In this document: one piece after another, positions 1 through 64,000 of the stretch | How positions within the stretch are numbered: position 1 is the stretch's first letter | Layout: each line of letters starts with the position of its first letter | Virus record (IMG/VR): IMGVR_UViG_3300024252_000004 | Coordinates: 248,001 to 312,000 of that record | Length of the DNA stretch: 64,000 nt | Strand: one strand, 5' to 3' | The notes under the pieces: model-generated | What the model saw: the letters and a program-made list of their open reading frames with translations, nothing else | What the model was told of the DNA's origin: nothing | Databases searched by the model: none | Position numbers and translations under genes: made by a program

Positions 1-2
1 AT

Positions 3-479
3 TACGTTAGGACACTTCCTAATCTGATCAATCCAGAACATGCATTGGTGACATCATTCCTGCATGACTTGGTGGAAGATTACGATGTGCCAGCGGATAC
101 AGTTCGTAATCAGTTTGGTGAAGTAGTTTGCACCGCAGTTCTTCTTATGTCTAAGAAGTACATGGGGCACACGAAACCGACTGAAGAATACTATCTTGCA
201 ATGAGAGACAATTCGGTTGCCTCCATTTGTAAGGGAGCGGATAGGATTCACAATTTCCAGACGATGCCCTCTGTATTCTCATGCGAGAAGCAGCTAAGGT
301 ACATCGCGGAGTGTGAGCAACACATCCTTCCGATGCTTGCAGAAGCGAGAAATATATATCCTGTTCAGGAGTTGGCTTACGAAAACATTAAGCACGCGCT
401 GAAGGGACAGATTGAGTTGATAAAGCTTGTGATTGCAGCAAGGCAGTCACCGGCAGAGGCAGATGTCATAAAGGCATAA
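3..479 (+). CDS. HD-domain hydrolase (RelA/SpoT-HD/MESH1-like), 5'-partial
   Basis: LHDLVED motif, ICKGADRIHN; frame is open from base 3. Confidence 0.8.
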   Translation, partial: YVRTLPNLINPEHALVTSFLHDLVEDYDVPADTVRNQFGEVVCTAVLLMSKKYMGHTKPTEEYYLAMRDNSVASICKGADRIHNFQTMPSVFSCEKQLRYIAECEQHILPMLAEARNIYPVQELAYENIKHALKGQIELIKLVIAARQSPAEADVIKA

Positions 480-493
480 TAAAAGGAGAAGTC

Positions 494-1109
494 ATGAGCA
501 AGTTTAGTTTGCCAGCGGGTGTCAGAGGATACTCCGCTAATGATAGTCTCCAGCGGAGGTTGGTTCATCAGTGAACTGACTTCTTGGCTGGAAGCTTGGG
601 GTTATAGATTCATTGAGGTGCCATCACTGGTCCCGCTTGAAACATTCAAAACCTGTACTGAAGGTACAGAAAACCGAATGTTTGAGCTTGACGAAAGTAC
701 GGTGCTGATTCCAGAGGTTACGAATTATGTTCGTGCTATGGGGTCGGCTAAGCTTGGTTGTTCTAAGGTCTATTACGTTGCCAGATGTTTCAGAAATGAA
801 ACAAGCACAGGCAAGGAGAGACTAAAAGAATTTACTCAGGTTGGTGTAGAACTTCTTGGAGATAATTCTCTCGATTGCCGCAAGGTAGTCAGAAGGGATG
901 CCATAAGACTCTTCAAGAAGGTGCTGCCATCGGAAGCATGGACGTTAGAGGATGATGTTGAAAGAGGTTTGAACCTGTACGATGATACGGGGAAGACCTT
1001 TGAGGTGACATCTACTAAGTTAAAGAAACAATTGCTTGGCGGCGGACCATATGACGGTGGCGCAGGTTGGGCGTTAGGTTTGGAGAGGTTAATCCTTGCA
1101 AAAGAATAA
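494..1109 (+). CDS. Minimal histidyl-tRNA synthetase-like catalytic domain, with a +1 frameshift at about 550-572
   Basis: SD AAGGAG then ATG494 MSKFSLPAGVRGY; the +1 frame continues WGYRFIEVPSL, motif 2 CFRNE, EFTQVGVE and motif 3 GWALGLERL; no anticodon-binding domain. Confidence 0.7.
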
Positions 1110-2046
1110 TGTATTGGTGAACAAGAAGACTGGAGAAGTTCTTTATCGTAGGACAAAGGATGATAGTTCTTGCAGTCCTACGACCGCTGCTGCCATTACT
1201 CCTGTTAGTTCTGGCTCTCAGACTTTGCTGCCTCACCTTGAGTCTGACGATGGTTATTGTCCAATGTGTGACTGGGAGTTTGGTCCCTATGGGAATTGGT
1301 GTAATAATTCAAGTTGCCTTTCCTTTGGACTTTAATAGGAGTCATTATGAATCTGTCTGATATGGTTATGTCTTGGGCAAGAAGCCCGAAGTTGGTTGGC
1401 ATTTTGACGAAGCCTGTAGTCGTAACTGACGAAGGAACTTTTGAGAAAGGAACCAAGAGCGACTTGCTGGTCTTGAAGGATGATGGAACTTATCACTTCG
1501 AAGTAGGTGATTGTGCATTCTCAGTTGCTAAGGATGAGATAGAAGTTTACGAAAGGAAGAATTGAAATGAAACTTGAGCTTGCTTACAATATCGCCAACG
1601 GTGGCGATGGTTCCGCATCTATTGACTGGTATGAGAGCAGCGAACTTGCTGACTGGTACAATGACTACTCCCAAGGGAGAGGCGACGAAAGATATATGTG
1701 GGGTGAGCCGTGTAACGGCACTATCTCCATTACCTCAGACAGTCCTATGGAAGCCAATATCAGTGTCATTACTGCTGTAAATCTCTATGGTAAAATGGTC
1801 TCTGACAAATACGATCAGGACCTTGAAGCTGCGGCATATCTCCTTGAGAATTTCCTTGGTGGAGAGAAACCTGTCTTCACCGTGAAGTCTACCTCTTTTG
1901 TATATAGTAACAAGAGACGTTTCGGTATGGAAATTTTAATTGGAGATGAGAAGGTTCATGCAAAGTATGGAATAAGCAGTGAACCTACTGAGGCTGATCT
2001 GAGAAAGCTTGAGGACGAGCTTAACGCAATCGACCTCAACGAGTAA
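1096..2046 (+). CDS. Three small hypothetical ORFs (1096-1335, 1314-1565, 1567-2046)
   Basis: ORF track; tight co-directional packing. Confidence 0.55.
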
Positions 2047-2050
2047 ATAG

Positions 2051-2127
2051 AGAGGGTTGGTGTTAGCGGCCCAACATTTTCGCCTGTGACGTGAAAGACC
2101 TGGGTTCGAATCCCAGACCCTCTACCA
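2051..2127 (+). tRNA. tRNA-His(GUG), discriminator A73
   Basis: AGAGGGT/ACCCTCT acceptor, loop CT-GTG-AC, T-arm CTGGG-TTCGAAT-CCCAG, ACCA end. Confidence 0.9.
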
Positions 2128-2142
2128 TTTAAAGAGTTTGTA

Positions 2143-2397
2143 ATGTTTCTCAAAAGAGTAAGAGGACCAGTTCCTCGTGTGATATGTATTGATTGTAATG
2201 GTTACGGTTCTCATGCGGACTGTTTCGCTTTTCTAAGGAAAGGACTTGTAGTGAAGTGTTCTCGTTGTGCAGGAACCGGAGAGGTTAGCTGCTTCGCGGC
2301 GACTAACACTATGCCTCCTGCACCGTGGAGCCCTCGCTATGAGTATTATCACTACGCAAGAAACAAGCTGTTCTCACAGACTGGCGTGTTGAGGTAA
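2143..2397 (+). CDS. Small zinc-finger protein (DnaJ-like CxxCxGxG)
   Basis: CIDCNGYG and CSRCAGTG. Confidence 0.55.
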   Translation: MFLKRVRGPVPRVICIDCNGYGSHADCFAFLRKGLVVKCSRCAGTGEVSCFAATNTMPPAPWSPRYEYYHYARNKLFSQTGVLR

Positions 2398-2400
2398 AAG

Positions 2401-2910
2401 ATGATTGAAGAACTGATGAAGATTCTCGATGAGGATATCTTTAAGTATTTTGAGGACCCAGGAAGTTGGAAGACTCTTTTTATCGATTACCATAAGCCGT
2501 ATGTAGAAAGAGCTTACAGGGATCTGGATAGCGGAAGCCGTCTGTCGATTCATAGAATTCATACTTGCACAGAAGAAGAGGCTTTGCTTCATCCACACCC
2601 TTGGCCCGCTGCGTTTATTGTTCTTGGCAGTTATGCAATGTCAATGGGGCAAAGTGAGACTCTCGAAAAGCCAGAGATTCTGTCAAGATTTTGGCTACAG
2701 AATTCTGCATACGAGATTCTTGACAAAAACACATGGCACAAGGTCTCTCCCATTAACGATTCCTGTATGACGATCATGTTGTCAGGGAAACCGTGGGACA
2801 GAGAAATGCCAATCAAACCTACGAAGTCTTTCCGTGAGTTGACGGACACAGAGCTGGAAGCTCTTTTGCGTCATGCACGCTATGGATTGACAAACCCAAA
2901 AGGATACTGA
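2401..2910 (+). CDS. Cupin-fold hypothetical protein
   Basis: HPHPW metal motif and a distal WHKV. Confidence 0.5.
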   Translation: MIEELMKILDEDIFKYFEDPGSWKTLFIDYHKPYVERAYRDLDSGSRLSIHRIHTCTEEEALLHPHPWPAAFIVLGSYAMSMGQSETLEKPEILSRFWLQNSAYEILDKNTWHKVSPINDSCMTIMLSGKPWDREMPIKPTKSFRELTDTELEALLRHARYGLTNPKGY

Positions 2911-2911
2911 A

Positions 2912-3214
2912 ATGATTAGAACTATGATTGTACTACACGATATGGATCACCCGAAGGCCGATAGACTTAGGGTCTACGCTCTGAGAGCTACGCTTAGGGA
3001 GTCTCCGATTCAGGTCTGTGCTAACCTCACCAATGTATACGAAGCTGGCGACATTGTTGCTGTGGCTCAGATTGGTCATGATTTCGGTGATGACTTCGTC
3101 ATTGGAGAGAGAAAGGTCCGTGGTGTTCTGTCTCAGGGCATGATGCTTGGAAAGGTTGAAGGCGCTGTTGGTACTGATGTTACGGCTGACTTCGTGGACT
3201 TCGATCCTTCATGA
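2912..3214 (+). CDS. Stand-alone tRNA-binding OB-fold protein (PheT-N/Trbp111/CsaA-like)
   Basis: HPKADRL and RKVRGVLSQGMML motifs. Confidence 0.8.
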   Translation: MIRTMIVLHDMDHPKADRLRVYALRATLRESPIQVCANLTNVYEAGDIVAVAQIGHDFGDDFVIGERKVRGVLSQGMMLGKVEGAVGTDVTADFVDFDPS

Positions 3215-3422
3215 GAAATGAATACTCTGGTCATCAACAGGCTGCTATCTGGCGCAAAGCCATTGAATATATCAGAGATAACTGTGATGACCAGAGAGAG
3301 ATCATCGATACCATTGTAGCTGCGGCTCAAGATAAGATCGATAATGGTGTTCCAGTCAAATGCAGGCACTGTTCCGATACAGGTTACGAAGACGTTCGCG
3401 GTATGTGTCCCTGTAGGAATAA

Positions 3423-4226
3423 GTGCCAAGCAAGGTAGACGAAATGCTCTATACAAGTGGAAGCCCGCGCTCGGAAGAGATTGCGGCATACATCAGAGAT
3501 AATATCGGTGATAACCGAGAGTTCCTTGAGTCAGAAGAACTCGCCATCATTATTGGCGGTGATGGTTTCTTTTTCAAAATGATTAAGGAGCTTCCTGACG
3601 ATACCAAGTTTCTACCTTTGAATGGTGGTTCGCTTGGTTACACCCTGAATGATACAGATGATCTCGAAGAGACTTTGAGGCTCATTGTTACTCAGGAATG
3701 GAAGCTGTACTCTTTCCCGAGGATGACCTGCATCTTCAGGTCGAGGGATAGGGAAATCTATCTTGATGCAGGAGCTAATGATGTATTCATTGAGCGGGCA
3801 ACAGGTCAAACAGCTAAGCTAAACTTTCGCATTGACAATGTTGACATGCTTGAGAATCCTGTATCGTGCGATGGTATGATCATCTCAACAGCACTTGGCT
3901 CAACAGCTTATAGTCTGTCGGCTGGCGGGCCGATTGTTCATCCAGCAATGAAGTCATTTGGGATCACGTTCAGCAACCCTCATTACCCGAGACTCACTCC
4001 GATGATTGTTCCTGGTGATGTAGAGATTGTGGTTACAGTTTCAGAGCAGGAGAAAAGACCTGTCAAGATTTACTGTGATGGGCGAGAAGTTGATTGGAGT
4101 GGCAAGACCGGCAGAGTCATAATCGAGGAAATCGTTCTCAGGTATGATAGCCATCCGGTATCTGTTTTCTATCTGAATGGATATTGTAGGACGAAGCAGC
4201 TTGCGAGCAAGTTTATCAGACGGTAA
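3423..4226 (+). CDS. nadK: NAD(+) kinase
   Basis: GGDG, ND, DGMIISTALGSTAYSLSAGGP motifs. Confidence 0.92.
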   Translation: MPSKVDEMLYTSGSPRSEEIAAYIRDNIGDNREFLESEELAIIIGGDGFFFKMIKELPDDTKFLPLNGGSLGYTLNDTDDLEETLRLIVTQEWKLYSFPRMTCIFRSRDREIYLDAGANDVFIERATGQTAKLNFRIDNVDMLENPVSCDGMIISTALGSTAYSLSAGGPIVHPAMKSFGITFSNPHYPRLTPMIVPGDVEIVVTVSEQEKRPVKIYCDGREVDWSGKTGRVIIEEIVLRYDSHPVSVFYLNGYCRTKQLASKFIRR

Positions 4227-4238
4227 TATATCCGTAAT

Positions 4239-4332
4239 GGAGAGTCAATCCGAAAGCTGGCGACGGAACCGGATTTGAAACCCGGCGAGACTTTATAGGT
4301 CCTTAAGAGTTCGACCCTCTTACTCTCCGCCA
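4239..4332 (+). tRNA. tRNA-Ser(UGA)
   Basis: GGAGAGT/ACTCTCC acceptor, G73-CCA, long variable arm, loop TT-TGA-AA. Confidence 0.9.
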
Positions 4333-4376
4333 TTAAAAAGAAAGCATATTTTTAATCACCTTGTGTAAAGTAGGAT

Positions 4377-4754
4377 GTGGTAGTGTCATTTGAATACGGA
4401 ACATACATTCTATCGAAAACAGATACCCTAATAGTCCTGTTCAGAACTATGGTGGAAAGCGAAGGTATGCTGCTCGCTCCCGAGATTGAGTTATGGGATT
4501 GGGAAGTCGAGAATACGATAGAGGGATATGCTCAGTTGTCTGAAGGAGTTATCCTGGCGAAAGGTGCGGAGCGTAGAGTGAGTGTCAAGGGGGCAGGCTC
4601 TAATCTTGGAACTGCTTTGAGCATTCTAATTAACACTTGGAATTTGCTTATTGAAATAGAAAGTGCAAGTTATTCTGAGCTTTCAGAAGAAGATAAGCGA
4701 GAAATTTCCCCTATTGATATTGATTTTGATCTTTATCTTAAGGAATTGGTATAG
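4377..4754 (+). CDS. Hypothetical protein
   Basis: ORF track. Confidence 0.55.
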   Translation: MVVSFEYGTYILSKTDTLIVLFRTMVESEGMLLAPEIELWDWEVENTIEGYAQLSEGVILAKGAERRVSVKGAGSNLGTALSILINTWNLLIEIESASYSELSEEDKREISPIDIDFDLYLKELV

Positions 4755-4826
4755 GGGCAGACACGATTTGGTTGCATCGTCAAATTTTCTACTACTAACT
4801 ATCCCTATATGTAGGGAAGGTGAGGT

Positions 4827-5456
4827 ATGTGGAGAGACGAAGATTTACTTGATGCAGTTAAGAGTTCCAAAAGTTATAGCTCGGTACTTAAAAGTCTTAA
4901 CATAAAATATTCTGGTCACAGGATGAGGCTTCTCAAAAAAGATATAGAAAGATTACAAATCGATGTCACTCACTTCACGAGACATAGAGTATCTGATCAA
5001 CAATTAGCTGACGCAGTTAAGATAAGCGATTCTTATGCTGATGTAATACGAAATGTCGGAACTTCAATACGTGGTTCAAATATTGATCACTATAAATCTA
5101 GAATCTTAAAACTCAACTTAGACATTTCCCATTTCTATAGCAAAAAAAGAGAGCCTTGGAATAAAGGTAAGCTTGTTGAGTATTCTAGAAAGAAAAAAGA
5201 AGACATTTTAATTAGAAGGGCTGACGGGTACAGAACTAAAGCGTACCTTTTGAGTAGGTCCATGATAGAATCTGGCTTAAAAGAAGAGTGTTTGAAATGT
5301 GGGCTTGGGAAGATATGGAACGAAAGGGAATTAGTTTTGCAAGTTGATCATATAGACGGAGATCGTTTTAATAATTTGATCGAAAACTTGAGATTCTTAT
5401 GTCCTAATTGTCATACTCAAACAAAAACGTATGGTTCAAAAAATCGGAAGGTCTGA
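4827..5456 (+). mobile_element. HNH homing endonuclease
   Basis: CLKCG...LQVDHIDGDRFNNLIENLRFLCPNCH; repeated N-terminal helical units; AT-richer than flanks. Confidence 0.9.
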
Positions 5457-5535
5457 CCTCACTGGTGCGGGGTGGTTGTCTGGAACACAATTGGTGGTAA
5501 CACATCTGTCGGTTCGAATCCGATGCCTTCCTCCG
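5446..5535 (+). tRNA. tRNA-Ser(GGA), overlapping the HNH stop codon; ends TCCG
   Basis: GGAAGGT/GCCTTCC acceptor, loop CT-GGA-AC, long variable arm, GTCGG-TTCGAAT-CCGAT. Confidence 0.75.
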
Positions 5536-5898
5536 TTATTTATTCGCATTTTAGCTTGACGCTATCTCTATATGTAGAGCTATGGGATTTTTCATCAGTT
5601 CTAAAATATGGAGAGTCAAATGATGCTAGAACAATTAGAAAATTTAAGAACCGAACTAATAAAGAATTATAACCAAGAAACAGATCTTGTAAAGAAGCAA
5701 TTAATCCTGTTAGAATATGGGAAAGTTGAAGCTGATTTGGAAAAGTTTCACAAAGAAAATAAGGATACAAAATGTTTTACTTGATGCTATGGTTTGTTAT
5801 GATGTGTTTCGGATTTGATCCGATAACCGCTGGATTATTCTGTGTTGTAGCATATTTCGTCTTTGACGAAGATGGTAATATTTAGCCTCTGAACAGAG

Positions 5899-6402
5899 GT
5901 GGATATGAAAACTATAGAGCTTCTGACGGATAGGATAAATGAATTATTCTCAGAAGGAAAGTATGTCGAAGACTTTGAAGTAACAGTTTTCGGCATGAAA
6001 AAGATTAAGTTCGACCGTGTGAATCAGGAACTCTTTGGTGATCCAACGTTGATCATTAAAGAGTTTGAGGAAAGATTCGCAGGTAAAGCTACAACCGAAT
6101 TGGTAGATCATTTGATCAAAGCTGGCATGTCAACACTCATTAACTATGAGGGGTTACTCCAGCAGGAAATGAGGTCAGTAACTCCATCGGCATCAGAGAT
6201 AGTCTGTGCTCATATGAATGGAGAGATTAATCTTGACGCGCTAAACAAAAAGCGTCAAAGAGTCTCCGAGAAATGGTTCGCAGTTGTCATGGCGCAGCGT
6301 GAACTTGGAGAACTATTACAAGACATAAAGGCATCGGGACCAAAACTTCCAACAAGTGAGAAGAGATTGTCCAAATTTTGGTTCGGTCCTTTGCCAAAGT
6401 AA
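5899..6402 (+). CDS. Hypothetical protein
   Basis: ORF track. Confidence 0.6.
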   Translation: MDMKTIELLTDRINELFSEGKYVEDFEVTVFGMKKIKFDRVNQELFGDPTLIIKEFEERFAGKATTELVDHLIKAGMSTLINYEGLLQQEMRSVTPSASEIVCAHMNGEINLDALNKKRQRVSEKWFAVVMAQRELGELLQDIKASGPKLPTSEKRLSKFWFGPLPK

Positions 6403-6412
6403 AGGAGTTGAA

Positions 6413-6892
6413 TTGCCTGACACATCGACAGAAGAGACCTATGAGATAATTGAATCTGTTATTGGCTTTGTCCTCATTGAGGGACTAATCCTATGCTTTA
6501 AACGTTCTGATAATGATAAAGCGTTTCCTGGTAAATGGGGATTCCCTGGAGGCAAAGTGAACAAAGGCGAGCAGCCTGCGTCTGTTTTGTTCGAAGAGGT
6601 AAGAAGAAAGACAGGGCTCAGCAAAACGGACAGCGTCTCTTTTGTTGGAAAATATAAGGCGATTCACGATGCTCGAAAGAAAATCTATAAGATTTCCGCA
6701 TTCCAGTTGGAGTATCAGTTCCCAGTAAATCTTAAGCTATCCAGCGAATACAGCGAGTTAAAGCTCTGCACTCCGGAAGAGATTGTAGAGTTAGAATTAG
6801 CAGGTAAGGTGCCTGAAGGACTACTGAAACAATACATGAAAAGGGTCGGCCTTCTCGAAGAAGATGACTACGAAGATAATGGGGAAGAGTAA
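6413..6892 (+). CDS. Nudix-fold protein with degenerate catalytic box
   Basis: GKWGFPGGKVNKGE...EEVRRKTGL; SD AAGGAG then TTG6413. Confidence 0.75.
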   Translation: MPDTSTEETYEIIESVIGFVLIEGLILCFKRSDNDKAFPGKWGFPGGKVNKGEQPASVLFEEVRRKTGLSKTDSVSFVGKYKAIHDARKKIYKISAFQLEYQFPVNLKLSSEYSELKLCTPEEIVELELAGKVPEGLLKQYMKRVGLLEEDDYEDNGEE

Positions 6893-7337
6893 GATGCGAA
6901 AAGTGTATGTAGTTGTTCAAGAAGGATGGGATTATAATGATGAGTATTATTACCGCTCAGAGAGTAGTGGTGGTCAGCCTAAGCGTGCATTTGAGAGAGA
7001 GAATGATGCAGAGTCTCATTGCCGTGCTTTGAACATCAGAGAAGTTAAGGTTATTCTCAGTTCAGGCCCTGAAGAAATTTACTGCCATCTTGGAGAAGGG
7101 GAAACGATTACGTCCAGACTTACTGAGAGAAAGTATGGGACTAAGATTTCTCCGGAAGATTCCGCCAGACTTCTCACTTACTTTGATGTCATTTGTGATT
7201 CTTATTTCTCAAATGATCCGGTCGGAATCTCTACTTCTGCACAGAACGAAGTTCCTGACGAAGATTGGTTGCTGCTTGGAAAGTATCTGAATCTTAATTC
7301 ATACATGATGTACCCCATCCCATTCGGTATAGGTTAA
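6864..7337 (+). CDS. Hypothetical protein
   Basis: ORF track. Confidence 0.6.
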   Translation: MTTKIMGKSKMRKVYVVVQEGWDYNDEYYYRSESSGGQPKRAFERENDAESHCRALNIREVKVILSSGPEEIYCHLGEGETITSRLTERKYGTKISPEDSARLLTYFDVICDSYFSNDPVGISTSAQNEVPDEDWLLLGKYLNLNSYMMYPIPFGIG

Positions 7338-7388
7338 ATAAAGGATTATGTGATAATCTTTAAACTTACCGGTACAATGAAGTGACAT

Positions 7389-7464
7389 AGGACTGTAGCT
7401 CAGTTGGGAGAGCGCCTGCTTGACGTGCAGAAGGTCATCGGTTCAATCCCGGTCAGTCCTACCG
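7389..7464 (+). tRNA. tRNA-Val(GAC)
   Basis: AGGACTG/CAGTCCT acceptor, loop TT-GAC-GT, ends ACCG. Confidence 0.88.
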
Positions 7465-7745
7465 AGAGTTTTGAATGAAGAGAAACTGGTATCACAAATG
7501 TGTGCGAAAAAAATATAAGCCGTATCCATGGATACTTTGCTCTCTGTGCCAAAAAAGAAAACTTGATGTGCTTTTAACTAAAGAAGAAGCCGACGAGCTT
7601 AACAGAAAGCTCAAACTGGAGAAGTAATGTTTTACCTTAGTAATCGAAATATGAACGTGGCCTAACGAAAGCGATTAGGTCACATACGCCTAAACTTGCA
7701 GCTACATTTTTTTTGATTAACAGTTTATACAATAAGGTAATTACA

Positions 7746-9140
7746 ATGGAACCAGTATATGACGACGGGTCCAGCATATGGTATGCTTACACCGTCGATG
7801 AACTACACGGCATTACAGAGCCACGAAAGCATGTTGTTTTTCGTGGTTGGATTAAAACAATCAGACATTCCAAGGCCGGAATGTCATTCATTCACGTAAC
7901 AGATGGGAGCGCTTTGCGCCCGTATCAGATTTTCGTTAAGGAGTCTGACGTAGAGGGTTACGATGAGATTAAGAAGCTCACTTCTGGCTGCTCAATTGAA
8001 GTCTATGGCGAAGTCGTAGAATCAAAGGGTAAGGGTCAGGACTTTGAGCTTATCGCACAGAGCCTTAAGATTCATGGTTTGGTCGAAGACCCTGCCACGT
8101 ATCCTATTCAGGCCAAAGATACTTCAATGGAGTATCTCAGGTCTGTTGCTCACCTCAGACCACGCTCGCAGGTCTTCTCTTCTATTACGAGAGTAAGGAC
8201 AGAGTTGGCTCATGCCACACAGAGCTTCTTCTACGGTAAGGGTTATCAGTGGATCCACACCCCGATCATTACAGGCAGTGATTGTGAAGGTGGTGGTGAA
8301 ATGTTTAGAGTCTCTACAGATTCTAAGGAAGAGTTCTTCGGTAAGCCTGCATTCCTCACTGTGTCTGGACAGTTGAACGTCGAACCATTTGCATGTTCAA
8401 TGGGCAAGGTTTATACCTTCGGTCCTACGTTCAGAGCAGAGAACAGCCAGACCTCCAGGCACCTGTCTGAGTTCTGGATGATTGAGCCAGAGACTGCATT
8501 TTACGATCTTGACGACAACGTCAAGCTTGCGACTGAGTTTCTACAATCAATCTTCAGAAGCTGCTTGGACTATAGATATGAGGATCTTGAGTACCTTGCT
8601 GGTCAGTTTAGAGAAGGTCAAGCTTTCCTATCTACCCTGCAAAAGGTAGTCTCCGAACCTCCGGAGAGGATGACATACACTGAGGCTATCAAGATCCTTG
8701 AAGCTACAGACCATCCTTTTGAGTTCCCTGTTTCTTGGGGAATCGATCTACAGTCGGAGCATGAGAAATTCCTTTGTGAATACGTCGGCGGTAAGATTCT
8801 TGTTGTCACAGATTATCCCAAGGATATCAAGGCTTTCTATATGAAGCTTAGTGAGGACGAGAAGACTGTCGGAGCAATGGATATTCTCCTGCCAGGAATT
8901 GGCGAGATTATCGGAGGCTCACAGCGAGAGGAAAAGTTCGATGTTCTTTTGAGAAGGATTCAGGAAATGGGTCTGGAACGAGAAGAGTACGAATGGTACC
9001 TCGACCTGAGAAAGTATGGCACCGTGCCTCACTCTGGATTCGGACTCGGCTTTGAACGAGCAGTACAGTATGTCACAGGTGTTCCCAACATTAGAGACAC
9101 AATCCCTTACCCAAGGGCTGTAGGAAAGATGGAGTACTGA
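7746..9140 (+). CDS. asnS: Asparaginyl-tRNA synthetase
   Basis: OB domain, LRSVAHLRPR, FLTVSGQLNVE, GPTFRAENSQTSRHLSEFWMIEPE, GTVPHSGFGLGFER. Confidence 0.96.
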   Translation: MEPVYDDGSSIWYAYTVDELHGITEPRKHVVFRGWIKTIRHSKAGMSFIHVTDGSALRPYQIFVKESDVEGYDEIKKLTSGCSIEVYGEVVESKGKGQDFELIAQSLKIHGLVEDPATYPIQAKDTSMEYLRSVAHLRPRSQVFSSITRVRTELAHATQSFFYGKGYQWIHTPIITGSDCEGGGEMFRVSTDSKEEFFGKPAFLTVSGQLNVEPFACSMGKVYTFGPTFRAENSQTSRHLSEFWMIEPETAFYDLDDNVKLATEFLQSIFRSCLDYRYEDLEYLAGQFREGQAFLSTLQKVVSEPPERMTYTEAIKILEATDHPFEFPVSWGIDLQSEHEKFLCEYVGGKILVVTDYPKDIKAFYMKLSEDEKTVGAMDILLPGIGEIIGGSQREEKFDVLLRRIQEMGLEREEYEWYLDLRKYGTVPHSGFGLGFERAVQYVTGVPNIRDTIPYPRAVGKMEY

Positions 9141-10141
9141 TGTTACATCACGAGTTAAAGATTAAGGCTGAAAAGCTGTTTGAGAAAAACTATAGAGATG
9201 GCTTTGAATTCCTGAAGTCTTTAACTCGTGATGAAGCCGCAGAGGTTTGGATACATTGTGGTGCCAGTATTGGCATAAGGCGTCAGATCAAAGCCATAAC
9301 TAAAGATGATGAGTTTAAAACCTTTATTCAAAACCTATATTTGCCTGCGTCATATCAAGGACAGGAGCAAATATGAAGACCATTCTTCAGCAGGAAGTAG
9401 ACAACGCTGTTCTCAATTTTGATAACATGACCTTTAGCCAGATCAAAGACCTTTTGATTAAGGTACAAAAAGAGTATTGCGCAATTCATTATGGCTGTGA
9501 AGACGAATCGGAGTATGAGAGTTATGAGGAAGATGATTGGCTAAGTGATAGAAGAGAGCAAATGCTCTCCGAACTATACGATATAGCTAAAGAGTTTGAA
9601 AACAAAGCGGAGCGTGAGTCGAACCATGACAGGAAGGCTTACCTTTTAGATAATCATATGGGACTTCTTGAACTTTACAAAGATATGAGATATGGCGATT
9701 ATAAAGCTGGAAAAGAAAAGCTTAAAAGCCCCATGATAAGGGCGCTAATTTCTTGTAGGCTCGAAGAAGCTATAGAAGATCTGATTAAAAAGTTGATTAA
9801 GGATGGGTGAGTCTAATGCTAATAGTATTGCTATAAGCAAAGGGTTCTCTTGGTTCTTAAGGATCATGGGGATAGCTCTCACTTCGTTTAGCGCCTGGGT
9901 AGGCGGAATGTATTTCAGCGAGCATTTACCTGAGGCTTTGATAATCCCTGTAGTTATGGGATCACTGCTCTGCGGAATTTGGTTATCGATGGATCTATTC
10001 ATTGCCTCGGCATGGAGGGAATCTTCAAAAGAAGAAGAGAAGGTTTCACATGTGGTGGGTCCTCATAAGCCACTAAGTAAAAATTGGAAGTCTTCTGTGA
10101 GGAAAATTCCCCATGGGAAAAAAAGAAAAGAAACGAATTAG
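9140..10141 (+). CDS. Three hypothetical ORFs (9140-9376, 9373-9810, 9803-10141; the last has two TM helices)
   Basis: ORF track; overlapping stop/start junctions. Confidence 0.6.
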
Positions 10142-10247
10142 GGCCAAGTTTAGGTCCGATGTATTTAGGAGAGATTGTTATGATTGTCTTATATGTGGTG
10201 CGTCTTACAGAGACGTTGCAAAAAATGGGGATGACATAATCTATTAA
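10113..10247 (+). pseudogene. N-terminal half of an HNH-family gene, truncated
   Basis: MGKKEKKRIRAKFRSDVFRRDCYDCLICG then an early stop just before the next HNH gene. Confidence 0.5.
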
Positions 10248-10263
10248 TTAGCGCGCATCATAT

Positions 10264-11019
10264 ATGAATAAAAATGATGCCAGAAAAATATTGAGACAAA
10301 AAAGATTTGAAAATGGTCTTTGCATTTATTGCGGTTCAAGCAACTATCTTAAAGGCAAAAAAGGCTGTCAAATATGTCTCAAGAAAAAAAGCGAAGCAAC
10401 GTCAAGATACTCTAAAAATAATCAGGAAAGAATTAAGCTTCGAAATAAGAGGCTTAGAAAAGAAGTTCTTGAAAAATATGGAGGCAGATGTGTTTGTTGC
10501 GATGAAGTTAAGTGGGAATTTCTAACTATTGACCACATCAATAATGATGGGAATATAGAACGAATTCAAAAATATGGTTCGCAAAGTGGTAGTAGTTTAA
10601 GTTTTTTTTATGAATTAAAGCGAAAACCAATAAGAAGCGATCTTCAAGTTTTATGTTACAACTGTAATAATGGGCGTCATGTTTTTGGCATCTGTCCTCA
10701 TAAGCTTGAGTCGATTGATTTTTCCAAGTTGGATTTAGATTTAAGAAAGGATTCAAAAAAAGATAGTGGCTGCAAAATAAGCTGGCCTGAATCTCACCAT
10801 TTGATTGAAACTATGAATCGCTTTGGATGCAAAAGAGTTGCGGAGGCATTAGGTGTCTCAATTCCTGCAATTTCTGGAAGGCTAAAGAGAAGAAATATGT
10901 ATCATCTTTATAATCGTAGTTGCGATAAAATTGTAGCTACAAAGGAAGAAATATTAAAATATATTGGTGAGACAAAGAATGAAACAGTATCCAAGTATCG
11001 CGGCGACAATTCGTCGTGA
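10264..11019 (+). mobile_element. HNH homing endonuclease with C-terminal HTH
   Basis: CVCC...LTIDHINNDG...LQVLCYNCN; KRVAEALGVSIPAISGRLK; AT-rich; overlaps the next gene by 41 nt. Confidence 0.85.
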
Positions 11020-11593
11020 CCAACCCTATTACGTATTCGACAAACTAGACGGTTCAAACATCAGAGTTAGATGGACAAAGAAGAAAGGCTTTGTCATGTT
11101 CGGAACACGAACCCAACTCATGGATGAATCAGATCCAATGTTCGGCCCGGCCAAAGGTCTTTTTCTTGAGAAGTATGGCGACGACCTTGATGAGATAATG
11201 AGAAAGGCTCGCATCGAACGTGCCCAATTCTATTATGAGTATTGGAGTCCTAACTCTTTCGGTGGCTATCATGCGGACGAACCTCACGAGGTTACTCTGT
11301 TTGATGTTGATATCTACAGAAAAGGACTGCTACCTCCTAAAGAATTTTTGAAGCTCGTAGGTCATCTTGATACAGCAAAGTTGTTGTACCATGGAAATAT
11401 TACCCAGGATTTGATTGAGAGCATACGCAACGGTACTTTGGAAGGGATGACCTTCGAGGGCGTTATCTGTAAGGCTAAGAGTCAGAAGAAAACACCGATG
11501 CCAGTAATGTTCAAGATCAAAAATGTGGCTTGGTACCTCAGATTGCATGGCGTATGTCAAGGCGACGAAGGATTGTATGAGGAGTTGAAATGA
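10979..11593 (+). CDS. RNA-ligase-like nucleotidyltransferase
   Basis: Motif I FDKLDGSN, TLFDV, motif IV FEGVICK, motif V FKIK. Confidence 0.7.
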   Translation: MKQYPSIAATIRRDQPYYVFDKLDGSNIRVRWTKKKGFVMFGTRTQLMDESDPMFGPAKGLFLEKYGDDLDEIMRKARIERAQFYYEYWSPNSFGGYHADEPHEVTLFDVDIYRKGLLPPKEFLKLVGHLDTAKLLYHGNITQDLIESIRNGTLEGMTFEGVICKAKSQKKTPMPVMFKIKNVAWYLRLHGVCQGDEGLYEELK

Positions 11594-12009
11594 ATACGTC
11601 ACCAACTGAAAACTCCAATGGAACTAAGCGTTGGCATGTAAATGGTAAGCTTCATCGGCTTGGTGGACCTGCTGTTGAGCACTCCAATGGAACTAAGTAT
11701 TGGTATGTAAATGGTAAGCGCCATCGGCTTGATGGACCTGCTGTTGAGTACGCCAATGGAACTAAGCATTGGTATGTGGAAGGCAAGCGTCATTGCATTG
11801 ATGGACCTGCTGTTGAGCTTTGCGATGGAGCTAACTATTGGTTTGCTGATGGTAAGCTTCATCGGCTTGACGGACCAGCCATTGAGTACGTCAATGGAAC
11901 TAAGCATTGGTTTGTTGATGGCGTGGAATACAGCTTAGCTGATTACCTTGATTTGGTTTCCGAGGAAGTCCTTGAGGACATCGTGTTAAACCACTTACCG
12001 GGGTTCTGA
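11590..12009 (+). CDS. 22-aa HRxDGPA repeat protein, paralogue 1
   Basis: Repeats of KLHRLDGPAVEYANGTKxWYVNG plus a shared C-terminus. Confidence 0.85.
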   Translation: MNTSPTENSNGTKRWHVNGKLHRLGGPAVEHSNGTKYWYVNGKRHRLDGPAVEYANGTKHWYVEGKRHCIDGPAVELCDGANYWFADGKLHRLDGPAIEYVNGTKHWFVDGVEYSLADYLDLVSEEVLEDIVLNHLPGF

Positions 12010-12010
12010 A

Positions 12011-12508
12011 ATGACTACTGAGAAACCCACTGTTATTGAAAACTCGAATGGATATAAGTGTTGGTACACAAATGGTAAGCTTCATCGGCTTGATGGACCT
12101 GCCGTTGAGCGTTTCAATGGAACTAAGCGTTGGTATGTTGATGGTAAGCTTCATCGGCTTGATGGCCCTGCCATTGAGCTATTCAATGGAGATAAGTATT
12201 GGTATGTTGATGGTAAGCTTCATCGGCTTGACGGACCTGCCATGGAGTACGCCAATGGATCTAAGTATTGGTTTATAGATGGTAAGCGTCATCGCCTTGA
12301 CGGACCTGCCATTGAGTACGCCAATGGGTCTAAGGAGTGGTATGTAAAAGGTAAGTTTCATCGGCTTGATGGCCCTGCCGTTGAGTACGCCAATGGAGAT
12401 AAGTTTTGGTATGTTGATGGCGTGGAATACAGTTTAGCTGATTACCTTGACTTGGTTTCTGAAGAAGTCCTTGAGGATATTGTATTAAACCATTTACCGG
12501 GGTTCTGA
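12011..12508 (+). CDS. 22-aa HRxDGPA repeat protein, paralogue 2
   Basis: Same repeat and C-terminus; longest member. Confidence 0.85.
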   Translation: MTTEKPTVIENSNGYKCWYTNGKLHRLDGPAVERFNGTKRWYVDGKLHRLDGPAIELFNGDKYWYVDGKLHRLDGPAMEYANGSKYWFIDGKRHRLDGPAIEYANGSKEWYVKGKFHRLDGPAVEYANGDKFWYVDGVEYSLADYLDLVSEEVLEDIVLNHLPGF

Positions 12509-12509
12509 A

Positions 12510-12800
12510 ATGGCTACTGATAAACCAACTGTTACTGAGCATTTAAATGGAGATAAGTATTGGTATGTGCATGATAAGCTTCATCGGTTTGATGGCCCTG
12601 CCGTTGAGCGCACCAATGGAAATAAACTTTGGTATGTAAATGGTAAGTGTCATCGCCTTGACGGACCTGCTGTTGAGTTCGCTGACGGAACTAAGTATTG
12701 GTATGTTGATGGCGTTCAGTACAGTTTAGCTGATTACCTTGATTTGGTTTCCGAGGAAGTCCTTGAAGACATCGTGTTAAACCATTTACCGGGGTTTTAA
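12510..12800 (+). CDS. 22-aa HRxDGPA repeat protein, paralogue 3
   Basis: Same repeat and C-terminus; shortest member. Confidence 0.85.
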   Translation: MATDKPTVTEHLNGDKYWYVHDKLHRFDGPAVERTNGNKLWYVNGKCHRLDGPAVEFADGTKYWYVDGVQYSLADYLDLVSEEVLEDIVLNHLPGF

Positions 12801-12801
12801 A

Positions 12802-13230
12802 ATGACTACTGATGAACCCACTGTTACTGAGTACGCCAATGGATCTAAGCGTTGGCATGTAAATGGTAAGCTTCATCGGCTTGATGGACCTGCCATTGAA
12901 TACGCCAATGGAACTAAGTATTGGTATAAAAATGGTAAGCTTCATCGGCTTAATGGACCTGCCATTGAATACGCCGATGGAACTAAACATTGGCATGTAA
13001 ATGGTAAGCTTCATCGGCTTGATGGACCAGCCATTGAGTCCGCCGATGGATCTAAGTATTGGTATAAAAATGGTAAGCTTCATCGGCTTAATGGACCTGC
13101 CATTGAATACGCCAATGGAAGTAAGCATTGGTATGCAAATGGCGTTCAGTACAGCTTAGCTGATTACCTTGATCTTGTTTCCGAGGATGTCCTTGAAGAC
13201 ATTGTATTAAACCATTTGCCGGGGTTCTGA
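12802..13230 (+). CDS. 22-aa HRxDGPA repeat protein, paralogue 4
   Basis: Same repeat and C-terminus. Confidence 0.85.
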   Translation: MTTDEPTVTEYANGSKRWHVNGKLHRLDGPAIEYANGTKYWYKNGKLHRLNGPAIEYADGTKHWHVNGKLHRLDGPAIESADGSKYWYKNGKLHRLNGPAIEYANGSKHWYANGVQYSLADYLDLVSEDVLEDIVLNHLPGF

Positions 13231-13231
13231 A

Positions 13232-13642
13232 ATGATAGTAATTTACACAGATGGTTCATGTAAACCAACTAATCCCGGGCCATGTAGCTCTGGTGTGGCG
13301 TTAGTAATTGACGGAGAAGTTGTAGAGTGCCGCTCCATGTTTCTTGGAGAGGGAACTAACAACGTCGGCGAGCTAACTGCTATTTCGATAGCATTAGATG
13401 TATTGGAGTCACGAAATCTTTCGTGGAAATCCAGTACAATTATAACAGATTCCAAGTACGCAATCGGTGTATTAACCGGCGGTTGGAAAGCGAAGAAGAA
13501 TGTTGAACTGATAAAAAATATCAAGGCAAAGCTTGAAAACTTTCCTAATACGGAACTCCAATGGATCAAGGGTCACAGTGGGGATAAGTTCAACGACTTG
13601 GTCGATGCTCTTGCTGGTCAAATCATCGATTCTAACGTCTAA
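13232..13642 (+). CDS. rnhA: Ribonuclease HI
   Basis: YTDGSC, TNNVGELTAI, ITDSKY, WIKGHSGDKFNDLVDALA. Confidence 0.93.
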   Translation: MIVIYTDGSCKPTNPGPCSSGVALVIDGEVVECRSMFLGEGTNNVGELTAISIALDVLESRNLSWKSSTIITDSKYAIGVLTGGWKAKKNVELIKNIKAKLENFPNTELQWIKGHSGDKFNDLVDALAGQIIDSNV

Positions 13643-13644
13643 GT

Positions 13645-13673
13645 TTTCTAAAATTCTCAGACGCTGTTATAGA
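13645..13673 (+). promoter_or_regulatory. Sigma70-type promoter, repeated family
   Basis: TTTCTA-N17-TATAGA with TGn. Confidence 0.55.
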
Positions 13674-13899
13674 AAGGTGGGCCTATAAAGAGGGAGAGCA
13701 TGGACCAATCAGATTTATATAGTACGACAGAAGAGCCTGCGAAATCGGAGCCGGACGAACCTTTTCCGATGTTGGTAGTGTTATCGATACCATTATGGTA
13801 TAGAGTACTTGAGATGATTCACAGGATGATTTAACTGTCTCCATCAGCGCCTATTGAAAAGATACTAATAAAGAAGTTCCTAACTGATAGGAGCTTAGA

Positions 13900-14505
13900 A
13901 TGTATTTTCATCTTGAAAGGCTTAGAGAAGCGTTAAAGAAAGCAGGCTTTAAGAGACAGGCATCAGCAGTTAACAGATTAAAATTGGCAGGCAATTGGGA
14001 TGAGCTATCAGAAGAAGAAAGGGGAAGGTTCGAGCAGAGCACAAGTCCTTATGATTTAATGATAGAGGATCCGGAAGAAACTTGGCAAAGAGAGGTTGGC
14101 GATAAATCTCCAGAGTCTGAGCGGGATTCTTTCAGATTCAGAAATAAGATGAAAAAGCGCCTTGTAAACAATCGTATGGATCAGTTGTTTTCTGAGCCAA
14201 ATTCTTTGCAGCAGAAAAAAATTGAAAAGTTCAAAGAGGCTGGTATCGAAGAAGATTATATTAGAGCCCTTTATGAGTTGTTCTATTTGTCTGCGGAGAA
14301 GGGTAGCAATATTTCAGATATCACAAAAGATATTGATGATGATGTTGAGATTTATCAAGTAAAATATTACACCACAGGTTTTGAAGAACCAGATACATTT
14401 ATGGCGTGGGAAGTAGGCGACAGTCACAAAGATAGTTTTTATGCTGTCAAAATTCCTGGTAAGGAATCTTCTAAAAAAGAGGGCTATCTCTACGGAGAAT
14501 GGTAA
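13900..14505 (+). CDS. Hypothetical acidic protein
   Basis: SD AGGAG; ORF track. Confidence 0.65.
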   Translation: MYFHLERLREALKKAGFKRQASAVNRLKLAGNWDELSEEERGRFEQSTSPYDLMIEDPEETWQREVGDKSPESERDSFRFRNKMKKRLVNNRMDQLFSEPNSLQQKKIEKFKEAGIEEDYIRALYELFYLSAEKGSNISDITKDIDDDVEIYQVKYYTTGFEEPDTFMAWEVGDSHKDSFYAVKIPGKESSKKEGYLYGEW

Positions 14506-14762
14506 AAATATACCACTGAGGTTTTAAATTGCTCAGAGGTTGAGCGGATTATTCATGAGATATTTAGCCTCAAATTTGTATTGAACTCAACACAGATGGC
14601 TTTTGCTAAAGCTGTCTTATATAAAAGAACCGGAATTAAAAACTTAGGAATTATTATGACTTAGACTTGTTATGAATTTACATAGAACTATGCTCGCGGT
14701 CCTCCGTTTGTGATTTGAATTAAATATACTTTCAGATCAAACAATACAAATGGAGAATTAAA

Positions 14763-15077
14763 ATGACAAACGAAATTAGAACTACATTCAAAAACAAAAT
14801 TGCTAACATCACTATCAGCCGACGCAAGAGTAAGACCGCGCTGAAGGACATTCACAGAGAGGGCGGACACTGGCAAGATATTCTAAACCTTCAAAGGGAG
14901 CCTTCCTATGTATCCCGTTGGGATGCAAGGCACACCATGCTTGCTTACGCAATGCTCAGGGGAACTCCTTACGAAAAGGTTGAAGCCTCTTGCAGAGAAG
15001 TTCCTTCATGGGGTCTTATCGAAACAATCTCTGGAAAGAGTGCCGATGAGATTGAAAGCTGGATCAGGGGCGAATGA
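14763..15077 (+). CDS. Hypothetical protein upstream of the PTH2-like gene
   Basis: SD GGAG; ATGA overlap with the next start. Confidence 0.7.
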   Translation: MTNEIRTTFKNKIANITISRRKSKTALKDIHREGGHWQDILNLQREPSYVSRWDARHTMLAYAMLRGTPYEKVEASCREVPSWGLIETISGKSADEIESWIRGE

Positions 15078-15451
15078 TGTTACTTGATAAAACTTAGACA
15101 CAGAACACTGATAAACTGTACGTGGTGACTCGAAAGGATCTGTTCCCTGGTGCTCAGATCGCACAGGCACTACATGCCTTCAGAGAGTTCATCGAAGAAT
15201 ACCCCTCCCTTGATCAGGAATGGTATAAGACATCCAATTACATTGCAATCCTTTCCGCTCCTGATGAAGGAGAGTTGGAGCGTCTGTCTCTCAGATTGAC
15301 GAAGAAAGGTATCAAGCATTCCTTATTCAGGGAGCCTGATTTTGACAATGAGTTGACGGCTATCGCCATTGAACCCGGCAGAGACTCGAAGAGAGCTTGT
15401 AGCTCATATCCTCTCGCCCTTAAAGAGTATTCTCTTCAGGGTATGAAATGA
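15074..15451 (+). CDS. PTH2-like peptidyl-tRNA hydrolase with an in-frame TAG at codon 8 (15095-15097)
   Basis: ATG ATG TTA CTT GAT AAA ACT TAG ACA CAG AAC ACT GAT AAA CTG TAC GTG GTG ACT CGA AAG GAT; KLYVVTRKDL..GAQIAQALHA...FREPD...TAIAIEP. Confidence 0.7.
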
Positions 15452-15993
15452 GCGCCTGTACTGTTTATGGCTGTGCCAGAGATAAAGTGTACGCATTGAT
15501 CAGGTCGGATGGAAAGTTGTCACGATTCAGCTTCTCTCGGTCTGTGCTTTCACATTGTGGAACTTTCCTTGATGATGGGTGGAGCATTAAGCATCTTCCA
15601 TTTGTTACAGGGGAAAAGTTGACGCCGGGCGGTTCATCCCGTTCTGGCGTTTACGCCATTGTGGCAGCCACCGGGTCTGCGGGTAAGACTCTTAGAGTTT
15701 GTTACTCGTCTGAAATGGCAGAAATGCTTTCTTACCCTGGGAATCGAGATGTTTACGAATTTTGGTTAACGGAGGATTGATGACTGTTAGAGCAGATGTC
15801 TGGTAGCGGCGGGAAAGTACTCGAAAGAGGAGAGGTTCTCGTAAAGACAAAGTGGCAACCATACGTTGTATGGGAGCGATATGGTGACGGGTGGAAGAGA
15901 TGCTTTGTGAATAACAAAGTAGATGGAAAGAAAGGCACCCGTCACTCTATGGCTTGGCTGAAGAAAAAAAGGAAAAATGGTGAAGTAAGATGA
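15448..15993 (+). CDS. Two hypothetical ORFs (15448-15780, 15796-15993)
   Basis: ORF track. Confidence 0.5.
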
Positions 15994-16298
15994 AGCTTGA
16001 TCATATCGCTGTTACTGTCCAGAATATTGAGTCCGGAGTCGAGTGGTACATGGGTCGATTTGATCTTCAGGTATTATATAAAGATGACTCATGGGCCATG
16101 CTCAAGGTAGCAGAGCCAGACATCAAGATAGCTTTGGTAATTGAGTCGCAGCATCCAAATCACATTGGAATTAGCTGCGACTCTTTGCCTTCTTTTGCAA
16201 AGGAAGGTAACTTTCATCGTGATGGTAGCGAGTATCATTACGATACAGATCCTTGGGGTAATACCTGGGAATGGGTTAAGTATCCTAAGGAGAAATGA
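15990..16298 (+). CDS. VOC/glyoxalase-fold protein
   Basis: LDHIAVTV, HPNHIGI, DPWGNTWE. Confidence 0.85.
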   Translation: MKLDHIAVTVQNIESGVEWYMGRFDLQVLYKDDSWAMLKVAEPDIKIALVIESQHPNHIGISCDSLPSFAKEGNFHRDGSEYHYDTDPWGNTWEWVKYPKEK

Positions 16299-16624
16299 TG
16301 AGAGTTGAAAGAAGGGGTCCATATCGCAAATTAGAATATCGTCGCAATTTTCAATGTAAAGATTGCGGTTCTGCTTTGTCTGAGTGGTCGAGTTGCCTTG
16401 TTCTTGAAAAGGGAGATAAGAGTAAAATTAGGTTTACTTGTCCTGTCTGCAAAGAGACGAACCGTATGGTTGCCACCAATCCATCTTCTTTTAGCAGAAC
16501 GGTTCCTTCACCGAAGCAAAAGAAATATGGCAAAGCCAGTATTCCATGGGAATTCGTTTTAGTTATGGTACCACTTGTTGTGCTTCTGGTACTTGGCGGA
16601 CTATTCGCAGTCAATTTCATCTGA
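16295..16624 (+). CDS. Zn-ribbon protein with C-terminal TM helix
   Basis: CKDC/CPVC and a hydrophobic tail. Confidence 0.55.
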   Translation: MMRVERRGPYRKLEYRRNFQCKDCGSALSEWSSCLVLEKGDKSKIRFTCPVCKETNRMVATNPSSFSRTVPSPKQKKYGKASIPWEFVLVMVPLVVLLVLGGLFAVNFI

Positions 16625-16659
16625 TCAGAATGACAAGATATTGGTGACACGAAGGAGTA

Positions 16660-17115
16660 TTGATGATTCGTGAATTTAAGGGGGATCTTTTGGCAAGCGA
16701 TTGCGATGTAGTTATTCATTGCTGCAATTGCTTTCATACAATGGGTTCTGGAATTGCAAGGGTAATAAAGAAAATGTATCCTGAAACGGCGCGTGCTGAT
16801 CATGAGACCAAGTTCGCCAGCAAAGATAAGCTCGGAACATTTTCGATGGCAGAGGTGGATGACGGGAGCAGAAAAGTTTTCAATGTGTACGGGCAGTATC
16901 GATATGGCGGCGGCGTGCGTAACGTGGATTATGATGCTCTCGAAACTGGTTTGACTAAGGTATACGAATACCTAAAAGATAATGATCTTCTCGACACAGT
17001 GAAGGTTGGAACATATCGGATTGGTTGCAACAGGGGCGGTGCAAGTTGGTCAGTAGTTGAGCCGATTCTGGAACGTTCTTTCCCTGATTGCGACGTTTAC
17101 GTTTACGAGTTATAG
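16660..17115 (+). CDS. Macro-domain (ADP-ribose processing) protein
   Basis: GDLL, HCCNCFHTMGSGIA, NVYGQY, IGCNRGGASW. Confidence 0.9.
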   Translation: MMIREFKGDLLASDCDVVIHCCNCFHTMGSGIARVIKKMYPETARADHETKFASKDKLGTFSMAEVDDGSRKVFNVYGQYRYGGGVRNVDYDALETGLTKVYEYLKDNDLLDTVKVGTYRIGCNRGGASWSVVEPILERSFPDCDVYVYEL

Positions 17116-17195
17116 TTTTCTCATAGCGGCCCTTTAAAAGGGAGCTATATGGAATTTTTATAGGAAACTCAGAAGACGTTATAGGGAGGTGAGAG

Positions 17196-17588
17196 GTGGC
17201 TGTTAAGCAAGTTTTGGTTGTCAGAAAAGACTTGAATATGGGGAAGGGTAAGATCGCGGCGCAATGCGCTCATGCTTCCCTTAAAGTCTTTTTCGATAAA
17301 GGTTCGCTACAGAAGATGAAAAGCAGCGTGATCTTTCGCGTCAAATTCTGGAGGGACGCAATCGAATGGTACAACGGTTCTTTTGCGAAAGTTGTTGTAT
17401 GTGTAAATAGCGAAGACGAATTGCTTGAGATATATCAGAGGGCATGTAACGCCAAGATTCCAAGCTCCCTAATTGTAGACGCTGGGAGAACAAAGTTTCA
17501 TGGCGTAGCAACCAAGACGGTTGTAGGAATTGGTCCTTTTAACTCAAGCGCAATAGACAGAATCACAGGAAACTTGAAGCTTCTGTGA
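17196..17588 (+). CDS. pth2: Peptidyl-tRNA hydrolase PTH2
   Basis: KQVLVVRKDLNMGKGKIAAQCAHAS, AKVVV, DAGRT, GIGP. Confidence 0.93.
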   Translation: MAVKQVLVVRKDLNMGKGKIAAQCAHASLKVFFDKGSLQKMKSSVIFRVKFWRDAIEWYNGSFAKVVVCVNSEDELLEIYQRACNAKIPSSLIVDAGRTKFHGVATKTVVGIGPFNSSAIDRITGNLKLL

Positions 17589-17599
17589 AGGAGTAGAAC

Positions 17600-17893
17600 A
17601 TGAGAGTCGAAGAAGCAAGAAAGAAATACCGGGCAGCGCATGGTGAAAACGAAAAAGCTTTGTTTTCCGTTTGCATCTCATACGCTAAGTCTAAGATTGA
17701 GTCAGCCATTGATAGTGGCAGCAAAAGTGCTCAGGTGGATTGTTCTTCCAAGGAGGCTCTCCTTCAGGCCCAAAAGCACTTCAGAAATCTTGGATACACC
17801 GTATCGAGAGTTGAATATGAGGATGGCAGCCCTGAAGAAGGAAACATGGCTGGTGCAAGTTACTACTACGTCACAGTGAGAGGTTGGGCTTAG
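17600..17893 (+). CDS. Hypothetical protein
   Basis: ORF track. Confidence 0.55.
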   Translation: MRVEEARKKYRAAHGENEKALFSVCISYAKSKIESAIDSGSKSAQVDCSSKEALLQAQKHFRNLGYTVSRVEYEDGSPEEGNMAGASYYYVTVRGWA

Positions 17894-17970
17894 TAGTTTT
17901 TGTTTGTGACCGACAAGTTCGGTATAAAAGAAATGGCGATAGAGCCAATAAAAATGATATGGAGTAGACC

Positions 17971-19050
17971 ATGGATAAGGTAAGAGTCGGAGTTGCCATT
18001 GGCAGCTTCCAGCCTATTACGGCACCACAGTTTGAGAGCGTTGTAGTCCCCGCAGTCGAAGAGAATGACATTACTGTTGTCATTCTCGGTTCGTCGTTTA
18101 AGCCGAGGACTCCGCGAAATCCATTTGATATGGGAATGCGAGAAGCAATGATCTCCGCGACGATCAAGGCTTATTTTAATTCTTCGGAGGTATACTTCGC
18201 TGGCGTTCGAGATTATCTTTACAACAACACACAGTGGCTCTGCGATGTGCAGTCTGCTGTTTCTGACGTTCTAAAGGAAATCGAAATTGCGCCAGAGAAT
18301 GCAGAGATTACTCTGTATGGTGCTGCACTTCGTGGAGACAAGAGTTTCTACCGTTCTTTTCCCAGGTGGAGAACCCAGGTTTTGCCACTTGAAGGCGGAG
18401 AGCTTGCGGACCTGAGAGTTAGAAACTTTATCTACGAAGAGATTCTTCGAATCAATGATGGAGACGAGCACCCCTTCAGGACAGATACTTGGAGAGAGGA
18501 AGTTCCAGGCCCAGCGATTGATCTTATCGAGTCTTGGATCTCGTCAGAGGTGGCTGGTTTGATTGTAGATGAAGATGCCTACATCAAGAACTATATCGCG
18601 GCAACTCAGACAGGAAGGTACTACAATATCCACCAGACAGTAGACAATGTAGTAATTCATAAGGGTCTGATTCTGCTTGGCATTAGAGGCGCTCGTCCTG
18701 GCAAGGGATCGTTGGCGCTACCCGGTGGTTTCCTTAAGCACGATCTCACGGCGGTTGCCGGAGCGATGAAGGAACTTAGAGAAGAGACTCGTCTGCGTCC
18801 GAATACTGGATGGCTTGTTGATAGTGACAGGTTTGATCATCCAGATAGAAGTGAACGCGGCAGAACGATTACAGAGGCTTTCCTCTGGCAGATTCCAGAT
18901 CATATTAACCTTCCGACTGTGAAGGGGAGTTCTGATCTGAAGAGGGCCGGATGGTATGAGCTTTCTGATGTAAAGAATAACCGGATTGGAGAACTGTTCG
19001 AGGATCATCTTGACATTATCGAGTCCATGACCGCAAGACTAAAAGGATAA
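17971..19050 (+). CDS. NadM-Nudix (NMN adenylyltransferase / ADP-ribose pyrophosphatase) with degenerate HxGH
   Basis: GSFQP, ILGSS, RNPF, DYLYN, TVDNVV, LALPGGF, ELREET, FDHPDRSERGRTIT, FEDH. Confidence 0.85.
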   Translation: MDKVRVGVAIGSFQPITAPQFESVVVPAVEENDITVVILGSSFKPRTPRNPFDMGMREAMISATIKAYFNSSEVYFAGVRDYLYNNTQWLCDVQSAVSDVLKEIEIAPENAEITLYGAALRGDKSFYRSFPRWRTQVLPLEGGELADLRVRNFIYEEILRINDGDEHPFRTDTWREEVPGPAIDLIESWISSEVAGLIVDEDAYIKNYIAATQTGRYYNIHQTVDNVVIHKGLILLGIRGARPGKGSLALPGGFLKHDLTAVAGAMKELREETRLRPNTGWLVDSDRFDHPDRSERGRTITEAFLWQIPDHINLPTVKGSSDLKRAGWYELSDVKNNRIGELFEDHLDIIESMTARLKG

Positions 19051-19097
19051 GTGATATTATGATTGTTTTCACTAACGCAATTAAGAATTCTTAAATA

Positions 19098-19123
19098 AGA
19101 AGATTGCTTCGGTAGTCTTCTTT
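19098..19123 (+). terminator. Intrinsic-terminator-like hairpin
   Basis: AGAAGATTGC-TTCG-GTAGTCTTCT-TT. Confidence 0.55.
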
Positions 19124-19147
19124 CACAAAGTATAGTGGGAAGACATA

Positions 19148-19552
19148 ATGAAAATAGAAATTAAAGACGGACAGAGAAAGGTAGTTGCAACAGGCGCGAA
19201 GAGTTTGAGAATTGTAGCTTCAGAAGAACATATTCAAAAGATGAGTAATGGATCTCTGAAGGCATATCGAACCAGAGTGCTGATGTATCACAAGTGGGTT
19301 AATGAATTCAAATTTCATTACCGAATTGACCGAGAATGTAACGCTGACAGTTTTCTTTACAAAGACAATAAAGAAGTATATGATACTATTTATTGGCTTC
19401 AAAAAGCAGTTAACCGTGAGTGGTATAGGAGAGACAGAGCAGCTTACGCTGCATGGTCGAAGGAGAAAGGCGTATCAGGCTTTTCTCCCCGTCACTGGTA
19501 TAAATCCGAGTATGCAGAGGCATACAAAACAATTAGAGCACCAAGCTCTTAA
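19148..19552 (+). CDS. Hypothetical protein
   Basis: ORF track. Confidence 0.6.
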   Translation: MKIEIKDGQRKVVATGAKSLRIVASEEHIQKMSNGSLKAYRTRVLMYHKWVNEFKFHYRIDRECNADSFLYKDNKEVYDTIYWLQKAVNREWYRRDRAAYAAWSKEKGVSGFSPRHWYKSEYAEAYKTIRAPSS

Positions 19553-19591
19553 CCGGGGATAGACCCCATTTAAAATAGAAAGGAGAAAACA

Positions 19592-21097
19592 ATGAGTTTT
19601 CTAAATATTATTCCGGCATCGGTTCTTACCGATAGTTACAAGGCTGGTCACTTCGAGCAGTATCCTGACGCAAACCAAATGACTGCATACGGTGAATTCC
19701 GTAAGCCGTTTGAGGGAATGGAGGATGAACGGATTGTCTTTCACGGCATTCGTTACATCGTTGAGAATTATCTCAACCGTCAGTGGACAGAGAGAGACGT
19801 AGAGAAGGCTGCACTGTTCTACAGCACACACAACGTGCCGTTTACAGAGTACCCTTTCCCGAAGGCTCTCTTCTTGAAGGCAGTCAGAGAGAATAATGGT
19901 TATTTGCCAATCAAGCTTGAGGCTTTGCCCGAGGCTTCGGTCGTGTACGCACACACGCCTCTGTATCAGATTACAGCAGGTAAGGGTACAGAGTTTAATG
20001 ATAAGGAGTTCTCGCGGATCGTTACGTTTTTCGAGACTCTTCTGACTCAGGTATGGTACCCGTCGAATGTGGCTACGCTTTCGAGGCATACTCGTCAGGT
20101 TATTGAGGACTATTTCGATCTTAGTGTCGATGCCGAAAATAACTGGCAGGTAGTATATAAGCTTCATGACTTTGGATTCCGAGGTGCCACTTGTGTTGAG
20201 GCAGCTTTGATCGGCGGTGTTGCTCACCTACTCTCGTTCGAGGGAAGTGATACAATGCCTGCCTGTTACTATGCTCAGTTTGAGCTTAATGACGGCAAGC
20301 CGGTAGCTATGAGTATCCCTGCAACTGAGCATAGTGTTATGACCAGTTGGGACACCGAGCTTGAAGCTGTGATGAACATGGTGGATAAGTACGGACATGG
20401 AGTGTTCGCTACGGTTGCTGATAGTTACGACTACACAGCTTTCCTGAGAGACATTCTTCCGGTTGTTGCCCCTCTTGTCAAAGAGAAGGGTGGCACCCAC
20501 GTTGTTCGTCCTGATTCGGGTGATCCTGTTTCGTGTGTGTTGGAGGCTCTTGAGTATTGTGAGAAGGCTTATGGCAGCTATGTGAATAGCAAGGGCTACA
20601 AGGTTCTCTATAACTCCGCAGTTATCCAGGGTGATGGTATCAATCACTTTACCGTGAGAGATATCCTCAAGGCTGTTACTGATGCTGGCTGGAGTGCAGT
20701 GAATGTTGCATTCGGTATGGGCGGCGGACTGTTGCAGAGACACAACCGTGACACCATGAGTATGGCAACCAAGCTCTGTCAGATCGAGTACGCAGACGGA
20801 CGTGTGCGTGACGTGATGAAGACCCCTAAGACTGACGATGGTAAGTACAGTCTTCCCGGTCGTCTCAAGGTCGTAAGAATCGATGGTGTGGCTATGGCTG
20901 TCCCCGAGGAATGCGAAGGCGAGAGTGAGTTTGTAACCGTCTATGACTGTGGACCTGTCGATGATGCTTGGGATGAGACTTTTGATGAGACTCGTGCTCG
21001 TCTGAATGCTCAGTGGGCAGCGGCTCCTAAGACTGCTAACGTTGTTAGTGAGGCTCTTAGAGAGAAGGCTGAAAGAATCATCAGTACGCGAAAGTAA
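19592..21097 (+). CDS. nadV: Nicotinamide phosphoribosyltransferase
   Basis: LTDSYK, LHDFGFRG, SIPATEHS, VADSYD, RPDSGDP, IQGDG, FGMGGGLLQ. Confidence 0.95.
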   Translation: MSFLNIIPASVLTDSYKAGHFEQYPDANQMTAYGEFRKPFEGMEDERIVFHGIRYIVENYLNRQWTERDVEKAALFYSTHNVPFTEYPFPKALFLKAVRENNGYLPIKLEALPEASVVYAHTPLYQITAGKGTEFNDKEFSRIVTFFETLLTQVWYPSNVATLSRHTRQVIEDYFDLSVDAENNWQVVYKLHDFGFRGATCVEAALIGGVAHLLSFEGSDTMPACYYAQFELNDGKPVAMSIPATEHSVMTSWDTELEAVMNMVDKYGHGVFATVADSYDYTAFLRDILPVVAPLVKEKGGTHVVRPDSGDPVSCVLEALEYCEKAYGSYVNSKGYKVLYNSAVIQGDGINHFTVRDILKAVTDAGWSAVNVAFGMGGGLLQRHNRDTMSMATKLCQIEYADGRVRDVMKTPKTDDGKYSLPGRLKVVRIDGVAMAVPEECEGESEFVTVYDCGPVDDAWDETFDETRARLNAQWAAAPKTANVVSEALREKAERIISTRK

Positions 21098-21160
21098 TAA
21101 TCCGGTACAATCCTAAGGGTAAGGGGCAGGTCATCTGTCCCCACCTTTAGGAGAGTACAG

Positions 21161-21439
21161 ATGTCAGAACAGAACGAACATGCCCCCGATGATTTGGTGG
21201 CGTTTAAGCTTGTCCAACATTTCACCATGCAGGGTGAGGCAAGTTATGAAGATTTTATGCAGAGAGTATCTGCCCTTAAGTTAATTGCTCAAAAGCTTGA
21301 CCTGCTTAGGCAGGCTGAAGTGAAGTTAGCGGAACAGGAAAAATACATTGAACAATTAGAAGGCGAAGTCGAGGTTCTCAGATCACTGAGTCCGACGAGC
21401 GAAGAAGTGTTGCAGGATTTAGATTCTACAACGCAGTGA
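21161..21439 (+). CDS. Hypothetical coiled-coil protein
   Basis: SD AGGAG; ORF track. Confidence 0.55.
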   Translation: MSEQNEHAPDDLVAFKLVQHFTMQGEASYEDFMQRVSALKLIAQKLDLLRQAEVKLAEQEKYIEQLEGEVEVLRSLSPTSEEVLQDLDSTTQ

Positions 21440-21443
21440 GGTA

Positions 21444-21926
21444 ATGATGTCCAGTGAGCAGTTTACATTTTTTTGGGATGGGCCATTCAGTCAGTGGTAT
21501 GAGTCATCTTTTATTATCGATAATGTCAGATACAACTGTGCTGAACAGTATATGATGGCGGAAAAGGCTCGCTGCTTTGGAGACAAAGAAGCTGAGCGAG
21601 AGATTATGAAGACTGACCATCCAAGGATTCAAAAGGCTTGGGGACGTAAGGTCAAAAACTTCAATGCAGATAAATGGAACTCTGTATGCAAGGACGTTGT
21701 TCGTAGAGCAACGGTTGCTAAGTTCACACAGGATGATGCACTGCTTCAGATCCTTTTGGATACAGAAGGAACCACTCTTGTCGAGGCAAGTCCTTATGAC
21801 AAGATTTGGGGAATTGGTCTTCAGGCTGATGATAAGCGGGCACAGTCTCGCAGTACATGGCGCGGTAAGAATTGGCTCGGAGAAGTGCTTACGTCTGTTC
21901 GTGACAGCCTTGGGAAAGCGGCTTAA
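21444..21926 (+). CDS. NADAR (YbiA-like) hydrolase
   Basis: FSQWY, AEQYMMAEKA, KAWGRKV, KFTQ, VEASPYDKIWGIG, NWLGEVL. Confidence 0.93.
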   Translation: MMSSEQFTFFWDGPFSQWYESSFIIDNVRYNCAEQYMMAEKARCFGDKEAEREIMKTDHPRIQKAWGRKVKNFNADKWNSVCKDVVRRATVAKFTQDDALLQILLDTEGTTLVEASPYDKIWGIGLQADDKRAQSRSTWRGKNWLGEVLTSVRDSLGKAA

Positions 21927-22249
21927 GCTTCTAACAGGATCTGAACAACAGTATCATTAGTATCTGCGGCCAAGAAGATGGAGGTTATGGCAGTATTTTT
22001 GATACTTCTTAGTGCAAGATTAACTTCGAGCCAAGCATCAGCATCGACAGAACCATGATGTGTGGGGCTTACGTCTCCATCTGTGCCATCGAAAGTGAAG
22101 AAACCTGCGTTTGTTTCAAAACGAAGTGATAGTTTCTTTACATATTCTGGCAAGACAAATTCATTAAGAGTGTCTGCTACTGCAAGATTCCATCTGAACA
22201 CTAATGGTAGTGACGTATCAAATTCGTCTTGGATAATTACTATTGCCAT
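21923..22249 (-). CDS. Hypothetical protein, isolated on the minus strand
   Basis: SD AAGGAG on the minus strand; no competing + ORF. Confidence 0.65.
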   Translation of the reverse strand: MAIVIIQDEFDTSLPLVFRWNLAVADTLNEFVLPEYVKKLSLRFETNAGFFTFDGTDGDVSPTHHGSVDADAWLEVNLALRSIKNTAITSIFLAADTNDTVVQILLEA

Positions 22250-22312
22250 TGGTATAGCTCCTTAGGGTAAAAGTTCAATACAAAGAAGATTATTAGCATA
22301 AGGCATCCGGGT

Positions 22313-22341
22313 TTGCTAAATTTCCCACAGGATGGTATAAG
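22313..22341 (+). promoter_or_regulatory. Sigma70-type promoter, repeated family
   Basis: TTGCTA-N17-TATAAG with TGn; 11 nt before tRNA-Ser. Confidence 0.7.
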
Positions 22342-22352
22342 CTAAATATCGT

Positions 22353-22445
22353 GGAAGGTAGGTCGATACGGCTTTTGCGGCGCCAGTTTGCTAAACTGGT
22401 CCGGCTTAACACCCGGTCAGGGTTCGAATCCCTGGCTTTCCGCCA
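22353..22445 (+). tRNA. tRNA-Ser(GCU)
   Basis: Loop TT-GCT-AA, long variable arm, G73-CCA. Confidence 0.9.
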
Positions 22446-22468
22446 AATGAAATTAAAAGGTAGGATAC

Positions 22469-23011
22469 ATGCCCGTATACCCAGGTGATAATAAGATCGT
22501 TAGAAAAAGCGACATGCTCCGTGATGGGAAAATCGTTCCATCAATTGTAGAAAAATGGGTTTCGCAGAACCTTGAGCACAGAGGTCTTCCTTGGGATTAT
22601 GAGTTCCCTCTTCAAGAGTACCTCGAAGAGGTCGTATCAGAAGAGACTATCGCCTTATATGATAAGTACAAGGATGGTGGCCTAATCTCAGATGGTAACA
22701 TGACAATGTTGCATAGAGATATGCTAAGTCTAACAAATATACAGCGAGGTGTTGTGTGGATCATACTTGGCAATAAAAGAGAGTTCCGAAGAAAGATCCC
22801 TGTCATGAAACGGAACTCACCTTTTGTTAGGATGATAACCGATACGTATGTGGAAAAGAGTAATACGCCAGGAGGGAGGTCGAAAGCTTCACTGGAAGCT
22901 TCATTTGCTTTAGACCCCATGGGAGTCATTCTTCCAGAACATTTTGATCTGGGCAAAACGCCGAAAGAGATTCTTAGAGATATTGTAGAAGTGGATAAGG
23001 AGAGACAATGA
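22469..23011 (+). CDS. Hypothetical protein
   Basis: ORF track. Confidence 0.6.
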   Translation: MPVYPGDNKIVRKSDMLRDGKIVPSIVEKWVSQNLEHRGLPWDYEFPLQEYLEEVVSEETIALYDKYKDGGLISDGNMTMLHRDMLSLTNIQRGVVWIILGNKREFRRKIPVMKRNSPFVRMITDTYVEKSNTPGGRSKASLEASFALDPMGVILPEHFDLGKTPKEILRDIVEVDKERQ

Positions 23012-23559
23012 GTTTGACACTAAAGGTAATTCCTTCTCAGGAACTAAATGATGAGTCGCGTTCGGTTGAGGCTGAAGAGTTTGGAGAAGACCTCCTAAGC
23101 CATATGGAGGATATGGCTCAGACAATGTACGCACATACTGGCGTTGGCTTGGCCGGCGTACAGGTAGGAGACATGAGGCGTATCCTTGTGGCTGACCTTG
23201 GATATGTGCGTACCCGTGTATATGGCGGTGACCTTCTTTACATGGTTAATCCAGAAATTGTTGAGCAGTCGGAAGAGGAAAACAAGGCTTCCGAAGGTTG
23301 TCTTTCTTTCCCCGGTCTTGAAGAGTTTGTGAAGAGGCCAGATTGGGTCGTCGTCAAGTTCATGACACCTCTTGGTGAGGAAAGAACTGAGAGGTTTCAG
23401 CAGTACGAGGCAAGGATTGTTCTGCACGAAATGGATCATTTTGATGGTGTTACGCTTCACGGAAGGCTCTCCAATTTTAAACGTAGACGGTACCAGAAGA
23501 CTCTGGTTAGCAAGCTAAAAGAGCTTGGAAGAATGCTATCGGATAAGGCAAGGCTCTAA
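23008..23559 (+). CDS. def: Peptide deformylase
   Basis: GVGLAGVQ, EGCLS, HEMDHFDG. Confidence 0.95.
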   Translation: MSLTLKVIPSQELNDESRSVEAEEFGEDLLSHMEDMAQTMYAHTGVGLAGVQVGDMRRILVADLGYVRTRVYGGDLLYMVNPEIVEQSEEENKASEGCLSFPGLEEFVKRPDWVVVKFMTPLGEERTERFQQYEARIVLHEMDHFDGVTLHGRLSNFKRRRYQKTLVSKLKELGRMLSDKARL

Positions 23560-23906
23560 TGAGTTTGGTTAGCAAGCCGTGGGGACATGAAGTAATTTGG
23601 TCTCATACAGAAAAGTATGTTGGCAAGTTGCTTGTAATCAACGCAGGCCATAAACTATCACTACAGTATCACGAGGTCAAAGATGAAACGATTTATGTTC
23701 TTGAAGGAACATTGTCTCTTCATGTTGGAGAAACAGAGGATACTGTAGAGGTTGTTGAGCTAAAGACCGGAGAGTCTTATCACATTACACCAGGAACCAT
23801 TCATCGTTTCGAGGCGAAAGAGCCTGTCACTTTGATTGAGGTTTCAACACCAGAGTTGGATGATGTCGTGAGACTAAGAGATGACTATGGTAGAGAGGGT
23901 ACTTGA
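23559..23906 (+). CDS. Cupin (mannose-6-phosphate isomerase-like) protein
   Basis: KPWG, LSLQYHEVKDET, IHRF, EVSTPELDDVVR. Confidence 0.85.
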   Translation: MSLVSKPWGHEVIWSHTEKYVGKLLVINAGHKLSLQYHEVKDETIYVLEGTLSLHVGETEDTVEVVELKTGESYHITPGTIHRFEAKEPVTLIEVSTPELDDVVRLRDDYGREGT

Positions 23907-24290
23907 ATGGCAGATACATTTGTCGAGTATTTGATTGAGAATTTTGCAGAAAGAGTAGGAAGAGTTAGAGGCAATTCTCTTAACGAGAAGGTGGCCTTTT
24001 TGAGAGGTAGATATCTGAAGACCGCTCTGGATGGCCGAAAGGAATCCGAAGCAGGAAATGATACCTCTATCTATCGTTCTGCTTATGCTTCTGCGCACGA
24101 AGATATAGGAAACATGCTTGTTGACTTCGATGAGTCTATCGAGTATCTTGAGACTGAGATCATCAGCTACATCGTAACGCTTATGGAAACTACCGCCGTT
24201 AATAAGACTCCATCCTCCGCAGGGTATTTGGATGCTTATGGCTATATGGTTGCCGAGCTTAGAAGGGCTGTGGAGGAATCAAATGTTTGA
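23907..24290 (+). CDS. Hypothetical protein
   Basis: ORF track. Confidence 0.55.
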   Translation: MADTFVEYLIENFAERVGRVRGNSLNEKVAFLRGRYLKTALDGRKESEAGNDTSIYRSAYASAHEDIGNMLVDFDESIEYLETEIISYIVTLMETTAVNKTPSSAGYLDAYGYMVAELRRAVEESNV

Positions 24291-25716
24291 GTTTGATAAG
24301 AGACAGCTAAAGAAGCTTTCTGAAATGAGAGCAGAAGGTGTCGATCCTTATCCCGTGGGGGAAAGCGGTGTGATGCCTCTGTCCGTAATTGATGGGCTAA
24401 GAGAGTTCTCGATGGGAGTTCTTGAGGGAACTGATCCTGTAAGAGTATTCGGAAGAGTTCGTTTTAAGAATGAAATGGGAAAGCTTGGGTTCGGAAGGAT
24501 CGAAGATGATGGCGGCCGAGTACAGATATGTGTTCGAAAGAACGAAGTATCTCCGGAAGCTTTCAAGGCTTGGAAGAGACTGGATCTGGGTGACTGGGTT
24601 TATGTCTCTGGTACATATGGTCGTACACGTTCGGGCGAGCTTACGATCTTCGTAACGGATATTAGTCTTGCATCGAAGTGTGTCTCCCCTATGCCTGATA
24701 AGCTGTCCGGCTTCACGGATGTAGAGCAGGAGTACCGTAAGAGGTATCTTCATCTTGCTGTATCGTCTGAGGCAAGGGACCTGTTTAAGCGCAGGTCCAA
24801 CACAGTCTCTCTCATGAGAAGGATGCTTGAGGGTCGAGGATTCATGGAGGTAGAGACTCCTATGCTCCACTCCATTCCTGGCGGAGCTTTGGCTAAGCCA
24901 TTCGTGACGCATCACAATGCACTTAATCAGGAAATGTTTCTTAGGATTGCTCCAGAGCTTCATCTGAAGAGACTGTTGGTTGGCGGATTCCCCAGGGTAT
25001 TCGAGATTAACAGATGCTTTAGGAATGAGGGAATTGGAACTAAGTACAATCCTGAATTTACTACGGTTGAGCTTTACCAAGCTCATGCAACATATGATGA
25101 CCTTATCGAATTGATCTCGATTATTGTTTCAGAGCTTGGACAGTTTGCTTCGTCAGACAATCCTGTGGACTTTGATAACATTACGCGAATCAGATTCGAT
25201 GATGCCATTCGGAATCTTGGGATTGAAGATCCTTGGAACGTCGATCAGCTAAGGGCATTCTGGGTTGCTAACCGTGGAGAGAGCGAAAGCTTGCCGGATA
25301 CTGTTGGTGATTGGTATGATATCATCTTCGATGCATTCATTCAGGATACGCTAATTGATCCTACCTTTATCACTAACCATCCTTCCGAGACTTCACCTCT
25401 CGCAAGAAAGACTGATGGAGACTCAAGGACTGTTGATAGGTTCGAGCTTTACATTCGAGGCATGGAAGTGTCTGATGGATGGACAGAGCTTAATGATCCT
25501 GTTGAGCAGGCTGAGAATTTCGTTCAGCAGCTTGCACGAAGAGAGGGCGGGGATGAAGAGGCTATGCTTTTTGATGAGGATTTTGTAAGAGCATTGAGTT
25601 ATGGTATGCCACCAGCAGCAGGAGTCGGACTTGGTATTGACAGGCTGATGATGGTACTTTGTAACAAGAAGAGCATTCGTGACGTAATCCTATTCCCTAC
25701 TCTACGTAGGGAATAG
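24283..25716 (+). CDS. lysS: Class II lysyl-tRNA synthetase
   Basis: OB domain, GFMEVETPML, LRIAPELHLKRLLVGG, FRNEG, GMPPAAGVGLGIDRL. Confidence 0.96.
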   Translation: MFEFDKRQLKKLSEMRAEGVDPYPVGESGVMPLSVIDGLREFSMGVLEGTDPVRVFGRVRFKNEMGKLGFGRIEDDGGRVQICVRKNEVSPEAFKAWKRLDLGDWVYVSGTYGRTRSGELTIFVTDISLASKCVSPMPDKLSGFTDVEQEYRKRYLHLAVSSEARDLFKRRSNTVSLMRRMLEGRGFMEVETPMLHSIPGGALAKPFVTHHNALNQEMFLRIAPELHLKRLLVGGFPRVFEINRCFRNEGIGTKYNPEFTTVELYQAHATYDDLIELISIIVSELGQFASSDNPVDFDNITRIRFDDAIRNLGIEDPWNVDQLRAFWVANRGESESLPDTVGDWYDIIFDAFIQDTLIDPTFITNHPSETSPLARKTDGDSRTVDRFELYIRGMEVSDGWTELNDPVEQAENFVQQLARREGGDEEAMLFDEDFVRALSYGMPPAAGVGLGIDRLMMVLCNKKSIRDVILFPTLRRE

Positions 25717-25728
25717 GGTTACTCCTAG

Positions 25729-27105
25729 GTGAGAAGACAACTTCAAAGTATGATTGCCTCAGAGGCTTTAACAGTAGGAAAATCTATGTCCGGAAAAGAT
25801 GCTACAGAACCGCTACTCACTCTTCGCCAGATGGTCGGAAGTGATTTCGAACTGACATATACCAGCGTAAAGATCACGGAGGAATCTTGGGATTACTTCG
25901 ACACATATGGGGAGGTTGAGCCTTCCATGCTTGTGTCTGAGTATGGTTCTTTTGATTCCAGTCTTTCTTTTGCTATCTATCCAGTCAAGCGAGCTTTCAA
26001 GGCCATTTATGATTTGATTGGTACGGCGATTAAGTCTGTTGAAGTCGTAGGCTGTAGCTATAGTTCTGGAAATTCACGAGTGCCATCGGCCGTTACTCTT
26101 CGAGTTCTTCTTGCGAACGATTCTCACATTGTTATTGGCATGAAGAGTATGCGCTCGGTTAATGGTAAGGAGATTCCTGAGAGATTCAAGAAGTGGTTTT
26201 CGGACGATGGGAACCTGTGGCTTACTACCTACTCGAACCTCTGCTATAGAACTGCTGATATAGAATACGTATATCCTGTTGCTAATGCTATTCGAAGTGG
26301 AGCACTATCAAATGGTATGGCAGCTTTTGAGAAGCCCACCGTCGAGATCATTACCATAAATGCCATGGGGCTTGATGTAAGGGACGTTGAAATCCGAAAC
26401 TCTAAAATGGATGATGAGGGTATGGCCCTTCACTATGGTGAGGATTTCCCCGAGTTTAACAAGACTCTTCTGGATGAAATGGGGGAACAGAATAAGGGAG
26501 TCGTTCTTCTGCATGGTCCGCCTGGAAACGGAAAGACTTACTACATCAGACACCTTGTATCTGCTCTTAGAACAAAGGGAAAAAGAGTCATCATCGTCCC
26601 AAAGCATGTGCTTGCGGAAATGGAAAGTCCTCAGTTCAATGATTTCATGATTGATGAGTTCTCTGAGGATAACGCTAAGGCGGTGTTCGTCATCGAGGAT
26701 GCCGAGTCTGTGCTTAGAGCGAGAGATAGCATGGGCGATGGGCGAGCGGTAGTTTCTACCATCCTTAACTTGTCTGATGGAATTTTGAATGATGTGTTCA
26801 AGGTTCAGTTGATCTGCACTTTTAACACCGAACTTCAGAACATTGATGGTGCTCTACTTAGAGACGGCAGGCTCCTTGCCAAGAGAGAATTTCTTCCTCT
26901 TGATAAGGAACGGGCACAGGCTCTCATTGATCATCTTGGAAACGAGGTCGAAGCTCAGGACGAGATGTCTCTGGCTAACATCTATGCTACCAATTCCGGA
27001 GACAAGAACGAAGTCCTGACCGGAGTTAAGGGACTGAAGAAGAAGAAGAAGATTCCGCCCGGCTTTCACAGCAAGGATTGGCTGAAGGAGAATGGATACA
27101 AATGA
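25729..27105 (+). CDS. AAA+ ATPase
   Basis: Walker A GPPGNGKT, Walker B VIEDAE, LNLSDG, arginine finger LRDGRL. Confidence 0.85.
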   Translation: MRRQLQSMIASEALTVGKSMSGKDATEPLLTLRQMVGSDFELTYTSVKITEESWDYFDTYGEVEPSMLVSEYGSFDSSLSFAIYPVKRAFKAIYDLIGTAIKSVEVVGCSYSSGNSRVPSAVTLRVLLANDSHIVIGMKSMRSVNGKEIPERFKKWFSDDGNLWLTTYSNLCYRTADIEYVYPVANAIRSGALSNGMAAFEKPTVEIITINAMGLDVRDVEIRNSKMDDEGMALHYGEDFPEFNKTLLDEMGEQNKGVVLLHGPPGNGKTYYIRHLVSALRTKGKRVIIVPKHVLAEMESPQFNDFMIDEFSEDNAKAVFVIEDAESVLRARDSMGDGRAVVSTILNLSDGILNDVFKVQLICTFNTELQNIDGALLRDGRLLAKREFLPLDKERAQALIDHLGNEVEAQDEMSLANIYATNSGDKNEVLTGVKGLKKKKKIPPGFHSKDWLKENGYK

Positions 27106-27587
27106 TATTTACAGATTCATACAAGTTGTCGGCACATATTGACAAGGTTCATCCTGGCACAAAGATTGTGTTGACATCTGGTGGCTTTGATCCTCTGCAC
27201 CTTGGACACCTACAGTGTATTCAGGGTGCGGCGGAGATAAAGGATGATGGCATTCTTGTTGTCGTATGCAATTCTAATGACTGGTTGGTCAGAAAGAAGG
27301 GCTACGCATTCATGCCTGAGATTGAACGACTGTCGATTGTTGATGCACTTAAGGGTGTAGACTATACTCTGGTTTGGGACGATGGAGGCCCCACTGTATG
27401 CGGAGCGATCGAAGCTATTCGGCCAGATATTTTCGCTAAGGGTGGAGATAGAGATAGCTCAAAGAATGTTCCGGAGTTTGATCTTTGCGAACAGCAGGGA
27501 TGCGAAGTTGTATTCGGAGTTGGCGGAGGAAAGATTCAGTCCAGTTCCGAACTTGTTAAGAAGTTCAATGATCGAGAGGGCACATGA
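27102..27587 (+). CDS. Cytidylyltransferase-like (RfaE/TagD family) protein
   Basis: GGFDPLHLGH, KGGDR, GGKIQSSS. Confidence 0.88.
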   Translation: MIFTDSYKLSAHIDKVHPGTKIVLTSGGFDPLHLGHLQCIQGAAEIKDDGILVVVCNSNDWLVRKKGYAFMPEIERLSIVDALKGVDYTLVWDDGGPTVCGAIEAIRPDIFAKGGDRDSSKNVPEFDLCEQQGCEVVFGVGGGKIQSSSELVKKFNDREGT

Positions 27588-28911
27588 GAGATCAACCTAT
27601 TGTAATTGAAATATATGATAAAGGATCTGGGAAGATAAAAATTCCAAAACTGGAACTTGTCGAACCTTTCGTAAAGATTATATGGTGGGAATACACCCTT
27701 TACACCACTGAGAGTCTCGCCAAGATTCGCACCATTGGCGGAGCCCCAAGGTATTACATTTTTCCAAATGAGGATGGAGGGGTTGATAGATTTACAGATC
27801 GTTCGAATCGCAGAAATCCGATGTGTGTCGGTAGTTTCTATAATCTTATGAGCAAAGAAGAGCAGTCTGAGTTCGATGAGAACATTGAAGTTCTGCTAGG
27901 GATTTTTGAAGCAAATGAGAACTGAACTACTTAAGTTTAGAGACATCGTTCACTCCAACACTATTCGGTATGCACTTCCTGGGCTTGAACTAATTGAGCC
28001 ATTCGGAGTAGCTCAATGGAACTCGACTTTAATATATTGCGCTCCTTCTCAGTTTCGTGAAAATGACAGATATCCTAATTCATATGCATATTACAATGCT
28101 GCGAACCGTCGACCATGCATAAAGAACGGGCGGGGGAATGGGTGCCTTTCGGAATTTATCAGCGAGATGACAGACGAAGAGCAGGCGCAGTTTAGAGAGA
28201 ACATTGTTGAAATCTTTGAGATTCTTGGAATAAAATGATTGGTGAATATCCGCTTGGAACATATTATAACGGAACAGGAAAGATTAAGATTCCTGGCTTG
28301 AACGGGCTTGGCCCCTTCAAAGCTGCTCTGTGGGCGAGGCACACAGTGTACTCCACAGATAGCTTGTGGGAAAGTAAATTACGCCGAGCGCCGTGGAATC
28401 CTCCATACATTTGCAAGCGTAATTATGATGATCCAGAGATAAGGATATTCGGAAGAAGGGACCTTGTTTGTTTGGGGAAATTTATCAGCTTAATGTCGGA
28501 TGATGAAAAGGCATTGGTAGAAGAGAACATTGATGAGATTATGAATGTATTGGGGATTTTATGAGGGCAGAAAGATTAATTTTACCGGAAGCTATCAGTA
28601 TATATCACCACCCTTTAAATCAGATGTATGTTATTGATGGCCTTGATCGGCTTGGTCCCCTTGGTTCCATTAGACTTAACTCTAGGTATCTTTACAGTAC
28701 GCCGGGGTTTGATCGGAAGCAGGGTCGCACAGCAGGGATGCTTCCGAGAACTTATTTTTGGGGATATAATGGTAGGCTGAGAATTCAGATTAATAACAAA
28801 TACATATCGAGTGCTTGTTTGTCTCGCTTTATGAAGGTGCTTGATGCACAAGAGCGATTTGAAATGGAGGAGGCGCTTCCAGAAATATTGGATCTACTAA
28901 ACTACAGATAA
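27584..28911 (+). CDS. Four tandem ~110-aa paralogues of unknown function
   Basis: Shared (K/Y)xIPGLxxxxPF/G near the N-terminus and a C-terminal F..xM..EE...ENIxEhh motif. Confidence 0.7.
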
Positions 28912-28916
28912 AGGGC

Positions 28917-29270
28917 ATGAAACCTATATTCGTAGAAAACAGTAAGATACCCGTATGGCTCAGTGCAGTCTCTCCGTTGGACGAGATAGCAGCGATTACC
29001 ATATTTCCTTTCGTCTTTTCGAGAGGAACGATTGACGAAGCCACTCGCAACCATGAGACGATTCATTTCCAACAGTACCTTGAAACATTGGTAGTTGGAT
29101 TCTTAGTTCTCTATCTTTTCGATTACCTAAAGGGATTGAAGAAGTATGATGATGGTGGTGAAGCTTACTATCAGATAAGAGCAGAGCAAGAAGCATATGA
29201 ATACGGTCACGAGCTTGACTACTTGGAGACAAGGAAGCGTTGGGAGTGGCTGAAAAAATACGAGGTTTAA
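28917..29270 (+). CDS. HExxH-containing hypothetical protein
   Basis: NHETIHFQQ, EQEAY. Confidence 0.6.
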   Translation: MKPIFVENSKIPVWLSAVSPLDEIAAITIFPFVFSRGTIDEATRNHETIHFQQYLETLVVGFLVLYLFDYLKGLKKYDDGGEAYYQIRAEQEAYEYGHELDYLETRKRWEWLKKYEV

Positions 29271-29271
29271 A

Positions 29272-29802
29272 ATGTCTTACGAAACTGATTTGCTTGCTGC
29301 ACAAGAATGGGCAGCAGAGAAACATGAAGGTCAGTTCTATGCCGGTGGTCCCTACACGGATCACCTGAATCATGTCTATCAGGTATTGATTCGATTCGGA
29401 TATAATCCTAACAGAGTAGACGCTGACAAGGCGCATCTTCAGCTTTCAAGAGACCTTACTATTGCTGCGTTGCTTCATGACATTGTTGAAGATACAGATG
29501 TAACTGTAAAGGATGTTAAAAAGAAGTTCGGCAAGAGGATTGCTTCTCTTGTTAATGGGGTAACTAATGAACCCGGAGCTAACAGGAAGATCCGTCATCA
29601 GAAGACTTACTACAAGACCAAGAGCATTCCCGATGCCTTCACTCTTAAGCAGGCCGACCGTATTGCGAACATTGAAAAGTGCAGAGCAACGCATAACGGT
29701 TTGATTAATATGTACCGAAAGGAATGGGAAGGCTTCAAGGCAGAGTTCGAGGGTTACGGAGATAAGTACATGTGGGAATATCTTGAGCGCATTATCTCTT
29801 AG
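29272..29802 (+). CDS. HD-domain hydrolase (RelA/SpoT-HD/MESH1-like), second copy
   Basis: KHEGQ, PYTDHL, ALLHDIVEDT, KQADRIAN. Confidence 0.88.
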   Translation: MSYETDLLAAQEWAAEKHEGQFYAGGPYTDHLNHVYQVLIRFGYNPNRVDADKAHLQLSRDLTIAALLHDIVEDTDVTVKDVKKKFGKRIASLVNGVTNEPGANRKIRHQKTYYKTKSIPDAFTLKQADRIANIEKCRATHNGLINMYRKEWEGFKAEFEGYGDKYMWEYLERIIS

Positions 29803-30304
29803 AAGACGAACCTATAAGCGTCAGAAGCTTAGAGGTCTTACTAAGATAATGTGGACGATAGATGATAATGGAGGCTGGGTGCAACCAGATTGGTATTATG
29901 AAATAAGCGTTGGGATCGTTCGGTTTCCAGAACAGAAGGCTGAACGGTTCCAAGCTTACAAAGCTCTACAGGCAGGCTACGGTATTTACCTAAAGGATAT
30001 CGTAAGCTCTGGTGGTTTCGATTCTCCATACTATGTTGATTCGTTTGTGTTAGAATGCAATGATCTCACCAAGTGGAAAGAGATCAATGTTGAATCATCG
30101 ATGAAAAACAAATTTGAGTGGTTTGATTCGGGAACTATGAGTCATCATGTTCGTATGCTGAAAGAACTTGAGTCTGTTGGCTGCAAGATGATTTACATAA
30201 ATCGTGAAATGGTAGGTGGGGAATCCCTTATCGATAGAATCCCTGAGGAGTATTCGGAAGATTTCATTTGCAATATCGAATGGTTTAAAATGTTGATGAA
30301 CTGA
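29783..30304 (+). CDS. Hypothetical protein
   Basis: ORF track. Confidence 0.55.
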   Translation: MSALSLRRRTYKRQKLRGLTKIMWTIDDNGGWVQPDWYYEISVGIVRFPEQKAERFQAYKALQAGYGIYLKDIVSSGGFDSPYYVDSFVLECNDLTKWKEINVESSMKNKFEWFDSGTMSHHVRMLKELESVGCKMIYINREMVGGESLIDRIPEEYSEDFICNIEWFKMLMN

Positions 30305-30346
30305 TTGACTTCTGTGTGTCGGCGAGGTAATAAGGAGGGACAGCAT

Positions 30347-30422
30347 TGGGGATTGGTGTAATTGGCAACACGTTCGGTTCTGGCCCGGAAGAGTATAGGT
30401 TCGATCCCTATATCCCCAGCCA
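30347..30422 (+). tRNA. tRNA-Gln(CUG)
   Basis: TGGGGAT/ATCCCCA acceptor, G73-CCA, loop TT-CTG-GC. Confidence 0.9.
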
Positions 30423-30437
30423 CACAAAGGAGATACC

Positions 30438-30695
30438 ATGGCAAAAGACATTCTATATAGACAGTGCAGCTTTGTTTGCGAGAGAGACGGCGGAGAATGT
30501 ACCACAGTTGCATGGATTCCAGAAAAGAAAAACGGCACAAAAATTGAGCCTGGAGTTAAAGTAACCTTTAAGGATTCCTCTGACGACACTCAGTGGTGGA
30601 CCGTTCGGTCTGTTGGTGATAAAACAATGACAGAGAGCAGAGTGAAAGAGAAGGAACGTCTCAATAGAAGATACAGAGAGACTACCGACATCTGA
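30438..30695 (+). CDS. Hypothetical protein
   Basis: SD AAGGAG; ORF track. Confidence 0.65.
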   Translation: MAKDILYRQCSFVCERDGGECTTVAWIPEKKNGTKIEPGVKVTFKDSSDDTQWWTVRSVGDKTMTESRVKEKERLNRRYRETTDI

Positions 30696-30701
30696 TAACA
30701 T

Positions 30702-30777
30702 TGGGGTATAGTTCAATTGGTAGAGCACTGGCCTTTGACACCAGTTGTTGTAGGTTCGAGTCCTACTGCCCCAGCCA
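30702..30777 (+). tRNA. tRNA-Gln(UUG)
   Basis: Loop CT-TTG-AC, G73-CCA. Confidence 0.9.
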
Positions 30778-31026
30778 CAGGAGAGCGTATGTTCTTCAAG
30801 AAAAAGAAGCCTTGGTATGCTTGCGAGCCTCCCTACATGAAAAGGGAGGACCAGATAGCTTGGTTTAGAACGGTAGAGGAACTTAGAGATCCCGACGAGG
30901 ATATTCCGAGAGAGTTGCCGGGACAGAATATGTATCGCTGCCTTAATGGTAATTGCGATGAACCGACTTATGAAAAGTTTTGTTCACGGTGCATCTGTGA
31001 CCATGACTGCCTTGGCGCCTCATTGA

Positions 31027-31872
31027 ATGAGAGAAAAAATGAAGACTCTTTATATTGAAACTGGTATTGAAGAAGAGTACGAGAATGCTCTTATCGCATC
31101 AGCTAAGAAGATTGGCTGGAATGTTGTGACGATTATGCATATTCCATTTGGGGATATGTTCATCTATCATAACGATGGCTATACGGGCAACCCTGTCAGA
31201 AAAGAAGACCTTGAGAATGAAAACTCTTGGTACCATGGCAGCATATCCGGTGGGAAAGCTGCACAGAGAGCCACCAAGTGGAAGGTTCATGCACCTTGGC
31301 AGCAGCTAAGGTGCTCCGTTTACTATGAGAAGCTGGGCGATCTTATCCTTCAGAAGGATCATAGGTTTGAAACGCTTGAAAGCATCTATGCCAAAAAGGA
31401 TGAGCTTTACAATTCCTCTCTTGTTGAGGAAGATACCTTATTCTTTAGGCCAGATGGTAACGGAAAGGAATTTACAGGAGGTTGTATTGCTTCGGACGAG
31501 TGGGAAAAGAAGTATAAACTGATTACTTTTTATGATCCACCGATGGACACAAGGGTGGTTGTCGCAAGACCTCAGAAGATCCAAGCTGAAGCAAGATTTC
31601 TCATTGTTGATGGGAAGCTGATTACAGGTTCTTATTACAGAACCGGTGGGCAGACCGTAAGACTTGAGGCAGCAGGAGACCTCATTGAAACTGGTAAGTC
31701 GATACTGCAAGGGGCACTGTCAAGAGGATACAATCCTTCTCCCTCTTGGGTCTTAGACTTGGCTCAAACAAATGGCGTATGGTATATCATCGAGGTGGGT
31801 GCAACGTCCTGCTGCGGATTATACAAGTGCAATACAGATGCTTTTATGGAGGCGTTGGATGGGATTATCTAA
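31027..31872 (+). CDS. ATP-grasp protein (DUF4343-like)
   Basis: LFFRPDGNGKEFTG, EARFLIVDGKLITGSYY, VLDLA, IIEVG. Confidence 0.7.
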   Translation: MREKMKTLYIETGIEEEYENALIASAKKIGWNVVTIMHIPFGDMFIYHNDGYTGNPVRKEDLENENSWYHGSISGGKAAQRATKWKVHAPWQQLRCSVYYEKLGDLILQKDHRFETLESIYAKKDELYNSSLVEEDTLFFRPDGNGKEFTGGCIASDEWEKKYKLITFYDPPMDTRVVVARPQKIQAEARFLIVDGKLITGSYYRTGGQTVRLEAAGDLIETGKSILQGALSRGYNPSPSWVLDLAQTNGVWYIIEVGATSCCGLYKCNTDAFMEALDGII

Positions 31873-33437
31873 AGAAGAAGTCGTAGAAGGAATGCTGCAC
31901 GAACTCAAAAGGGAAGGCATGTGGCGTTCTCAAGCTAAGGCTCTTATCGACAGAGTCTTTAAGCCAAGGTATCTTCATGGATTTGAAATCGAAGAAAAAT
32001 GGGAAATGCCTGAGCCTCCAAGAGAGGGGCTAATCCCCTGCTTTGATTTTCACGGTTGCGACGGACTCAGCCTATATTGGTGGGATGAATCATGGGGAAA
32101 GTATCCTAGTTTTTTAAAAGCCTGGGAGATGATAGAAGCCGAAGGAATAGAAGACACATTGAGTAATGAAAATCCTGTGATCGATCCTGACACTGGAGGC
32201 GCAATGTATAAGTCTTGTATGGATGCGTTTAGGGAGTTAGGTTTTAATGGGTAGATGGGATTACATGGGTCAGCCAAGTTTCAACCCTCCAAACGATGAC
32301 TGTCCAGAATGTAAGGAAGCATCAAGGACATATTTCGTTGGAGCAAAGAAGGTTGATGGGGTGACTCAGCGTAGGTATACCTGCGAACATAAACACGAAT
32401 GGATCGAAAGGGAAGGCGATGAATAACATTTACACAGAGGCATTTCAAAACATTTCTTGTGTTAGAGAGTTAACGATTGACGACTTTGTTCTTCCCGCTC
32501 TTGAATCTGCTGACGTTGTTTATGGAAAAGGTGCAAAAATTTATAAACTTTACGGCACAAAGTTCGCTGTGATGACTCATTCGGATCAATTCAAAAGCAC
32601 ACCAAACCAGATTACTTGGTATGAGGTGATGGGAGTCAATGAGGATGATTCCAGGATTGAGTTTATTAATCTGATCGAAAAAGAGGTAGAAGATAAGATC
32701 CCAAATGAAATGTATGAAGAGATTCAATTTTTCATTAAGGCTTCGCAGAGAAGCTGATGTCTGACAGATCAGATAAGTTTCGAGACTCTTTGGCTAAGGT
32801 ATTCGTTAAGACTCCGGAGTTTGTGAGGACACAGTCCGAACTAAGATTAGATGTTCCAGAGAACCCCTTTTTAGAATATGTCAAAAATATTCACGAAAGC
32901 TGGATGATGAATGAAAGAAGAGCTGAATTTCTTGAGTTATATGGTGACAAAAGAGCGGCCGACGAATTAAGAGAAGCTACATTAAACTTTGCAGTATTCA
33001 CTCGTGGTTACAACTCAAACGTAATAGCAGCACGACAAGCGGTTAATATAGCATTAGATAAAGGTATGTCGTTTTGTATGATCAATTACGGAAACCTTAT
33101 TGATGTGCCAAAGATCTTATTAGAAGTATCGGACAAGATAGATAAAGTTGATACAAGTTTTTACAGTGACTTGATGATGCCTCCAAGGTGGCAGTATGAT
33201 TTTTATCCAAGAGATACAGATCATTTGCTTCCGGCATCGAGGTGCTCTATTTTTATTATTGAGAAGATTCCTGGCACAAAATTCAGCGGCCATGTCCCAA
33301 AGGACAGCCGGGCCGAAGCAAAGATACCAGAAGTACAAGATTTGGTTGACATTATGGACGAGCTTCCTGCTGAAATTCAGGAGACCATGGCCCTTTACTT
33401 ACCATTTTTTGCGGCAAGTGAGAGCAAAATTTGCTAA
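31772..33437 (+). CDS. Hypothetical ORFs (31772-32254, 32247-32426 Zn-ribbon, 32419-32757, 32757-33437)
   Basis: ORF track; 32247-32426 translated by hand. Confidence 0.55.
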
Positions 33438-33459
33438 ATTTCTCACAAGATGGTATGAT
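33431..33459 (+). promoter_or_regulatory. Sigma70-type promoter, repeated family
   Basis: TTGCTA-N17-TATGAT with TGn. Confidence 0.7.
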
Positions 33460-33642
33460 GAAGTGAGCAGCGGCGTTGCCGTTCGGTCGATAAACAAGCA
33501 ACATTTTAAAGGAGGTTGTTATGACGTACATTACGAATTATGTTATCCAGAGCATTACCCTTGATGTTGCACAGATTCCAGGCAAGAGCCCCGTAAGGGT
33601 GTAATAAGCTATAGTGCTTAAGCACAATTACAAAAATCTTGT

Positions 33643-33720
33643 CTGGGTGTGGCGCAGTCTGGTCAGCGCTCCTGTTTTGGAAACAGGAGGTCGCAGGTTC
33701 AAATCCTGTCACCCAGACCA
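33643..33720 (+). tRNA. tRNA-Pro(UGG), copy 1
   Basis: Loop TT-TGG-AA, C1-G72, ACCA end. Confidence 0.9.
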
Positions 33721-33725
33721 TATCT

Positions 33726-33801
33726 CGGGATATGGTGTAATCTGGTAACACTCATGGTTTGGGACCATGAATTGCGGGTTCAAATCCTGCTATCCCGACC
33801 G
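33726..33801 (+). tRNA. tRNA-Pro(UGG), copy 2
   Basis: Loop TT-TGG-GA, ends ACCG. Confidence 0.85.
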
Positions 33802-33818
33802 AAGAATTAAGGGACTTA

Positions 33819-34455
33819 ATGGAAGACTTACTAAAGAAGTACGAGGATGCGAGAAAGGCTCTTGGTGAGTATTTTGACGCCCCTATCTATCATAACCTAA
33901 TCACTAATTTTCAAGATCAGTGGACAGATTATGGTGTTCAGCACGACTCAGTTGCTTGGGAATATCAAGAAGACGAGAGCAGTGAGTGGGATGACGGGGA
34001 GTTCATGTATAGCTTTGAGGTCCAAGGAGTTTCCAGATGGCAAAGCAAAGACGGCAAGTATACCTTGTTCATCGGTAGAGACTGTTGTGGAAACACTGAC
34101 TGTTATATTTTTCTAAATGAATTAAAGATGGAAGGCGTCTAACATGGCGGGCTCGGTAATGCCTTTGTTCGAAGATATGAAGTTTCTTAAAGCGACGAAA
34201 TATCCGGTGGCAAAAGTTGGTATTATTTATCTTACGGAAAACCGTAGGGGCGGAATAATCTATGCTGCTGAACGAGATCAATGTTATCTGTACGATATGG
34301 GAAAGGGAAAATGGAAAACGGTTATTCCGGGTTCATACCTTCAATGCCCAGGCAATTGGGCTCGTCATCTTAACGCATTAGAGAAAAGAAAATTTGTTTC
34401 ATTGATGAACATTCTTAAATTCAAGAATTGGACATACAAGAAAGTTTACAAGTAG
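33819..34455 (+). CDS. Two hypothetical ORFs (33819-34142, 34144-34455)
   Basis: ORF track. Confidence 0.55.
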
Positions 34456-34898
34456 AGGTGCTTATGAGCATTCAGGACACAGTTAAGGCCCACATGAAAG
34501 AGGCCATGTATAGCCGAGATAAACCTCGCCTTACTGCCCTTCGCGGTATCAAGGCTGAGCTTACCAAGGAGACGAAGATCAAGGGTGTTGAGACTCTTTC
34601 TGAGGAAAAGAGTATAAAGATCCTGCGAAGGCTTGCAAAGCAGCGAACAGAATCCGCTACTGTTTATTCAGATGCGGGAAGAGATGAGCTTGCAGAGCAG
34701 GAGCGTTTCGAGCTTGGGATCATCGAAAGTTTTCTCCCCGCCCTGGCAGGTGAGGCAGAAACTCGTGTATGGATTCAGGAGGCCATCGATAGTGGGGCGT
34801 CTAACATGGGCGCAGTAATGGGGATGGTTATGAAGTCTCATAGAAGTGAGGCTGACGGCAAGCTTGTTCGCAAGCTTGTGCAGGAAATGCTTAAGTAA
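34428..34898 (+). CDS. GatB/YqeY domain protein
   Basis: MKEAM, KQRTESATVYSDAGRDELAEQE, MGAVMG, ADGKLV. Confidence 0.9.
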   Translation: MDIQESLQVEVLMSIQDTVKAHMKEAMYSRDKPRLTALRGIKAELTKETKIKGVETLSEEKSIKILRRLAKQRTESATVYSDAGRDELAEQERFELGIIESFLPALAGEAETRVWIQEAIDSGASNMGAVMGMVMKSHRSEADGKLVRKLVQEMLK

Positions 34899-35197
34899 TA
34901 GCTTGCCTCCTTGGATAAGGAGGTGTGTCATGCTTGATGCAAAAACGCAGGAGTTCCTGCGCAAATTGAAAGAGTTGTGTGCAGAATTTGAGGTAGAGAT
35001 AGGCGGCTGCGGCTGCTGTGGTTCACCATACTTCACAGTGGGTGAGAAGAGTTACGAGGATCTTTTTATTAGCAAAGACGAAAATCGTTGCTATGATAAA
35101 GACGGAGAACACAACTTTTAACGTTACTGAGCAGTTAGAAGCGCCGCGTAGAGCTGGATCAACGGGGAACTTTCGAAATGGTGAGAGGCCATTACAT

Positions 35198-35275
35198 CGG
35201 GGTATAGCGCAGTCTGGTCAGCGCACCTGCTTTGGGAGCAGGGGGCCGTAGGTTCGAATCCTACTATCCCGACCA
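35198..35275 (+). tRNA. tRNA-Pro(UGG), copy 3
   Basis: Loop TT-TGG-GA, ACCA end. Confidence 0.9.
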
Positions 35276-35324
35276 TAAAACTACTTGGAGTGCTTAAGCA
35301 TCATGACCGTCGAGAGGGTCTTAT

Positions 35325-35415
35325 AGGACTGTAGCTCAGTTTTTGGTTAGAGCGCTCGCCTGATAAGTGAGAGGCCACTTGGTATACGTTGGTTCAAATC
35401 CAACCAGTCCTACCA
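35325..35415 (+). tRNA. tRNA-Ile(GAU) with a 16-nt variable region
   Basis: Loop CT-GAT-AA; variable AGGCCACTTGGTATAC. Confidence 0.85.
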
Positions 35416-35427
35416 TAAGGAAATGAA

Positions 35428-36425
35428 ATGCTTACTATTGATCAAGTTAGAAAGCTAAAGCGTGGCGATAAGGTTGTGGATACCTACGGAAAGGTTTATG
35501 ACTTTGGATATATTTCCCAAACGAATGCTGCCGTAGTTTACGATGAAGGCGAATACAATATGCAGGATGCTTCAGCTTTCAGACTACTTTCTGACAAAGA
35601 GGTTTCTGAAAAACCATTCTATAAGCTGAGGATCAAATGATAAACAAAATCGATTTTAGCAAAATCCCTAAAGAAGACCTATCTGTTTACGAACTATGGG
35701 TTGTGGCAACGTGGTCAGGGAATCCTTATACCGATGATCCTGGGAGTTGGTATATTGAAGATGGTCTGTATCTAAAAAAGGAATCCGCCATTCTTGCTGC
35801 CTCAGTAAGGGGCGTCCGTAAGGATCAAGTTATGAGTCTGAGCGATTTCATATCGAAATGCAATAGGGGTTACTAATGGATTTGTGGCTACATCTGATGG
35901 AATGCAGTTACCCGGAGGGTTGCACTTGCGGCACCTCCGCATACAATGCTTTGGCAGAAAAAGTTGCTGAGCAGCAGTCTCTTATGAGAGAAGCTGCCAA
36001 AGCCTTGTCTGACTGGAACAACGGACAAGGGGTGGATGAAGATTTGGAGCTAATAAAGAAGCTTCGAAGTTAAAATGGGCTGCCCAAATTGTGGTGGAGA
36101 ATCATATCTGACGACTTATCGAGCGAGATACCCTCGTGCAGGTAAGAGTCTTTTGGTTAAGTCAAAATGTATGATGTGTTCATCCTGTAGGACCCGGATA
36201 GGTCCTTTCAAATTCTTGACACCAGCGTTGGCAAATGAAAATGATGCTAACGCCGAGATAGAATGGGAAAGAAAATATAATGAGAAGATGCCTCCAGAAT
36301 ATCCGATGGGTCGTATAAGAAAGATTATGCGAACAGAGGAAGGTAAAAGGCGTGTAGCTGAAGCTTTTGGAAAAGCTTTGTACAAAGAAGTAGAGAAAAC
36401 CTCTAAGGAGAGTAAAGATGATTAA
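35428..36425 (+). CDS. Four small hypothetical ORFs
   Basis: ORF track. Confidence 0.55.
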
Positions 36426-36789
36426 TCAGAGCGATGTTGTTGAATACCTAAAGAACGTTAGCGTTATTGAACTTAGAGGTCTTATCGGGACTCTGGAGGA
36501 TGAGCTTGGAGTTAAGATTCCAGAATACACAGCACCTTCTCAGTACGATCTCGGTTTTGGTGGCGGAGAGGTAGAGCAGACCGAGTTTACCGTTGTCCTT
36601 CAGGGCTTTGAGGGTAAGAAGGTTGCACTGATTAAGGTCGTGCGAGCACTTACAGGTCTCGGTCTAAAGGATGCAAAGGTCGCGGTAGAGTCCGCTCCTT
36701 ATGTGATTAAGGAAGGCGTTGATAAGGGCGTAGCAGAAGAGGTTGCCGCTTCTATGAGAGAGGTTGGTGGCTTGGTAGACATTGTATAA
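36418..36789 (+). CDS. rplL: Ribosomal protein bL12 (L7/L12)
   Basis: EQTEFTVVL, KVALIKVVRALTGLGLKDAK, APYVIKEGV. Confidence 0.95.
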   Translation: MINQSDVVEYLKNVSVIELRGLIGTLEDELGVKIPEYTAPSQYDLGFGGGEVEQTEFTVVLQGFEGKKVALIKVVRALTGLGLKDAKVAVESAPYVIKEGVDKGVAEEVAASMREVGGLVDIV

Positions 36790-36983
36790 TGTTGAATGAA
36801 GCCATCGCAGAAGCTCTTGACGCGCCTTATAAACAGGCGCGTCAAGAGGGAGCAGAGGAAGAGAGAAAAAAGATCGCTGACTGGTTGAGAGAAACCAGCA
36901 AGCACAGTAAGATAGCAAGTACCTTGCTGCGATTAATGGCTGATGAAATTGAGTCTGGCGATTATGGCAAGGGTTAACAATTT

Positions 36984-37057
36984 TGGAGATTAGTTTAATC
37001 GTAAAATAGGTGGCTCTGACCCGCCCGTTACTGGTTCAAATCCAGTATCTCCAGCCA
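36984..37057 (+). tRNA. tRNA-Gln(CUG), copy 2 (D-loop lacks GG)
   Basis: TGGAGAT/ATCTCCA acceptor, loop CT-CTG-AC. Confidence 0.8.
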
Positions 37058-37074
37058 TCATCATAGGTGATACA

Positions 37075-37577
37075 ATGAAGATCGATATGGAGATTCTTAA
37101 GAGTCGAGTCAAAGGGACAGTAAACTTTTCTTTTTTCAGAGCAGGACAGCTCTGGTATGTATGTGAGGACGGGTGGGAATTTCCTATTCCTGTCGAAGAT
37201 ACGGGCAATGCACAGGGAAGCTCTCCCACTTTCTCTGCTCAGATGAAGGGCATTTATATGATGCGCTGGGTAAAGAAGGCTATGGAAGCAGAACTACAAA
37301 GGGATAGTGAGTGAGCATTTTTTCTAAAGTTATTGGCGAGAATATCTTTTTTAAACCAGAATTGTATCCGAGCGGAAATTGCTATGCTCATTATCCTTTG
37401 TCAACAAGGGATGTGAGTATTATATTGGAATATGATACGGGAAGATTTATCTATTACAAAATGAGACCAAGTGGATATGTTACAGGTGATCATATTTGTG
37501 CTGGGAAATTTTCGTCATACCTTTCCGAAAAGGAAAAGAAGTCATTTATTGAAATGTTGGAAAAGATCGAATCGTAG
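37075..37577 (+). CDS. Two hypothetical ORFs (37075-37314, 37311-37577)
   Basis: ORF track. Confidence 0.55.
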
Positions 37578-37645
37578 CTCAGTCCGGTAAGAGCACTCGG
37601 CTGATACCCGAGGGGTCGGTAGTTCAAATCTACCCGGTTCGACCA
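37568..37645 (+). tRNA. tRNA-Ile(GAU), canonical body
   Basis: CGAATCG/CGGTTCG acceptor, loop CT-GAT-AC. Confidence 0.88.
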
Positions 37646-37657
37646 TTAAAATGGGAG

Positions 37658-38564
37658 TTGGTTATGTCTAAACTGTTGAAAAAAAGACCCACTAAGCCAA
37701 GGGCACCAACTGAACCAAAAGAAATTTTGTCTTCGTATTCGTCAAAAACAATATACAGTTCATCTATTGAAGGTAGCGAGATTTTGGAACTCATGAAAGA
37801 GTGTAATTGTAGTATTACAGATTTATCTTTTCTCTTTTATGGAGACGACAACTATTCTTGTGACGAGATAGAAATAAGTATTAACGCTCCGCTAATGAAT
37901 AACAAGTATTCTGAGCAGATGGTTGTCTACGAGAGTAAGCTTGAAATCTATCACAAAAAGATGGAAATTTTCACGGCAAAGCTTTCTCTGTGGAATGAAC
38001 AGAAGAAGCAAAGAGATGACGAGGCAAAGGCAAAGAAAATTGAAGCTCTTGAGTATAAGCTATCTCAGCTAAGGAAGTAGTTTGACTCGCCTTAGTGACA
38101 TACTCGAACGAATATCTGCGAACCCTTACAAGACTATGTCTACTCCGAAGCCCTATGGGAAGTCGGATGGAGAAAGGCTTGCGGGAGAGTTCTACCTTCA
38201 ACTTAAGAAGCTTGATTGCATTCGCGGAATTGGATCGGGCATTCTTGAGATCATCGGAACAGATTATGTTTTGATGGTAAGAGGCACTAAGAGCACAGCA
38301 GAGTTGTTTTTTGCCAACAGGGTTTACATCAAACAGGCAAGGAAGCAGTCCCATGAGGAATCAGTAAGTCTTGATGCAGCCTTTCGTCTCTCTAAAGTGA
38401 ATGATGAATTCGATGAATTCTTAGCAATTCCACATTTCTTAGATGCTATGGAGGAAATGCCTGAAGAGTTGCAGGGTTACATCGTAACTAACATTCCGGA
38501 CTTTGCAGATTATGATGTTTCTGATAGGGTTAGAAAGAATTCTGAGTGGTTGAAAAACGTATAA
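37658..38564 (+). CDS. Two hypothetical ORFs (37658-38080, 38082-38564)
   Basis: ORF track. Confidence 0.55.
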
Positions 38565-38582
38565 TGCTCCCATGAGGTGAGC

Positions 38583-39458
38583 ATGAAACCAGTAGTTCTT
38601 TTTGATATGGATGGCACATTAACTGAGCCAAGAAAAACAGTAGAAGCTCCGATGCTTCGGGCGTTAGAGACGCTGATGCAATACGCTGTAGTAGGCATTG
38701 TATCCGGCAGTGATTACGATTACATCTATCAACAGATGGAACTTGATAAAAATGATTTAAAAGATGTTTTGATTTATCCTTGCAATGGGACAAAGAGATA
38801 TGTCTATGATCAAGTTAAGAAACGTTGGGAAAATACGTTTTCTGTCGATATGAAAGAGGAGATCGGGGGCGAGAAGCTTTATAGTTTAATGGAGCTACTT
38901 TTAGATTGGCAGCTATTCTATCTTGAATCTGCAAAGAAAAATGGTTTCAAGACGCCCCTTACGGGTTTGCACTTACAGAACAGAGGCTCCATGATTAACT
39001 GGTGCCCAATTGGACGAGGCGCAGATCACGACGAAAGGAAATTGTTTCAGGACTATGATGCAAATACTTCTTGGCGAGAAGAGACCCTTCCCTTGTTGGA
39101 AGATGAAATCGGACTAAGAGTAGAAGGAGTAACAGTTGTCAAAGGCGGATCAACATCATTCGACATCTACCCAGACGGATGGGATAAAAGATTTGTCAAA
39201 AGATTCCACGAAGGACAAGAACTCTATTTCGTTGGAGATCGATGCGAAAAAGGTGGGAACGATTACGAGCTTTACGCCGATCTTAAAAGATCCAAAGAAA
39301 GTCGCACCTTTGAGCGCAAACAGCTATTCTTTCCCTGGTCTAAAGTCAATCAAGATGAGTGCAAATATCAAGATTCTTTTAACACCGGATCTCCGGAAGA
39401 AACAAGCAGGATCATTGAAGAGGATCTCATCCCGCGTATCGTTAAGGCGCGAGTTTGA
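38583..39458 (+). CDS. Phosphomannomutase-like HAD hydrolase (PMM2 type)
   Basis: FDMDGTLT, VSGSD, NRGSMINWCPIGR, GGSTSFDIYPDGWDK, FVGDRCEKGGNDYE. Confidence 0.88.
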   Translation: MKPVVLFDMDGTLTEPRKTVEAPMLRALETLMQYAVVGIVSGSDYDYIYQQMELDKNDLKDVLIYPCNGTKRYVYDQVKKRWENTFSVDMKEEIGGEKLYSLMELLLDWQLFYLESAKKNGFKTPLTGLHLQNRGSMINWCPIGRGADHDERKLFQDYDANTSWREETLPLLEDEIGLRVEGVTVVKGGSTSFDIYPDGWDKRFVKRFHEGQELYFVGDRCEKGGNDYELYADLKRSKESRTFERKQLFFPWSKVNQDECKYQDSFNTGSPEETSRIIEEDLIPRIVKARV

Positions 39459-39501
39459 GGAATGTCAAGATGAAGTGACAGAGCGCATAGGGTATTTTCA
39501 A

Positions 39502-39894
39502 ATGAGCGAGAAAACACTTAAGCCTATTGAACCTATTGATGATATGGTTATGACCATTATCGCTGACCTTAAGGAACTTGATTGTGTTACAGAGGTAATG
39601 GAATCTGGGTGGGAGGTTGGTTATAGGATTCAAGGAACGCCTTTGACTCTTATGGTGGCTCACGATGACATCAAGCCAACATTTCTATTTGTGAGAACAG
39701 AAATCTCAGAGGATCTTTTTAACTCATTTTGGGTTGATGACATGAATACAAAAGACCCAAACAAGTTGAGCCTTTATGTTCCAGTTCGCAAGCTATTCGA
39801 TTTGGTAGATTTGCCAGAAGAAATGATTGAGTTTTTGGCGGTCAGGATTTCAATGTTTGTTGATGGAGATATCTCCGAGCAGCAAGACTTTTAG
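39502..39894 (+). CDS. Hypothetical protein
   Basis: In-frame ATG within track ORF 39136-39894. Confidence 0.55.
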   Translation: MSEKTLKPIEPIDDMVMTIIADLKELDCVTEVMESGWEVGYRIQGTPLTLMVAHDDIKPTFLFVRTEISEDLFNSFWVDDMNTKDPNKLSLYVPVRKLFDLVDLPEEMIEFLAVRISMFVDGDISEQQDF

Positions 39895-40175
39895 TCCTCG
39901 TCTTTATCTTCTTTCTTTTCTTTTGGAGCTTCGCCACCAAAGAGCTTTTCCATAAGCTCAGCAAAGTCGGAGGCATCCTCTGCTTCTTCTGGCATTTCTT
40001 CGCCATGACTATGTTCACATATATCAAGCGTAGGCTCATCGGGCATAGGAGATAGTCCCAAAGCAGATGCAATTTCTGCTGGATCTACTCCTTCTAAAAT
40101 CAAAATCTCTTGAGCCTCTTTTTTGAAATTAAGGCTGTAGAGGTTTCTGCTTAAACTTACAAGTTTAGTGTACAT
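39891..40175 (-). CDS. Hypothetical acidic protein, isolated on the minus strand
   Basis: SD AGGAG then MYTKLVSLSRNL. Confidence 0.65.
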   Translation of the reverse strand: MYTKLVSLSRNLYSLNFKKEAQEILILEGVDPAEIASALGLSPMPDEPTLDICEHSHGEEMPEEAEDASDFAELMEKLFGGEAPKEKKEDKDED

Positions 40176-40227
40176 AGTACTGTCACTCCTACTAAGATTA
40201 AGTATAATAGTAGGACTGGAGGTTCTA

Positions 40228-40915
40228 ATGAATTCGATCATATTGGAAATTAAAGCTGCCGAAGGCGGCACAGATGCAAAGCTCCTTGTTGATGAACAGT
40301 TGGCCATTTATAGGAGATACTGTTCTCGGAGGTCTCTTTGAGTTAGCTCTCTTAGATTCCAGAAGCGGTTTTATCAGATGCAGAGTCAGCGGCAAAAACG
40401 TCAAAAAACATTTTAGGCATGAGCCTGGAGGCCACAGATGGCAAAGGGTTCCTCCGACAGAGAGACGAGGAAGGGTTCATACTTCTACGATCACTGTCGC
40501 TGTCCTACCGGAAGTAACTGAATCTGAAGTTAAGATTAGCGAAAAAGATTTAGAATGGAAAGCCTTTAGGGGTTCTGGTCCCGGCGGTCAGCATAGAAAC
40601 AAAACTGATTCTGCTGTGTCGCTTCACCATAAGCCTACTGGAATCAAGATCCGTTCTGAATCTCAAAAGAGTCAGAAGCAGAATAAGGACACCGCTCTTG
40701 CAATATTGAGAGCGAGGTTGCATTCTGAGCAGAGAGAGTCTCAGTCTTTGCGACGCAGTAATATGAGGAAGAGCCAAGTGGGCTCAGGTATGCGCGCCGA
40801 CAAAATCAGGACGATCAGGTTGCAGGACGGACAAGTTACGGATCACAACACTGGAAAAAGAATCTCTGCGAAAAAATATTTGCGCGGAGACTTGGAAGGT
40901 CTATTTGAAAAGTAA
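40228..40915 (+). CDS. Class-1 peptide chain release factor (RF1-type PxT), programmed +1 frameshift at 40336-40341
   Basis: MNSIILEIKAAEGGTDA; GGAGG-TCT-CTT-TGA; +1 frame GGHRWQRVPPTE.RGRVHTS, GSGPGGQHRNKTDSAV, KIRT. Confidence 0.88.
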
Positions 40916-41105
40916 AGAAGCGATTGCAAAAGTGATGTTTTGGAGAATCGTAATTTCGATTCCGTTAAGCACGATAGTTACATATTTGTATTACGGTCAA
41001 CTCTTCAAGGCTATTGGGTTTGTCATCTTGATGAACGTAATGATGACGGCGGCACACTTCGCTTTTGAAAAGGTTTGGCCTAAGATTTGGAGGAAGCTTG
41101 AGTAG
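40905..41105 (+). CDS. Small membrane protein
   Basis: Two hydrophobic helices. Confidence 0.55.
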   Translation: MKSKEAIAKVMFWRIVISIPLSTIVTYLYYGQLFKAIGFVILMNVMMTAAHFAFEKVWPKIWRKLE

Positions 41106-41203
41106 AAAAGAACACTGCCGGGTTTATTGATCCTGAAATTGCCATCAGACTTGGGGCCAATCGTCAAGGTTTTGGCGGGAACTGATAAAGTTTAGAGCAA
41201 AAT

Positions 41204-41232
41204 TTGCTAAATTTCTCGCAAGATGGTATATA
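41204..41232 (+). promoter_or_regulatory. Sigma70-type promoter, repeated family
   Basis: TTGCTA-N17-TATATA with TGn. Confidence 0.65.
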
Positions 41233-41293
41233 TGATTCACGGGATCGAAACGTGCCGACGTAGTTTGGATGCCATCTTCGAAAAACAAAATAA

Positions 41294-41386
41294 TGCGGGG
41301 TCGACTAGTCTGGCCCATGTCACCAGTCTCATAAGCTGGCTCTGAGTATACCTCAATCGTTGGTTCAAATCCAACCCCCGCACCCA
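41294..41386 (+). tRNA. tRNA(CAU) with fMet-like acceptor, 19-nt variable arm and C73
   Basis: TGCGGGG/CCCCGCA acceptor, loop CT-CAT-AA, variable arm TGAG-TATAC-CTCA. Confidence 0.8.
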
Positions 41387-41398
41387 TAATAGGAAACA

Positions 41399-42315
41399 AT
41401 GAGCATCTATAGAGTTCATCACATAGATCTTTTGAATGTTCTGACTTATCTTTCTGCTTTTGATAATAATGTACTTGAAAAAATACATTGTGATGGAGAG
41501 CAGGGAAGAGTAGTAATCTTTGTAGATCCTAAAGAAATACCCAAAAAAGATCTTGATCTTATTTTGGATTGCAATTGCGAAGTGGACGAGGAAGGCTTTT
41601 TCATCCTTAAACCCACGATCATTATTGCAAAATAGTTATGTTGTTGGTACGTGGGGACATGGTGAAACTGGATATCATGTTAGCCTTCTAAGCTTAAGTT
41701 CGGGGTTCGAGTCCCTGTGTCCCTGCCATCATCTTTTTGGAGTTTTCAAATGAAGTTAGAAAAGACTCAATTGAAAGCAGGATGGACTGTGGCTCTTAGG
41801 CCGGAAGATCCTACGAGATTCCGACTTATCAACCCTGATGGGTTTGGAGTAGCCTTAATTGGCCTCAAAGGCGAATGGTGGGGCACAAGCTATAATCTGT
41901 GGGATTCCCAAGGTGAAGAACATGGATATGAGGCGATAGACCCACCTGACATGCTGAGTGCGGTCAGAAATTGTGCAGCACACTGTGGTGCTTTAAAATA
42001 TGCGAAATGTGAGGAGTTGTAATGGAATGGATTGATATTGCCCACACGATGGGCCAACATAACTTTGACGATGTATCGATTTCCACATCGTCAACCACAA
42101 GTGTCATGAACCTTTCTAACGGTTGCCTCATGCGAGAGACCACTGTTACTGCACAAGGTAGTGTAACCACTTCTCCTATTCACCTTTCCGGCGTCCGCTA
42201 TGAGAACGGAGTGCTAAGGGCTCTTACCATGAAGGAAATGCTTGGCGACGAAATGGGCGAAATGGCAGAAAAAATGTCTGGACTTACCGGAATGCTCGGA
42301 AAGTTCGGAAAGTAA
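41399..42315 (+). CDS. Three small hypothetical ORFs (41399-41635, ~41749-42022, 42022-42315)
   Basis: ORF track. Confidence 0.5.
41653..41728 (+). tRNA. tRNA-Arg(UCU)
   Basis: Loop CT-TCT-AA, GCCA end. Confidence 0.88.
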
Positions 42316-42319
42316 TCAT

Positions 42320-42395
42320 AGCTGAGTAGCTCAATCGGTAGAGCAACAGGTTCATATCCTGTAGGTTGTAGGTTCAAGCCCTATCTCAGCTACCG
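42320..42395 (+). tRNA. tRNA(CAU), elongator Met or Ile2
   Basis: AGCTGAG/CTCAGCT acceptor, loop TT-CAT-AT, ends ACCG. Confidence 0.85.
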
Positions 42396-42452
42396 TAAAG
42401 TAGAAACATAGTTTGTGTTTCATTTAAACAATCATCAAAGGGGAGAATCATA

Positions 42453-42570
42453 ATGATCACCATCTTCAACACTGACCGACGTAGTACGCTCATGTTTAGT
42501 TTAAGGACTATTCATGTCTAAGTGTGCTCTCTCGGTTAAATAAAGAATTAGCTTTCGCCGGAGAGAGCAC
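42453..42570 (+). promoter_or_regulatory. Leader uORF (22 aa) followed by a long hairpin
   Basis: SD GGAG, MITIFNTDRRSTLMFSLRTIHV*, stem GTGCTCTCTCGG/CCGGAGAGAGCAC. Confidence 0.5.
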
Positions 42571-42591
42571 GTTCACCCACAGGAGGTTAGC

Positions 42592-43647
42592 GTGTATTAC
42601 GGTGATGAAAAGAAGAAAGAAATTATGAGAAGCATTCTTCCGTCCAAATGGGCAAAGGGTGCAAGAGAAGACAAAAGAGATCTCAACAAAAAGGTGCGAA
42701 GAACAGCTAAGAATGCTCTTCGTCATATTCGGGATGCAGAAGATTGGGATGACTCAAGCTTTGATTTCTGGGATGACGGACAGGATGAGCGTAGCTCGAT
42801 TGTGTGGAACAGACGAGGGGCTGACAAGCTCTCTCACTTCATGCGCTGGGCCGAGCACACTGCCAAGGATATTCCCGATGGGGAAAAGATGGGGTACATC
42901 AAAGGACTACTTCCCGGTAAGGGAGTAATCTTTGATCACGCTTGTGGTCACCTTGAGCACCTCGATGGCTTTGATAGCGACACCTATATCTGGAGTTCTT
43001 ACTGGAGAAGAAGAGATAAGGATGTTCTTAGCAGAGCAGATCTAATTCGTCTTCTTGAGAAGGTTTGTGAGGTTCGCAAGTTCCACGGTTACCTTAACGA
43101 TGCAATTAAGAAGCGTCATAAGAAGACTTATTGGCGTCGCGTTCTTCGCATCGAAGAGTACAATCATTATAAGACTGCGCGGATTGGTGGCGAAATAGTG
43201 AAGGTTAGTCCTCCCGAAGTAAGGGTAAGGTACCATACTGACTCTCAGGATAAGACCATTGCACCTCGTCAGCTTATGGGTATGTACGACGTTGAGAATT
43301 TCGTTGATGATATTATTTGCGTTTCCAAGTGCAAAGAGTGGATTGATAAGTCTGGGTACCGAAGTCGGGTCAGAAATCCAAACGTAAGATATTCTTGGGA
43401 GCAGGGTTCCTACCGGTTTATGGACGGGAAGGTTCCCAATCCTGATTACCATCCCGAATGGATTGAGACTGTCAAATACTTCATCGAAGATTTTCTTAAA
43501 AATACTCATAAGCTTAAGGGGTTCAGCGTCTTTACTTCGTTCAGAAGAAGAACTTATGATTGGGAGAACTCAGATCCGCGCAGGTCTAAATTTGTCTGGA
43601 GGACGGACAGAGTTAAGCGTAGCTACGTCTACGATTGGAAACTTTAA
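42592..43647 (+). CDS. Basic hypothetical protein
   Basis: SD AGGAGG, GTG start. Confidence 0.75.
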   Translation: MYYGDEKKKEIMRSILPSKWAKGAREDKRDLNKKVRRTAKNALRHIRDAEDWDDSSFDFWDDGQDERSSIVWNRRGADKLSHFMRWAEHTAKDIPDGEKMGYIKGLLPGKGVIFDHACGHLEHLDGFDSDTYIWSSYWRRRDKDVLSRADLIRLLEKVCEVRKFHGYLNDAIKKRHKKTYWRRVLRIEEYNHYKTARIGGEIVKVSPPEVRVRYHTDSQDKTIAPRQLMGMYDVENFVDDIICVSKCKEWIDKSGYRSRVRNPNVRYSWEQGSYRFMDGKVPNPDYHPEWIETVKYFIEDFLKNTHKLKGFSVFTSFRRRTYDWENSDPRRSKFVWRTDRVKRSYVYDWKL

Positions 43648-43686
43648 TTTGCTTTATCCTTTACTACCCAGTAGTAAAGGATATAT

Positions 43687-43763
43687 GGCCCCATAGTCTA
43701 ATTGGATAAGGCACTTGATTACGAATCAAGAAACTGCAAGTTCGAATCTTGCTGGGGCTACCA
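43687..43763 (+). tRNA. tRNA-Arg(ACG)
   Basis: Loop TT-ACG-AA; preceded by a perfect 13-bp hairpin at 43655-43683. Confidence 0.9.
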
Positions 43764-43780
43764 TTGCAAATGAGGGAATA

Positions 43781-45548
43781 ATGAGCATTGAAGATCACGA
43801 ACTCTTATCACTACCATTCATCAAAAGGGTGTATAATCCTAATGAGAAAGTGGGATATAAGAGGTTCAAAATAGTTGAAACCAATTATGGTTTTGACTAT
43901 AAGATCCGAGGAGACATTTGCTCCCCCATTATGCGGTTTCGAAAAAACGGATATAACTTCAAAGGTAGAAAGGGACCTGTTGATTTCCAAGTTGTATTAG
44001 ATACTGTCCCTGAAGAATATATTGCGTTTCTCATCTTCTGCCAGGAAGTATTTGATTATGAAGAATCTGAAAATTGGTAAAGAAATGCTGTACGCACCCA
44101 TAGTTTAATCGGCCAAAACGCTTCCTTGGTAAGGAAGTAATATGAGTTCAAGTCTCGTTGGGTGCTCCATACAGCAAAGTATGGAGAGAAGAATTGTTAT
44201 TTGAATACGCTGATCTTGAAAATTATAATGAAATGATTTCGGAAATGGGGCAAGAAGAAAGGATAGGCTTTGAAGACCTGTTCGGTTTTTTTGAAATAGA
44301 CATAGTAGAACATAGGGATGCTTTGAAAAAAGAACTCACCTATACTGGAAGCGATGTTGTGTATCACAACTATGAGGTAAAAGGGACAAACATTATATTT
44401 TGCCTGCTTAAGGCAGATTCCGAATCAATGAAGCACGTTTTCAAAAAAATTGAGTTTTTCGAAAAGGGTCTTCATATTAAGGTAGTTCCATTTGAAATGG
44501 TCATTGATCATCTTCCTGAAAATATGTGCGAACATCTCATCATACAGATAGGGAGGCTATTCCGTGAAGACAGAATTTGAACATCTTATGGATGATATAG
44601 ACAAATCACAGTTCTTCGTTAGAGATTCCATTTACTCTATTGAGCCAATTTGGTACTATGCAGATTTCGAGATTAAGGCGAAGAATAGGAAATTTAGTAG
44701 CTTTGCTTATCTTCTAATGAAGATCGAGCTAACTGGAAATATAACTTGGCTTGTGACTAATAGGCCAAATGGTATTTCTTTCAAAAATAATCACGGGCTC
44801 AAATCTGTTTCTAAAGAATACGCTATCGATGTCTTGTCGGAAGATGAAAGTGTTCTTTCTAAATTTGCAGAACTAACTCCCGTTATATTTAAGTGATCCA
44901 TGTCTAAAAACTCAAAGCTATACGTAACAGGAAAGACCGAAGACGGCAGACCAATGATTGGTGGCTGGTTCGCTATGGTGGCGACATATGGTATCCCAAT
45001 AGATACAGTTATCAGTTATCTGGACGACTCGGGGCACATGCCAGATTGGTTAGAGTTTTACTTTACCGCCGTTAGTGAGGGATGGAACGCAAAGCGTACC
45101 ATAGGGAGACTGAGGCAAGCCGTTGCCGACGTTTACGGACCAGAGTTCAGAGAAGGCTGGTCTGAAAGGTTCGAACCAATTCTAAAAAGATTAGAGGTAG
45201 AAAATGAGCGAGAAAGAAAGTGTTCTGGAGACTCTGGCTGAAGAGCTTAGAGCAAATCCCGAAGGAGCTATTATGCTTCTTGAGGCAATGACAAATGTTG
45301 TGAGGCCATGGGAAAGTTTAAGAAGCGAAGGTCAGTCTGTCATGCACGCATATAGAAGGCTTACCGCGATGGGTGTAGAGGTTGCTTTAATCGAAAGCAG
45401 CGCACCCACATGGATTCTAACTATTGGAGGCGAACGTTTTACAGGCGGCAAAGTCTTCAATAGAAAGGGTGCCGAAGTTGAAGCTAAGGCTTTGCTTGAT
45501 GCAGAGTTAGCAGAGCGAGGTTTTGTTCTCATGGATTCGCAAGCATGA
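43781..45548 (+). CDS. Five hypothetical ORFs (~43781-44080, within 44158-44580, 44564-44896, 44900-45241, 45204-45548)
   Basis: ORF track; starts adjusted to avoid the tRNA genes. Confidence 0.55.
44094..44169 (+). tRNA. tRNA-Thr(GGU)
   Basis: Loop TT-GGT-AA, U73-CCA. Confidence 0.9.
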
Positions 45549-45581
45549 TAAAAGCCGGGTAATCGGTTTTAGAAGCGAATT

Positions 45582-45610
45582 TTTCTAAATTTCTCGTAGG
45601 ATGTTATAGA
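45582..45610 (+). promoter_or_regulatory. Sigma70-type promoter, repeated family
   Basis: TTTCTA-N17-TATAGA with TGn. Confidence 0.6.
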
Positions 45611-45671
45611 AAAAATAGATACGGTTTTGCTTTTAACCTTCGTCATGCGTAGGATAAAAGCACCGTTTAAT

Positions 45672-45759
45672 GGGTCGTTATCCCGTAGGGGCAGCGGTGG
45701 AGACTGTAAATCTCCTGTCATTATTGACTCGGTTGGTTCGACTCCAGCACGGCCCACCA
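45672..45759 (+). tRNA. tRNA-Tyr(GUA)
   Basis: Loop CT-GTA-AA, long variable arm, ACCA end. Confidence 0.9.
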
Positions 45760-45850
45760 TATTTGTGAAGCGATACATCGATAAACACTGACCACGGCTA
45801 CGGGCGGGATGATGAAGGGGCAGTAGCCTGTCCCAAATCGCTCACAAATA
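45760..45850 (+). ncRNA. Candidate structured RNA with an H-type pseudoknot
   Basis: Closing stem TATTTGTGA.GCGAT/ATCGCTCACAAATA; GGCTAC/GTAGCC; GGGATG/TGTCCC. Confidence 0.6.
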
Positions 45851-45857
45851 TACTTTC

Positions 45858-45921
45858 GGGACAGTCTCTTGTAGGAAAGATTACGCGCGTGACATCGGTT
45901 CAATTCCGATCTGTTCCACCA
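45858..45921 (+). ncRNA. 64-nt anticodon-less tRNA-like RNA with alanine identity
   Basis: GGGACAG/CTGTTCC (G3-U70), A73-CCA, T-arm ATCGG-TTCAATT-CCGAT; only 29 nt between acceptor and T-arm. Confidence 0.75.
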
Positions 45922-46433
45922 CTGAATCGTCCATCACCTGATAGGAAGTGATCAACTTCGTGACAGGTCGGACAAACAATCTCTAAGTTCTCAATCGAGT
46001 TATTCTCTCTATTGCGATCTTTATGATGAACTTGTAGAACTTCAGGATGCTTATCGTATCCGCAATGAGAGCATATCTGTTCAAGATGCTCTTTTGCAGT
46101 TTTGCGATAATCCTTTCGGTTATCAGTATAGTGCGGCGGATGAATTTCTTTTATCCCTCCTATCCTTTGTGCAATATCTTTGCAATTTCTTGAGCAAAAA
46201 ACAAATCCGCTTTTAGATGCAGCAATCTTAGAGGCAGACCTGTAAAAGTCTTTATCACAAATAGCACAAACACAATTTGGCTTTTGTATCTTCGGATTTT
46301 TCTTTCTCCATTCAAAAGAGCATTTGCGATTGCAAAATTTTGCGTTTCCTCTGTTTAATTCTTTAATTTCTGCATCAAATTGCGTATAACAATTTAAGCA
46401 ACTTTTCTTAATGGTTCTACCTTTGTAAGACAT
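45900..46433 (-). mobile_element. HNH homing endonuclease with N-terminal Zn-finger repeats
   Basis: FCNRKC, FCSRNC, CSHCG...LQVHHKDRNRENNSIENLEIVCPTCH. Confidence 0.88.
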
Positions 46434-46454
46434 AATAAATTCCTTTAATTATAT

Positions 46455-46530
46455 GGGGCCTTAGCTCAATTGGGAGAGCGCGACATTTGCAATGTCGAGG
46501 TCGCGAGTTCGATCCTCGCAGGCTCCACCA
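46455..46530 (+). tRNA. tRNA-Ala(UGC)
   Basis: GGGGCCT/AGGCTCC acceptor, loop TT-TGC-AA. Confidence 0.93.
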
Positions 46531-46589
46531 TGCAAATCAATTATACTCCACCGCAGAGTATAACACATAATTAAAGTAAGACTACACAT

Positions 46590-46609
46590 TCTCCCTTAGC
46601 TCAGTTGGT
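46590..46609 (+). pseudogene. 5' fragment of a disrupted tRNA gene
   Basis: TCTCCCT-TAGCTCAGTTGGT ends at the HNH stop codon. Confidence 0.6.
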
Positions 46610-47094
46610 TAATTCCATTTTGGTTTTAACTTATAGTGTTCTTCTCTGTGGCAGTTTGCACACAGCATGACGCATTTGTCAAGTTCAGCTTTAATGGTAT
46701 CCCAGGCATAAGTATTCCCAGAGCCAATGCCGAAATCTTTCTCGTTTGGTTCTAAATGGTGAAAATCAAATGCATCAATACATTTGTCATATCCACAATA
46801 CTCGCACTTTTCTCCTTTATATTCTACGGCTTTAATCTTACACTGCCATCTTCTTTTTTGCACATAGTACTTGTTCTTACACTTTTTTGAGCAAAATTTT
46901 CCTGAAGATGGCAAGTCACACAAATGCCATGTGCATTCCAAAGCTTTTGACTTTTCTTTATTTTTTGGAGAAGTTGATAGTCCAAATTTCTTAAGCCAAT
47001 GACGAACATTTGTTTGCGAGCAAGATAGCTCTTTTGCGATTTCTCTGGTAGAATAATTATTATCAACTAATAACTTTAAAGTTTCTAATTCCAT
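46609..47094 (-). mobile_element. HNH homing endonuclease with N-terminal HTH
   Basis: STREIAKELSCSQTNVRHWL; CEYCGY...FDFHH...KCVMLCANCHREEH. Confidence 0.88.
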
Positions 47095-47134
47095 AGTTCA
47101 CCTCATGTAATTATATGAGGTTAATAATAGATGA

Positions 47135-47221
47135 GCTACTGTGGCCGAGCGGTTGAAGGCAGCAGGCTGTTAACCTGCCTGGGAAACCACATCATAGGTT
47201 CAAATCCTATCGGTAGCGCCA
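47135..47221 (+). tRNA. tRNA-Asn(GUU) on a class II-like body
   Basis: Loop CT-GTT-AA; variable arm TGG-GAAA-CCA; G73. Confidence 0.85.
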
Positions 47222-47248
47222 AATTTAATAAGAGGCTGAACATGAGCC

Positions 47249-47497
47249 TTGCAGGGAGAGCCAATTATTAAAGAATCAGATAAGAATAATGGAGTATGCT
47301 ATCCGGCAACGTCGATCAAAGTGATTCCCCTTGTTGAGGGAATTAGATTGCGGCCGAAGATGTACGGTTTGACAGAAGATCAGGTATCCAATATGAGTGA
47401 TCAGATGATCAAAGATTGGTACGAAGATTGTGAAAACGTATGCGAGCATGATTTAGATATTGCGAGAGTGTCGGACACCTTTGATCCCAGCGGGTAG
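47249..47497 (+). CDS. Small protein carrying a GyrB/ParE N-terminal-like motif
   Basis: YPATSIKVIPLVEGIRLRPKMYG. Confidence 0.5.
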   Translation: MQGEPIIKESDKNNGVCYPATSIKVIPLVEGIRLRPKMYGLTEDQVSNMSDQMIKDWYEDCENVCEHDLDIARVSDTFDPSG

Positions 47498-47671
47498 GGG
47501 TCGAGATAACGCGGTCAAGTAGAGTTCCCAAAGGGCTGTTTATGATACGGTCACAATCGAACGACCTAGAGTTATACCTGATTTGAATTCGGGCAATGGG
47601 CTGGCCAATAGTCCTTAGACGTAATCCTGTTGAAGTCGTCGCAGGTCCCACTTGAGGGTTGTTTTGGACAT

Positions 47672-47747
47672 GGGTGCTTAGTGTCAACGGCAAGCACGAT
47701 TGGCTGTTAACCAATTAGTTTGGGTTCAAATCCCAAAGTACCCGCCA
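47672..47747 (+). tRNA. tRNA-Asn(GUU), canonical body
   Basis: Loop CT-GTT-AA, G73-CCA. Confidence 0.9.
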
Positions 47748-48053
47748 CAAAGTATCAAAAGGTTTTGTCATTATGAAAGAGATTTTTGGACCTTGGGTTA
47801 AGGCTGCAAGGTGTTTGGATTGCGACGACGGCTTTAAAAGCAAATGGAGTGCCTGGATTGAAGAAAGTGATTTTGATACAGAGGAAGAGATGTTGGGGCA
47901 AACTCTCATCTGCCGCTCATGTGGCTCGATATTCAAATGGCAAAAAGCTGTCGGAAGAAAAATCAAAACGTATAAAACATCTTGGATTTTTCTTGACAAA
48001 TTGGTTAAAAGCGAATGGGAATGGCGACACGAAGCTGTTCTGGAAGGAATAAA

Positions 48054-48473
48054 TTGAAAAGAGTTTATGTTGATATGGACGGAGTCCTTTGTGATTACGT
48101 TGCAAAATTTACAGAACTCCGTAACGAAGGAAACAAGTTTCCTCAGCAAAGCTTTGACTTCTTCAGAAGTATGAAGCCTATGCCATCGGCTCTTGCAGCT
48201 ATGGGAATACTATCTAAACATTTCGATGTTTGGATTTTGACTAAGCCTTCCTACAAAAACCCTATGTCTTATACAGAAAAGAGACTTTGGGTTGAGGACC
48301 ATCTTGGTCTGGATTGGTGTAAGAAGCTGATCCTTTGTCCTGATAAGGGATTGGTTATAGGAGATTATCTTATTGATGATTTCTTGTGGCCTGAATTTCA
48401 AGGTGAACAAGTTCATTTTGGTTCAAATAGATTTCCAAATTGGAGATCGGTAATAGATTATATGCGCCCGTGA
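48054..48473 (+). CDS. 5'(3')-deoxyribonucleotidase (NT5C-like HAD)
   Basis: YVDMDGVLCD, WILTKP, EKRLWVEDHLG, GDYLIDD. Confidence 0.88.
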   Translation: MKRVYVDMDGVLCDYVAKFTELRNEGNKFPQQSFDFFRSMKPMPSALAAMGILSKHFDVWILTKPSYKNPMSYTEKRLWVEDHLGLDWCKKLILCPDKGLVIGDYLIDDFLWPEFQGEQVHFGSNRFPNWRSVIDYMRP

Positions 48474-48554
48474 GCCGAGTGGTTGATGGCCCCAGACTCT
48501 TAATCTGGTACAGGTAGTGCTGCAACGTAGGTTCGAATCCTACCGGGCGTACCA
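48464..48554 (+). tRNA. tRNA-Lys(CUU) on a class II-like body
   Basis: Loop CT-CTT-AA; 18-nt variable region; A73. Confidence 0.85.
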
Positions 48555-48609
48555 TATAAAACGATAACATAAATATATGAGCAGTTCATTTTAAATAGCG
48601 GAGACTTAG

Positions 48610-64000: not shown

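Follow-up and report, generated by a model that had tools for sequence, protein, structure and literature searches.

The four tRNA genes considered here, with the anticodons Ile-GAU, CAU, Asn-GUU and Lys-CUU, raise the question of why a phage would place class-I anticodons on bodies with the extra hairpin arm normally reserved for serine, leucine and tyrosine tRNAs. They lie in a 64,000-nt stretch (hereafter, the window; positions 248,001 to 312,000 of IMG/VR record IMGVR_UViG_3300024252_000004) of the genome of a 395-kb marine phage. A preliminary description made from the sequence alone reported 15-19-nt variable regions in the four genes and a canonical counterpart for each, and proposed that these are either nuclease-evading tRNAs or deliberate mis-decoders, inserting Ser at Asn codons and Leu at Lys codons.

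Four tRNAs with long variable regions

We first asked whether the four genes are genuine tRNAs, and the observation was confirmed. ARAGORN called full tRNAs at 35325-35415 (Ile-GAU, 91 nt), 41294-41386 (CAU, 93 nt), 47135-47221 (Asn-GUU, 87 nt) and 48464-48554 (Lys-CUU, 91 nt), all on the plus strand, and Rfam model RF00005 matched each over model positions 1-71, at 60.4, 43.3, 59.4 and 53.5 bits, respectively, against a gathering score of 29. The Infernal alignments place an 11-15-nt insertion exactly in the variable region, so that there is no alternative short-arm fold. The variable regions are 16, 19, 15 and 18 nt long, with 3-4-bp hairpins; the acceptor/T-stem layout is the ordinary 7/5, the anticodon loops are the canonical CU-NNU-AA, and CCA is encoded in all four. 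Single-sequence folding is not by itself better than chance (z = -0.7 to -2.5), but the arms are validated by homologues, with compensatory changes in all three arm pairs across 22 long-arm tRNA-Asn, and a U46-A55 to A46-U55 double change in a variant from a seawater-metagenome contig.

The individual genes differ in their bodies. The tRNA-Ile(GAU) has an Ile-like, class-I body (4-bp D stem) with a 13-nt insertion in the variable region, A73, and U12-A23 and C29-G41 as read from the sequence, and a homologue in viral contig locus L086 has the same arm motif, AGGCCA..TGGT..AC. The CAU tRNA has a 4-bp arm stem and an initiator-like body, with A11:U24 and GCGGGG at acceptor positions 2-7, and shares the 5' TGCGGG and the AGTCTCATAAGCT anticodon arm with the annotated initiator tRNA-fMet of phage T5, but deviates from an initiator in having a paired U1-A72 and C73; its family also appears in viral contigs. 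The tRNA-Asn(GUU) has the arm UGG-GAAA-CCA followed by a CAUC tail, a Ser-type D arm, G1-C72, C2-G71 and G73. The tRNA-Lys(CUU) has the arm CAG..CUG followed by a CAAC tail, G1.U72, C2-G71 and A73, has homologues in viral loci L204, L209, L101 and L116, and reads AAG, the preferred Lys codon of the phage (3.97% of codons, against 2.67% for AAA).

The canonical short-arm counterparts are also present on the plus strand: tRNA-Ile(GAU) at 37568-37645, a CAU tRNA at 42320-42394, whose anticodon loop UUCAUAU resembles that of the T5 elongator tRNA-Met, tRNA-Asn(GUU) at 47672-47747, and a tRNA-Lys at 50983-51059. The anticodon of the last is UUU, not CUU, so that, in correction of the preliminary description, it is an isoacceptor rather than a duplicate. 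The long-arm and short-arm Asn tRNAs share G1-C72 and G73, and the two Lys tRNAs share G1.U72 and A73.

Amino acid identity

We next examined which amino acids these tRNAs are likely to carry. In the mis-decoder reading, SerRS would charge the Asn-GUU tRNA and LeuRS the Lys-CUU tRNA through their class-II shape, as with nematode nev-tRNAs or allo-tRNAs. In favor of this possibility, the long arm is the main SerRS determinant and SerRS ignores the anticodon (PMC9976931), the Asn tRNA has G1-C72, G73, C11-G24 and a D arm 100% identical to that of an E. coli tRNA-Ser, so that some serylation cannot be excluded, and the Lys tRNA has A73. However, G73 and A73 are also the cognate discriminators of tRNA-Asn and tRNA-Lys, and tRNA-Ser and tRNA-Leu determinants are mostly absent: the arm is 3 bp with 4 unpaired 3' nt, whereas tRNA-Ser arms in the same data set average 5.5 bp with about 1 unpaired nt, and E. 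coli Leu identity needs A15-U48, but the Lys tRNA reads G15/C48. Moreover, AAG, AAY, AUY and AUG together make up about 16% of the phage's own codons. Conversely, the determinants of cognate identity, namely, the anticodon plus G73 for Asn, U35/anticodon plus A73 for Lys, and the anticodon plus A73, with U12-A23 and C29-G41, for Ile (PMC9976931), are all present. The exception is the CAU tRNA, whose C73 fits none of Met, fMet or Ile.

The window also encodes, on the plus strand, a full asparaginyl-tRNA synthetase at 7713-9140 (475 aa as the listed ORF, although the true start may lie downstream) and a full class-II lysyl-tRNA synthetase at 24232-25716 (494 aa), both of which hit PF00152. The AsnRS scores 597.7 bits against NCBIfam NF003037 (cut-off 414), and its best solved relative is the AsnRS 6pqh (E = 1e-118), with the class-II catalytic motifs aligned; the LysRS scores 538.3 bits against NF001756 (cut-off 468) and 494.5 against TIGR00499 (cut-off 427.6), and its best solved relative is the LysRS 6wbd (E = 4e-124). 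No SerRS, LeuRS, IleRS or MetRS was found in the phage genome. Taken with the class-level data below, these observations do not support the mis-decoder reading, which we consider very unlikely.

The presence of these enzymes suggests another possibility, that the arm is an identity mark of private synthetase-tRNA pairs, letting the phage enzymes charge their own tRNAs or keeping host enzymes off them, and so insulating phage translation. Exactly the two amino acids that have a phage synthetase have the two long-arm tRNAs with class-II-like bodies; furthermore, the relative G034 has LysRS, AsnRS and a long-arm Lys-CUU, G058 has a long-arm Asn pattern 2.8 kb from its AsnRS, and relatives G001-G004 lack both the synthetases and the long-arm tRNAs. 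However, only 2 of 49 viral records with long-arm Asn or Lys tRNAs hit PF00152, one of them weakly (E = 2.5e-5), 12 of the 14 records that are at least 90% complete have none, and only 1 of 10 AsnRS-bearing records has the long-arm Asn pattern. In addition, coliphages such as 4MG and Bas26 carry the tRNA, the phage enzymes align with ordinary AsnRS and LysRS without an extra domain, and there is no phage IleRS or MetRS for the other two tRNAs. This explanation therefore appears improbable.

A widespread class of long-arm phage tRNAs

To determine whether these tRNAs are isolated oddities, we ran two pattern scans of viral contigs, which yielded at least 266 distinct long-arm class-I tRNAs from 160 viral loci, mainly Asn, CAU, Lys, Ile, Thr, Cys and His. 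We found no paper describing this class. The discriminators follow the amino acid of the anticodon, matching those of the short-arm tRNAs of the same isotype: G in 76/85 Asn, A in 28/32 Lys, U in 10/12 Thr, U in 9/10 Cys and C in 5/6 His. Arm hairpins exceed shuffled controls, with stems of 4 bp or more in 54% against 24%. The arm geometry is tRNA-Tyr-like, not Ser-like, with a mean of about 3.5 unpaired 3' nt, compared to 3.1-3.2 for tRNA-Tyr in the phage data set, and stems averaging 3-4 bp; tRNA-Tyr itself, however, has the GUA anticodon and A73 and is recognized by TyrRS, whereas here the anticodons and discriminators belong to other amino acids. Most loci with a long-arm copy hold no short copy of the same anticodon (63 of 87 for Asn), so that the long-arm gene is the only copy seen in the stretch retrieved, although these loci are partial. 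The statement that long arms normally mark only Ser, Leu, Tyr and Sec tRNAs does not hold for phages.

The trait is common in phages, including laboratory coliphages. A long-arm tRNA-Asn homologous to that of the window matched 478 cultured-phage records (checked in 4MG, PM135 and Bas26), including Escherichia phage 4MG and other Seunavirus, Proteus phage PM135, T5-like Epseptimavirus such as Bas26 GreteKellenberger, and JD18-like Klebsiella phages. These direct homologues have the GUU anticodon, G73 and a 13-17-nt variable region forming a 3-4-bp stem with a GNRA loop, and 4MG has the same anticodon arm. They are annotated simply as tRNA-Asn (some as Cys, Asx, 'hypothetical protein' or nothing), and we found no paper that remarks on the arm. 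The stretches of 4MG, PM135 and Bas26 examined showed a long-arm Asn but not the set of four seen here, and the viral record that appears to be PM135 has no PF00152 hit.

A role outside translation, as decoys or sponges for tRNA-binding defense proteins, as primers, or as decaying pseudogenes, appears very unlikely. It has been raised that over-expressed viral tRNAs might inhibit the PARIS nuclease AriB by competition (PMC12409363), and the CAU tRNA has an odd C73 and the lowest Rfam score, but acceptor stems, T arms, anticodon loops, cognate discriminators and encoded CCA are all conserved, and all stems covary as in working tRNAs.

Possible function and origin of the arm

Together, these findings are best explained by working phage tRNAs that carry the amino acid specified by their anticodon, that is, Ile, Asn, Lys, and Met/fMet or possibly Ile2 for the CAU species, and that belong to a widespread phage class in which a class-I tRNA carries a short tRNA-Tyr-type extra arm, consisting of about 1 unpaired nt, a 3-4-bp stem, often a GNRA loop, and 3-4 unpaired nt, often CAYC. 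In this view, charging relies on the intact anticodon and discriminator, and the Asn and Lys species can also be served by the phage's own AsnRS and LysRS. The most likely benefit is that the phage copies become poor substrates for host tRNA-cutting defense nucleases that grip that region, while remaining usable by synthetases and the ribosome. The tRNA structures, the synthetase genes and the breadth of the class are shown by our analysis, whereas expression, processing and charging are inferred from sequence alone, no RNA run having been listed, and the benefit of the arm is likewise an inference. Class-II synthetases such as AsnRS and LysRS approach tRNA from the variable-loop side, so tolerance of the arm is assumed. 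We are fairly confident that these are cognate decoders, but defense evasion as the purpose of the arm is tentative, and the explanation as a whole is about as likely as not. The interpretation in the preliminary description is thus only partly supported: of its two readings, nuclease evasion remains a plausible hypothesis, whereas mis-decoding is not supported.

For the defense reading, AriB cuts E. coli tRNA-Lys(UUU), Thr(UGU) and Asn(GUU), with possible, perhaps indirect, cleavage products for His(GUG) and Pro(UGG), and it cuts at 40|41 while its second subunit contacts D-loop 16-17 (PMC12409363). This target list resembles the isoacceptors that have long-arm versions (Lys-UUU 13/76, Thr-UGU 12/66, His 6/43 and Pro-UGG 5/61, against none for Ala-UGC, Phe or Gln), although this bias was measured in loci selected for carrying a long-arm GAU, GUU, CAU or CUU tRNA, and Cys (9/39) and CAU (70/153) are not known AriB targets. 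The genome also carries T4 Rnl1-like and Rnl2-like RNA ligases, the type T4 uses to repair cut tRNA. However, the Lys-CUU tRNA keeps the UAAUC sequence that precedes the AriB cut site, and phage T5, whose tRNA-Asn helps against PARIS, has a short-arm tRNA-Asn, so the arm is not needed for that escape. Phage anti-defense tRNAs, namely, T5 tRNA-Lys, Thr and Asn against PARIS, T5 tRNA-Tyr against retron-Eco7, and anticodon-loop variants in mycobacteriophages (PMC11464382, PMC12409363, PMC11555353, PMC10264068), are likewise copies of the very isoacceptors that defense nucleases cut (Lys, Asn, Thr), altered so that the nuclease fails while translation continues, but the known escape changes are point substitutions in the anticodon stem-loop or D loop, and an added arm has not been described as an escape device.

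Alternatively, the arm could be a neutral relic, arising by remolding of duplicated class-II tRNA bodies (Tyr- or Ser-like) or by insertion, and kept only because the core now needs it to fold, without benefit beyond an ordinary tRNA supply. Consistent with this possibility, the Asn and Lys tRNAs are each other's nearest relatives in the genome (64 identical positions) and have class-II-type D arms, the arm geometry equals that of tRNA-Tyr, and GUU, GUG and GCA are one step from the Tyr anticodon GUA. However, the Ile tRNA has a plain class-I body with an inserted arm, and the trait recurs in many isoacceptors and unrelated phages, being the majority form for Asn in the selected sample (85 of 129), persists in the 478 cultured-phage records, and is strongly skewed by isoacceptor. 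We therefore regard a neutral origin as possible but doubtful.

Among known class-II-shaped tRNAs with unusual anticodons, nematode nev-tRNAs (PMC3333845) have anticodons that are not those of Ser, Leu or Tyr, but they are Leu-type bodies charged with leucine, and so mis-decoders, and are restricted to nematodes, whereas here the acceptor and discriminator features follow the amino acid of the anticodon and the arm is Tyr-type. Bacterial allo-tRNAs, found in metagenomes, also combine a long variable arm with non-Ser anticodons, but have an 8/4 or 9/3 acceptor/T-stem layout and a Sec-like origin (PMC5389517). Allo-tRNAs are serylated. The reverse case, short-arm (type-I) tRNA-Leu, occurs in a cellular genome, that of Streptomyces (PMC6614811), demonstrating that the long arm can be present or absent within one amino-acid family without a change of identity, and phages carry it as well (45 of 124 tRNA-Leu), which shows that the arm is evolutionarily plastic.

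Four long-arm tRNA genes with class-I anticodons

The window (bases 248001-312000) lies on a single 395,127-bp contig, 43.8% G+C, with 44 tRNA genes and a tmRNA, which represents a jumbo phage that recurs in more than 20 seawater metagenome runs. Within the window, ARAGORN identified 36 tRNAs, of which four are 87-93 nt long and have class-I anticodons, namely Ile-GAU at 35325-35415, CAU at 41294-41386, Asn-GUU at 47135-47221 and Lys-CUU at 48464-48554. The Rfam tRNA model matched each of these from position 1 to 71 at 43-60 bits, against a threshold of 29. An alternative canonical fold, which the preliminary description had named as the outcome that would refute its observation, was not recovered: Infernal aligned all four genes over the whole model, with an 11-15-nt insertion located exactly in the variable region. 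The variable regions are 16, 19, 15 and 18 nt long with 3-4-bp stems, in agreement with a long-variable-arm (class-II) architecture, in which a variable region longer than about 10 nt forms a stem-loop between the anticodon and T arms, and all four genes encode CCA and have the anticodon loop CU-NNU-AA. Each has a 7-bp acceptor stem and a 5-bp T stem, in contrast to the 8/4 or 9/3 acceptor/T-stem layout of allo-tRNAs. Short-arm tRNAs are present at 37568 (Ile-GAU), 42320 (CAU), 47672 (Asn-GUU) and 50983, the last of which is Lys-UUU, an isoacceptor rather than a duplicate of Lys-CUU. The observation made in the preliminary description is confirmed.

Homologues support the extra arm

Folding each sequence alone was not convincing (z = -0.7 to -2.5), and we therefore searched for relatives. 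A megablast search with 14 kb of the sequence for near relatives among cultured phages returned only one 76-nt tRNA-Pro match. Phages related at 53-59% protein identity carry 35-45 tRNAs each, but all their long tRNAs are Leu, Ser or Tyr, and they encode no class-IIb synthetase, so that they provided no covariation data. BLAST searches of the CAU and Lys tRNAs against E. coli genomes, and of the CAU tRNA against cultured phages, returned no match. Contigs from the seawater runs gave identical sequence plus one informative variant, a version of the window Asn tRNA from a single run in which U46-A55 has become A46-U55; no RNA run was listed among those holding the sequence.

We then scanned IMG/VR for a T-loop placed 22-30 nt after an anticodon loop carrying GAU, GUU, CAU or CUU. 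The two scans yielded at least 117 and 119 stretches, and 72 of 117 and 109 of 116 fetched loci contained tRNAs. Pooled, these loci gave 1,630 distinct tRNAs, including 266 class-I tRNAs with variable regions of 10 nt or more, among them 85 Asn-GUU, 70 CAU, 32 Lys, 20 Ile, 12 Thr-UGU, 10 Cys, 6 His, 6 Glu and 6 Pro, whereas none were found among 54 Ala-UGC, 47 Phe-GAA (48 Phe in all) or 57 Gln. Each of the four window genes has recognisable homologues in this set. The variable regions form hairpins more often than shuffled copies do, with stems of 4 bp or more in 54% against 24%. RNAalifold applied to 22 long-arm tRNA-Asn sequences (from the window, phage 4MG and 20 contigs) predicted the cloverleaf plus an arm helix in which all three pairs show compensatory changes, although these sequences had been picked for a regular arm call, so that the shuffle test is the unbiased one. 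GNRA loops do not distinguish the class, being as common in the arms of phage Leu and Ser tRNAs.

Predicted amino acid identity

In the preliminary description, Ser was inferred from G73 of the Asn tRNA and Leu from A73 of the Lys tRNA. However, according to the identity review PMC9976931, Asn identity consists of the GUU anticodon plus G73, a set that is sufficient when transplanted into a tRNA-Lys; Lys identity is U35/anticodon plus A73; and Ile identity is the anticodon plus A73, with the minor determinants C4-G69, U12-A23 and C29-G41. The same bases therefore fit the cognate reading, with GUU and G73 present in the Asn tRNA and CUU and A73 in the Lys tRNA. In the Ile tRNA, GAU, A73, U12-A23 and C29-G41 are present, but position 4-69 is A-U.

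Several results favour the cognate reading. The window itself encodes a full AsnRS (7713-9140; NF003037, 597.7 bits, cut-off 414) and a full class-II LysRS (24232-25716; NF001756, 538.3 bits, cut-off 468), both of which align end to end with solved enzymes, whereas the genome has no real hit for the Ser/Thr/Pro/Gly, Ile/Leu/Val, Met or Tyr/Trp synthetase families. The long-arm and short-arm tRNAs share acceptor features, G1-C72 and G73 for Asn, and G1.U72 and A73 for Lys. Across the 266 class members, the discriminator matches that of the short-arm tRNAs of the same isotype, including U73 for Cys and Thr and C73 for His, which neither SerRS nor LeuRS would be expected to favour. The codons concerned make up about 16% of the phage's own codons, with AAG being its preferred Lys codon, and in most loci the long-arm gene is the only copy of that anticodon in the stretch fetched.

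The geometry of the arm is also not Ser-like. The long-arm class-I tRNAs have a mean of about 3.5 unpaired nt at the 3' base of the arm and a mean stem length of 3.7 bp, compared to 3.1-3.2 nt and 3-4 bp for tRNA-Tyr, 2.0-2.2 unpaired nt for tRNA-Leu, and 1.1-1.4 nt and 5.2-5.5 bp for tRNA-Ser. A Ser-type arm has a long stem and at most about 1 unpaired nt at its 3' base, whereas the arm of the window Asn tRNA has a 3-bp stem and 4 unpaired 3' nt, compared to the 5.5 bp and 1.1 unpaired nt that phage tRNA-Ser average in the same data set. Of the remaining Ser features, the Asn tRNA has G1-C72 and G73, but the G2-C71 of tRNA-Ser is replaced by C2-G71. In the Lys tRNA, A73 is present, but the E. 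coli-type Leu determinant A15-U48 (PMC9976931) reads G15/C48. Conversely, nucleotides 6-27 of the Asn tRNA are 100% identical to the D arm of an E. coli tRNA-Ser in 5412 of 5426 genomes, so that a small possibility of partial serylation remains. Taken together, the interpretation in the preliminary description holds only in part, as deliberate mis-decoding is not supported, whereas nuclease evasion remains a hypothesis. The amino acid actually carried, and any function beyond decoding, are inferred.

The individual genes differ in their apparent make-up. The Ile tRNA is an ordinary Ile body with an inserted arm and an enlarged D loop. Its acceptor stem (AGGACUG/CAGUCCU) and the start of its D arm are identical to those of the tRNA-Val(GAC) at 7389-7463, suggesting duplication or gene conversion between tRNA genes of different identity. 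The Asn and Lys tRNAs are each other's closest relatives in the genome and have class-II-type D arms. The long-arm Ile and CAU tRNAs share an identical T arm (CGTTGGTTCAAATCCAACC; window 35375-35403 and 41343-41374), and both have the palindrome GTATAC inside the variable region, such that exchange of the 3' half between the two genes is possible.

The CAU tRNA belongs to a family with initiator hallmarks. Bacterial initiator tRNA-fMet has a mismatched 1-72, R11:Y24, G2-C71/C3-G70/G4-C69 and A73 (PMC9976931); three G-C pairs in the anticodon stem are a further feature. The window gene has A11:U24 and acceptor pairs 2-71, 3-70 and 4-69 as required by the formyltransferase, and shares its 5' end and anticodon arm with the annotated initiator tRNA-fMet of phage T5, but position 1-72, which is weak or mismatched in relatives, is a paired U-A, position 73 is an unexplained C, and only one of the three G-C pairs is present. 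An Ile2 role, which would call for lysidine modification of the CAU anticodon and A73, cannot be excluded, because the phage carries a 213-aa protein (G000:C1:207198-207707 of the phage contig, outside the window) that consists only of the TilS lysidine-synthetase catalytic domain (TIGR02432, 116.7 bits, cut-off 93.6) and lacks the C-terminal tRNA-binding domains of the bacterial enzyme; its predicted substrate could be either of the two phage CAU tRNAs or host tRNAs.

Distribution among phages and prokaryotes

Homologues of the Asn tRNA are annotated in Escherichia phage 4MG, Klebsiella VIK251, Cronobacter GAP31 and Enterobacter EC152. The 85-nt version from Proteus phage PM135 (locus L139, 908-992) matched 478 cultured-phage records over at least 80% of its length, including T5-like Epseptimavirus such as BASEL phage Bas26, JD18-like Klebsiella phages and Vequintavirinae. 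Most of these genes are labelled tRNA-Asn, but in several GenBank records the gene is unannotated, overlapped by a 'hypothetical protein' CDS, or labelled tRNA-Cys or tRNA-Asx. Phage T5 itself has a short-arm tRNA-Asn.

A search of 596 Gb of prokaryote genomes gave at least 120 hits, and 25 of 120 were long-arm tRNA-Asn. About half of these lie inside multi-tRNA clusters (up to 39 tRNAs in 8 kb), as in phage or mobile DNA, whereas nine are lone genes, several of them in archaeal MAGs. The lone 86-93-nt Asn-GUU calls on four archaeal MAG contigs (L279, L292, L328 and L344), from Thermoplasmata and other archaea, have a shared variable-region motif (..ACCGAGTGGTC) and may be intron-containing or otherwise unusual archaeal tRNA-Asn genes rather than members of the phage class.

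Full-text literature searches found no paper describing long-arm class-I tRNAs in phages, although this does not prove that none exists, especially in older T5-era or subscription literature. The nearest described tRNAs are the nev-tRNAs, nematode nuclear genes charged with leucine, and the allo-tRNAs, both of which are mis-chargers. The four genes are members of a widespread, apparently undescribed class of phage tRNAs, predicted to be cognate, with a Tyr-type extra arm, and are here accompanied by phage AsnRS and LysRS. Textbooks and annotation tools treat the long variable arm in bacteria and their viruses as a badge of Ser, Leu, Tyr and Sec tRNAs, and as a SerRS identity element, but phages routinely place such an arm on Asn, Lys, Ile, Thr, Cys, His and initiator-type tRNAs, apparently without changing what they carry. 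This bears on how synthetases, especially the class-II AsnRS and LysRS, tolerate or avoid a long arm, on how SerRS avoids charging these tRNAs, and on why phages carry tRNAs at all, a question now tied to immune nucleases that cut tRNA. The presence of homologues in easily handled coliphages and relatives (4MG, Bas26, PM135) makes the question directly accessible at the bench, and these tRNAs may also serve as natural scaffolds for orthogonal tRNA design.

Possible roles of the extra arm

What the arm is for can only be inferred. We first considered coupling to phage synthetases, but a general link is rejected, as only 2 of 49 records with long-arm Asn or Lys tRNAs have a class-IIb synthetase hit, one of them weak, and only 1 of 10 AsnRS-bearing records has the long-arm Asn pattern. 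The other of the two hits comes from the relative G034 (332 kb), which has LysRS, AsnRS and a long-arm Lys-CUU, together with the same HisRS-like fragment as the window. This fragment, a 196-aa ORF at 519-1109, matches only the N-terminal part of HisRS/HisZ (TIGR00442, 64 bits, well below the cut-off), lies about 1 kb upstream of the tRNA-His at 2051, and may be a truncated synthetase or a paralogue.

The best lead is immunity, although the parallels are circumstantial. The PARIS nuclease AriB cuts E. coli tRNA-Lys(UUU), Thr(UGU) and Asn(GUU) at 40|41, with possible cleavage products (perhaps indirect) for His and Pro, while its second subunit reads D-loop 16-17 and further contacts elsewhere are suspected (PMC12409363). 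This target list resembles the isoacceptors that carry arms, and the arm emerges a few nucleotides 3' of the cut. However, our sample was selected for four anticodons, Cys and CAU are not known AriB targets, and the Lys-CUU tRNA keeps the UAAUC sequence before the cut site. Moreover, T5 escapes PARIS with a tRNA-Asn that is short-armed, so that this escape cannot be taken as evidence that a long-arm tRNA-Asn works in E. coli. The phage also encodes a T4 Rnl1-like RNA ligase (45.7 bits), an Rnl2-type RNA ligase (84.8 bits) and a weaker second Rnl2-like hit (33 bits) (G000:C1:184405-185037 and 320736-321194 of the phage contig, and window 11024-11518), enzyme types that T4 uses to mend nuclease-cut tRNA. 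In addition, an NAD toolkit comprising NAD kinase, a bifunctional NMN adenylyltransferase/Nudix enzyme and nicotinate phosphoribosyltransferase is present (window 3423-4226, 17971-19050 and 19592-21097); such sets in phages are usually read as countering NAD-depleting defences.

In its boldest form, which is doubtful on present evidence but not excluded, the extra arm would be a general, previously unrecognised counter-defence device, directed against PARIS/AriB-like Toprim enzymes and other tRNases that clamp this face, while leaving the anticodon and discriminator free for the cognate synthetase. In this view, the shielded tRNAs of this phage would be backed by its own AsnRS and LysRS, giving a defence-proof Asn/Lys decoding module. 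A neutral origin is a serious rival, whereby class-II bodies were remoulded and the arm is retained for folding. This scenario is supported by the mirror case, as 45 of 124 distinct phage tRNA-Leu in the pooled viral loci have a short variable loop while keeping a class-II-type D arm, including both tRNA-Leu genes seen in the Escherichia phage 4MG stretch (locus L137, 916-993 and 3778-3854). For any function beyond decoding, defence evasion is the most attractive testable idea.

Other features of the tRNA complement

Two HNH homing-endonuclease-like genes on the opposite strand, at 45900-46433 (-) and 46609-47094 (-), sit just upstream of the long-arm tRNA-Asn. T5 also has HNH endonucleases interspersed in its tRNA region, and these may drive spread or shuffling of tRNA genes.

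We also examined possible stop-codon recoding, because the window carries an amber-suppressor-type tRNA (anticodon CUA, 54460-54537) and a 213-aa RF1-like protein (40274-40912) with PCRF plus RF-1 domains but lacking the N-terminal part. However, TAG ends 76 of 394 long frames, and reading it through gains less than reading through TGA or TAA, so that there is no sign of recoding and no other code is claimed. The relative G002 also has a CUA tRNA.

Outside the window, at G000:C1:211265-211338 and 214615-214688, ARAGORN called a tRNA with anticodon AUU (Asn) and one with an irregular anticodon loop, which may be degenerate or unusual tRNAs. Finally, a G1.U72 wobble closes the acceptor stem in many tRNAs of this phage, namely two Arg, two Lys, two Glu, the CUA suppressor, Leu-UAA and Leu-UAG, which is unusual for bacterial-type tRNAs.

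Follow-up and report, generated by a model that had tools for sequence, protein, structure and literature searches.

A 395-kb marine phage encodes a shortened translation termination factor of RF1 type whose reading frame is split at a prfB-like CTT-TGA site, such that its synthesis is inferred to require a +1 slip of the ribosome. The same arrangement recurs in 63 non-redundant phage genes (counting this one) and in 56 genes from bacterial genome records, mostly Myxococcota, although we found no report of frameshift control for an RF1-type factor, with the proviso that absence from the searchable literature is not proof of absence. The stretch analyzed here (the window) comprises 64,000 nt, positions 248,001 to 312,000 of IMG/VR record IMGVR_UViG_3300024252_000004. 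A preliminary description, made from the sequence alone, had noted an internal GGAGG, a 3-nt spacer and CTT-TGA after codon 37, with a 228-aa product carrying PPT and GGQ; that observation is correct in every element, including the coordinates. Its interpretation is partly supported: the core reading of an RF1-type factor behind a prfB-type frameshift at UGA is supported by HMM, PDB, structure and comparative evidence, whereas the proposal that the factor exists to oppose the phage's amber suppressor is not supported.

A split RF1-type gene without domain 1

The minus-strand gene upstream ends its coding region near 40178, after which a plus-strand gene begins with a Shine-Dalgarno (SD) sequence, GGAGG, at 40218-40222, 5 nt before ATG 40228. 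Since the same pentamer recurs as the internal element, GGAGG is presumably recognized by the translation system this phage uses. Frame 0 (40228-40341) runs for 37 codons (MNSIILEIKAAEGGTDAKLLVDEQLAIYRRYCSRRSL) and ends at TGA 40339-40341. The internal SD-like GGAGG lies at 40328-40332, followed by the spacer TCT (40333-40335), CTT (40336-40338; CTT_T at 40336-40339), TGA and a +4 base, G, at 40342. The +1 frame (40340-40915) is open for 191 codons to TAA 40913-40915, giving 37+191 = 228 aa, with PPT at 40451-40459 within QRVPPTERRGRVHTS, in the wider segment WQRVPPTERRGRVHTS, and GGQ at 40583-40591 within GSGPGGQH. GGQ was invariant in both alignments of the family. The 14-nt pattern GGAGGNNNCTTTGA occurs once in the window against 0.09 expected, and 9 of 100 shuffled sequences had at least one match; this is weak evidence on its own, and the weight comes from homology and conservation.

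To identify the protein, we compared both pieces with profile and structure databases. In NCBIfam, piece 1 matched RF1 model positions 105-137 and piece 2 positions 157-335 of 347, with scores of 210.7 bits for RF1 (NF001859; cut-off 400), 137.5 for RF2, 73.7 for PrfH (TIGR03072; cut-off 166.65) and 42 for ArfB, all below the equivalog cut-offs; NCBIfam has no model for this family. Pfam found PCRF in both pieces (positions 100-133 for piece 1) and RF-1 in piece 2. The best match among PDB sequences was T. maritima RF1 at 162 bits, against about 92 for RF2 and 50 for PrfH, and the recognition loop aligned as QRVPPTERRGRVHTS against QRVPVTESGGRIHTS of T. maritima RF1. An AF2 model of P0004, a natural in-frame homologue (227 aa, 65% identical), had pLDDT 88.4 and pTM 0.73, with an N-terminal strand (residues 3-12) and helix (15-34) followed by further strands. 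It superposed on ribosome-bound RF1 at TM 0.90 over its whole length, better than on RF2 (0.81-0.87) or PrfH (0.65). The product is thus predicted to be RF1 domains 2-4 without domain 1: ORF0 encodes strand 1 and the helix whose tip carries EIKAAEGGTDA, in domain 2, ORF1 covers the rest of domain 2, the GGQ domain 3 and domain 4, and the shift site falls in the loop after the N-terminal helix. Compared with canonical RF1 (prfA), about 105 N-terminal residues are lacking and part of domain 2 is about 9 residues shorter. Domain 1 is dispensable for peptide release and codon specificity but is needed for the RF3 interaction (PMC1586002). PrfH, the RtcB-associated homologue, is also a class-I paralogue of about 200 aa without domain 1, but here the stop-codon reading elements are kept and the phage genome has no RtcB. 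Nor does the gene fit ArfB, which has a GGQ domain with a basic C-terminal tail and no codon-reading domain, since a PCRF domain and the recognition loop are present; a separate ArfB-like ORF exists elsewhere in the genome. Source annotations gave no name beyond "peptide chain release factor 1."

Conservation and distribution of the cassette

A search of 5.8 billion proteins returned thousands of short relatives. Some are intact 222-229-aa proteins that begin M..IVEIRAAEGG (P0004, P0010, P0017, P0080, P0086, P0090, and P0092), but most are gene calls starting in the +1 frame, whose junk N-termini end in GGxF followed by D/E or S, which is what GGAGG-nnn-CTT-T followed by GA or AG reads as in the wrong frame. 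To examine this at the DNA level, we retrieved the best 80 of 441 IMG/VR relatives. About 70 of the 80 loci have EIRAAEGG in frame 0 and the GGQ part in +1, joined at CTT-T followed by a stop. Among the 63 non-redundant frameshifted phage genes, the shift codon is CTT in 62 and TTT in 1 (locus L043), although CTT makes up only 16% of Leu codons elsewhere in these genes; the site stop is TGA in 49, TAG in 12 and TAA in 2; and the +4 base is C in 48, G in 11, A in 4 and T in none. Arg codons at position -4 are CGG in 42 of 52 (16% elsewhere) and at position -3 AGG in 34 of 37 (11% elsewhere), a bias that creates the SD-like element. At prfB spacing, that element is a 5-mer in 37 genes, a 4-mer in 11 and absent from 15.

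Frame conservation points the same way. In the 63 genes, the 33 frame-0 codons before the site show 58% mean pairwise identity and are never interrupted, while the same nucleotides read in +1 are 28% identical, with stops in 49 genes. After the site, the +1 frame is 45% identical and always open, whereas frame 0 is 19% identical, with stops in 50. Initiation in the +1 frame upstream of the site, which had been named beforehand as a result that would overturn the frameshift reading, is not available to most of the family: 47 of 63 genes have no ATG there and 23 have no start codon of any kind. The window itself does have a +1-frame ATG (40274-40276) with a weak GAAGG 8 nt upstream, and gene callers use it for a 213-aa call (P0001); it is probably not the real start, but some internal initiation cannot be excluded for this phage alone. 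Three independent seawater assemblies carry the identical sequence across the site with no indel. One metatranscriptome has only two 151-nt contigs, both downstream of the site (40649-40799 and 40844-40994), and these may be DNA carry-over.

The same gene with the same cassette occurs in GTDB representative genomes (at least 355 relatives), mostly of Myxococcota, including the complete chromosomes of Minicystis rosea and Archangium gephyra, Pyxidicoccus, four Nannocystis species, and many Kofleriaceae and Polyangia MAGs; others include Thiobacillus denitrificans DSM 12475 and Novimethylophilus. The 56 non-redundant frameshifted genes of this set have CTT in 56 of 56 and TGA in 39, TAG in 17 and TAA in 0. 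For the 119 genes together, the shift codon is therefore CTT in 118 and TTT in 1, the site stop TGA in 88, TAG in 29 and TAA in 2, the +4 base C in 94, G in 21, A in 4 and T in 0, and the SD-like element a 5-mer in 67, a 4-mer in 30 and absent from 22. The +4 base, mostly C and never T, indicates tuning for weak termination, although the window has G rather than the weakest-context C. The four Nannocystis species share flanks, with the gene upstream of clpS-clpA, and all keep the cassette; no conserved neighbors were found across genera, and most flanking ORFs have no Pfam match. About half of the phage loci lie in tRNA arrays, as do a few loci in bacterial assemblies with 19-25 tRNAs, echoing the RF-1 genes noted in mycobacterial tRNA arrays (PMC5966550). 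Among GenBank phages, the closest matches covering the start of the query are uncultured huge phages: LR745208.1, a published genome, carries the cassette without annotation (...RRGL* followed by the +1 continuation), and LR756511.1 is in frame. No cultured phage was found to carry the gene, the GenBank hits outside the uncultured huge phages (33-48% identical, the two annotated ones labeled prfA and prfB) being left out of this comparison.

On a tree of 69 phage sequences, TGA and TAG sites interchange repeatedly; well-supported branches force at least 4 switches, and parsimony gives about 10. In-frame genes are scattered, e.g., locus L033 is sister to the frameshifted L019. A second subtype (L138, L142, L163, and L164) carries CGG-GGG-CAC-CTT-TGA-C about 9-10 aligned residues further 3', after codon 46, and L159 has the cassette at a third place, so that it occupies three or more positions in the family. 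Several intact genes instead have an in-frame stop at a shift-site position, namely L039 (TAG) and its sister L044 (TGA), plus L148, L166, and L167 (TGA). A crude ORF test of recoding in genomes with an in-frame stop (G001 and G002) gave results mostly consistent with the standard code. The repeated solutions, with the cassette at different positions or an in-frame stop in its place, indicate that a stop codon early in the gene is itself the selected feature. Across the family, TAA occupies the site in 2 of 119 genes but is the gene's own terminator in 61 of 118, including 18 of 41 genes in loci with GC above 0.65, where only 8% of flanking ORFs end in TAA (Fisher p=7e-21). The TGA:TAG ratio at the site, 88:29, does not differ from that of flanking ORFs, 758:340 (p=0.2). 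Both p-values ignore shared ancestry. These results suggest selection for a stop codon read by only one canonical RF, in a weak context, and not for the codon cognate to the product.

Interpretation and alternatives

We consider it likely (probability roughly 0.7) that the gene encodes a class-I release factor of RF1 type that lacks domain 1 and is made only by obligatory programmed +1 frameshifting. In this view, ribosomes starting at ATG 40228 would translate 37 codons and pause with CUU in the P site and UGA in the A site while the internal GGAGG pairs with the 16S rRNA tail; peptidyl-tRNA-Leu would re-pair from CUU to UUU, and translation would continue in the +1 frame through PPT and GGQ. 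If a release factor read the UGA first, only a 37-residue peptide would be made, and the yield would therefore rise when termination at that codon is slow. Because the reading head is RF1-like while the site codon is UGA, the sensor most likely reports host RF2 capacity rather than the product's own level, and extra RF1-type activity could conceivably take over UAA and UAG termination (41 and 19% of this phage's stops), freeing RF2 for UGA. The analysis itself establishes the cassette, the two-frame architecture, its conservation and the RF1-type fold, whereas the occurrence of the slip, its dependence on RF2, the product's codon specificity and the physiological logic are inferences, no frameshift product having been detected directly.

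The signal matches the published prfB consensus, CTT_TGA_C with an upstream SD, of which GG_AGG is an accepted and UUU_U a rare variant (PMC3711429, PMC5009743); both systems have an SD-like element 3 nt upstream of CUU_U, an in-frame stop in a weak context (in the family, though not at the window's +4 base), a short ORF0 and the functional class-I release factor in the +1 frame, and the rare UUU_U variant is matched by L043. They differ in that the gene here scores as RF1 and not RF2, the site lies in domain 2 (codon 38, about RF1 model position 138) and not at about codon 26 of domain 1, which this protein lacks, so that the sites are not homologous, and TAG is used at 24% of sites against 0 of 8,164 in prfB (PMC12421855). 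The site codon is usually not cognate to the product's apparent specificity; the mismatch between a UGA site and an RF1-type head had been pointed out in the preliminary description, and UGA occupies the site in 88 of 119 members. prfA has no programmed frameshift (PMC12421855, PMC1586002): Prince et al. (2025) state that such frameshifting is unlikely to regulate RF1 (PMC12421855), a reviewer quoted in PMC1586002 notes that the RF1 family lacks the mechanism, and Atkins et al. (2016) call an RF gene gated by an in-frame stop "unknown" (PMC5009743). Phage-borne RF1 or RF2 genes among tRNAs and other translation genes have been reported in huge and recoded phages (Al-Shayeb 2020, PMC7162821; Borges 2021 preprint, 10.1101/2021.08.26.457843), but without mention of a frameshift or the missing domain, and the present phage is not recoded. 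A giant-virus eRF1 gene expressed through readthrough and frameshifting (cited in PMC5009743) is likewise a viral release-factor gene whose expression needs recoding, but it encodes an unrelated, eukaryotic-type protein in an amoeba virus, with a different signal.

Programmed +1 frameshifting in prfB is the textbook case of translational autoregulation. On the present reading, the family shows the same signal evolving convergently in RF1-type genes, at non-homologous positions and with either UGA or UAG, which separates the stop codon's role as a sensor from its cognate relation to the product and provides a natural experiment on what the cassette senses. It would also add a regulated termination factor to the translation toolkit of huge phages, and it exposes systematic mis-annotation, since gene callers report N-terminally wrong proteins of 180-215 aa. 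A broader possibility, about as likely as not, is that the window holds one member of a large, undescribed class of RF1 paralogues without domain 1, found in huge phages, tRNA-array regions of bacterial assemblies and Myxococcota genome records, whose synthesis is gated by stop-codon-dependent recoding. The cassette would have arisen or moved at least three times and been replaced in several lineages by an in-frame UAG or UGA (readthrough gating), the whole forming a general sensor of termination stress that supplies an RF3-independent back-up release factor, i.e., the RF1-side counterpart of prfB control that the literature states does not exist.

The main alternative, which we regard as unlikely but not excluded, is true prfB-like autoregulation by a factor of broadened or altered specificity that reads UGA, perhaps all three stops, and represses its own frameshift at TGA or TAG sites; broadened specificity had also been raised in the preliminary description. 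If the product read only UAA and UAG, the UGA form (74% of the family) and the UAG form (24%) would be regulated differently, yet they interchange freely and in the background ratio, which fits a generic weak-stop sensor but also a factor with broadened specificity. Moreover, the normally invariant tripeptide loop varies in this family (PPT, PPN, SPT, SPL, PET, PQN, PPH, PPG, PPS, and even loop deletions), and the His of GRxHTS is Gln in about half of the members; the rule of Ito et al. (2000) reportedly predicts that SPT is omnipotent. However, the window protein has RF1-type residues at the tripeptide and around it (WQRVPPTERRGRVHTS), SPT variants sit with TAG and not TGA sites, and beyond the trivial junction residue no residue co-varies cleanly with the site stop, the best columns reaching only p of about 5e-4 to 7e-4, uncorrected and phylogenetically clustered. 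Less likely still, the cassette might be only an expression limiter, holding a potentially harmful factor, not recycled by RF3, at a fixed low ratio without physiological sensing. RF overexpression does reduce fitness (PMC12421855), TGA and TAG are interchangeable, and the cassettes lacking an SD-like element and the in-frame versions suggest that strength is tunable. Nevertheless, a weak promoter or RBS would achieve the same result, the recurrence of the cassette at three or more positions, with in-frame stops occupying the same sites, points to the stop codon itself as the selected feature, and any stop-dependent shift is intrinsically sensitive to RF activity.

The proposal that slow UGA termination induces a UAG-reading factor to counteract the phage's own suppressor is doubtful. 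The phage does have one tRNA(CUA) at 54460-54537 (plus strand) and uses TAG to terminate about 17% of long ORFs, making competition at UAG conceivable, and L043 has a tRNA(CUA) 1 kb from its gene. However, a tRNA(CUA) lies within 2.5 kb in only 2 of about 150 loci, 60 of 71 loci in bacterial genome records have no tRNA nearby, there is no sign of TAG readthrough in this genome, where TAG is an ordinary terminator, and nothing links UGA sensing to suppressor activity. Least likely, a pseudogene, a 1-nt assembly error or a functional protein starting at ATG 40274 without the first 37 residues is contradicted by the identical assemblies, the junction shared by 119 non-redundant genes, the conserved and uninterrupted frame-0 piece, which forms a strand and helix integral to the predicted fold, and the lack of +1 starts in most relatives.

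Genomic context

The genome is a CheckV-complete record of 43.8% GC from seawater. An alternative genetic code was rejected, since ORF coverage is 92% under code 11, stop use is TAA 160, TGA 158 and TAG 76, and extensions after TAG are not longer than after other stops. The phage encodes 44 tRNAs, a tmRNA and the ArfB-like ORF, but no RF2 and no tRNA(UCA) were found in the genome. Its tRNA-Leu(GAG) (59751-59835, plus strand) and tRNA-Leu(AAG) (60214-60300) read the CUU shift codon, although any role in the slip is inferred from the prfB mechanism. A second candidate site, at genome position 182181 (GGGAG..CTT TGA C), lies inside a long ORF in the other frame and is a chance match.

In-frame stops and displaced cassettes among relatives

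Among the relatives' loci, intact mini-RF1 genes with an in-frame stop at a shift-site position instead of a frameshift were present in L039 (2387-3070), L044 (2387-3070), L148, L166, and L167. At the main site (codon 38), L039 has TAT TAG ATG while its sister L044 has CTA TGA CTG. L167 (Gemmobacter caeni) has a TGA near the main site, L148 has a TGA at the site used by a second subtype of the cassette, and L166 also has an in-frame TGA. These may be readthrough-gated release-factor genes, a design described as unknown (PMC5009743), although reinitiation is an alternative in L039, where an ATG directly follows the TAG. Four other relatives, L149, L151, L156, and L101 (LR745206.1), have in-frame stops at more than one place in the mini-RF gene (TGA where the nucleotides were checked, i.e., in L149, L151, and L156) and probably come from TGA-recoded phages; L156 lies next to a tmRNA and a tRNA(CUA).

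The second subtype, found in L138, L142, L163, and L164, carries CGG GGG CAC CTT TGA C after codon 46, about 9-10 aligned residues 3' of the main site, and in L159 the cassette occupies a third position, after codon 51. Therefore, the prfB-like cassette arose or moved several times within one gene family. A further resemblance outside the window, GGGAGAGATAT-CTT-TGA-C at genome positions 182166-182184 of the phage, was a chance match, since it lies inside a long ORF in another frame (adenylosuccinate-synthetase-like).

Distribution, terminators, and recognition loop of the mini-RF genes

Among the GTDB genome loci (L102-L172), the frameshifted mini-RF1 is common in Myxococcota genome records, e.g., those of Minicystis rosea (L102), Archangium gephyra (L103), and Nannocystis exedens (L150), as copies that might be either resident genes or old mobile elements. 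Most of these copies are not beside tRNAs, and in four Nannocystis species the gene lies upstream of clpS-clpA. Family-wide, the mini-RF genes end in TAA far more often than their neighbors do: 61 of 118 use it overall, as do 18 of 41 in loci above 65% GC, where 8% of flanking ORFs use TAA. This is the opposite of the near-absence of TAA at the shift site. We also found that the stop-codon tripeptide loop is not conserved in this family, as seen in L045, L052, and L099 (LR745208.1), and in L027, L031, L037, L041, L042, L050, and L068. Variants include SPT, SPL, PQN, PPH, and PPG, and three members have a loop deletion (WQE----KSGGR, VQRTS-NGR), suggesting diversified or lost codon specificity in some members.

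Other translation-related genes and flanking ORFs of the phage

Outside the window, the phage also encodes an ArfB-like, 113-aa protein (a GGQ domain with a basic tail; genome 149048-149389, L002:1468-1809) and a tmRNA with tag DDYSFVYANAGRGFGAPVVAYA (genome 325213-325615), which together with the mini RF1 gives it three termination or rescue functions, as inferred from sequence. Within the window, a tRNA with anticodon CUA (54460-54537) folds as a cloverleaf with an encoded CCA end; nevertheless, the genome uses TAG as an ordinary terminator, and there is no sign of readthrough. The calls for tRNA-Ile (35325-35415), tRNA-Met (41294-41386), tRNA-Asn (47135-47221), and tRNA-Lys (48464-48554) are 87-93 nt long, which is unusually long for these types and may reflect introns or extra arms. 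Just upstream of the RF gene lies a phosphomannomutase-like HAD protein (38577-39458; PF03332, a match at the 1e-29 level), while the ORFs immediately flanking the RF gene have no family match and the 66-aa ORF at 40905-41105 weakly resembles DUF2061.

What the first reader, a model, noticed from the sequence alone, without database searches (positions are those of the whole stretch)
45900..47221. Antisense HNH pair in the tRNA array, with apparent replacement of a tRNA
Seen: HNH 46609-47094 stops exactly at a 20-nt orphan tRNA 5' fragment (TCTCCCTTAGCTCAGTTGGT) and is followed by the long-arm tRNA-Asn. Its RBS lies in hairpin ACCTCAT/ATGAGGT. HNH 45900-46433 stops inside the T-loop of the Ala mini-RNA on the opposite strand. 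Inference: the endonuclease destroyed a canonical tRNA (probably Asn) and carries a cleavage-resistant substitute, a route by which odd tRNAs could spread.
Basis: partly seen in the sequence, partly recalled or inferred. Interest (0 to 1): 0.6.

Follow-up and report, generated by a model that had tools for sequence, protein, structure and literature searches.

The report
HNH genes inside a broken tRNA-Asn
In the tRNA gene array of a 395-kb marine phage, a mobile-type HNH nuclease gene and an unusual long-armed tRNA-Asn sit together inside the remains of an ordinary host-type tRNA-Asn gene, a relic of nuclease-linked tRNA replacement, a process already known in outline from phage T4 SegB.

Summary
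Both minus-strand ORFs are intact HNH endonuclease genes. The orphan piece is 22 nt long (46590-46611). It is identical to the 5' end of the tRNA-Asn(GUU) of Bacteroidota and of many marine phages. I also found the matching 3' end (47244-47263; the last 13 nt are exact, with G73 and CCA). It lies on the far side of the long-arm tRNA-Asn. So HNH2 and the long-arm tRNA-Asn are nested inside one dead tRNA-Asn gene.

HNH2 belongs to a family that sits in phage tRNA arrays in 15 of 16 other viral contigs. In Klebsiella jumbo phages a tRNA-Asn plus HNH2-like pair is a ~0.7-kb insertion with an empty site in RaK2. The long-arm tRNA-Asn is a conserved lineage with a covarying extra arm, found in unrelated phages (4MG, Jiaodavirus, Muenster).

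HNH1 shows the same layout. A host-type Ala mini-tRNA lies at its 3' end and a divergent tRNA-Ala at its 5' end.

No close relative or empty allele of this phage was found. Cleavage specificity and resistance of the substitute tRNA gene are untested. The mechanism closely parallels T4 SegB, so this is a new variant of a known kind.

The parts
45858..45921 (+). 64-nt Ala-type mini tRNA-like RNA: 7-bp acceptor stem with G3:U70, A73, CCA and a canonical T-arm, but no anticodon arm
   Evidence: Sequence and fold. Its T-stem ATCGG/CCGAT is the one found in tRNA-Ala genes, or a tRNA-like element beside them, at all 8 places in three Flavobacteriia genomes. No exact copy in other viral contigs.
45900..46433 (-). 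HNH1, a free-standing HNH endonuclease gene (177 aa). Its last 22 nt run antisense into the mini-RNA and it stops in the T-loop.
   Evidence: Pfam HNH_3 28.2 bits; PHROG 1271 E 8e-21. GC 0.369 against 0.438 for the genome. Homologues in huge and crAss-like phages.
46441..46458 (.). 18-nt element upstream of the HNH1 start, containing TAATTATATGGGG (TATAAT on the HNH strand). It is repeated upstream of HNH2 and, inverted, at 46564-46579.
   Evidence: the repeat finder D5 and I2; motif counts.
46455..46530 (+). tRNA-Ala(UGC), divergent from HNH1 (21 nt between the gene starts) and not of host type
   Evidence: ARAGORN; Rfam 67.5 bits; comparison with Flavobacteriia tRNA-Ala.
46590..46611 (+). 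5' stub of a dead host-type tRNA-Asn(GUU): acceptor 5' strand, U8-A9, D-stem 5' strand and D-loop
   Evidence: 22/22 identity to intact tRNA-Asn genes of phages and Bacteroidota. Preceded by the ACAT leader typical of this array.
46609..47094 (-). HNH2, a free-standing HTH+HNH endonuclease gene (161 aa), full length. Its stop codon is formed at the junction with the stub.
   Evidence: Pfam HNH 24.4 bits; PHROG 2255 E 8e-31. Alignment A1 shows the invariant Cys/His/Asn residues and a C-terminus of normal length. GC 0.348.
47100..47121 (-). Hairpin that sequesters the HNH2 ribosome-binding site, with a TATAAT-like element in its loop and 3' arm
   Evidence: Fold -12.6 kcal/mol, z -3.3; repeat D5.
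47135..47221 (+). Long-arm (class-II-shaped) tRNA-Asn(GUU) with G73 and encoded CCA, divergent from HNH2 (40 nt between the gene starts)
   Evidence: ARAGORN; Rfam tRNA 59.4 bits. Homologues in unrelated phages with a covarying extra arm. The D-arm is 22 nt identical to E. coli tRNA-Ser.
47244..47263 (+). 3' stub of the same dead tRNA-Asn: GAGC, five nt, acceptor 3' strand AGGGAGA, G73 and CCA. The last 13 nt are exact.
   Evidence: AGGGAGAGCCA occurs once in the window, expected 0.06. The 13 nt are identical to the L012 tRNA-Asn 3' end. Joined to the 5' stub it gives a 7-bp acceptor stem.
47672..47747 (+). Second, normal-length tRNA-Asn(GUU) of a different sequence type (context only)
   Evidence: ARAGORN; Rfam 58.6 bits.

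Best explanation
The region holds two tandem cassettes of one design. Each is a free-standing HNH homing-endonuclease-type gene on the minus strand, with a tRNA gene starting 21-40 nt from its start codon on the plus strand. Each lies next to the remains of a host-type (Bacteroidota-type) tRNA of the same amino acid.

The second cassette is HNH2 plus a long-arm tRNA-Asn, about 630 bp. It occupies the interior of a formerly ordinary tRNA-Asn(GUU) gene. Only the first 22 nt and the last 13-20 nt of that gene remain.

Most likely route (inferred): a double-strand break or nick in the tRNA-Asn gene was repaired so that the cassette was copied or captured there. The cut would have been made by an HNH enzyme of this tRNA-array-associated family. 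The allele then persists and can spread to co-infecting relatives by recombination-dependent, intronless homing, as with T4 SegB.

AAY decoding is kept by the cassette's own tRNA-Asn and by a second tRNA-Asn 450 bp downstream. Their D- and T-arm sequences differ from those of the destroyed gene.

HNH2 translation is probably restrained by a hairpin over its ribosome-binding site, and released in transcripts that start at the TATAAT-like element inside that hairpin (inferred).
For: Shown:
- Both HNH genes are intact.
- The stubs nest around HNH2 and the long-arm tRNA-Asn.
- The stubs are of the Bacteroidota and marine-phage tRNA-Asn type.
- The 5' stub keeps this array's typical ACAT leader and the 3' stub keeps the encoded CCA typical of this phage, so the dead gene was a resident gene.
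- HNH2 homologues have a tRNA gene within the 3-kb flanks in 15 of 16 other viral contigs. In 11 of 16 their stop codon lies from 23 nt inside to 36 nt before a tRNA 5' end.
- Adjacent tRNA-Asn genes recur: L023, L032, L037, Yersinia phage fHe-Yen9-04, and Klebsiella phages Muenster and KP13-7.
- Muenster L105:1246-1942 (long-arm tRNA-Asn plus HNH2-like gene) is an insertion relative to RaK2, where the flanks are contiguous. RaK2 carries a different HNH plus tRNA-Asn 88 bp away, and a 49-nt broken tRNA-Asn copy.
- Both HNH genes are low in GC and lie antisense to the surrounding + strand tRNA array.
- Both share an 18-nt upstream element.

Precedent: SegB's preferred cut is in a tRNA-Asn gene of T2L. 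It co-converts flanking tRNA genes and has an RBS-occluding hairpin (PMC2330249).
Against: - No HNH-less allele of this phage was found, so mobility here is inferred from other phages.
- In all other loci examined the HNH2-family gene is co-oriented with the tRNAs and sits between intact genes, not inside one.
- In RaK2 the empty site is not a tRNA gene.
- Close homologues of the long-arm tRNA-Asn lie in compact arrays with no adjacent HNH2-type gene: 4MG, L109, L042.
- GAGC in the 3' stub could be either the D-stem strand or the T-loop end. The central deletion may therefore predate the insertion, as in the L019 mini-tRNA.
- No sigma-70-type promoter was detected for either HNH gene.
Confidence: 0.6

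Rival explanations
1. Passive rearrangement. tRNA genes share short repeats, such as GGTT[A/C]GAGC in the D and T arms, and are hot spots for illegitimate recombination. On this reading the tRNA-Asn gene was broken and filled by such events. The HNH genes are only selfish or domesticated neighbours that neither made the break nor move the tRNA.
For: L019 carries the same tRNA-Asn with a D-loop-to-T-loop deletion and no detectable HNH1/HNH2 homologue nearby. The joined stubs look like such a mini-tRNA. The long-arm tRNA-Asn occurs without an HNH in 4MG, L109 and L042.
Against: The same layout (HNH, substitute tRNA, host-type remnant of the same identity) appears twice in tandem here and again in RaK2. 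The HNH2 family is strongly tied to tRNA genes, often overlapping them by exactly 10 nt. The tRNA-Asn plus HNH pair is a single indel in Alcyoneusvirus.
Confidence: 0.25
2. The HNH genes serve the phage rather than themselves. For example, they might cut the tRNA or rRNA-operon regions of the host or of competing phages, or promote amplification of tRNA loci under pressure from tRNA-targeting defences. The broken tRNA-Asn would be a by-product.
For: The stubs and the Ala mini-RNA are of host (Bacteroidota) type. SegB was recently shown to drive amplification of a tRNA-Tyr segment to escape Septu (PMC13096335). The genome keeps six HNH genes.
Against: No tandem amplification is present here. 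Nothing indicates host-DNA targeting. Presence/absence polymorphism in Alcyoneusvirus fits selfish mobility.
Confidence: 0.1
3. The two stubs are not relics but parts of a functional RNA: a split or intron-containing tRNA, or a deliberately made mini-helix.
For: The stubs are perfectly conserved and can pair into a 7-bp acceptor stem ending in G73-CCA. This genome has other mini or odd tRNA-like genes.
Against: The anticodon arm is absent. No group I intron or other RNA family was found in 40000-52000 at E<=1. The intervening 630 nt hold an antisense protein gene and a complete tRNA.
Confidence: 0.05

Closest known systems
Phage T4 SegB, a free-standing GIY-YIG homing endonuclease in the T4 tRNA gene cluster (PMC2330249; PMC13096335)
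   Same: A nuclease gene sits between tRNA genes. Its cut sites lie in tRNA genes and the preferred one is in a tRNA-Asn gene. The region it replaces differs in tRNA gene content. An RBS-occluding hairpin lies at the 5' end of the ORF. SegB homologues are statistically associated with tRNA genes in many phages.
   Different: A different nuclease fold (HNH, not GIY-YIG). Here the gene is antisense to the tRNAs. A dead target gene survives as two stubs around the cassette. The co-carried tRNA has a long extra arm. Cleavage has not been tested here.
[quoted passage not shown]
   Same: Site-specific endonuclease ORFs located among phage tRNA genes. That they are HNH-type is from my own knowledge.
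   Different: No sequence comparison was made here. No broken target tRNA or substitute tRNA is reported, to my knowledge.
tRNA-Asn plus HNH cassettes of Klebsiella jumbo phages (Alcyoneusvirus: Muenster, KP13-7, RaK2). These are annotated in GenBank but I found no description of them.
   Same: An HNH2-family gene (45-58% identity) lies next to a tRNA-Asn, which is long-armed in Muenster. The ~0.7-kb unit is present or absent between phages that are 95-97% identical in the flanks. RaK2 has a broken tRNA-Asn copy beside its own HNH plus tRNA-Asn.
   Different: The HNH gene and tRNA are co-oriented. The insertion site in RaK2 is not a tRNA gene. The hosts are Enterobacteriaceae, not marine Bacteroidota.
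Translational control of phage homing endonucleases by RBS-sequestering hairpins (I-TevI/II/III and MobE, as summarised in PMC2330249)
   Same: A 7-bp hairpin covers the Shine-Dalgarno sequence of HNH2, and a TATAAT-like element lies inside the hairpin.
   Different: Promoter use and timing are unknown here. HNH1 has the shared upstream element but no stable hairpin.
Class II tRNAs (Leu, Ser, bacterial Tyr), which have a long variable arm (PMC9976931)
   Same: The substitute tRNA has a Ser-like D-arm, with 22 nt identical to E. coli tRNA-Ser, and a base-paired extra arm.
   Different: The anticodon is GUU and the discriminator is G73, the two known AsnRS identity elements. No cellular class II tRNA-Asn is known to me, and none was found in 301 sampled genomes of the class containing Rasiella sp..

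Membership tests
HNH (His-Me finger) endonucleases, Pfam PF01844 / PF13392 | Profile match above the curated cut-off | tested here: met
   HNH1: HNH_3 28.2 bits against a 24.8 cut-off. HNH2: HNH 24.4 bits against 21.4. PHROG HNH families E 8e-21 and 8e-31.
HNH (His-Me finger) endonucleases, Pfam PF01844 / PF13392 | Catalytic His...Asn...His and the two CxxC zinc pairs are intact | tested here: met
   Alignment A1: C97, C100, H112, H113, C145, N147, C148, H149 and H153 of HNH2 are invariant. HNH1 aligns through CSHCGYDK...HH...CPTCH.
Free-standing homing endonuclease genes (SegB / F-Tfl / MobE kind) | Nuclease domain joined to a DNA-binding module, not inside an intron or intein | tested here: met
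   HNH2 has an N-terminal HTH (several Pfam HTH models, E about 1e-3) followed by HNH. No group I intron in 40000-52000.
Free-standing homing endonuclease genes (SegB / F-Tfl / MobE kind) | Presence/absence polymorphism between otherwise near-identical genomes | tested here: inconclusive
   For this phage, only identical copies were found and the nearest relatives are at or below 53% amino-acid identity. For the family, it is met in Alcyoneusvirus.
Free-standing homing endonuclease genes (SegB / F-Tfl / MobE kind) | Site-specific cleavage of the allele that lacks the gene, with immunity of the carrier allele | not testable with these tools
   Needs purified enzyme and DNA substrates.
Free-standing homing endonuclease genes (SegB / F-Tfl / MobE kind) | Biased inheritance with co-conversion of flanking markers in mixed infection | not testable with these tools
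   Needs phage crosses. No cultured isolate of this phage is known from these data.
Intron-encoded homing endonuclease in a tRNA group I intron | A group I ribozyme around the ORF and complete tRNA exons | tested here: not met
   No Intron_gpI match at E<=1. The same model does find the intron in the Muenster tRNA-Met, at 104 bits.
tRNA-Asn (the substitute gene 47135-47221) | Cloverleaf scoring as a tRNA; GUU anticodon and G73 discriminator (AsnRS identity set, PMC9976931) | tested here: met
   Rfam tRNA 59.4 bits against a 29 cut-off; ARAGORN finds GTT and G73. All six aligned homologues keep GTT and G73.
tRNA-Asn (the substitute gene 47135-47221) | Charged with asparagine and used in translation | not testable with these tools
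   The Ser-like D-arm and long arm leave serylation possible. This needs aminoacylation assays or tRNA sequencing.
Class II (long variable arm) tRNA architecture | A base-paired extra arm conserved by compensatory changes | tested here: met
   RNAalifold on 6 homologues: the three extra-arm pairs each show changes on both sides that keep the pair.
Host-type (Bacteroidota) tRNA-Asn, the dead gene | Sequence identity of both ends to intact genes | tested here: met
   5' end 22/22; 3' end 13/13 with L012. The 26-mer prefix occurs in 41 species genomes, nearly all Bacteroidota.

The most novel reading that the evidence does not exclude
Phage tRNA arrays may be shaped by an arms race. HNH endonucleases of this family would cut host-like tRNA genes. 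The alleles that survive and spread would be structurally odd tRNAs that the nuclease, and perhaps host tRNA-cleaving defences too, no longer recognise. The long-arm tRNA-Asn lineage, and maybe the long-arm Lys, Ile and Met tRNAs and the mini-tRNAs of this genome, would be such alleles. On this reading the HNH plus tRNA pair is a two-gene mobile unit that moves non-canonical tRNAs between unrelated phages and leaves dead host-type tRNA genes behind.
Probability: 0.25. Interest if true: 0.7.

Novelty: new variant of a known kind. Interest (0 to 1): 0.45.

Why it matters
Homing endonucleases in phage tRNA clusters are known to drag neighbouring tRNA genes along. Physical relics of such an event have, to my knowledge, not been described. 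Here the destroyed target gene is still recognisable on both sides of a nuclease-plus-tRNA insert.

The locus links three things:
- a tRNA-array-specific HNH family;
- turnover of tRNA-Asn alleles, also visible in cultured Klebsiella jumbo phages, where it can be tested by crosses;
- a widespread but apparently undiscussed class-II-shaped tRNA-Asn lineage present in easily grown phages (4MG, Jiaodavirus).

It also gives a host clue for an uncultured 395-kb marine phage: Bacteroidota.

If the odd tRNAs are nuclease- or defence-resistant alleles, that would help explain why large phages carry so many non-canonical tRNAs.

Tried and rejected
Empty allele search, all negative:
- The flanking 299-aa protein found only the same phage in IMG/VR.
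- The flanking 152-aa protein found relatives at or below 53% identity in metagenome contigs. Only one had a tRNA array, and it was not syntenic.
- Contigs of four seawater runs laid on 44900-48500 showed no joints or variants. Depth was only 3-5x, so this has little power.

Other searches that found nothing useful:
- Group I intron or any other Rfam family across the stubs: none. ARAGORN with introns allowed: nothing.
- Exact search for the mini-RNA 3' half in viral contigs: only the same phage.
- Exact 21-nt anticodon-arm pattern of the long-arm tRNA-Asn: only this phage, 4MG and L109, so the pattern is too strict to measure distribution.
- L109 as a possible relative: rejected. Only the tRNA-Asn and HNH domains match the genome.
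- Sigma-70-type promoters for the HNH genes: none above shuffles.
- CATATAATTA as a general phage promoter: rejected. It occurs four times in the genome, and the two copies away from the HNH genes precede no open reading frame.
- Other minus-strand ORFs of the window as further mobile genes: no Pfam hits.
- Solved structures: no significant sequence match for either HNH.
- Long-arm tRNA-Asn in 301 sampled genomes of the class containing Rasiella sp.: only partial matches. One was to a 71-nt tRNA-Asn in a phage-like 17-tRNA array.
- Literature searches for a description of long-arm phage tRNA-Asn found nothing.

Alternative identity considered and rejected: the 5' stub as a partial duplicate of the neighbouring tRNA-Ala. 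It matches tRNA-Ala at 14/15 over CCTTAGCTCA[A/G]TTGG but only about 15 of 22 overall, against 22/22 for tRNA-Asn.

Not used, because the families were clear: the large protein searches, structure prediction and complex prediction.
Full report
**Setting.** The window is bases 248001-312000 of a 395,127-bp IMG/VR virus record rated complete. The record carries 44 tRNA genes and a tmRNA, most of them in a plus-strand array across the window. The DNA occurs in many seawater metagenomes. A second IMG/VR contig is 99.99% identical over 20.9 kb. Contigs from four further runs bridge every junction discussed here without a single difference. The structure is therefore real, not an assembly artefact.

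**The observation.**
- HNH1 (45900-46433, minus strand, 177 aa) and HNH2 (46609-47094, minus strand, 161 aa) pass Pfam's curated HNH cut-offs and match PHROG HNH families at E 8e-21 and 8e-31. HNH2 also has an N-terminal helix-turn-helix.
- The two proteins are only distantly related: 24% identity over the HNH core.
- In an alignment with ten homologues, HNH2 keeps every invariant Cys, His and Asn and has a C-terminus of normal length. The gene is complete, and its stop codon lies exactly at the junction with the tRNA fragment.
- Both genes are low in GC (0.35-0.37 against 0.44) and lie antisense to the surrounding + strand tRNA array.
- The hairpin ACCTCAT/ATGAGGT (47100-47121) folds at -12.6 kcal/mol on the HNH2 mRNA strand (z -3.3) and holds the GAGGU ribosome-binding site in its 3' arm.
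- The HNH1 stop (complement of 45900-45902) lies in the T-loop of a 64-nt tRNA-like RNA (45858-45921). That RNA has a 7-bp acceptor stem with G3:U70, A73, CCA and a canonical T-arm, but no anticodon arm.

**What the orphan fragment is.**
- An exact search of IMG/VR with the 20-mer found 18 contigs other than this phage. In 15 of them it is the first 20 nt of a 75-nt tRNA-Asn(GTT). Identity with the window runs 22 nt, to the D-loop.
- The 26-nt prefix of the intact gene occurs in 41 species genomes, almost all Bacteroidota (Flavobacteriales, Crocinitomicaceae, Fluviicola, Bacteroidales and others). In every complete copy but one (L147) it begins a tRNA-Asn(GUU).
The dead gene was of the host-like type shared by Bacteroidota and many marine phages.

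**The missing 3' end.**
- The complement of the stub's acceptor strand, followed by G73 and CCA (AGGGAGAGCCA), occurs once in the window, at 47253-47263 on the same strand. The expected count is 0.06 per 64 kb.
- With two further bases it is identical to the last 13 nt of the L012 tRNA-Asn. Similarity extends back to GAGC at 47244.
- This end lies downstream of the long-arm tRNA-Asn. The order is: 5' stub, HNH2 (antisense), long-arm tRNA-Asn, 22-nt spacer, 3' stub.
- HNH2 and the substitute tRNA are thus nested inside one dead gene. That is hard to explain unless they arrived there as one insert or in close succession.
- The 5' stub keeps the ACAT leader seen before many tRNAs of this array. 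The 3' stub keeps the encoded CCA typical of this phage and absent from the cellular genes. So the dead gene was a resident phage gene.
- One ambiguity remains. The canonical gene contains GGTT[A/C]GAGC in both its D and T arms. The GAGC of the 3' stub may belong to either. A D-to-T internal deletion, as seen in contig L019, may have preceded the insertion.

**The HNH2 family.**
- Homologues (39-63% identity over the C-terminal half) were found in 16 other IMG/VR contigs, and 15 of them have a tRNA gene within the 3-kb flanks.
- In 11 contigs the HNH stop lies from 23 nt inside to 36 nt before the 5' end of a same-strand tRNA. In four the overlap is exactly 10 nt, so the tRNA's U8-A9-G10 serves as the TAG stop.
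- A third HNH gene in the window (4827-5456, plus strand) ends 11 nt inside tRNA-Ser(GGA). The genome has six HNH genes in all.
- tblastn finds the family in 417 cultured phage records. The full-length matches examined lie among tRNA genes, several of them next to tRNA-Asn.

**The most useful comparison: the Klebsiella jumbo phages (Alcyoneusvirus).**
- In Muenster, an 84-nt long-arm tRNA-Asn plus an HNH2-like gene (L105:1246-1942) form a ~0.7-kb insertion relative to RaK2. In RaK2 the flanks, 95-97% identical, are contiguous.
- KP13-7 has a 75-nt tRNA-Asn plus an HNH2-like gene at the same site.
- RaK2 instead carries an unrelated HNH gene followed 9 nt later by its own tRNA-Asn, 88 bp away. 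It also has a 49-nt internally deleted tRNA-Asn copy with the same acceptor stem.
- Each phage keeps exactly one intact tRNA-Asn, tied to its own HNH gene.
- This is the empty-site evidence that could not be obtained for the marine phage. It shows that HNH plus tRNA-Asn pairs turn over as units.

**The long-arm tRNA-Asn.**
- It scores as a tRNA (59.4 bits) and has GUU and G73, the known AsnRS identity elements (PMC9976931). It has a 3-bp extra arm with a GAAA loop.
- Its D-arm is identical over 22 nt to E. coli tRNA-Ser.
- Homologues occur in:
  - Escherichia phage 4MG and its relatives;
  - IMG/VR contig L109, the closest, which also shares part of the 3' trailer;
  - contig L042;
  - Klebsiella phage Muenster;
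  - Jiaodavirus phages, with roughly 170 weaker-matching records in that search.
- L109 shares nothing else with this genome except HNH domains, so the gene has moved between unrelated phages.
- In an alignment of six homologues, all three extra-arm pairs show compensatory changes.
- Short-armed versions of the same lineage exist: KP13-7, and a 71-nt gene in a phage-like array in a Bacteroidia-class genome.
- No full-length match was found in 301 sampled genomes of that class.
- The tRNA is therefore a real, conserved, horizontally spreading phage tRNA. Several homologues have no HNH beside them, so HNH carriage is one route at most.

**The parallel at HNH1.**
- The Ala mini-RNA at the HNH1 3' end has the T-stem ATCGG/CCGAT. 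In three Flavobacteriia genomes that T-arm occurs at 8 places. Six lie in tRNA-Ala genes and two in a tRNA-like element beside one.
- The tRNA-Ala(UGC) gene starts 21 nt from the HNH1 start and is of a different sequence type.
- Both HNH genes thus have a host-type remnant of a given identity at their 3' end and a divergent tRNA of the same identity at their 5' end.
- Both share an 18-nt upstream element containing TATAAT on the HNH strand (46441-46458 and 47103-47120). A third, inverted copy lies at 46564-46579, just before the Asn stub.
- I cannot explain the inverted pair around tRNA-Ala.

**Mechanism, and what is shown versus inferred.**
- Shown: intact HNH genes; a dead host-type tRNA-Asn split around HNH2 plus a substitute tRNA-Asn; family-wide linkage to tRNA genes; presence/absence of an equivalent cassette in cultured phages.
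- Inferred: that an HNH enzyme made the break; that the cassette spreads by recombination-dependent homing in mixed infections; that the substitute gene is not cut; that the hairpin delays translation until transcription starts at the TATAAT-like element inside it.
- These inferences follow the T4 SegB case closely. SegB lies in the tRNA cluster, recognises the T-arm motif GGTTCRANTCC, prefers a site in the T2L tRNA-Asn gene, replaces a region with different tRNA content and has an RBS-occluding hairpin (PMC2330249). SegB homologues are enriched next to tRNA genes and can amplify a tRNA-Tyr segment to escape Septu (PMC13096335). Phage T5 also has endonuclease ORFs in its tRNA cluster (PMC2330249, reference 18).

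**Verdict.** It is a new variant of a known kind, with an HNH nuclease instead of GIY-YIG, antisense orientation, a preserved relic of the target and a class-II-shaped substitute tRNA. Interest is moderate. The part that could grow is the link between tRNA-array nucleases and the non-canonical tRNAs of large phages, which can be tested in cultured Klebsiella and Escherichia phages.

Noticed in passing
window 4239-4332; 54781-54895; 61889-61994; genome 211857-212015 and about 208612-208677 (outside the window): tRNA-like genes that ARAGORN does not call. Each has a canonical T-arm, a 7-nt 3' acceptor strand, a discriminator and CCA. 4239-4332 looks like a 94-nt tRNA-Ser(UGA). 211857-212015 has Leu-like ends and an internal insert of about 80 nt.
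   Followed up: partly
window 35325-35415 (Ile), 41294-41386 (Met), 48464-48554 (Lys CUU): Three more over-long tRNAs for amino acids that normally have short-arm tRNAs. Ile and Met each sit near a normal-length tRNA with the same anticodon; Lys(CUU) sits near a normal-length Lys(UUU). Phage 4MG also has an 84-nt tRNA-Lys beside its long tRNA-Asn.
   Followed up: partly
window 54460-54537: A tRNA with anticodon CUA (amber-suppressor type, called 'Pyl' by ARAGORN). The two HNH genes end in TGA and TAA, so their ORFs do not depend on the reading of TAG.
   Followed up: no
window 4827-5456 (+) and 5446-5534: A third HNH gene, on the plus strand, ends 11 nt inside tRNA-Ser(GGA). In other phages, HNH2-family genes overlap the next tRNA by exactly 10 nt and use its U8-A9-G10 as the TAG stop (L028, L029, L031, L032).
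   Followed up: partly
window 46440-46455 and 46564-46579: A 16-nt inverted repeat (88% complementary) flanks tRNA-Ala(UGC). One arm is the element upstream of HNH1. The other lies 10 nt before the tRNA-Asn 5' stub. Unexplained.
   Followed up: partly
L019:9969-10010; L009 and L021: L019 carries the same host-type tRNA-Asn with a D-loop-to-T-loop internal deletion (a mini-tRNA). L009 (IMG/VR) and L021 (a giant-virus MAG contig) carry it with an insert of about 10 nt after the anticodon.
   Followed up: no
L105:867-1115 (Klebsiella phage Muenster): A group I intron (Rfam 104 bits) interrupts the anticodon loop of tRNA-Met in Muenster. RaK2 has the uninterrupted gene (L110:559-636).
   Followed up: partly
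L110:1619-1667 (Klebsiella phage RaK2, record 179945-179993): A 49-nt internally deleted tRNA-Asn copy with the same acceptor stem as the intact tRNA-Asn 173 nt upstream. It lies beside an unrelated HNH gene and partly under the annotated ORF220w.
   Followed up: yes
window 46590-46611, 47244-47263, 45894-45910: The dead tRNA-Asn and the T-stem of the Ala mini-RNA are of Bacteroidota type. This suggests a marine Bacteroidota (Flavobacteriales-like) host for this uncultured 395-kb phage.
   Followed up: partly
L160:433-2210 (a Bacteroidia-class genome, G034): A dense 17-tRNA array that looks like a phage or prophage inside a bacterial assembly. It includes a 71-nt tRNA-Asn whose 5' half matches the long-arm tRNA-Asn at 89%.
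   Followed up: no
L155 about 1480-1530 (Rasiella sp. chromosome, beside tRNA-Ala): An uncalled tRNA-like element with the tRNA-Ala T-arm lies about 130 nt from a tRNA-Ala gene in a Flavobacteriia genome.
   Followed up: no

What the first reader, a model, noticed from the sequence alone, without database searches (positions are those of the whole stretch)
45858..45921. Minimal anticodon-less alanine-acceptor RNA resembling a tmRNA tRNA-like domain without the mRNA part
Seen: 64 nt with G1-C72, G2-C71, G3-U70, A73 and CCA, a canonical T-arm, a stemless GG-containing D-like loop, and a 4-bp C(GCGC)G hairpin replacing the anticodon arm. Established: G3-U70 plus A73 suffices for AlaRS charging, and the tmRNA TLD has this layout. 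Inference: an SmpB/EF-Tu decoy, a template-free Ala donor for stalled ribosomes (then cleared by PTH2), or a non-ribosomal Ala donor.
Basis: partly seen in the sequence, partly recalled or inferred. Interest (0 to 1): 0.82.

Follow-up and report, generated by a model that had tools for sequence, protein, structure and literature searches.

The report
Phage alanine-type tRNA lacking an anticodon arm
A huge phage carries, among its many tRNA genes, a conserved 64-base tRNA-like gene that keeps the marks for charging with alanine but has no anticodon arm, so it probably acts on stalled-ribosome rescue or another alanine-RNA pathway rather than in decoding.

Summary
Window 45858-45921 (+) has a 7-bp acceptor stem with G3·U70, A73, an encoded CCA, a canonical T arm and a 12-nt hairpin (UUAC-GCGC-GUGA) where the 17-nt anticodon arm should be. 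Shuffled windows give about 0.005 such tRNA-like hits.

It is not a fresh deletion remnant. The same window holds a 106-nt paralogue (61889-61994) with the same G3·U70/A73/CCA and the same CGCGCG hairpin. Related 58-116-nt elements lie in tRNA arrays of unrelated phage contigs. Their stems carry compensatory changes while G1-C72, G2-C71 and G3·U70 stay fixed. Each array checked also has a normal tRNA-Ala.

A scan that did not require CGCGCG found a wider class of 48-71-nt alanine-type, anticodon-arm-less elements.

The closest known thing is the tRNA-like-domain-only tmRNA of mycobacteriophage DS6A, which inhibits tmRNA in E. coli, and the tag-less organelle tmRNAs. This element lacks the tmRNA D-loop and P2a signature and probably has a D stem, so it is an analogue, not a shown member.

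A role in ribosome rescue is inferred, not shown. No expression data could be obtained.

Verdict: real gene, new variant of a known kind, moderately high interest.

The parts
45858..45921 (+). E1, the core 64-nt alanine-type tRNA-like gene. Acceptor 5' strand 45858-45864. D-like hairpin 45867-45880 (UCUU, GUAGGA, AAGA). Mini hairpin 45881-45892 (UUAC-GCGC-GUGA, containing CGCGCG). Single C at 45893. T arm 45894-45910. Acceptor 3' strand 45911-45917. A73 at 45918. CCA at 45919-45921.
   Evidence: Sequence; fold; shuffle control; family table; RNAalifold covariation.
45817..45857 (+). Possible 5' extension. GGGGCAG (45817-45823) can replace GGGACAG as the acceptor 5' strand, again with G3.U70. 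CUGUCCC (45828-45834) pairs with either 7-mer. This gives a 105-nt alternative, close in length to the long forms E2 (106 nt) and L114 (103 nt).
   Evidence: Scan; constrained folds of -28.1 versus -27.3 kcal/mol.
45760..45857 (+). Structured 98-nt spacer between tRNA-Tyr and E1. A 14-bp closing helix (UAUUUGUGAAGCGAU / AUCGCUCACAAAUA) encloses smaller hairpins. It has no homologue in any fetched locus.
   Evidence: Fold with z = -2.17; blastn found only itself.
61889..61994 (+). E2, a 106-nt paralogue. Acceptor GGGGAGU/ACUCUCC (G3.U70), A73, CCA, T arm UUAGG-UUCGAAU-CCUAA, and hairpin GGAU-CGCGC-GUCC just 5' of the T arm. A ~45-nt insertion follows the acceptor 5' strand: helix GGGUGG/CUACCC enclosing a T-arm-like hairpin CUGG-UUCGAGU-CCAG.
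   Evidence: Scan that did not use CGCGCG or alanine identity; Rfam tRNA 20.0 bits, below the gathering score of 29; constrained fold -30.3 versus MFE -30.9 kcal/mol.
45672..45759 (+). tRNA-Tyr(GUA) immediately upstream on the same strand; the likely co-transcript partner.
   Evidence: ARAGORN.
46455..46530 (+). Canonical tRNA-Ala(UGC) downstream. It is not a close paralogue of E1. In the relative L216 the mini element lies 5 nt upstream of tRNA-Ala(UGC).
45900..46433 (-). HNH endonuclease ORF (177 aa) on the opposite strand, lying between E1 and tRNA-Ala. Its last 22 nt overlap the 3' end of E1.
   Evidence: ORF list; Pfam HNH_3 at 1.4e-06.

Best explanation
E1 is a functional small RNA gene in the phage's tRNA region.

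Shown:
- It folds as the top half of a tRNA: acceptor stem, T arm and a GG-bearing D region.
- It has only a 12-nt hairpin where the anticodon arm should be.
- It keeps the full alanine identity set (G3.U70, A73, CCA).
- It belongs to a family kept in many phage tRNA arrays alongside a normal tRNA-Ala.

Inferred:
- It is transcribed with its tRNA neighbours and cut out by RNase P and the 3' processing enzymes.
- Host AlaRS charges it with alanine, since AlaRS does not need an anticodon.
- Because it cannot decode, it then acts as an analogue of the tRNA-like domain of tmRNA, engaging SmpB, EF-Tu and ribosomes with an empty A site.
- The outcome is one of two things. It may compete with host tmRNA, so that products on phage-infected ribosomes are not tagged for proteolysis; this is the behaviour reported for the DS6A domain-only tmRNA. 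Or it may donate alanine without supplying a tag template, leaving the peptidyl-RNA to be released by hydrolases such as the phage's own PTH2 or RF-like proteins.
For: - Real structure.
- Paralogue E2 shares G3.U70, A73, CCA and CGCGCG, and was found by a scan that used none of these.
- Relatives sit in the tRNA arrays of unrelated contigs of 35-455 kb.
- In the short forms 6 of 12 stem pairs show compensatory changes, while G1-C72, G2-C71 and G3.U70 never vary.
- The six family members recovered by the scan that did not constrain the acceptor (E1, E2, L093, L114, L150, L168) all have the alanine set.
- In L093, L168 and L170 the element is spaced 5 nt from the flanking tRNA, as tRNAs are.
- Co-resident tRNA-Ala genes are not close paralogues.
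- There is a wider class of 48-71-nt alanine-type forms without an anticodon arm.
- Short forms number 13-14 with G3.U70 against 2-4 with G3:C70 in matched scans: with Fisher p of 0.03-0.08.
- Precedent: the DS6A domain-only tmRNA inhibits tmRNA (PMC4131195, PMC11915505). I located it at JN698994 28478-28557.
- The window encodes two PTH2 domains, an RF1-like fragment, IF3, L7/L12 and peptide deformylase.
- Huge phages are known to carry tmRNA, SmpB and release factors: PMC7162821.
Against: - E1 has no tmRNA-type D-loop (GGnUUCGAC) and no G.A-flanked P2a helix. The Rfam tmRNA match covers only the acceptor and T arm, at 20.8 bits against a gathering score of 47. DS6A matches those parts too, at 34.7 bits.
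- E1 and L216 probably have a D stem, which tmRNA tRNA-like domains lack. Several members of the wider class have a normal D arm. This suggests descent from tRNA-Ala and leaves SmpB binding uncertain.
- No SmpB (tblastn with E. coli SmpB) and no tmRNA was found in the window or in the loci that carry these elements.
- There is no evidence for expression, charging or binding.
- The conserved CGCGCG hairpin is not explained by this model.
Confidence: 0.4

Rival explanations
1. The alanine-charged or AlaRS-binding mini-tRNA is used off the ribosome. It could donate alanine to an aminoacyl-tRNA-dependent transferase, as Fem/MurM-type or Ala-phosphatidylglycerol synthase enzymes read mainly the acceptor arm. 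Or it could titrate AlaRS or EF-Tu.
For: The alanine identity set is conserved while the anticodon arm is dispensable. Many members of the wider class keep a normal D arm, so they look like tRNA-Ala without the decoding part. It is established knowledge that AlaRS and such transferases accept acceptor-arm minimal substrates.
Against: No transferase of this kind was seen among the 105 ORFs of the window (one search lists the top 25 of 38 Pfam families). No conserved protein neighbour accompanies the elements, which sit inside tRNA arrays. There is no precedent in phages.
Confidence: 0.15
2. It is a decoy for host anti-phage enzymes that recognise the upper half of tRNAs (acceptor end, T arm, elbow), such as toxins that modify or cleave the CCA end or acceptor stem. 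It would soak them up without taking part in translation.
For: The position in phage tRNA arrays, which are increasingly linked to counter-defence, and the intact acceptor, T arm and CCA end. The link to counter-defence is my own knowledge, not tested here.
Against: A general decoy would not need G3.U70 and A73, yet these are fixed while the rest of the stem varies. No associated defence or anti-defence gene was identified.
Confidence: 0.12
3. It is a processing signal or structural punctuation mark. A tRNA-shaped element would be kept only so that RNase P and 3' processing enzymes cut the long transcript there, and the RNA itself would have no further role.
For: It lies in a long same-strand run of tRNAs and small ORFs with no nearby promoter or terminator match. 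T4 has stable tRNA-cluster RNAs, rnaC and rnaD, of unknown role.
Against: Processing needs neither the alanine identity pair nor an encoded CCA. In L093, L168 and L170 the element sits 5 nt from flanking tRNAs that already supply processing sites.
Confidence: 0.1
4. It is a decaying tRNA-Ala pseudogene that lost its anticodon arm by deletion and has no function.
For: ARAGORN and Rfam do not call it. An HNH homing-endonuclease gene abuts it. Its fold energy is not better than that of shuffles.
Against: Both stems are perfect and CCA is intact. A diverged paralogue in the same genome and relatives in unrelated phages keep the same reduced layout, with compensatory changes. It is not similar to the resident tRNA-Ala beyond generic tRNA positions.
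Confidence: 0.05

Closest known systems
tRNA-like-domain-only tmRNA of mycobacteriophage DS6A (tmRNA Website Phage__Mycobacterium.9; Mao et al. 2009, as cited in PMC4131195 and PMC11915505)
   Same: It is phage-encoded and about 80 nt long. It has a G3.U70 acceptor stem and a canonical T arm, with no mRNA-like part and no anticodon. It is reported to inhibit host tmRNA, perhaps by titrating SmpB.
   Different: DS6A keeps the tmRNA D-loop (UGGUGGUCGAC) and a P2a helix, and scores 34.7 bits on the Rfam tmRNA model. E1 lacks both and scores 20.8 bits. DS6A has no encoded CCA and stands alone between protein genes. E1 has an encoded CCA, a probable D stem and a CGCGCG hairpin, and sits in a tRNA array.
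Tag-less (CDS-less) organelle tmRNAs: jakobid mitochondria (Jacob et al. 2004) and ~65-bp Mallomonadaceae plastid genes (PMC11915505)
   Same: They are alanine-type tRNA-like RNAs of about 65-70 nt with no tag reading frame. They are thought to help with incomplete mRNAs together with SmpB.
   Different: They are organellar and show sequence descent from tmRNA. They co-occur with a dedicated SmpB. For E1, neither descent from tmRNA nor an SmpB partner is shown.
Standard bacterial tmRNA (Rfam RF00023)
   Same: The acceptor stem with G3.U70, A73 and CCA, and the T arm.
   Different: tmRNA is about 360 nt, with pseudoknots and a tag ORF. E1 is 64 nt with neither. ARAGORN finds no tmRNA in the window.
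tRNA-Ala and synthetic alanine minihelices or microhelices (established AlaRS biochemistry)
   Same: G3.U70 with A73 in a 7-bp acceptor stem stacked on a T arm. No anticodon is needed for charging.
   Different: Minihelices are laboratory constructs. E1 is a natural gene that also keeps a D region and an extra hairpin. Canonical tRNA-Ala has a 17-nt anticodon arm and a 5-nt variable loop.
Phage T4 stable RNAs rnaC and rnaD (species 1 and 2) in the tRNA cluster
   Same: They are non-tRNA stable RNAs encoded inside a phage tRNA cluster next to a homing-endonuclease gene. rnaC carries a T-arm (CCGGG-UUCGAAU-CCCGG) and rnaD ends in CCA. Their function is unknown.
   Different: They are 119-139 nt, have no G3.U70 alanine set, and show no sequence similarity to E1 or E2.

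Membership tests
Canonical tRNA (Rfam RF00005 / ARAGORN cloverleaf) | Four-arm cloverleaf with a 5-bp anticodon stem and a 7-nt anticodon loop | tested here: not met
   Only 13 nt lie between the D region and the T arm, forming a 4-bp stem with a 4-nt loop. ARAGORN makes no call and Rfam finds no hit at gathering score.
Canonical tRNA (Rfam RF00005 / ARAGORN cloverleaf) | 7-bp acceptor stem, 5-bp T stem with a UUCRANY loop, and GG in the D loop | tested here: met
Standard tmRNA (RF00023) | mRNA-like domain with resume codon, tag ORF and pseudoknots | tested here: not met
   The whole element is 64 nt. ARAGORN finds no tmRNA. The Rfam score is 20.8 bits against a gathering score of 47.
Domain-only / tag-less tmRNA (DS6A type, mitochondrial tmRNA) | Alanine acceptor (G3.U70, A73) plus T arm, with no tag template | tested here: met
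Domain-only / tag-less tmRNA (DS6A type, mitochondrial tmRNA) | tmRNA-type stemless D-loop (GGnUUCGAC) and a P2a helix flanked by G.A pairs | tested here: not met
   The cmscan alignment of E1 matches only the acceptor and T arm. DS6A matches the D-loop and P2a as well. E1 can form a D stem that is compensated in L216.
Domain-only / tag-less tmRNA (DS6A type, mitochondrial tmRNA) | Sequence descent from tmRNA rather than from tRNA | tested here: inconclusive
   tmRNA is the best-scoring family of the tRNA clan for E1 (20.8 bits), L168 (15.1 bits) and L524 (14.8 bits). This only reflects the model's tolerance of a large internal deletion. For E2 the best family is tRNA.
Domain-only / tag-less tmRNA (DS6A type, mitochondrial tmRNA) | Binds SmpB and affects trans-translation | not testable with these tools
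   This needs biochemistry. No SmpB gene was found in the window or in the loci that carry these elements.
tRNA-Ala pseudogene (recent deletion remnant) | Close similarity to a resident tRNA-Ala apart from the deletion, and no conservation of the reduced form elsewhere | tested here: not met
   Alignment to the resident tRNA-Ala shows only generic tRNA positions shared. The reduced form recurs with compensatory changes in unrelated contigs.
AlaRS substrate (alanine identity) | G3.U70 wobble pair and A73, with a free CCA end | tested here: met
   The sequence features are present and invariant across the family. Actual charging was not tested.

The most novel reading that the evidence does not exclude
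Phage tRNA arrays widely encode an unannotated class of alanine-accepting tRNA-like RNAs with no anticodon arm. There are short forms of 48-71 nt and long forms of 90-120 nt that carry extra T-loop hairpins. They would have arisen from tRNA-Ala independently of tmRNA and would form a viral system for controlling ribosome rescue, either by tag-free rescue or by blocking host tmRNA-SmpB. The palindromic CGCGCG loop of the E1/E2 subfamily would be a further specific contact, either a protein site or a loop-loop dimer.
Probability: 0.25. Interest if true: 0.8.

Novelty: new variant of a known kind. Interest (0 to 1): 0.6.

Why it matters
Phage tRNA genes are usually read as codon-usage helpers or as replacements for tRNAs cut by host defences. 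A conserved tRNA-like gene that can be charged with alanine but cannot decode points to a different use of the tRNA fold by viruses.

The only described phage case is a single mycobacteriophage gene, in DS6A. Here the same idea appears in another architecture, in huge and ordinary phages alike, and standard tRNA and tmRNA finders miss it.

If these RNAs block or replace tmRNA, they would be a simple and widespread viral handle on bacterial ribosome rescue. They would also be a ready-made minimal substrate for studying AlaRS, EF-Tu and SmpB. If they do something else, that function is new.

Tried and rejected
- BLAST of the region and of a neighbouring protein against GenBank phages found nothing. 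The phage is known only from two IMG/VR contigs, which are identical at the element.
- The first relaxed DNA pattern had one N too many and returned chance hits only. It was discarded and repeated correctly.
It yielded only L216, L228 and L276.
- The genome scan was filled by gammaproteobacterial tRNA-Tyr-like genes and gave no host information.
- Bystander analysis of 4.45 Mb of fetched loci gave too few truly anticodon-less elements to test alanine specificity.
- The G3:C70 control supports enrichment for alanine identity only weakly.
- Rfam scores cannot separate a tmRNA origin from a tRNA origin for such short RNAs.
- The spacer at 45760-45857 has no homologue.
- The promoter and terminator scan was uninformative.
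- No SmpB was found by tblastn.
- L171, a 45-nt match inside an ORF, was rejected as a probable chance match or attP-like tRNA/tmRNA 3' fragment.
- The L069 group (58 nt, G73, embedded in an 11-bp outer helix) and L059 (non-alanine acceptor) were set aside as different kinds.
- The idea that CGCGCG is a relic of a tRNA-Ala(CGC) anticodon loop was considered but could not be tested.

Full report
**What is there**

Window 45858-45921 (+) reads GGGACAG UC UCUU GUAGGA AAGA UUAC GCGC GUGA C AUCGG UUCAAUU CCGAU CUGUUCC A CCA. This gives:
- a 7-bp acceptor stem with G1-C72, G2-C71 and G3.U70
- discriminator A73 and an encoded CCA
- a canonical 5-bp T stem with a UUCAAUU loop.

Between the acceptor and the T arm lie only 29 nt, where a tRNA has about 41. 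RNAfold places a 4-bp D stem (UCUU/AAGA, loop GUAGGA) and a 4-bp hairpin with a GCGC loop in that stretch.

ARAGORN finds 36 tRNAs in the window, all on the + strand. It finds neither this element nor any tmRNA. Rfam at gathering score likewise misses the element.

A scan for T arm, perfect acceptor pairing and CCA gives 36 hits in the real window. The mean over 200 dinucleotide-preserving shuffles is 0.005. The element is not a chance match, although its folding energy alone is unremarkable (z = -0.81).

**Genome context**

The window belongs to a huge phage, IMG/VR contig 3300024252_000004 of 395 kb. A second sample holds the identical sequence. Nothing similar exists among GenBank phages.

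Genes run on the + strand. The exceptions are two HNH endonuclease ORFs that flank tRNA-Ala(UGC); the first overlaps the last 22 nt of the element.

Pfam scans of 105 ORFs show a dense translation toolkit:
- three class II aaRS and a HisRS-like domain
- two PTH2 domains, one of them at 15122-15448
- peptide deformylase, IF3, L7/L12 and YqeY
- an RF1-like ORF at 40274-40912 that aligns only to residues 157-335 of RF1.

No SmpB was found.

**A second copy and a family**

The same scan, which used neither alanine identity nor any hairpin motif, found a 106-nt element at 61889-61994. It has:
- acceptor GGGGAGU/ACUCUCC, again with G3.U70
- A73 and CCA
- a T arm with a different, compensated stem
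- the same CGCGCG motif in a hairpin just 5' of the T arm
- a ~45-nt insertion that itself contains a T-arm-like hairpin.

Pattern scans of IMG/VR and of metagenomes then recovered relatives:
- Short forms: L093 (58 nt), L168 and L170 (61 nt), L216 (62 nt).
- Long forms: L114, identical to L276 (103 nt), L150 (93 nt) and L228 (116 nt).

All lie inside phage tRNA arrays of 7-20 tRNAs. Every array but L228's also holds an ARAGORN-called tRNA-Ala(UGC). These tRNA-Ala genes are not close paralogues of the elements.

In L093, L168 and L170 the element sits 5 nt after the CCA of the preceding tRNA and a few nt before the next one. In L216 it is 5 nt upstream of tRNA-Ala(UGC). In the window the same pairing appears to have been split by the HNH gene.

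Across the family, acceptor positions 4-7 and the T stem differ with compensatory changes, while G1-C72, G2-C71, G3.U70, A73 and CCA stay fixed. RNAalifold on five short forms finds 6 of 12 pairs with double changes.

There is an ascertainment caveat. Most later patterns contained CGCGCG and/or UCCACCA. However, E1 and E2 were found without either. E1, E2, L093, L114, L150 and L168 came from a scan that left the acceptor free.

**A wider class**

A scan without CGCGCG (GGGC...GUCCACCA with a short spacing) returned at least 13-14 unique alanine-type elements of 48-71 nt that ARAGORN does not call. Examples are L295, L308, L328, L331, L338, L345, L381, L384, L390 and L393. Several have a normal D arm and simply lack an anticodon arm.

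The same scan returned more long forms with extra T-loop hairpins: L318, L334, L377, L392 and L403.

The matched control with G3:C70 gave 2-4 short forms.

CGCGCG therefore marks a subfamily, not the whole class.

**Comparison with what is known**

The literature describes tag-less tmRNAs in three settings:
- jakobid mitochondria
- ~65-bp genes in Mallomonadaceae plastids

I located the DS6A element at JN698994 28478-28557. Rfam's tmRNA model gives it 34.7 bits and matches its D-loop (UGGUGGUCGAC) and P2a helix.

E1 scores 20.8 bits and matches only in the acceptor and T arm. It lacks those tmRNA signatures and probably has a D stem, compensated in L216.

A bystander 68-nt element in L524 does carry GGUUUCGAC. 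True domain-only tmRNA-like genes therefore also occur in viral contigs.

Rfam scores do not discriminate origin for such short RNAs.

T4's rnaC and rnaD are a looser parallel: stable non-tRNA RNAs in a tRNA cluster, with unknown function.

**Interpretation**

The shown facts are the structure, the conservation, the alanine identity set, the tRNA-like genomic spacing and the translation-rich context.

Expression, processing, charging by AlaRS, and any contact with SmpB, EF-Tu or the ribosome are inferred.

tmRNA is the one natural bacterial system that uses an alanine-charged tRNA-like domain without an anticodon, and a phage domain-only version is known to interfere with it. The best-supported mechanism is therefore a tmRNA-domain analogue acting on ribosome rescue, either as a competitor or as a tag-free alanine donor.

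I put this at about 0.4. The lower-ranked alternatives are:
- use of the alanyl-RNA off the ribosome
- a decoy for acceptor-end-targeting defence enzymes
- a mere processing signal
- a dead pseudogene, which conservation largely excludes.

The CGCGCG hairpin and the extra T-loops of the long forms remain unexplained.

The 5' boundary is open. A 105-nt form starting at 45817 is nearly isoenergetic with the 64-nt form.

**Limits**

- The metagenome and genome scans were saturated by ordinary tRNAs.
- The host is unknown.

**Verdict**

This is a real, conserved gene and a new variant of a known kind. The interest is moderately high because the class appears widespread, is unannotated, and can be tested directly.

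Noticed in passing
window 4239-4332 (+): A 94-nt tRNA-like gene that ARAGORN misses. It has acceptor GGAGAGU/ACUCUCC, G73, CCA, a T arm and a long extra arm. The Rfam tRNA-Sec model gives 28.2 bits, below its gathering score. It looks like a class II (Ser/Sec-like) tRNA.
   Followed up: partly
window 40274-40912 (+): A 213-aa ORF with a GGQ motif aligns only to residues ~157-335 of release factor 1, at 210 bits against a cutoff of 400. The N-terminal part is missing from this ORF, so the gene may be split or truncated.
   Followed up: partly
window, whole; PTH2 at 15122-15448: There is a dense translation toolkit: three class II aaRS (two at 7713-9140 and 24232-25716), a HisRS-like domain, two PTH2 domains, peptide deformylase, IF3, L7/L12 and YqeY. 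NAMPT, NUDIX, NADAR, NAD kinase and NifU are also present.
   Followed up: partly
window 54460-54537 (+): A tRNA with anticodon CUA, labelled tRNA-Pyl by ARAGORN, is an amber-suppressor type. TAG still ends 15 of the 105 ORFs chosen.
   Followed up: no
window 45900-46433 (-) and 46609-47094 (-): Two HNH endonuclease ORFs are the only clear minus-strand genes. They bracket tRNA-Ala(UGC). The second also has an N-terminal helix-turn-helix domain.
   Followed up: partly
window 11590-13227 and 27584-28908 (+): Two tandem arrays of four paralogous small ORFs each. The first array shows 69-75% identity and the second 27-36%. The second array has no Pfam hit.
   Followed up: no
L168 3011-3102, L093 1302-1395 (-), L243, L067, L082, L100: Another recurrent tRNA-like family that ARAGORN misses, 79-94 nt long. 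It has a CUACGAA-type loop, a conserved GAAAGGUAACUGGA stretch, the T arm CAGG-UUCGAAU-CCUG and mostly a U73 discriminator.
   Followed up: no
L524 6849-6916 (+): A 68-nt alanine-type element with the tmRNA D-loop motif UUGGUUUCGAC and a short hairpin, lying directly upstream of a tRNA. It looks like a true tRNA-like-domain-only tmRNA in a viral contig.
   Followed up: partly
L094 5864-5985 (-), L377, L392, L334, L228, L150: Long alanine-type forms carry an internal T-arm hairpin soon after the 5' acceptor strand. In some, a second acceptor-like 3' strand follows. In L094 the first 41 nt end in CGGGUCCACCA and could be a minihelix of their own. Whether the architecture is nested or tandem is unresolved.
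   Followed up: partly
L411 280-428 (Acinetobacter phage vB_AbaM_P1, OL960030.2 ~12275-12423): A ~149-nt tRNA-like RNA (acceptor GGUUCAC/GUGAACU, T arm UUGGG-UUCGAUU-CCCAA, CCA) lies between tRNA-His and tRNA-Glu. It sits under a minus-strand 'hypothetical protein' annotation.
   Followed up: no
L069, L087, L110, L112, L136: A 58-nt element with CGCGCG, a T arm, G73 and a wobble-rich acceptor stem. It is embedded in an 11-bp outer helix (ACACAACAUGG / CCAUGUUGUGU) and is conserved in five contigs.
   Followed up: no
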